A stretch of DNA of 17,365 nucleotides from Candidatus Bathyarchaeia archaeon. GTDB taxonomy: Archaea; Thermoproteota; Bathyarchaeia; Bathyarchaeales; Bathycorpusculaceae. The notes under the pieces are model-generated. The model did not search any database, had not been told where the DNA came from, and was given only the letters and a program-made list of their open reading frames with translations. Positions 1 to 17,365 of the stretch are shown here, one piece after another; the stretch's first letter is position 1, and every line of letters begins with the position of its first letter. The position numbers were made by a program, and so were the translations under genes. The DNA lies in NCBI GenBank assembly GCA_049970895.1, contig JBMFMB010000022.1, forward strand, positions 1 to 17,365, written 5' to 3'.

Positions 1-573
1 CTCCTTTTCGATTTGCAGGAGGCTCACAGCGTTTGGTCCCTCAATGGTTGAGAAAAGCGTGTTTAGGGCTTCTTCTGGGCTATCTTTCTCTATGAGAAGT
101 TCTTCAAAAAAGTGTGGTATAACCTCCGAATCTATGAGTTCAGCCCTTTCAGACTCGAAGAAGTGTTTATTGCTAAGCCTCTCCCTAATAGCCTTATAAT
201 TTGTGACGTTTCCGTTGTGGGCTGAAACCACAGTCAAGCCCGAAAGACACCTCGCAACATACGGTTGGGCTGTCTCCCTGAATTGGGCTGTTTCTATAAA
301 CCATGGGCTTGGCAGCCGCACATGCCCAATTAGGATGGATGCGGTGTCAAACTTGCAAATTTTAGCCAACTGCTCGGCTGGTGAACCATCCACCTTTCCA
401 ACCTTCTCAAGTGAGACGTTTCCAGAACTTGTGAGAATGGCTATTCCAGCACCATAACCTCCAACTGGTTTGGGCTCGTTTGGGTATTGATGTTTTTCAA
501 GCTTTTGGAGAACTCTTAAGGCGTATGCCACTTTTATGGGCTTTTTAAGTACGAAGCCGAATATGCCGCACAT
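1..573 (-). CDS. Class II (Ntn) glutamine amidotransferase-domain protein, 3' end runs off the window
   Basis: Missing from the ORF track and translated by hand: ATG at 573 gives MCGIFGFVLKK...GYGAGIA...IGHVR...AQP...SAHNGNVTNY...IDSEVI, open to base 1. The N-terminal Cys nucleophile and the GHxR, HNG and DSE motifs are typical of GATase-II. SD-like GGTGA at 585-581. Confidence 0.88.
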   Translation of the reverse strand, partial: MCGIFGFVLKKPIKVAYALRVLQKLEKHQYPNEPKPVGGYGAGIAILTSSGNVSLEKVGKVDGSPAEQLAKICKFDTASILIGHVRLPSPWFIETAQFRETAQPYVARCLSGLTVVSAHNGNVTNYKAIRERLSNKHFFESERAELIDSEVIPHFFEELLIEKDSPEEALNTLFSTIEGPNAVSLLQIEKE

Positions 574-590
574 TTTCGCATCACCCTAGC

Positions 591-1133
591 CTAAACTATG
601 TATTTCTGGTCTGTTTTCTCAAAGTCCTTAACTATTTCCATGACCCGCTTGGCGTGAAAAGCCTTGTCTAAGGGTATGCTCTTCAGCAAAGCCCAAGGGC
701 TGCTTTTGGCTATGGCTGTGGCTATGTGCTCTTCGCCGAAGCACTCCCTTGCCACATAATAAACCAACTGTCTAACCTTCAATTCGGAAACATGCCCCCA
801 AGAATGGAGATACTCGTGGAGAAGCAAATTATAGATTAAAGCGTTAACAACCCGCTTTGAATTTGTGGAAGCCTCAACAGCCCTCACAAGGATGCGGTTC
901 AAAATAATGTTGTTTGTTCCAATGGGGTGGTAGGCGCCCAACTGTATGGGCAAATCGTCAAGGAAAAGCATCATCCCATTCCTCCTCTGGTCCAAGGTAA
1001 AGGCAACGGTGTCCTTAACGACCTCCCATATGTCGCCATAACTCGAAGCGTTCTCAAGCCTCAAACGATAATTCTTAATGTGGCTTCCATCCAAGGATTT
1101 TCTCTCCTTTCCATTTTTACAATGGAATTGCAA
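591..1133 (-). CDS. Hypothetical protein with HExxH zinc-binding motif (zincin-like, putative metallopeptidase)
   Basis: 180-aa ORF containing LLHEYLHSWG preceded by LGAYH...NNIILN. Ends 17 bp before the GATase start. The true start may be TTG at 1094. Confidence 0.7.
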   Translation of the reverse strand: MQFHCKNGKERKSLDGSHIKNYRLRLENASSYGDIWEVVKDTVAFTLDQRRNGMMLFLDDLPIQLGAYHPIGTNNIILNRILVRAVEASTNSKRVVNALIYNLLLHEYLHSWGHVSELKVRQLVYYVARECFGEEHIATAIAKSSPWALLKSIPLDKAFHAKRVMEIVKDFEKTDQKYIV

Positions 1134-1136
1134 AAC

Positions 1137-1146
1137 ATAAATATAA
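1137..1146 (+). promoter_or_regulatory. Putative TATA box for the C/D sRNA (AT-rich, possibly bidirectional)
   Basis: ATAAATATAA about 25 nt upstream of the predicted sRNA 5' end, preceded by an A-rich BRE-like stretch. Confidence 0.4.
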
Positions 1147-1168
1147 TTTCATAAAGTATTCTATTTTT

Positions 1169-1227
1169 GGACGATGAAGAGATCGAGGTACGCTGAGCTG
1201 ATGATTGCTTTTTCCGCTCCTGAGTCC
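1169..1227 (+). ncRNA. Archaeal box C/D 2'-O-methylation guide sRNA
   Basis: Box C-like CGATGA 1172-1177, D' CTGA 1193-1196, C' TGATGA 1199-1204, D CTGA 1220-1223. Two 15-nt guides, terminal complementarity GGAC/GTCC, about 59 nt, intergenic. Confidence 0.88.
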
Positions 1228-1301
1228 CAAAACTGCTTTTATATGCTCAGCTAAAAATTCGTTGAAGGAGGTAAAAAGGTGAACGAGAGCTTGAGGAAAG
1301 G

Positions 1302-1529
1302 CTATGCTTCTTTTGGTCCTGTGACGTATGCCCATACGCTTACTATTATGAGCGTTAGGAAGGCGCCTGCAAGTCCTGAAAGGACATATCTTATGCTGAA
1401 AATGGCGGGTAGTACGGCCGCAAGCCATGGAATTACATACTCAATTGTTAGTTCGGCTATGACTCCAGCGATGAATCCTAAGATGGCGACGAACGTGAAG
1501 ATCTTTAATCTTTCGCCCATATTTTCCAC
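1302..1529 (-). CDS. Small membrane protein, two predicted TM helices
   Basis: 75 aa with two long hydrophobic segments (IFTFVAILGFIAGVIA; VLSGLAGAFLTLIIVSVWAYV). The start could be GTG 1529 or ATG 1520. Confidence 0.75.
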   Translation of the reverse strand: MENMGERLKIFTFVAILGFIAGVIAELTIEYVIPWLAAVLPAIFSIRYVLSGLAGAFLTLIIVSVWAYVTGPKEA

Positions 1530-1700
1530 CTAGCCTAATACTTGAATTATAAGCCTCTTTTTAGTCTAACTTACACTTTTTTGTCTATTTCCGCGAAAAT
1601 AGAAAGGAGTTCTTTTCACTGGAAAATTAAAGCTCAAAAAGGTTTCAGACGGCACATATAGCTCTACATATATACGTGGATAATGCGGGCATATTAAGAA

Positions 1701-1708
1701 TATATAAA
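1701..1708 (+). promoter_or_regulatory. Putative TATA box of the cdv operon
   Basis: TATATAAA preceded by purine-rich AAGAA, about 30 nt upstream of SD GGAGG at 1737-1741. Confidence 0.55.
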
Positions 1709-1749
1709 GATTTGCCAAGCCCCTAAAGCCTCTCTTGGAGGAATCAAGC

Positions 1750-2412
1750 TTGTCAGAAAAGTTTAGTAGAAGATGGGATGAGAGACGCGACGAGCAACCA
1801 ATAACAGAACGCATTAAGGAGGCGGTCAGACCACCGGGTCCATTGAAGCCAAGACTTGACATGGCTGTCCGCCGCATAGAACTACAAATCCAGAAATTGG
1901 ACCAGGCAAGCGAGAGGTTCAGCCAAAGAGACAAGTCAATATTTGCAAGGATCGTTGACGCCTATACAAAACATGACATGGCACGGGCAAACGTCTTCGC
2001 CAACGAGCTGGCTGAAATTAGGAAAATGGAAAAGATGATTATGCAGGCTAGGCTTGCCCTTGAACAAATAGTCTTAAGATTACGCACAGTATCAGAGCTT
2101 GGAGACGTTGTCTCAACCCTTGGCCCAGCAGTAAGCGTGCTAAGAGCCGTAAAAACTGGAATGGCTAACATCTTCCCAGAAGCGGAGAGGGAGTTGGGGC
2201 AAATAGGCAACCTTCTAAGCGGAATAATAGTTGAGGCTGGACAAAGCACAGGACTATCAATAAACTTTGAAACTGCCAATGAAGACGCCCAGAAAATCCT
2301 CACGGAGGCAGCTGCTGTCGCTGAACAGAAAATTAAGGAGAAATTCCCAGAGCTTCCGGCAGGAATCCCACAAGTGCCGTTGCCAGAAAAGTCTCCAACG
2401 GAAACTTCCTAG
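1750..2412 (+). CDS. cdvB: ESCRT-III/Snf7-family cell division protein (CdvB1/2-like, no winged-helix domain)
   Basis: Helical Snf7 core (RANVFANELAEIRKM...LEQIVLRLRTVSELGD) and a Pro-rich MIM2-like tail (FPELPAGIP). Start moved to TTG 1750 because of SD GGAGG at 1737-1741. Confidence 0.92.
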   Translation: MSEKFSRRWDERRDEQPITERIKEAVRPPGPLKPRLDMAVRRIELQIQKLDQASERFSQRDKSIFARIVDAYTKHDMARANVFANELAEIRKMEKMIMQARLALEQIVLRLRTVSELGDVVSTLGPAVSVLRAVKTGMANIFPEAERELGQIGNLLSGIIVEAGQSTGLSINFETANEDAQKILTEAAAVAEQKIKEKFPELPAGIPQVPLPEKSPTETS

Positions 2413-2433
2413 AAATAGATTGGAGGAATGCGC

Positions 2434-3153
2434 ATGCCGCAAGACCCCAATCTTTTTTTGTCCCTTGGAAAAATCGTTAAAGACGAGTATGGACGCCCAA
2501 TAGGCGAGGTTGTATCCTTCGCCGTCAAGCCAAACGGTGGGGTTGATGCCATTTACATAAGGCACAGTGACGGACGCTTTGTTAAATATCCTGCTGGAAC
2601 AATTAAGGTCGAAGGCTCGGAGGTAATTTTCCTCTCAAAAGTTAAGTATGACACTTCGGTCTTCTGCGACCAAATCCCACTTATATGGCGTAAAGACCAA
2701 GCCCTAAAAGAGCTTCTTGAGAAAAAGAAGATATCATCAGAAGTATATGAAGACCTGCATAGGAGTTTTGAAGGCGCCCTAAACCAGCTTAAAAGCGAAG
2801 CCCAAACCTTGCTGGAAAGAATTGATAAAGAAATTGAAAGGTGCAATCAGGAGATTAGGGAACTCAATTACGCGCTTGTCCACTTGGAAGTGGAGCATGA
2901 AATAGGTGAAGTTGACGACCAATCTTATAAGACGGCATTCGCCACCATTCAAGAATGCTTAAAGAGGGCTAACTTGGAGAAGACAGACCTTGAAAGCATG
3001 AAGAACAAGCTTTCGAATATATTGTTGGGAGAGGCTCCGCCGAAAACCGTTGTTGAAGAGCCTGTTGAAGAAGCCCCAACTCCCCCGTCTCCAAGCCTAC
3101 CAGAACCCCCAGTCATAGTTTACGTGAAAGAAGCAGGCGAAGCCGGCATATAG
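2434..3153 (+). CDS. cdvA: Cell division protein CdvA
   Basis: N-terminal PRC-barrel-like sequence (GKIVKDEYGRPIGEVV), long coiled coil, Pro-rich linker and a C-terminal ESCRT-III-binding-like peptide (EPPVIVYVK). Lies between two cdvB genes. SD GGAGG at 2422-2426 favours ATG 2434. Confidence 0.9.
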   Translation: MPQDPNLFLSLGKIVKDEYGRPIGEVVSFAVKPNGGVDAIYIRHSDGRFVKYPAGTIKVEGSEVIFLSKVKYDTSVFCDQIPLIWRKDQALKELLEKKKISSEVYEDLHRSFEGALNQLKSEAQTLLERIDKEIERCNQEIRELNYALVHLEVEHEIGEVDDQSYKTAFATIQECLKRANLEKTDLESMKNKLSNILLGEAPPKTVVEEPVEEAPTPPSPSLPEPPVIVYVKEAGEAGI

Positions 3154-3183
3154 ACTTCTGCGTAGCGGGCGGAGGGAGCCAAA

Positions 3184-4086
3184 ATAAAAAACCCTTTCAC
3201 CCAAACCCCTCCACCACTACGAGAAGTTATAATCAAGTCTGTGCATAAACTTCGCATTCAACAACACAAAGTGGTTCAAGCATCGCTGAGACTTAAGGAG
3301 AGAGACAAAAGCCTATTCCAAACCTGTGTAACAGCACTGAGAGCCAACAACAGGGAAAGGGCTGCAATATGCGCAAATGAGCTGGCTGAAGTCCGCAAAC
3401 TAATCAATTTTCTCCAGCAGGTGGAGCTTGCTATTGAAAGGGTTATCCTCCGCCTCGAAACAGTGAAGGAGCTAAGCGACATAGTCATAGACCTAAAACC
3501 AGCACTTAGGACTCTCCAAAGTGTCTCCAAACAATTGTTTGATGTCCTACCAGAAGTTTCTTCGGAACTTAGCGAAATTAACGACGTCATAGGAGAAACA
3601 ATCTATTCCACAAAGATATCAGCAGACGAGGCCATAATTCCGGTTGACAGACTCACGCCAGCAGGAGAGCAAATTCTGAAGGAAGTTTCAAGCTTCCTGG
3701 AGAAGAGAATTGCCGAGAAGCTTCCTGAACCGCCCGCTATGCAGGAGACACCACCAGTAAAGCTTGAGCCTGCACAAGCCCAAATTAAGCAGATGGTTGC
3801 TTTAGCGGCTTCATGCTCCCAGTCTGTGGGCAGCGAGACTGTTGAGGCTGAAAAGGGAAGCTCCCAGAATCTAATTTCATTCCGAAAAGCCGAAATTCAT
3901 GAAATTTCGCTTCACGTTGGGAAGCCAACCCTTGAGGACACCCTCCTGGAATATGTTCGGAAAAGTGGAGGCGAAATAGACTTGACGCGTTGTTCTCGGG
4001 ATTTGGGCGTCTCATATGAGGATATTGAGAAGGCCCTTCAAAGTCTTGGGGCTAAGGGTAAGATAAAGATTGAAGCTAGAAGGTGA
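3184..4086 (+). CDS. cdvB: ESCRT-III cell division protein CdvB with C-terminal winged-helix domain
   Basis: Snf7 core (RAAICANELAEVRKL...IERVILRLETVKEL), MIM2-like LPEPP, and a C-terminal wH (LLEYVRKSGGEIDLTRCSRDLGVSYEDIEKALQSL). The ORF track starts at GTG 3241; ATA 3184 is proposed here (see findings). Confidence 0.9.
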   Translation: MKNPFTQTPPPLREVIIKSVHKLRIQQHKVVQASLRLKERDKSLFQTCVTALRANNRERAAICANELAEVRKLINFLQQVELAIERVILRLETVKELSDIVIDLKPALRTLQSVSKQLFDVLPEVSSELSEINDVIGETIYSTKISADEAIIPVDRLTPAGEQILKEVSSFLEKRIAEKLPEPPAMQETPPVKLEPAQAQIKQMVALAASCSQSVGSETVEAEKGSSQNLISFRKAEIHEISLHVGKPTLEDTLLEYVRKSGGEIDLTRCSRDLGVSYEDIEKALQSLGAKGKIKIEARR

Positions 4087-4093
4087 TTTTGTC

Positions 4094-5260
4094 ATGGAAG
4101 CATCGCAAGAGCTTGAAAGGTCTGCCACAAACTATGCGCTGGAGGCTGTTCGCCTCGACAAGCAAGGTGCAAGAGGCATGGCTATAACCATGTACCAAAA
4201 GGCCATAGAAACCCTGCTGAAGCTTGTCCAGTTATACCCAGACTACAGCCTAAACAAGGTTTACATCCAAAGAGCCATAGCCTACCAAGAAAGAATAAAG
4301 GTGCTACAAGGAGCCGTTGGGCCAGCAGAGCTTCAAGCTGAGGCTAAAGGCGTTGAAGGTGCAAAAACAGGCGAGGAAAAGAAAGCCAGCTATGAAGACT
4401 TGATTGTTAAGGAAAAGCCAAATGTGAAATGGGACGAGGTTATAGGGCTTGATACTGCAAAGAAGGCCATAAAAGAGGCCATAATTTACCCAGTTCAGAG
4501 GCCAGACTTGTTCCCGCTCGGATGGCCTAGGGGCATACTCCTATTTGGGCCGCCGGGATGCGGCAAAACGCTGTTGGCTGCTGCCGCCGCAACGGAAATC
4601 GACGCTGTTTTCATTTCTGTTGATGCCGCTTCAATAATGTCTAAGTGGTTGGGTGAGGCTGAGCAGAATGTTGCCCGCCTTTTTGAGTCTGCCAGAAAAT
4701 CCGCCTTGGAGGATAAGAAGCCAGCCATAATCTTCATTGACGAGCTGGACTCTCTGATGGGCAAGCACTCCAACGAGGTTGGCGGCGAAGTCCGAGTGCG
4801 AAACCAGTTCTTGAAGGAGATGGATGGCATAATAGACAAGGGCAAAAATATCCACGTATACGTCATAGGAGCCACAAACAAGCCTTGGGACTTAGACTGG
4901 CCCTTCATTAGACGTTTCCAAAAACGCATCCTCGTACCACTTCCAGACCATCACGCTCGCTTAATGATGTTTAAGCATTATACAAGCAACTTGCTTTTGG
5001 CGCCTGACGTGGACTTGCACGAGTTGGCTAGGCTTTCTGAGGGCTTTTCTGGAAGCGACATTAAAGATGTCTGCCAAGCAGCCCACTTAAAGGTTATAGG
5101 GGAATTCTTCGAGTCCGGTCAAGCAGCAAACAGGCTTGCCAAGCCTAGACCCTTACGCATGAGCGATTTTAGGCAGATTCTTGAAGAACGAAAGCCAAGT
5201 GTCTCCCTTGACATGCTAGCCTTGTATAACAGGTGGTTTGAAGCCTTTAAAGCCCTATAG
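4094..5260 (+). CDS. cdvC: CdvC/Vps4 AAA+ ATPase with N-terminal MIT domain
   Basis: MIT domain (ALEAVRLDKQG...YQKAIETL), Walker A GPPGCGKT, pore loop SKWLGEAE, Walker B IIFIDELD, SRH ATNKPWDLD...RRF. SD AGGTGA 4081-4086 overlaps the cdvB stop and favours ATG 4094. Confidence 0.96.
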   Translation: MEASQELERSATNYALEAVRLDKQGARGMAITMYQKAIETLLKLVQLYPDYSLNKVYIQRAIAYQERIKVLQGAVGPAELQAEAKGVEGAKTGEEKKASYEDLIVKEKPNVKWDEVIGLDTAKKAIKEAIIYPVQRPDLFPLGWPRGILLFGPPGCGKTLLAAAAATEIDAVFISVDAASIMSKWLGEAEQNVARLFESARKSALEDKKPAIIFIDELDSLMGKHSNEVGGEVRVRNQFLKEMDGIIDKGKNIHVYVIGATNKPWDLDWPFIRRFQKRILVPLPDHHARLMMFKHYTSNLLLAPDVDLHELARLSEGFSGSDIKDVCQAAHLKVIGEFFESGQAANRLAKPRPLRMSDFRQILEERKPSVSLDMLALYNRWFEAFKAL

Positions 5261-5386
5261 GAGCGCCCGTAAAGTGGATAGGTTTGGAGAAATCCTCTTC
5301 TATATTTTGAAAGCCTCTCCTTTCTCCCTTCTCCCCCTCGGAATCTCCAAACCCCACAATTAACTTGGGCGCTCTGTAAAGGGGCT
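5251..5386. repeat. Long imperfect inverted repeat (hairpin) between convergent cdvC and mobB
   Basis: Nested arms: GAGCGCCC 5261-5268 with GGGCGCTC 5367-5374; GTGG 5274-5277 with CCAC 5354-5357; GGTTTGGAGA 5281-5290 with TCTCCAAACC 5344-5353; outer AGCCC 5251-5255 with GGGCT 5382-5386. The loop contains a pure pyrimidine tract at 5314-5339. Confidence 0.8.
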
Positions 5387-5392
5387 ACTGCT

Positions 5393-5941
5393 TCAAAAAC
5401 CTCTTTTTTCCCTTATAATTTTTTCCACAAGCTCAGTAAGTTCAGCCGACTCCCTAAAAACATCAAAATATGGGGCTGGCAAGTCTTTTCCCATCACCGG
5501 ATAGGGACCCGTAAAGGCTATTATTGGCTTGAAGGTTTTTAGAGCTTCAGCAACATCCTCTCTGGATTTTACAGCCACTATTTTTGGTACGTCTGGGTTT
5601 TCGCCTAAAAGTTTTCTAAAACCTTCAATTAGGATTATGTCGCTGTTTTGGCACTTTTCCACTATGCCTTCAACGGTCAAGTTGCTTATTTCACCTTTCT
5701 CTATTATGGCTGTTTCTTTTGGTGATATGCTAACTATTGTTTTGGCTCCGGCTTCTGCAAATCTCCATGTGTCCTTACCCTTCGTGTCTATTGTGAAGTC
5801 TTCTTCTGGGATGTGTTTTACGGCTGCCACTTTATAGCCTCGGCGGGTTAGCTCCCTTGTTAGGGCTTCTATTGTTGTTGTTTTTCCAGACTCTTTGCTT
5901 CCCAAGACGGCTATTATTGTGGCTATGGCTTTGTTTTTCAA
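5393..5941 (-). CDS. mobB: Molybdopterin-guanine dinucleotide biosynthesis protein B
   Basis: P-loop GSKESGKTT, KVAAVKH, GKDTWRFAEAGA and DIILIEGFR are MobB hallmarks. TTG start with SD AGGTG. Confidence 0.92.
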   Translation of the reverse strand: MKNKAIATIIAVLGSKESGKTTTIEALTRELTRRGYKVAAVKHIPEEDFTIDTKGKDTWRFAEAGAKTIVSISPKETAIIEKGEISNLTVEGIVEKCQNSDIILIEGFRKLLGENPDVPKIVAVKSREDVAEALKTFKPIIAFTGPYPVMGKDLPAPYFDVFRESAELTELVEKIIREKRGF

Positions 5942-5952
5942 TTTTGCACCTT

Positions 5953-6423
5953 CTAGCCTTCCATCTCTTCGCTGAAGATTCTCTTAAAGGTGGCCTTATC
6001 CATATGGAGCTTTTCCGAGAGGTTTTTAATCCATTTTATGTAGCTCCTAAAAATGTTCTGTGATATTTCTGCCTTTTCCTCGTTTGAAAGCTCTTTCTCC
6101 TCCGCCAATAGGAGGGCAAACCATTTGCCAGCATCCGAAAGAGTATAAGCCTTAACCCAAACTATGCGTCCATTATGTTGCTTTTTTTCCATACCCTCTG
6201 TTAAGATTCCAAGCTTTGTCAAAACTTTCAAGTTCTCAATTACCGTCTTGTTTGAGTATTGGAGCCCTCTAACAAGATCTTTTTGGTAAACCTTGTTTGA
6301 AATCCCCATTTTAAGGAAGTATCTTAAAATGTCGAGGGAAGCCTTAGAGCCGAAAATTGCGCTTAGTATACGGTCTTTTTCCTCAGCTGGAAGGAAAACT
6401 ACATAGGGATGTAGTGAACTCAT
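5953..6423 (-). CDS. Winged-helix HTH putative transcriptional regulator (ArsR/MarR-like)
   Basis: HTH-like YQKDLVRGLQYSNKTVIENLKVLTKLGIL followed by a wing (VWVKAYTLSDAGK). Ends 11 bp before mobB. ATG 6423 preferred over 6441. Confidence 0.75.
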   Translation of the reverse strand: MSSLHPYVVFLPAEEKDRILSAIFGSKASLDILRYFLKMGISNKVYQKDLVRGLQYSNKTVIENLKVLTKLGILTEGMEKKQHNGRIVWVKAYTLSDAGKWFALLLAEEKELSNEEKAEISQNIFRSYIKWIKNLSEKLHMDKATFKRIFSEEMEG

Positions 6424-6518
6424 CTGTCCAAAGCACCACAAAAAGTCTTCTGCTATTCCTTAATATTGCTTTCTCAAAACGTCAACACTTTTAAAATAGT
6501 CAGCCAAATTCTATCAAG

Positions 6519-7556
6519 GTGTCCTTGACGACTGCGCCTAAAAACTGGCTTCCAATGGACGGAGACACATTCGCCACCAGCGAAGGCTTCATCCTAAACG
6601 TTTTTGGCTATGAGCATCCGGAAAAACGGGTAATAGCCTTTTTAAAGTACATACCATCAGGGTTCAAGGAACTCTTCAATGTGCGCCTTTTGGAGAGGAC
6701 GTGGCGTTATGGGCGCATTGAACTTTTTAGAGCTGAAAAGCTTTATACGGCGAAAAACTACCAAACCTTCCTACAAGTTTTTAGGAAAAACTTCCCAGAT
6801 TATGTTTATTACTGTCCCTTCAGAGGGAAGGATGTTATCAGCGCACCCTTGGCAAAGGTTAGGCGAGTGTATGTTCCAAAAGAATGTCTTCAAAGGCTTT
6901 TGAGGATGAAGAGGCTGGACAAACTGCAGAGGATGACCCTTGATTTTGTGAATTTGGTTTCCAGTGCTTCGAATGTCGCCCTTGAAGATTTTGGTGTTCA
7001 CGGCTCCATAGCCCTAAACATGCACTCCCAAGAGTCTGACATTGACGTTGTTGTTTATGGTAGCCGAAACTTCCGCAAAGTGGAAAAGGCTATTGACAAG
7101 CTTGTTGAAGAGGGAACCCTAAGCTATGTTTTCAATAACCGTTTGGATGCCGCGAGACGGTTTAAGGGGCGATTCCGCGGCAAAATTTTCATGTATAATG
7201 CTGTCCGCAAACCAGAAGAGGTTACAACCAAGTATGGCGAGCACTATTACAAGCCAATAGCCCCAGTTAAATTCCAATGCAGGGTTAAGGATGACTGTGA
7301 AGCCATGTTCCGCCCAGCCATATACAAAATAGAAGACTTTACACCACTAAACCAAAACTCAAGGCTTCCAAGAGAAATGGTTCCAGAGGCTGTTGTCTCC
7401 ATGATTGGATGCTACAGAAACATCGCCAAAAACGGGCAAAAAATAGAGGTTGCCGGTATGCTGGAACGCGTGGAAAAAGTTGGAACTGGAGAAGTCTTCT
7501 ACCAAGTTGTTGTTGGAACAGCTGGAAGCGAGGAAGAGTACATTTGGCCAGTTTAA
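6519..7556 (+). CDS. Predicted Pol-beta-superfamily nucleotidyltransferase (COG1665-like), paralog 1
   Basis: N-terminal domain (DGDTFATSEGFILNVFGYEHP), NTase signature GVHGS...SDIDVVVYG, and an OB-fold-like C-terminus (IEVAGMLERV). Confidence 0.8.
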   Translation: MSLTTAPKNWLPMDGDTFATSEGFILNVFGYEHPEKRVIAFLKYIPSGFKELFNVRLLERTWRYGRIELFRAEKLYTAKNYQTFLQVFRKNFPDYVYYCPFRGKDVISAPLAKVRRVYVPKECLQRLLRMKRLDKLQRMTLDFVNLVSSASNVALEDFGVHGSIALNMHSQESDIDVVVYGSRNFRKVEKAIDKLVEEGTLSYVFNNRLDAARRFKGRFRGKIFMYNAVRKPEEVTTKYGEHYYKPIAPVKFQCRVKDDCEAMFRPAIYKIEDFTPLNQNSRLPREMVPEAVVSMIGCYRNIAKNGQKIEVAGMLERVEKVGTGEVFYQVVVGTAGSEEEYIWPV

Positions 7557-8626
7557 GGCTTAGGGACCGCGACGCAATAATAACGAGGGAAGGACTAATT
7601 TTCCGAGTTTTTGGCTACACCCACCCACCAGAAGCCTATATATGTGATGCTGAGTACGCGCCATCCAACCTTTTCAAATCCTCAAACCCAAAAGCCTACA
7701 GAACAGACGGAGAAAAAGTCTTTTATAAGTTTTATGAGGATGAGGGCTGGCGCTTTATCGAGGCAAATTTTCCACAATACATGATTCTCTACGAGCCTAT
7801 TGGCAGAAAAGTTGTCGGCGTAAGGCACTCTGATGTGGCAGGTGTCAGAAAGCCAGAGGAAGCCCTAAAGGGGCTACTTGAAAAGGAACCAAAAGACGAG
7901 CTTTTAAAAGCTTTTCAAATAGTTTTCGATGCGACTGTTGCATGTTCTGGCTTGTCAATGGAGGATTTCGGCGTTTTTGGTTCACTTCTCCAAGGCTTTT
8001 ACCATCCAAAATTCTCTGACATAGACATAATTGTTTATGGTGGAAGAAATTTGGAGCAGATACGCGAAATTCTCCAGGAACTTTACATGGATAAAGGTTC
8101 AGGGTTTTCCAACGAGTTTGAGGACGACTCGCCCATTAGGGGGAAAGCTTGGCACTTCAAAAACATGAGCCCAAAAGAGTTTATATGGCACCAGAAACGC
8201 AAAATCATCTACGGCGTTTTTCATGACGAAGCCTCTAAAAGGGATATTAAAGTTGAGTTTGAGCCAGTGAAGGGCTGGAGCGAAATAAGCAACGAATACA
8301 GTCAGATTAAAAGGATAACCCGTGAAGGCTGGATTAAGGCTTACCTTCGCATAAAGGATGATTTAGAGGCGCCCTTCATGCCTTCAAATTATCATGTTGA
8401 AGTCGTCAAAATTGTTGAAGGTTTAAGGGTTGAGGACTTGAGGAGGGTTGTCTCATATCTTGAGGAGTTTAGGATGCAAGCATGGAAAGGCGAAACAGTT
8501 TATGCGGAAGGAAACCTTGAAAAGGTTGAAACAAAAAACGGCGAAAGCTTCCACCAAATAACATTAACCTATGGACCACGCTATTACGAGCAAGTTTTGA
8601 AGGTTGCGGAGCCAAAAGCCAGTTAA
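7544..8626 (+). CDS. Predicted nucleotidyltransferase (COG1665-like), paralog 2
   Basis: DRDAIITREGLIFRVFGYTHP; GVFGS...SDIDIIVYG; VYAEGNLEKV. Alignment to paralogs 1 and 3 points to a start at TTG 7544, overlapping the end of paralog 1, rather than 7409. Confidence 0.8.
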   Translation: MASLRLRDRDAIITREGLIFRVFGYTHPPEAYICDAEYAPSNLFKSSNPKAYRTDGEKVFYKFYEDEGWRFIEANFPQYMILYEPIGRKVVGVRHSDVAGVRKPEEALKGLLEKEPKDELLKAFQIVFDATVACSGLSMEDFGVFGSLLQGFYHPKFSDIDIIVYGGRNLEQIREILQELYMDKGSGFSNEFEDDSPIRGKAWHFKNMSPKEFIWHQKRKIIYGVFHDEASKRDIKVEFEPVKGWSEISNEYSQIKRITREGWIKAYLRIKDDLEAPFMPSNYHVEVVKIVEGLRVEDLRRVVSYLEEFRMQAWKGETVYAEGNLEKVETKNGESFHQITLTYGPRYYEQVLKVAEPKAS

Positions 8627-9648
8627 CGCTTTAGAATCATGTAGTCTGTTGGCTTGTTTCCAAGAAGTAGCCTAAAATACTCCCCGCCACTTCTATGGTC
8701 TGCCACGTGCTCAATTTTTCCCTGCGCCACAACCGTCTCACCTTTCCTCGCTTGTTCGCAGAATCTTCCACGGAAGGAGGTTATCTCCCTTATTGGCTCC
8801 AATTTCGGTCCTTCAACAATTTTCACGTCTTCAATTTTGTATGTGCATGGCGTGAAGATGGCTTCAGAATCATCAACAACAACCGCTTCAACTTTCGCAT
8901 AGCCACAATTCCTATAATGGACATCACCATAATTTTCGCTTACTTCGTCATAATCCTTCACAAAACGTATGAAATAATCCCTATCCATAAACTTGCCCTG
9001 AAAAACCTTCCTAAATTCGATTTTCACGAAGTCTTCGAAGCTCATAAAGGTGTCTTTCGAACGGAATGCGAAAAGTCTCCTCAAATCCGCCAAACCGTAA
9101 GGCTTAAAGGGCGTGTTGCCTTCCTTCAACAGTCTCTTTAAGGCTGAATGCACCTTATGGCAGTTTTCAACACCATAAACAACTGGGTCAATGTCCGAAA
9201 CCACCGTGTGCAAGCCCACCAAAACAGAGCCAGAAACTCCAAGACTGTTCCAAGGCACATCTGCCTCTTCCTTCAAAATCTTTAGGCATTGTAAAGCCGC
9301 CCTTTCCAAACCGTCAAGTTTTCCGTCTTTCCTCTTCCTTCGAAGCCTTTTCAAACCCTCAAGTGGACTGTAAACTTTCTTGATATTTTCTAATGGAACT
9401 TCGCAAAGCTTCTCGTCAAAAACCTGGTCGTGAACAATATAATTTGGAATGGCGCTTTCAAGAAAAGCAAACCTCTCAGAAAAGCCGTAAACCTTAACGT
9501 ACTTGACGCCTTTACGAATGCGAAAACCATTCTGGTCTGGAATAAAACGGGGAAAGGCTATTATCCTGTCTGGCGGGTGAACTAGCCCCTTAACGTCAAA
9601 GATTACGCCTTCAACAGACTCTAGCAAATATCCTTCTACTGGCCGCAT
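8623..9648 (-). CDS. Predicted nucleotidyltransferase (COG1665-like), paralog 3
   Basis: EGYLLESVEGVIFDVKGLVHPP; GVSGS...SDIDPVVYG; VVAQGKIEHV. Its stop shares TTAA 8623-8626 with convergent paralog 2. Confidence 0.8.
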   Translation of the reverse strand: MRPVEGYLLESVEGVIFDVKGLVHPPDRIIAFPRFIPDQNGFRIRKGVKYVKVYGFSERFAFLESAIPNYIVHDQVFDEKLCEVPLENIKKVYSPLEGLKRLRRKRKDGKLDGLERAALQCLKILKEEADVPWNSLGVSGSVLVGLHTVVSDIDPVVYGVENCHKVHSALKRLLKEGNTPFKPYGLADLRRLFAFRSKDTFMSFEDFVKIEFRKVFQGKFMDRDYFIRFVKDYDEVSENYGDVHYRNCGYAKVEAVVVDDSEAIFTPCTYKIEDVKIVEGPKLEPIREITSFRGRFCEQARKGETVVAQGKIEHVADHRSGGEYFRLLLGNKPTDYMILKR

Positions 9649-9671
9649 TTTTCTTATTTCGGCTTATTGAT

Positions 9672-10478
9672 TTATGTTTCCTCTATTATAGACTTTTCAG
9701 CTATAATCCACTCCGTGTTCTTTAGCGCTCTGATCAGTGGAACTGCGATTACTGTTGCGAATATAGCTTGAACAAGCCTTATAGCAGGGTAAATGAATGG
9801 GCTTACAAGAAAGTAAAAGCGGACAGCTTCTAAGGGGAGACCAAAGATGAATTCATAAACTACCGGTATGGCGAAAGCGTTGCATCCCCACATATTGTCC
9901 GCTTGGTTTCCAATAAAAGTCAGCAGGAAAAACAGTATGGGCATTCCTTTTGGGTTAGAGAGGCGTCTAGCAAATTTCGCGGTTGGATAAATTAGAAGAA
10001 GTGCAATCACTTTGTCCCAAAGCACAGCGACTGGCACGTGATAAATGGGTATCGTATAGGCGTTACCTGGATTGAATGGATCGAATATTTGGCTGTATCC
10101 CGTTATCGGTTGTGATGGCGGCGAAAAAAGAAAAGCCAAAATTAGTACCCCAAAAGCAATGAAAGCCCGCCGCCACTTTCTGTAAAAAATTAAGCCAACA
10201 ACTAAGGCGTTTATTGGAGGCGATAACAAGAAAGGGGCTCCGTAAGGGCTCATGCCTCCGGGAGGCAAAACCCATGATAAAAATGCCCCGAGAAATGCGG
10301 CGAAAGCACCTAGGTATGGACCTAAAATCAACCCGAAATCTGATGCGATTAACGCTTCGAGTTTTATTTTTAAGTCTGGGAGTCCTACCGCGGGAATGTA
10401 TGGCGTTATTATGGATAGGACGTAGTAAAGCGAGGCGAAAACCGCTACTAATGCTAGGTGACGCGTTAAAATTTTCAT
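9672..10478 (-). CDS. ECF-type transporter substrate-specific (S) component
   Basis: Multi-TM protein with LALVAVFASLYYVLS, the S-component-like GLILGPYLGAFAAFLG motif, and a C-terminal RLVQAIFATVIAVPL. Ends 23 bp before paralog 3. Confidence 0.75.
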   Translation of the reverse strand: MKILTRHLALVAVFASLYYVLSIITPYIPAVGLPDLKIKLEALIASDFGLILGPYLGAFAAFLGAFLSWVLPPGGMSPYGAPFLLSPPINALVVGLIFYRKWRRAFIAFGVLILAFLFSPPSQPITGYSQIFDPFNPGNAYTIPIYHVPVAVLWDKVIALLLIYPTAKFARRLSNPKGMPILFFLLTFIGNQADNMWGCNAFAIPVVYEFIFGLPLEAVRFYFLVSPFIYPAIRLVQAIFATVIAVPLIRALKNTEWIIAEKSIIEET

Positions 10479-10511
10479 GGAATAGACATCCTATGTACTC
10501 TTGGTAATCGC

Positions 10512-10529
10512 TGTGTAATTTTTTACACA
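10512..10529. promoter_or_regulatory. Palindromic putative operator in the divergent S-component/citG promoter region
   Basis: TGTGTAA-tttt-TTACACA, a perfect 7-4-7 inverted repeat just upstream of TATA-like TTAATAA. Confidence 0.5.
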
Positions 10530-10571
10530 ACGTTAATAAGCTTTTCCGCGCAGATTTTACTGTAAGGTGCA

Positions 10572-11528
10572 ATGTTAATGGCTTTGGCTTTCAACAAGGC
10601 TGAGCATGTTTCACGGTGCTTGGAGCTGGCCATTCTTTTGGAGGTTAGCGCCGACAAGCCTGGAAACGTCAACTTGGTTGTTGGTTTTGAGGGCACAAAT
10701 TACATGCATTTTTTGGCTTCTGCTGTAGCTGCTGCTCCCCATTTTAAGCTGGCTGCTGAGAGGGGTGTAGCTGCTGCGAAAGGTGAAATAGGCTTAGAAG
10801 ACATTGGTGTTGGAAGGATTATCCGCGACTGTATAGCCGACATAAACGCTTGGCAGAGTGGCGGAAACACCCTACTCGGCACAATAATACTCTTTACGCC
10901 TTTGGCTGTCGCTGCTGGCATGACAAAGGATGAAAAGGGGATTTTCAACCTTTCCGTTTTGAGGCAGAATCTGAAAAAGGTTGTTGAGGCGACAACACCA
11001 GAAGACGCGGTTGCAGTTTACGAGGCTATCGGGATTGCCAAGCCCAGCGGTTTGGGAAAAGCTCCCGACCTAGACGTTAACGACCCAAGCTCTGTGAAAC
11101 GCATAGTTGAGGAGAGGATTTCGCTATATCAAGTTTTTAAAATAGCCGCCTCCTATGATATGATTTGCTCAGAATGGGTTAACAATTACCAAGTAACCTT
11201 CGAATACGCCTACCCGATGCTGGTGCAAAACCTTAAAGAAGACGGAGACCTAAACACGGCAATAATCCACACTTTCCTTGCTGTTTTGGCTAAGCATCCA
11301 GACACTTTCATCGCAAGAAAAGTTGGACTTGAAAGGGCTCGCGAAGTCTCAGCTGTAGCAGAAAAAGTCCTGAAAAGCGGTGGTCTTAGGACAGCTACTG
11401 GAAGGGAAAAACTCAGAGAGTTTGACGCCATGCTTAGGAAGGAGGGTAACCTCCTCAATCCTGGAACAACGGCAGACATTATTGCCGCTGCTCTTGCATT
11501 GGCTGTTTTGGGCGGCTACAGACCATAA
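10572..11528 (+). CDS. citG: CitG/MdcB-family protein (triphosphoribosyl-dephospho-CoA synthase-like, archaeal type)
   Basis: LEVSADKPGNV, NTLLGTIILF, PDTFIARK and NPGTTADIIAA are characteristic CitG motifs. The start may be ATG 10578 (SD AGGTG 10565-10569). Confidence 0.88.
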   Translation: MLMALAFNKAEHVSRCLELAILLEVSADKPGNVNLVVGFEGTNYMHFLASAVAAAPHFKLAAERGVAAAKGEIGLEDIGVGRIIRDCIADINAWQSGGNTLLGTIILFTPLAVAAGMTKDEKGIFNLSVLRQNLKKVVEATTPEDAVAVYEAIGIAKPSGLGKAPDLDVNDPSSVKRIVEERISLYQVFKIAASYDMICSEWVNNYQVTFEYAYPMLVQNLKEDGDLNTAIIHTFLAVLAKHPDTFIARKVGLERAREVSAVAEKVLKSGGLRTATGREKLREFDAMLRKEGNLLNPGTTADIIAAALALAVLGGYRP

Positions 11529-11661
11529 AACAGAAAACTATAGGGGGATAGGCTGCTATTGGCTTTTCAGCCTCTAAAAGGGATAAATTAATTAGGATTA
11601 AAATTTCTGTATGTAGCTTTCAAGGGATGTTGAGCGTTTAATTGGCAAGTGTTGAGGTTGA

Positions 11662-12072
11662 ATGATGGAAGAGAAGCCTAAGCTGAAAGTCACCTTGCTG
11701 ACAGGGCGCACAATAGAGCAGGGCGCCGGGAAAGAGCGGGGCAAATCCTCAAAAGAGTATGTGGAAAGCGTCTCAGTCTGTTTTATGGACCCAGAAGATA
11801 TGAAGAAGCTAGGCGTAAAGGATGGAACAAACGTTCAGGTTTCAACGGCTTTCGGCTCAGTGGTGGTTAAAGCCAAAAAATCTTTGAGGGCACCACACCA
11901 AGGCGTAATATTCATCCCATATGGTCTTTGGGCAAACGTTGTTGTAGATCCTGAAACCCACGGAATTGGTATGCCATCCCTCAAGGGGATTCCAGCCACT
12001 GTGGAGCCAGCCTCAGACAAGCCTGTTCTAGGCTTAGAGGAACTCCTAAAAACAGTTTTTAGGAAGGGTTAA
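11662..12072 (+). CDS. fwdD: Formylmethanofuran dehydrogenase subunit D
   Basis: LLTGRTIEQG, FIPYGLWANVVV and GMPSLKGIPA; molybdopterin dinucleotide-binding domain; first gene of DBAC. Confidence 0.93.
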   Translation: MMEEKPKLKVTLLTGRTIEQGAGKERGKSSKEYVESVSVCFMDPEDMKKLGVKDGTNVQVSTAFGSVVVKAKKSLRAPHQGVIFIPYGLWANVVVDPETHGIGMPSLKGIPATVEPASDKPVLGLEELLKTVFRKG

Positions 12073-13538
12073 TGATGCCAGTTGTCAAAGCCGTGACGTG
12101 TCCAGTTTGTGGAAGCCTATGCGACGACATAGAACTAACCATTGAAGATGGGCGCATTGTTAAGGTTAAGAATGGCTGTGCCATGTGTGAAGCCAAGTTT
12201 TTGGGCTACTGCGGCGAACACCGCGTTTTAAAGCCTATGATAAGGAAGAATGGCGAGCTTGTCAAAACAACCCTTAAAGAGGCTATTAGAAGGGCTGCTG
12301 AAATTTTGGCTGAAGCCAACTATCCAGTTCTTTACGGCTGGAGCAGCACAAGCTGCGAAGCCATAAGCGTTGGCATAGAACTAGCAGAAGAGGTTGGCGG
12401 AGTAATAGACAATACGTCGGTGGTCTGCCACGGACCATCAATTCTAAGCATCCAAGACGTTGGAATTCCATCATGCACTCTGGGGCAAATTAGGCATAGA
12501 GCCGACCTAATCGTTTATTGGGGAAGCAACCCATGGAGCGCCCATCCAAGGCACATAGAACGCTACACAGCCTTCTCGGAAGGAAGGTTTGAGAAAAGCG
12601 CATGGAGAAGCTACGTGAACAAGGTTAAGGCTTTGGTTGGAAGGAAAAAGGTTCAAAGCGCCATTAAAAGGCTATTCTTCAAAAAGCCACCGCCAGCCCC
12701 GCCACCTGTCTCCGAGTATAAGCCCTACCCATCTATAGCAAAGGAAGGGAGAAAACTTATAGTGATTGATGTTAGGCGAACAAAGTCGGCTGAAATTGCA
12801 GACTATTTCGTGCAGGTCGAGCCAAACAAGGACTATGAGCTTCTTCAGGCTTTTAGGGCTTTGATACGCGACCAAGAGCTTGAAGTTGACAAGGTGGCTG
12901 GAGTCGCAGTAGAGTATTTGGAGGAGGTTGCAGATGCCATGGTAAGCTGTGACTTCGGCGCATTGTTTTTTGGGCTTGGCTTAACTATGAGCAGCGGCAA
13001 ACTCCGAAACGTCGACGCCGCACTTTCACTGGTGCGGGACCTAAACATGCGCACAAAGTTTGTCATAATGCCCATGCGGGGACACTTCAACGTGACTGGC
13101 GCTAATACGGTTTTCACTTGGCAGACGGGCTACCCCTATGCTGTTGATTTTTCGCTTGGCTATCCAAGATACAATCCTGGCGAGACATCTGTTGTTGATG
13201 TTTTGCTGCGGAAGGAGTCAGACGCCGCCCTAATAGTGGCTTCAGACCCGGTTTCAAACTTCCCTCGTAAGGCGGCTGAACACTTAGTGGAAAACCCATT
13301 AGTTGTTATTGACCCCCACATGAATGTGACAGCCCAAATGGCTGACGTGCTCATCCCATCAGCTTTTGTTGGCATAGAGGCTTCTGGAACAGCCTACAGA
13401 ATGGACCACGTGCCAATACCACTAAAAAAAGTTGTTGACCCGCCCAGAGGGATACTCCCAGACGAGGAGATTCTTAGGCGAATCCTAGCCGAAGTTAGGA
13501 AAATAAAAAAGAGTGAAGCAAAGAAGGAGGAAGCCTAA
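12072..13538 (+). CDS. fwdB: Formylmethanofuran dehydrogenase subunit B (Mo/W-pterin subunit, Cys ligand)
   Basis: CPVCGSLCDD...C [4Fe-4S] motif, VCHGP metal ligand, AHPRH, PMRGHFNV, GTAYRMD. Confidence 0.96.
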   Translation: MMPVVKAVTCPVCGSLCDDIELTIEDGRIVKVKNGCAMCEAKFLGYCGEHRVLKPMIRKNGELVKTTLKEAIRRAAEILAEANYPVLYGWSSTSCEAISVGIELAEEVGGVIDNTSVVCHGPSILSIQDVGIPSCTLGQIRHRADLIVYWGSNPWSAHPRHIERYTAFSEGRFEKSAWRSYVNKVKALVGRKKVQSAIKRLFFKKPPPAPPPVSEYKPYPSIAKEGRKLIVIDVRRTKSAEIADYFVQVEPNKDYELLQAFRALIRDQELEVDKVAGVAVEYLEEVADAMVSCDFGALFFGLGLTMSSGKLRNVDAALSLVRDLNMRTKFVIMPMRGHFNVTGANTVFTWQTGYPYAVDFSLGYPRYNPGETSVVDVLLRKESDAALIVASDPVSNFPRKAAEHLVENPLVVIDPHMNVTAQMADVLIPSAFVGIEASGTAYRMDHVPIPLKKVVDPPRGILPDEEILRRILAEVRKIKKSEAKKEEA

Positions 13539-15229
13539 TGGAACTCCTAATTAGGAACGGCTTTGTCTACGACCCAATTAACGGGATTAACGGAGAGAAG
13601 ATGGATATAGCCGTCAAAGATGGCAAGATAGTTGAGAAGGTCAACGAGCGCCGTGCCAAGAAGATAGACGCCACAGGAATGGTTGTCATGCCCGGCGGGG
13701 TTGATATCCACAGCCACATAGCAGGAGGCAAAGTGAACTCCGGTAGGCTTCTGCGTCCAGAAGACCACTATAAGGATTTTGAACGTAAAACAGCAGTGAC
13801 AAGGTCTGGTGTGGGCTATTCCATCCCATCCACTTTTACAACCGGCTATCGTTATGCGAGGATGGGTTGGACAACAGTTATGGACCCTGCCATGCCGCCC
13901 TTGGAGGCTAAGCACACGCATGAAGAGTTAAGCGACACTCCTATAATTGATAAAGCTAGTTATCCGCTTCTCGGCGACTGGTGGTTTGTCCTAGAATACT
14001 TGGGGGACGGCAGAGTAGAGGAGTGCGCCCGCCACGTGGCATGGATGATTAAGGCGACTAAGGGCTATGCCATAAAGCTTGTAAACCCAGGCGGGCTTGA
14101 GGCTTGGGGCTTCGGGCGTAATGTAAGAAATCTAGACGACCAAGTCCCATACTTTGGAATTACACCCCGCGAAATCATCCGAGGACTATGCAAGGTTAAT
14201 AAGCTCCTAAACCTGCCTCACACGATTCATGTGCACACCAACAATTTGGGGAAACCCGGCAATTACATTACAGCCCTAGAAACAATGAGGTGTGTCGAGG
14301 ATTTAGCCCAAGACGACAAGCCAGTAATTCACATAACACATTGCCAGTTCAGCGCCTTTAAGGGCGACGACTGGAGAACCCTCGAGTCTGGGGCTGAAGA
14401 AATAGCCAACTACGTTAATGCGCATTCTCACGTGACCATGGATATGGGGCAGGTGATATTCACGGACACAACAACAATGACGGCTGACGGACCCTTCCAG
14501 TACATACTCTACACCTTAAGCGGAAACAAGTGGGTAAACCATGACGTGGAAACAGAAACCAGCGCTGGCATAGTGCCCTTCCACTACAAAAGGAAGAGCT
14601 ATGTGCACGCAACCCAATGGTCTATTGGGCTGGAACTAGCCCTACTAATCAAGGACCCGTGGAAAATCTTGATGACCACGGACCATCCGAACGGCGGACC
14701 ATTTATTGCTTATCCGAGGATTGTGGCTTGGCTCATGAGCAGAAAAGCAAGAGAAGCCACGCTTAAGAAGATTAATCCGAAAGCGAGGAGCAGAAGCCTT
14801 CTCCCAACAATAGATCGTGAATTGGGCTTTTATGAAATAGCTATAGTGACGAGGGCTGGACAAGCCAAAGCCTTAGGACTTAAAAATAAGGGGCACCTGG
14901 GTGTTGGCGCGGACGCTGACATAGCCATATACAATTTCAACCCTGAAACAATGGACCCATCGAAGAAGTATAAGGCTGTTAGGAGGGCTTTCAAGAGGGC
15001 AGCCTACACCATTAAAGGCGGGCAAGTGGTGGCTAAGGACGGCGAAGTCCTAAAGCATATTGAAGGGGCAACCATGTGGTTGAATGTGCAAACCAGCGAG
15101 GAGGCGAAAATAACAGAGGAAATGAAAAAACGGTTTAAGGAGTATTGGACCGTTGAGTTTGAGAATTACCCCGTAAGTGAGGATTATTTGGCAATTTCCC
15201 AACCCATAACCGTGAAGGCTGATGTGTAA
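13538..15229 (+). CDS. fwdA: Formylmethanofuran dehydrogenase subunit A (amidohydrolase)
   Basis: DIHSHIAG, IKLVNPGG, HVHTNNLG, HITHCQF, TTMTADGP, TTDHPNGGPF; 563 aa. Confidence 0.97.
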   Translation: MELLIRNGFVYDPINGINGEKMDIAVKDGKIVEKVNERRAKKIDATGMVVMPGGVDIHSHIAGGKVNSGRLLRPEDHYKDFERKTAVTRSGVGYSIPSTFTTGYRYARMGWTTVMDPAMPPLEAKHTHEELSDTPIIDKASYPLLGDWWFVLEYLGDGRVEECARHVAWMIKATKGYAIKLVNPGGLEAWGFGRNVRNLDDQVPYFGITPREIIRGLCKVNKLLNLPHTIHVHTNNLGKPGNYITALETMRCVEDLAQDDKPVIHITHCQFSAFKGDDWRTLESGAEEIANYVNAHSHVTMDMGQVIFTDTTTMTADGPFQYILYTLSGNKWVNHDVETETSAGIVPFHYKRKSYVHATQWSIGLELALLIKDPWKILMTTDHPNGGPFIAYPRIVAWLMSRKAREATLKKINPKARSRSLLPTIDRELGFYEIAIVTRAGQAKALGLKNKGHLGVGADADIAIYNFNPETMDPSKKYKAVRRAFKRAAYTIKGGQVVAKDGEVLKHIEGATMWLNVQTSEEAKITEEMKKRFKEYWTVEFENYPVSEDYLAISQPITVKADV

Positions 15230-16056
15230 TGATTGTGAACCTATACCCCGTAAAAGAGTTTAGACTGCCAATAATTGCTGAATGCATAAACCCAGACATC
15301 TTCCAAGACAAAAAACTTAGGGAAATTGAAAAGCTGGAGGTTTGGGAAGGGAACAAACGGAAAAGCCTCGGAGAACTCTTTAAGGTCGAAGTGGCAGAGG
15401 CAGAAGGCACTCCGGAAGCCACTGTCATAGCTATTCATGGCGATGTGAGCCGTGTTAGGCGGATAGGCGCCGGAATGAGAAGCGGCGAAATCATAGTTAA
15501 GGGGGATGCTGGCATGCACTTGGGCGAAGAAATGCGGGGCGGAAAAATAACAGTATACGGCAACGTGTTGGGCTGGGCTGGTTCCATGATGAGGGGCGGA
15601 ACAATAGAAATTCACGGGAATGCTGGCGACTATTTGGGTGCTCCATACCGTGGAAGCACAGAAGGCATGAATGGTGGAAAAATAATTGTGCATGGAAATA
15701 TTGGAAATGAAGCCGGAGCCCACATGAGGAAAGGCTTGATAAAAGTTTATGGAAACGCTGGACAGTTTGTAGGCTTCAGGATGCACGGCGGAACAATTTA
15801 TGTGCAGAAAAACTGTGGCGGAAGGGCTGGAGCATGCATGACGGATGGAACAATAGTTGTTGGAGGCTTCTTGGAGTCTGTCCTCCCAACATTCACAATT
15901 GAGGGCATGCGAAAGAAGGTTAAAATTGAGGAGGGCGAAGTTGTTGATGCACCCTTCTATCTTTTCCTCGGAGACTTAACAGAAAACGGTAAGGGAAGGC
16001 TTTACGTGGCTAAGGAGCCCAACCCCCACCTAAGCCACTATGAAAAGCTTCTCTAA
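15229..16056 (+). CDS. fwdC: Formylmethanofuran dehydrogenase subunit C
   Basis: AECINPD, LGELFKV and repeated GxxMxGGxIxVxGN beta-helix units. Confidence 0.96.
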   Translation: MIVNLYPVKEFRLPIIAECINPDIFQDKKLREIEKLEVWEGNKRKSLGELFKVEVAEAEGTPEATVIAIHGDVSRVRRIGAGMRSGEIIVKGDAGMHLGEEMRGGKITVYGNVLGWAGSMMRGGTIEIHGNAGDYLGAPYRGSTEGMNGGKIIVHGNIGNEAGAHMRKGLIKVYGNAGQFVGFRMHGGTIYVQKNCGGRAGACMTDGTIVVGGFLESVLPTFTIEGMRKKVKIEEGEVVDAPFYLFLGDLTENGKGRLYVAKEPNPHLSHYEKLL

Positions 16057-16076
16057 AAATAGTGGAGAGTAAGCCG

Positions 16077-17042
16077 ATGAATGGCGGTTTAAGCGTAAAC
16101 CGGTTTGCATGGAAACTACTGGAAAAGCTCTGTGGAAACCCCGAATATTATGGCGTGAAGGTTGAAAGGGCAGAATGTGGAGCTACAATTGTTGATGCTG
16201 GAATAAACGCGAAGGGCGGCTTTCAAGCCGGCAAAGTTATAACAGAAATTTGTATGGGTGGATGTGGAAAAGTCGTTATAGGCTTTAGGCAGTACGGCGA
16301 GCATGAGCTTCCAACAATATTTGTTTACACAGACCACCCTGCCATAGCCACTTTAGGCTCACAGTTTGCAGGCTGGAACATTAAGGAGGGCGAATACTTC
16401 GCCATAGGCTCAGGACCGGCAAGAGCCCTAGCCCAAAAACCAAAGGAAATCTATGAAAAGATTGGCTATAGGGACGAGTTTAACAAAGCTGTAGTGGTCT
16501 TAGAAACAGAAAAAGTGCCGCCGGAAAAGCTTATGAAGCGTTTGGCTGAAGACTGCCAGGTCCAATGCGAAAACTTGGCAATAATACTGACTCCAACAGC
16601 AAGCCTAGCCGGAGCAACACAAGTAGCCGGAAGAATAGTTGAAACCGGAATCCACAAACTCACAAAGTTAGGCTTTAATCCAAACGCCATCCTATATGCT
16701 TGGGGATGCGCCCCCATACCGCCAACCCACCCAAAATTTGTTAAAGCCATGGCACGGACAAACGACGCCATCCTATATGGAGGTGTAACCCAGTATATAG
16801 TCGATTATGAAAATGAGGATGAACTAGCAAAAATAGTTGAGAAAGCCCCGTCAAAAGCCTCAAAAGATTATGGCAAACCCTTCATGGAAATTTTCAAGGC
16901 TGCAAACTGCGACTTCTACAAAATAGACCCAAACATATTCGCACCAGCAAAAATAACAATAAACAATATAAGAACTGGAAAAACTTTTACGGCTGGAAAG
17001 ATTAACCTCGAGGCTTTGGAAAAATCCTTCGAACTAACTTAG
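16077..17042 (+). CDS. mch: Methenyltetrahydromethanopterin cyclohydrolase
   Basis: LSVN, IVDAG, LGSQFAGW, GSGPARALA, QVAGRIVETGIHK, TNDAILYGG, DFYKIDPNIFAPA. ATG 16077 preferred to GTG 16062. Confidence 0.96.
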   Translation: MNGGLSVNRFAWKLLEKLCGNPEYYGVKVERAECGATIVDAGINAKGGFQAGKVITEICMGGCGKVVIGFRQYGEHELPTIFVYTDHPAIATLGSQFAGWNIKEGEYFAIGSGPARALAQKPKEIYEKIGYRDEFNKAVVVLETEKVPPEKLMKRLAEDCQVQCENLAIILTPTASLAGATQVAGRIVETGIHKLTKLGFNPNAILYAWGCAPIPPTHPKFVKAMARTNDAILYGGVTQYIVDYENEDELAKIVEKAPSKASKDYGKPFMEIFKAANCDFYKIDPNIFAPAKITINNIRTGKTFTAGKINLEALEKSFELT

Positions 17043-17365
17043 GCTTTCTGTCAATAATTTTAAACAGTATGCGAAAAAATAGCCCAATGGAACTGTGTAG
17101 AGGGCTAAAGAGAAGTCGTAAACCGCCCTATTCATAACGGCTATTGTTTTTGCTGTTTCTGGAAAACTGAAGCCTAACAAAGGAGAAAATCCTAGTGAAC
17201 ATGGCGGCTAATGCTATTTTACTCTTGGAAGAGTGTCTTGACGCGTAGAATTTTGCAACACCAATACCCAAAAGCATGCCAAAAGTGGCCTGCCAAAAAT
17301 AGAGGGGTTCGGCATAAAGTTCTCCTTTGAAAAGGCAAATGGCACTAAAATACTTAACAGAGCTG
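17034..17365 (-). pseudogene. 3' part of a probable membrane-protein gene with apparent frameshifts
   Basis: Hydrophobic protein-like segments alternate between two frames: ALLSILVPFAF, then KGELYAEPLYFWQATFGMLLGIGVAKFY...IALAAMF, then LGFSPLLGFSF...LALYTVPLGYFFAYCLKLLTESLS*. The stop at 17036-17034 overlaps the 3' end of mch convergently. Confidence 0.35.

Follow-up and report, generated by a model that had tools for sequence, protein, structure and literature searches.

Candidate methanopterin tail-assembly and salvage genes beside fwdDBAC-mch in a Bathyarchaeia genome

Gene content of the locus

A 17,365-nucleotide stretch of Candidatus Bathyarchaeia archaeon DNA (the window; assembly GCA_049970895.1, contig JBMFMB010000022.1, positions 1 to 17,365) contains three related Pol-beta-type nucleotidyltransferase (NTase) genes (NT1 to NT3), an ECF S-component-like membrane protein gene, and a CitG-family gene directly upstream of fwdDBAC-mch (Table 1). 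The presence of these five genes, as described in the initial annotation, is confirmed, and the arrangement is not chance. Of 80 related loci, 76 have NT1 and NT2 adjacent, 51 have the order NT3-S-component-CitG, and 41 have CitG next to fwdD, although many loci are cut by contig ends and nearly all come from Bathyarchaeia.

Table 1. Coordinates of the module and its flanking genes within the window
Position	Strand	Gene	Assignment
5953..6441	-	HTH	Small winged-helix protein, weakly Lrs14-like; probable regulator
6519..7556	+	NT1	Pol-beta-type NTase, clade A
7544..8626	+	NT2	Pol-beta-type NTase, clade C; likely TTG start
8623..9648	-	NT3	NTase, clade D
9672..10478	-		ECF-type S-component-like membrane protein
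10572..11528	+	CitG	Archaeal CitG-family protein
11662..17042	+	fwdD, fwdB, fwdA, fwdC and mch	Context genes that use methanofuran and H4MPT

NT1 and NT2 both match Pfam NTP_transf_2 (4.9e-5, 24.1 bits against a cut-off of 21, and 1.2e-5, 26 bits, respectively). NT2 was originally listed with an ATG start at 7409, but its first ∼45 residues overlap NT1 and are not conserved, and the likely start overlaps the NT1 stop by 13 nt, as in orthologues. NT3 has no Pfam hit but aligns over its full length with NT1 and NT2 at 29 to 30% identity, with invariant G-V-x-G-S and S-D-I-D-x-x-V-Y-G motifs (GVHGS and SDIDVVVYG in NT1), and the genome holds only these three copies. In a quick tree, clade A is sister to clade B, clade C has an SH-aLRT of 100, and homologues adjacent to CitG fall in clade D with NT3. 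The AlphaFold model of NT3 (pLDDT 97.2, pTM 0.93) predicts an N-terminal beta domain, an NTase core, and a C-terminal OB-like barrel, with no whole-chain PDB match.

The S-component-like gene lies 23 nt upstream of NT3 on the same strand, so cotranscription is plausible. Its product matches Pfam ECF-ribofla_trS (3.7e-7, 30.7 bits against a cut-off of 26.7) over the N-terminal 100 residues only and scores 34.7 bits, below the cut-off of 60, with the folate family model TIGR04518. The 10 best Foldseek PDB rows for its predicted structure (pLDDT 81.8) are all ECF S-components (BioY, FolT, and RibU), although the best E value is 4.8e-3 and none reaches 1e-3. An EcfT is encoded elsewhere in the genome.

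The CitG-family protein matches Pfam CitG at full length (3.3e-73, positions 2 to 283 of 284) and PDB 3h9p, a putative synthase (4.8e-18). It is not an equivalog of bacterial CitG or MdcB, as the NCBIfam equivalog models score only 34 to 51 bits against cut-offs of 272 to 477, and only over the C-terminal ∼100 residues. No citrate-lyase acyl carrier protein (ACP), CitX, or MdcG was found anywhere in the 97%-complete genome. The gene lies 133 nt upstream of fwdD, and the context genes match Pfam Molydop_binding, Molybdopterin, Amidohydro_3, GXGXG (31.6 bits, just under the cut-off of 32.5), and MCH (3.7e-127).

The small winged-helix protein has only weak family matches (NCBIfam Lrs14, E 6e-4, far below cut-off; Pfam HTH_27, E 0.015) but is a conserved companion of the module, with a homologue in 66 of the 80 related loci and in 52 of the 55 that hold CitG. 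In two Asgard loci the homologous N terminus is fused to a PfkB-family kinase of 477 aa. The core of the cluster (NTases, S-component, CitG, and HTH) survives rearrangement, also in a Thermofilaceae and a Promethearchaeota record.

Distribution and neighborhoods of CitG and the NTases

The NTase family follows H4MPT-related genes. Of 301 Thermoproteota genomes, 139 carry both the NTase and Mch or RFAP synthase (MptG), 4 the NTase only, 13 a marker only, and 145 neither. The corresponding values are 139, 2, 13, and 147 for CitG against Mch or MptG, and 133 (both), 8 (CitG only), 10 (NTase only), and 150 (neither) for CitG against the NTase. Related genomes are not independent, so these tallies overstate significance, and the MptG count uses E ≤ 1e-10, with only 87 of the 109 hits passing the curated cut-off. 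Among 30 itemized families, a hand count from the per-family tallies gives 20 with both NTase and a marker, 1 with NTase only, 1 with a marker only, and 8 with neither. Within-family splits agree: in one family (f25) 12 of 18 genomes carry each of CitG, NTase, and MptG, and in another (f29) 1 of 10 carries each of all four genes, a single genome being listed in all four searches. In an Asgard sample of 111 genomes, NTase against Mch or MptG gives 71, 2, 8, and 30, and all 47 MptG-positive genomes have the NTase, although the profile is imperfect, with 17 CitG-only and 5 NTase-only genomes.

CitG and an NTase are direct neighbors in many families, including in Sulfolobaceae-like genomes G223 and G110 and in 11 other genomes (G278, G085, G093, G101, G120, G254, G033, G206, G248, G165, and G073). 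Other gene orders are DUF447-CitG-NTase in G085, CitG-DUF447 in G018, DUF1464-NTase-CitG in G223, and DUF447-MptG-MptH in G061. One Asgard genome (G340) has MptG-DUF1464-flavoprotein/Fer4-MptH-MptA-NTase-NTase on one strand with CitG 4 kb away, and two others (G331 and G341) have fwdDBAC-mch-RimK-CitG with an NTase pair, S-component, and HTH nearby. Among homologues of the query protein P0164, 17 protein clusters from several sources are ∼500-aa fusions of HPPK (PF01288) to an NTase, covering 97 to 100% of the query, and the six examined match NT3 best (8e-81 to 2e-88).

Proposed role in methanopterin-type cofactor biosynthesis

These observations suggest that the CitG-family gene and the three NTases belong to the biosynthesis of the methanopterin-type pterin cofactor, whose later biosynthetic enzymes are still unknown, and most likely to assembly of its anionic tail, a reading we favor with moderate confidence. 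By precedent, CitG apparently makes an alpha-linked 5-triphosphoribosyl adduct from ATP, MdcG/CitX-type transferases then likely displace PPi, and methanopterin appears to carry an alpha-ribofuranosyl-5-phosphate esterified to 2-hydroxyglutarate. We therefore propose that CitG uses ATP to place a 5-triphospho-alpha-D-ribosyl group on the terminal hydroxyl of the aminophenyl-ribitol, releasing adenine, and that an NT3-type NTase treats this product as an NTP analogue, transferring the phosphoribosyl-cofactor moiety to the hydroxyl of 2-hydroxyglutarate, releasing pyrophosphate and forming the phosphodiester. The NT1/NT2 pair would carry out a related but unassigned transfer. No enzyme assay exists for any of these proteins, and every chemical step and the transported substrate are inferred.

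Other considerations weigh against this model. A CitG-type step would take the ribosyl group from ATP instead. Haloferax volcanii is positive for CitG, the MptG model, DUF447, and Mch, yet methanopterin-specific enzymes are reported to be absent from haloarchaea, with these homologues working with folate (PMC8305020). The only hint that the NTase family extends to classical methanogens, which were not tested here, is an ESM-Atlas look-alike cluster whose commonest phylum is Methanobacteriota.

The genome lacks MptG, MptH, DUF447, and DUF1464 but keeps CitG, the three NTases, a RimK ATP-grasp orthologue (1e-116), and EcfT, and the module probably acts on a pterin-arylamine core, or on a tail-less cofactor, imported with the help of the adjacent S-component. 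Consistent with this, 43 of 78 Mch-positive Thermoproteota genomes lack MptG, and MptH is also absent in 4 of 4 MptG-negative family members tested, two of them 100% complete, and present in the MptG-positive control G061. However, the MptG, MptH, and DUF447 genes are clustered in relatives, so for this one genome a single unassembled contig could hide them together. The S-component family is also not specific to this module, occurring in 14 of 17 and 19 of 25 genomes of two families (f16 and f18) that have none of the four other genes, and in de novo producers it flanks MptG-MptH, so it is not a marker of salvage.

The initial annotation, which had proposed triphosphoribosylation of the pterin ribitol by CitG, phosphodiester formation by the NTases, and import of a precursor or acceptor by the S-component, is partly supported. 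Three of its own four refutation tests, those of distribution, synteny, and the absence of an ACP, CitX, or MdcG from the genome, came out in its favor. The specific chemistry rests on analogy only. Its suggestion that three paralogs could mean alternative or extended tails has no support; these are ancient lineages that occur as fixed pairs.

Alternative explanations and related systems

It is possible, although less likely, that CitG and the NTases act at a different step of methanopterin-type pterin biosynthesis, such as near the pterin-pyrophosphate/arylamine condensation, or in activation of another intermediate by nucleotidylation. The fusion partner HPPK makes 6-hydroxymethyl-dihydropterin pyrophosphate, the NTase pair in the Asgard operon directly follows the early-pathway genes MptH and MptA, and two to four active-looking paralogs are more than one phosphodiester needs. 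However, a fusion shows only a shared pathway, retention of CitG and the NTases in a genome lacking MptG and MptH is odd if they served the condensation step, and CitG chemistry seems to fit the alpha-ribosyl-phosphate of the tail and no other part of the molecule.

A canonical-type prosthetic-group system, in which CitG makes 2'-(5''-triphosphoribosyl)-3'-dephospho-CoA and MdcG-like NTases attach it to an unrecognized carrier protein, is unlikely. The full-length Pfam CitG match and the likely Pol-beta-type nature of MdcG are compatible with it, and one relative gave a faint, nonsignificant MdcG hit (E 0.077), but no CitX, MdcG, or citrate-lyase/malonate-decarboxylase ACP is found in the genome, CitG is far below the equivalog cut-offs, and the tight link to MptG, MptH, MptA, DUF447, and HPPK is left unexplained.

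RNA modification by the NTases, for example tRNA tailing or repair, with only an indirect link to CitG and C1 genes, is doubtful: the poly(A)-polymerase-like core plus OB-like barrel would suit an RNA substrate, and the only partial structural matches of the NT3 model are poly(A) polymerase or Cid1 cores and SSB/RPA/LysRS-type OB folds (all weak, best E 0.04), but the family was not found in whole families that lack H4MPT markers (f12, 0 of 43; f16, 0 of 17; f18, 0 of 25; f21, 0 of 20), unlike a general RNA enzyme, and is operonic with cofactor genes and fused to HPPK. A role in methanofuran biosynthesis, suggested by the position upstream of formylmethanofuran dehydrogenase genes and by the methylotroph RimK-type neighbor of mch and orf7 (Orf5/MyfB), which works on methylofuran and not on H4MPT (PMC8141765), is similarly improbable, as Ftr is found in 0 of 12 near-complete genomes with CitG, NTase, and MptG (the Bathyarchaeia genome itself has 2 copies), Sulfolobus acidocaldarius and H. 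volcanii have CitG but no Ftr, and methanofuran probably contains no ribose.

The CitG/CitX and MdcB/MdcG systems for citrate lyase and malonate decarboxylase similarly pair a CitG-family protein with a Pol-beta-type transferase and share the proposed two-step logic, but the NTases here have no CitX or MdcG Pfam match and carry the additional predicted N-terminal beta and C-terminal OB-like domains, and the proposed acceptors are small molecules, not a protein serine. The CitG homologue orf7 of methylotrophic bacteria is also placed beside mch, with the order mch-orf5-orf7 in Methylosinus trichosporium (PMC3615186) and mch, alpha-L-glutamate ligase, then triphosphoribosyl-dephospho-CoA synthase in Methylomonas DH-1 (PMC11533326), the same order as mch-RimK-CitG in the Asgard loci. 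Methylotrophs make dephospho-H4MPT, which lacks the phosphate and hydroxyglutarate (PMC8141765), and would therefore not need the NTase step. In coenzyme F420 biosynthesis by CofC/CofD a cofactor tail also appears to be joined through a phosphodiester by a nucleotidyl-activated intermediate, but the folds and families are unrelated and activation is by GMP rather than by a triphosphoribosyl group. The S-component-like protein resembles FolT, RibU, and BioY S-components in predicted fold and N-terminal sequence, although it is longer (268 aa against ∼165 to 190), and its family is widespread in archaea with and without H4MPT markers.

The nucleotidyltransferases and the CitG-family protein

The window is contig C22 of a 1.34-Mb, 97%-complete genome, and its gene order runs from a glutamine amidotransferase fragment through a Cdv cell-division cluster to fwdDBAC-mch. 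The longest open frame of NT2, the second of three nucleotidyltransferases (NT1 to NT3), starts at 7409, but the sequence and the orthologues point to a TTG start that overlaps the NT1 stop by 13 nt; the gene for a membrane protein resembling an ECF S-component ends 23 nt before NT3 on the same strand. No Rfam family or tRNA was found in the window, and a sigma-70-type promoter scan, which is not suited to archaea, was at shuffle level.

Coordinates of features in the window, elsewhere in the same genome, and in related loci (L) and sampled genomes (G); C denotes a contig
Feature	Location	Coordinates	Strand
Glutamine amidotransferase fragment	Window		
Cdv cluster (ESCRT-III, CdvA, ESCRT-III, Vps4)	Window	1735-5260	
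MobB	Window	5393-5941	-
Small winged-helix (HTH) protein	Window	5953-6441	-
NT1	Window	6519-7556	+
NT2	Window	TTG start at 7544	+
NT3	Window	8623-9648	-
S-component-like membrane protein	Window	9672-10478	-
CitG-family protein	Window	10572-11528	+
fwdD, fwdB, fwdA, fwdC and mch	Window	11662-17042	+
EcfT	Same genome, C1	107696-108313	
Second paralog of the S-component family	Same genome, C1	198155-198832	
Weak homologue of the protein with a partial TiaS TCKD domain	Same genome, C1	31852-33189	
Orthologue of the APH-like protein	Same genome, C5	36706-38484	
Winged-helix protein with partial TiaS TCKD domain	L094	12633-13754	-
HTH-PfkB fusion	L095	6098-7531	+
APH-like kinase-fold protein	L088	4593-6152	
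APH-like kinase-fold protein	L090	8955-10604	
S-component gene in three pieces	L028	13149-13829	
S-component gene with in-frame stops	G288, C9	19936-20721	
S-component gene with in-frame stops	G266, C13	1849-2595	

The three nucleotidyltransferases are 29-30% identical over their whole length and share G-x-x-G-S, S-D-I-D-x-x-V-Y-G, and a C-terminal D-D-x-E-A-x-F-x-P-x-x-Y block. G137, G140, S141, D152, and D154 are invariant in 97 diverse family members, so all copies look catalytically competent, and the genome holds only these three. NT1 and NT2 score 24.1 and 26 bits against the Pfam NTP_transf_2 cut-off of 21, whereas NT3 has no hit, and no family-specific Pfam or NCBIfam model exists. None of the three matches MdcG or CitX at E<=0.01, although one relative gave an MdcG score of 13.4 bits (E 0.077) against a cut-off of 26.5. 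A profile search of 1.84 billion representatives found 1430 members at E<=1e-3 and 414 at E<=1e-30.

The structural model of NT3 is very confident (pLDDT 97.2, pTM 0.93) and shows a predicted N-terminal beta domain, the NTase core with a helical insert, and a C-terminal OB-like barrel. No solved structure matches the whole chain: of 488 Foldseek matches at E<=10 none reaches 1e-3, and the partial matches, all weak, are to poly(A) polymerase or Cid1 cores and to SSB/RPA/LysRS OB folds. A sequence search of NT3 against the PDB gave only spurious methionine aminopeptidase hits, and the family profile gave nothing below E 0.05.

A quick maximum-likelihood tree of 47 sequences gives four clades, in which A (NT1) is sister to B, and C (NT2) is sister to D (NT3). 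Clades A and C are starred, B and D have SH-aLRT values of 93-94, and the two deepest groupings have only 81. Adjacent gene pairs always combine one A/B member with one C/D member, as NT1-NT2 in Bathyarchaeia and a Thermofilaceae record, and as B-D pairs in the Promethearchaeota and Thermofilaceae records, in genomes G026, G018, and G085, and in loci L078 and L083. The paralogs are therefore ancient and pair-forming and are not recent duplicates.

The CitG-family protein is probably not the canonical triphosphoribosyl-dephospho-CoA synthase (EC 2.4.2.52). It matches the Pfam CitG domain over its full length (PF01874, 3.3e-73, profile positions 2-283 of 284), but the curated CitG and MdcB equivalog models match only the C-terminal ∼100 residues, with scores of 51 bits against 280 (NF002315), 44.9 against 272.3 (TIGR03125), 44.8 against 282.35 (TIGR03132), and 34 against 477 (NF007503). 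The citrate-lyase or malonate-decarboxylase ACP, CitX, and MdcG (PF06857, PF03802, and PF10620) give no match at E<=1 in the 97%-complete genome. Among 14 named control genomes, the CitG model has hits in Escherichia coli and in the archaea M. jannaschii, M. acetivorans, S. acidocaldarius, and H. volcanii.

Distribution and gene neighbourhoods

An evenly drawn sample of 301 Thermoproteota genomes was searched for four genes, with CitG found in 141 genomes, the NTase family in 143, Mch in 78, and the RFAP synthase MptG in 109 at E<=1e-10 (87 over the curated cut-off). Cross-tabulated as both/first only/second only/neither, CitG against NTase gives 133/8/10/150, CitG against (Mch or MptG) gives 139/2/13/147, and NTase against (Mch or MptG) gives 139/4/13/145. 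Whole families lack everything (f12, 0 of 43; f16, 0 of 17; f18, 0 of 25; f21, 0 of 20; f numbers denote families in the sample), while families without Mch but with MptG have CitG and the NTase (f20, 11 of 11; f27, 10 of 10). Related genomes are not independent, so these tables describe the pattern and are not a statistical test. Splits inside families agree: in f25, 12 of 18 genomes carry each of CitG, NTase, and MptG, and in f29, 1 of 10 carries each of all four, with genome G280 listed in all four searches.

A second sample of 111 genomes was drawn from the phylum of the Promethearchaeota locus, centered on the genome of that locus, with CitG in 85, NTase in 73, Mch in 72, and MptG in 47. 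Here NTase against (Mch or MptG) gives 71/2/8/30, and all 47 MptG-positive genomes carry the NTase. CitG against NTase gives 68/17/5/21, and several of the CitG-only genomes have weak CitG scores (1e-11 to 1e-17), although completeness of these genomes was not reported.

Within Bathyarchaeia the block Cdv-MobB-HTH-NT1-NT2-NT3-S-component-CitG-fwdDBAC-mch is conserved. Of 80 related loci, recovered with an alignment of three sequences that returned almost only Bathyarchaeia (a 97-row alignment yielded no conserved stretch), 76 have NT1-NT2 adjacent, 51 have the order NT3-S-component-CitG, and 41 have CitG next to fwdD. The complete Cdv cluster, whose Vps4 has a MIT domain, is syntenic with the module in 56 of the 80. 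MobB (molybdopterin-guanine dinucleotide biosynthesis protein B) lies a few kb from the molybdo/tungstopterin-dependent fwdB, but this link is seen only inside the Bathyarchaeia synteny block. Rearranged loci, such as L072, L073, L075, L076, L078, the Thermofilaceae L082, and the Promethearchaeota L084, keep the NTases, S-component, CitG, and HTH together while the flanks change. One syntenic locus (L056, DASPPK010000072.1) is deposited as an Acidiferrales bacterium MAG and one NTase homologue (P0371) as an Acidobacteria bacterium MAG, and these are probably archaeal contigs binned into bacterial genomes.

The links outside Bathyarchaeia, which are in relatives and not in the window's own genome, are more telling. 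In two complete Sulfolobaceae-like genomes a full-length NTase lies 53-74 nt from CitG, in an apparent DUF1464-NTase-CitG operon; genome G085 has DUF447-CitG-NTase and G018 has CitG-DUF447, and DUF447 lies in turn beside MptG and MptH (DUF6513 + Pterin_bind + DUF4346) in G061. In Asgard genome G340, one strand reads MptG, DUF1464, a flavoprotein with a ferredoxin domain that may be DmrX-like, MptH, MptA-type GTP cyclohydrolase, NTase, NTase, with CitG 4 kb further on. A 373-aa protein with a winged helix and a partial TiaS TCKD domain (9.8e-14) sits two genes from this CitG, a 417-aa ORF lying between, and the window's genome has a weak homologue (2.8e-10). A ∼520-550-aa APH-like kinase-fold protein, one copy of which also shows a weak Pol-beta hit, lies convergent to the NTase pair in two different families, f20 and f25, and has an orthologue elsewhere in the window's genome.

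In Asgard genomes G331 and G341 the order is fwdDBAC-mch-RimK ATP-grasp-CitG, with Mtd, a luciferase-like protein, an HTH-PfkB fusion, the S-component, and an NTase pair nearby. These two loci (L095 on G331:C6 and L096 on G341:C6) carry almost the same gene set as the window (NTase pair, S-component, HTH, fwdDBAC, mch, and CitG) with a very similar FwdA (phmmer 1e-266), which could mean transfer of the whole cluster between phyla or mis-binned contigs. The fusion, of 477 aa, joins the homologue of the window's small HTH protein to a PfkB-family carbohydrate kinase, hinting at a kinase step or a ligand-sensing regulator in the module. The mch-ATP-grasp-CitG order matches mch-orf5-orf7 of methylotrophs (PMC3615186, PMC11533326), and the presence of a CitG homologue in H4MPT-linked clusters of methylotrophs is already known.

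Although a search for fused forms of 598 aa or more found none, the representative P0164 is an HPPK (PF01288, 3e-40) fused to an NTase, and 17 homologues are such ∼500-aa fusions covering 97-100% of the query, from JGI, NCBI, ENA, and Logan. The six fusions examined match NT3 (8e-81 to 2e-88) far better than NT1 or NT2; all six keep the G-x-x-G-S motif, and a DxD pattern matched four of them.

A proposed role in methanopterin biosynthesis

The co-distribution with pterin genes, the CitG-NTase pairing, and the HPPK fusions make it likely that these genes belong to methanopterin-type pterin biosynthesis, although the profiles are imperfect, and the only lead to the NTase in classical methanogens is an Atlas cluster whose commonest phylum is Methanobacteriota. 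The haloarchaeal controls also count against this role, as they carry CitG, an MptG-like gene, DUF447, and Mch although they are reported to use folate (PMC8305020). The chemistry is inferred from what is probably the action of CitG and MdcG and from the structure of methanopterin. CitG would transfer the 5-triphosphoribosyl group of ATP, with inversion to the alpha anomer, onto the ribitol 5-hydroxyl, and an NT3-type NTase would then use this NTP-like product to esterify 2-hydroxyglutarate, releasing PPi. An alpha-riboside is the outcome expected from CitG chemistry and is not what an inverting PRPP transferase would give, but in the absence of biochemistry, and with what appears to be a PRPP assignment weighing against it, this mechanism is at best about as likely as not. 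It assigns no role to the second NTase lineage or to NT1/NT2.

An RNA substrate for the NTases cannot be excluded from the predicted fold but would not explain the distribution or the fusions. Clusters of this kind mix methanopterin and methanofuran genes, and the methylotroph Orf5 is a methylofuran glutamate ligase (PMC8141765), but Ftr was found in 0 of 12 near-complete genomes (families f27, f20, f25, and f13) that carry CitG, NTase, and MptG, and among the controls only in the two methanogens, which argues against a methanofuran-specific role; the window's genome has two copies.

Methanopterin is the C1 carrier of methanogenesis, anaerobic methane and alkane oxidation, and the archaeal Wood-Ljungdahl pathway, and a 2011 inventory still listed "estimated 7 unknown proteins" for its synthesis (PMC3087415). 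We found no paper linking CitG or any nucleotidyltransferase with methanopterin biosynthesis, in a search that lacked most subscription journals, and as far as it shows, the NTase family as the conserved partner of CitG, its HPPK fusions, its paired-paralog structure, and the genotype that has the tail genes without the core genes appear new. The conserved, uncharacterized two-enzyme unit has a clear chemical precedent, which makes these steps directly testable with purified proteins, and the enzymes would also be candidate targets for inhibiting methanogens.

Core pathway genes and possible import

The window's genome lacks recognizable core pathway genes: the best MptG hit is 25 bits against a cut-off of 113.5, and the MptH-type domain and DUF447 are absent. 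Phmmer searches with queries from relatives also find no MptG, MptH, DUF447, DUF1464, DmrX-like flavoprotein, MptA, Mtd, or luciferase-like protein, but do find a RimK orthologue (1e-116) and the APH-like protein. MptA (PF02649) is uninformative in this family, being absent from all five genomes tested, including the MptG-positive control. Fwd, two Ftr copies, and Mch are present, and the lack of Mtd and of a Mer-like luciferase-family protein in these single-query searches could mean that the C1 pathway is partial or that these genes are too divergent for the query. The lack of core genes is not a one-off, as 43 of 78 Mch-positive Thermoproteota genomes lack MptG, and MptH is absent from 4 of 4 MptG-negative family members tested, two of them 100% complete, and present in the MptG-positive control.

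The organism may therefore obtain the pterin-arylamine core from outside, or it may have unrecognized replacements, and we regard salvage in this genome as possible but no better than an even prospect. A bolder and more doubtful reading is that the CitG-NTase pair are the long-missing archaeal enzymes that add the alpha-ribosyl-5-phosphate and 2-hydroxyglutarate tail of methanopterin, and that this Bathyarchaeia lineage, like the other Mch-positive genomes without MptG, is a methanopterin-core auxotroph that imports a tail-less pterin "vitamin" through an ECF S-component and rebuilds the charged tail inside the cell. This would be the first salvage route described for methanopterin and implies cross-feeding of a C1 cofactor in anaerobic communities. 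Genomes that keep the C1 enzymes and this module but lack the core genes would change how cofactor autonomy is read from Bathyarchaeia and other uncultured archaeal genomes.

The adjacent membrane protein matches an S-component family (PF07155, 30.7 bits against a cut-off of 26.7) over residues 4-105 only, and the folate-family model TIGR04518 is below cut-off (34.7 against 60). Its structural model (pLDDT 81.8) has BioY, FolT, and RibU as the ten best Foldseek PDB rows (probability 0.93-1.00), although the best E is 4.8e-3 and none reaches 1e-3. The genome also encodes EcfT (PF02361, 1.3e-34), and these observations are consistent with import. However, the S-component family is broad; it is found in 107 of 301 genomes, including f16 and f18, which lack all four other genes, and paralogs flank MptG-MptH in 13 de novo producers, at 1.1-2.4 kb. 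An apparent inverse relation between the S-component and MptG in family f1, read from gap sizes, was rejected, as an HMM showed a divergent S-component in nearly every NT3-CitG gap of the 80 loci. A second paralog of the family (E 2.3e-36) is encoded elsewhere in the window's genome. The S-component gene is in three pieces in locus L028 and has in-frame stops in two other genomes, so it may be decaying in some lineages.
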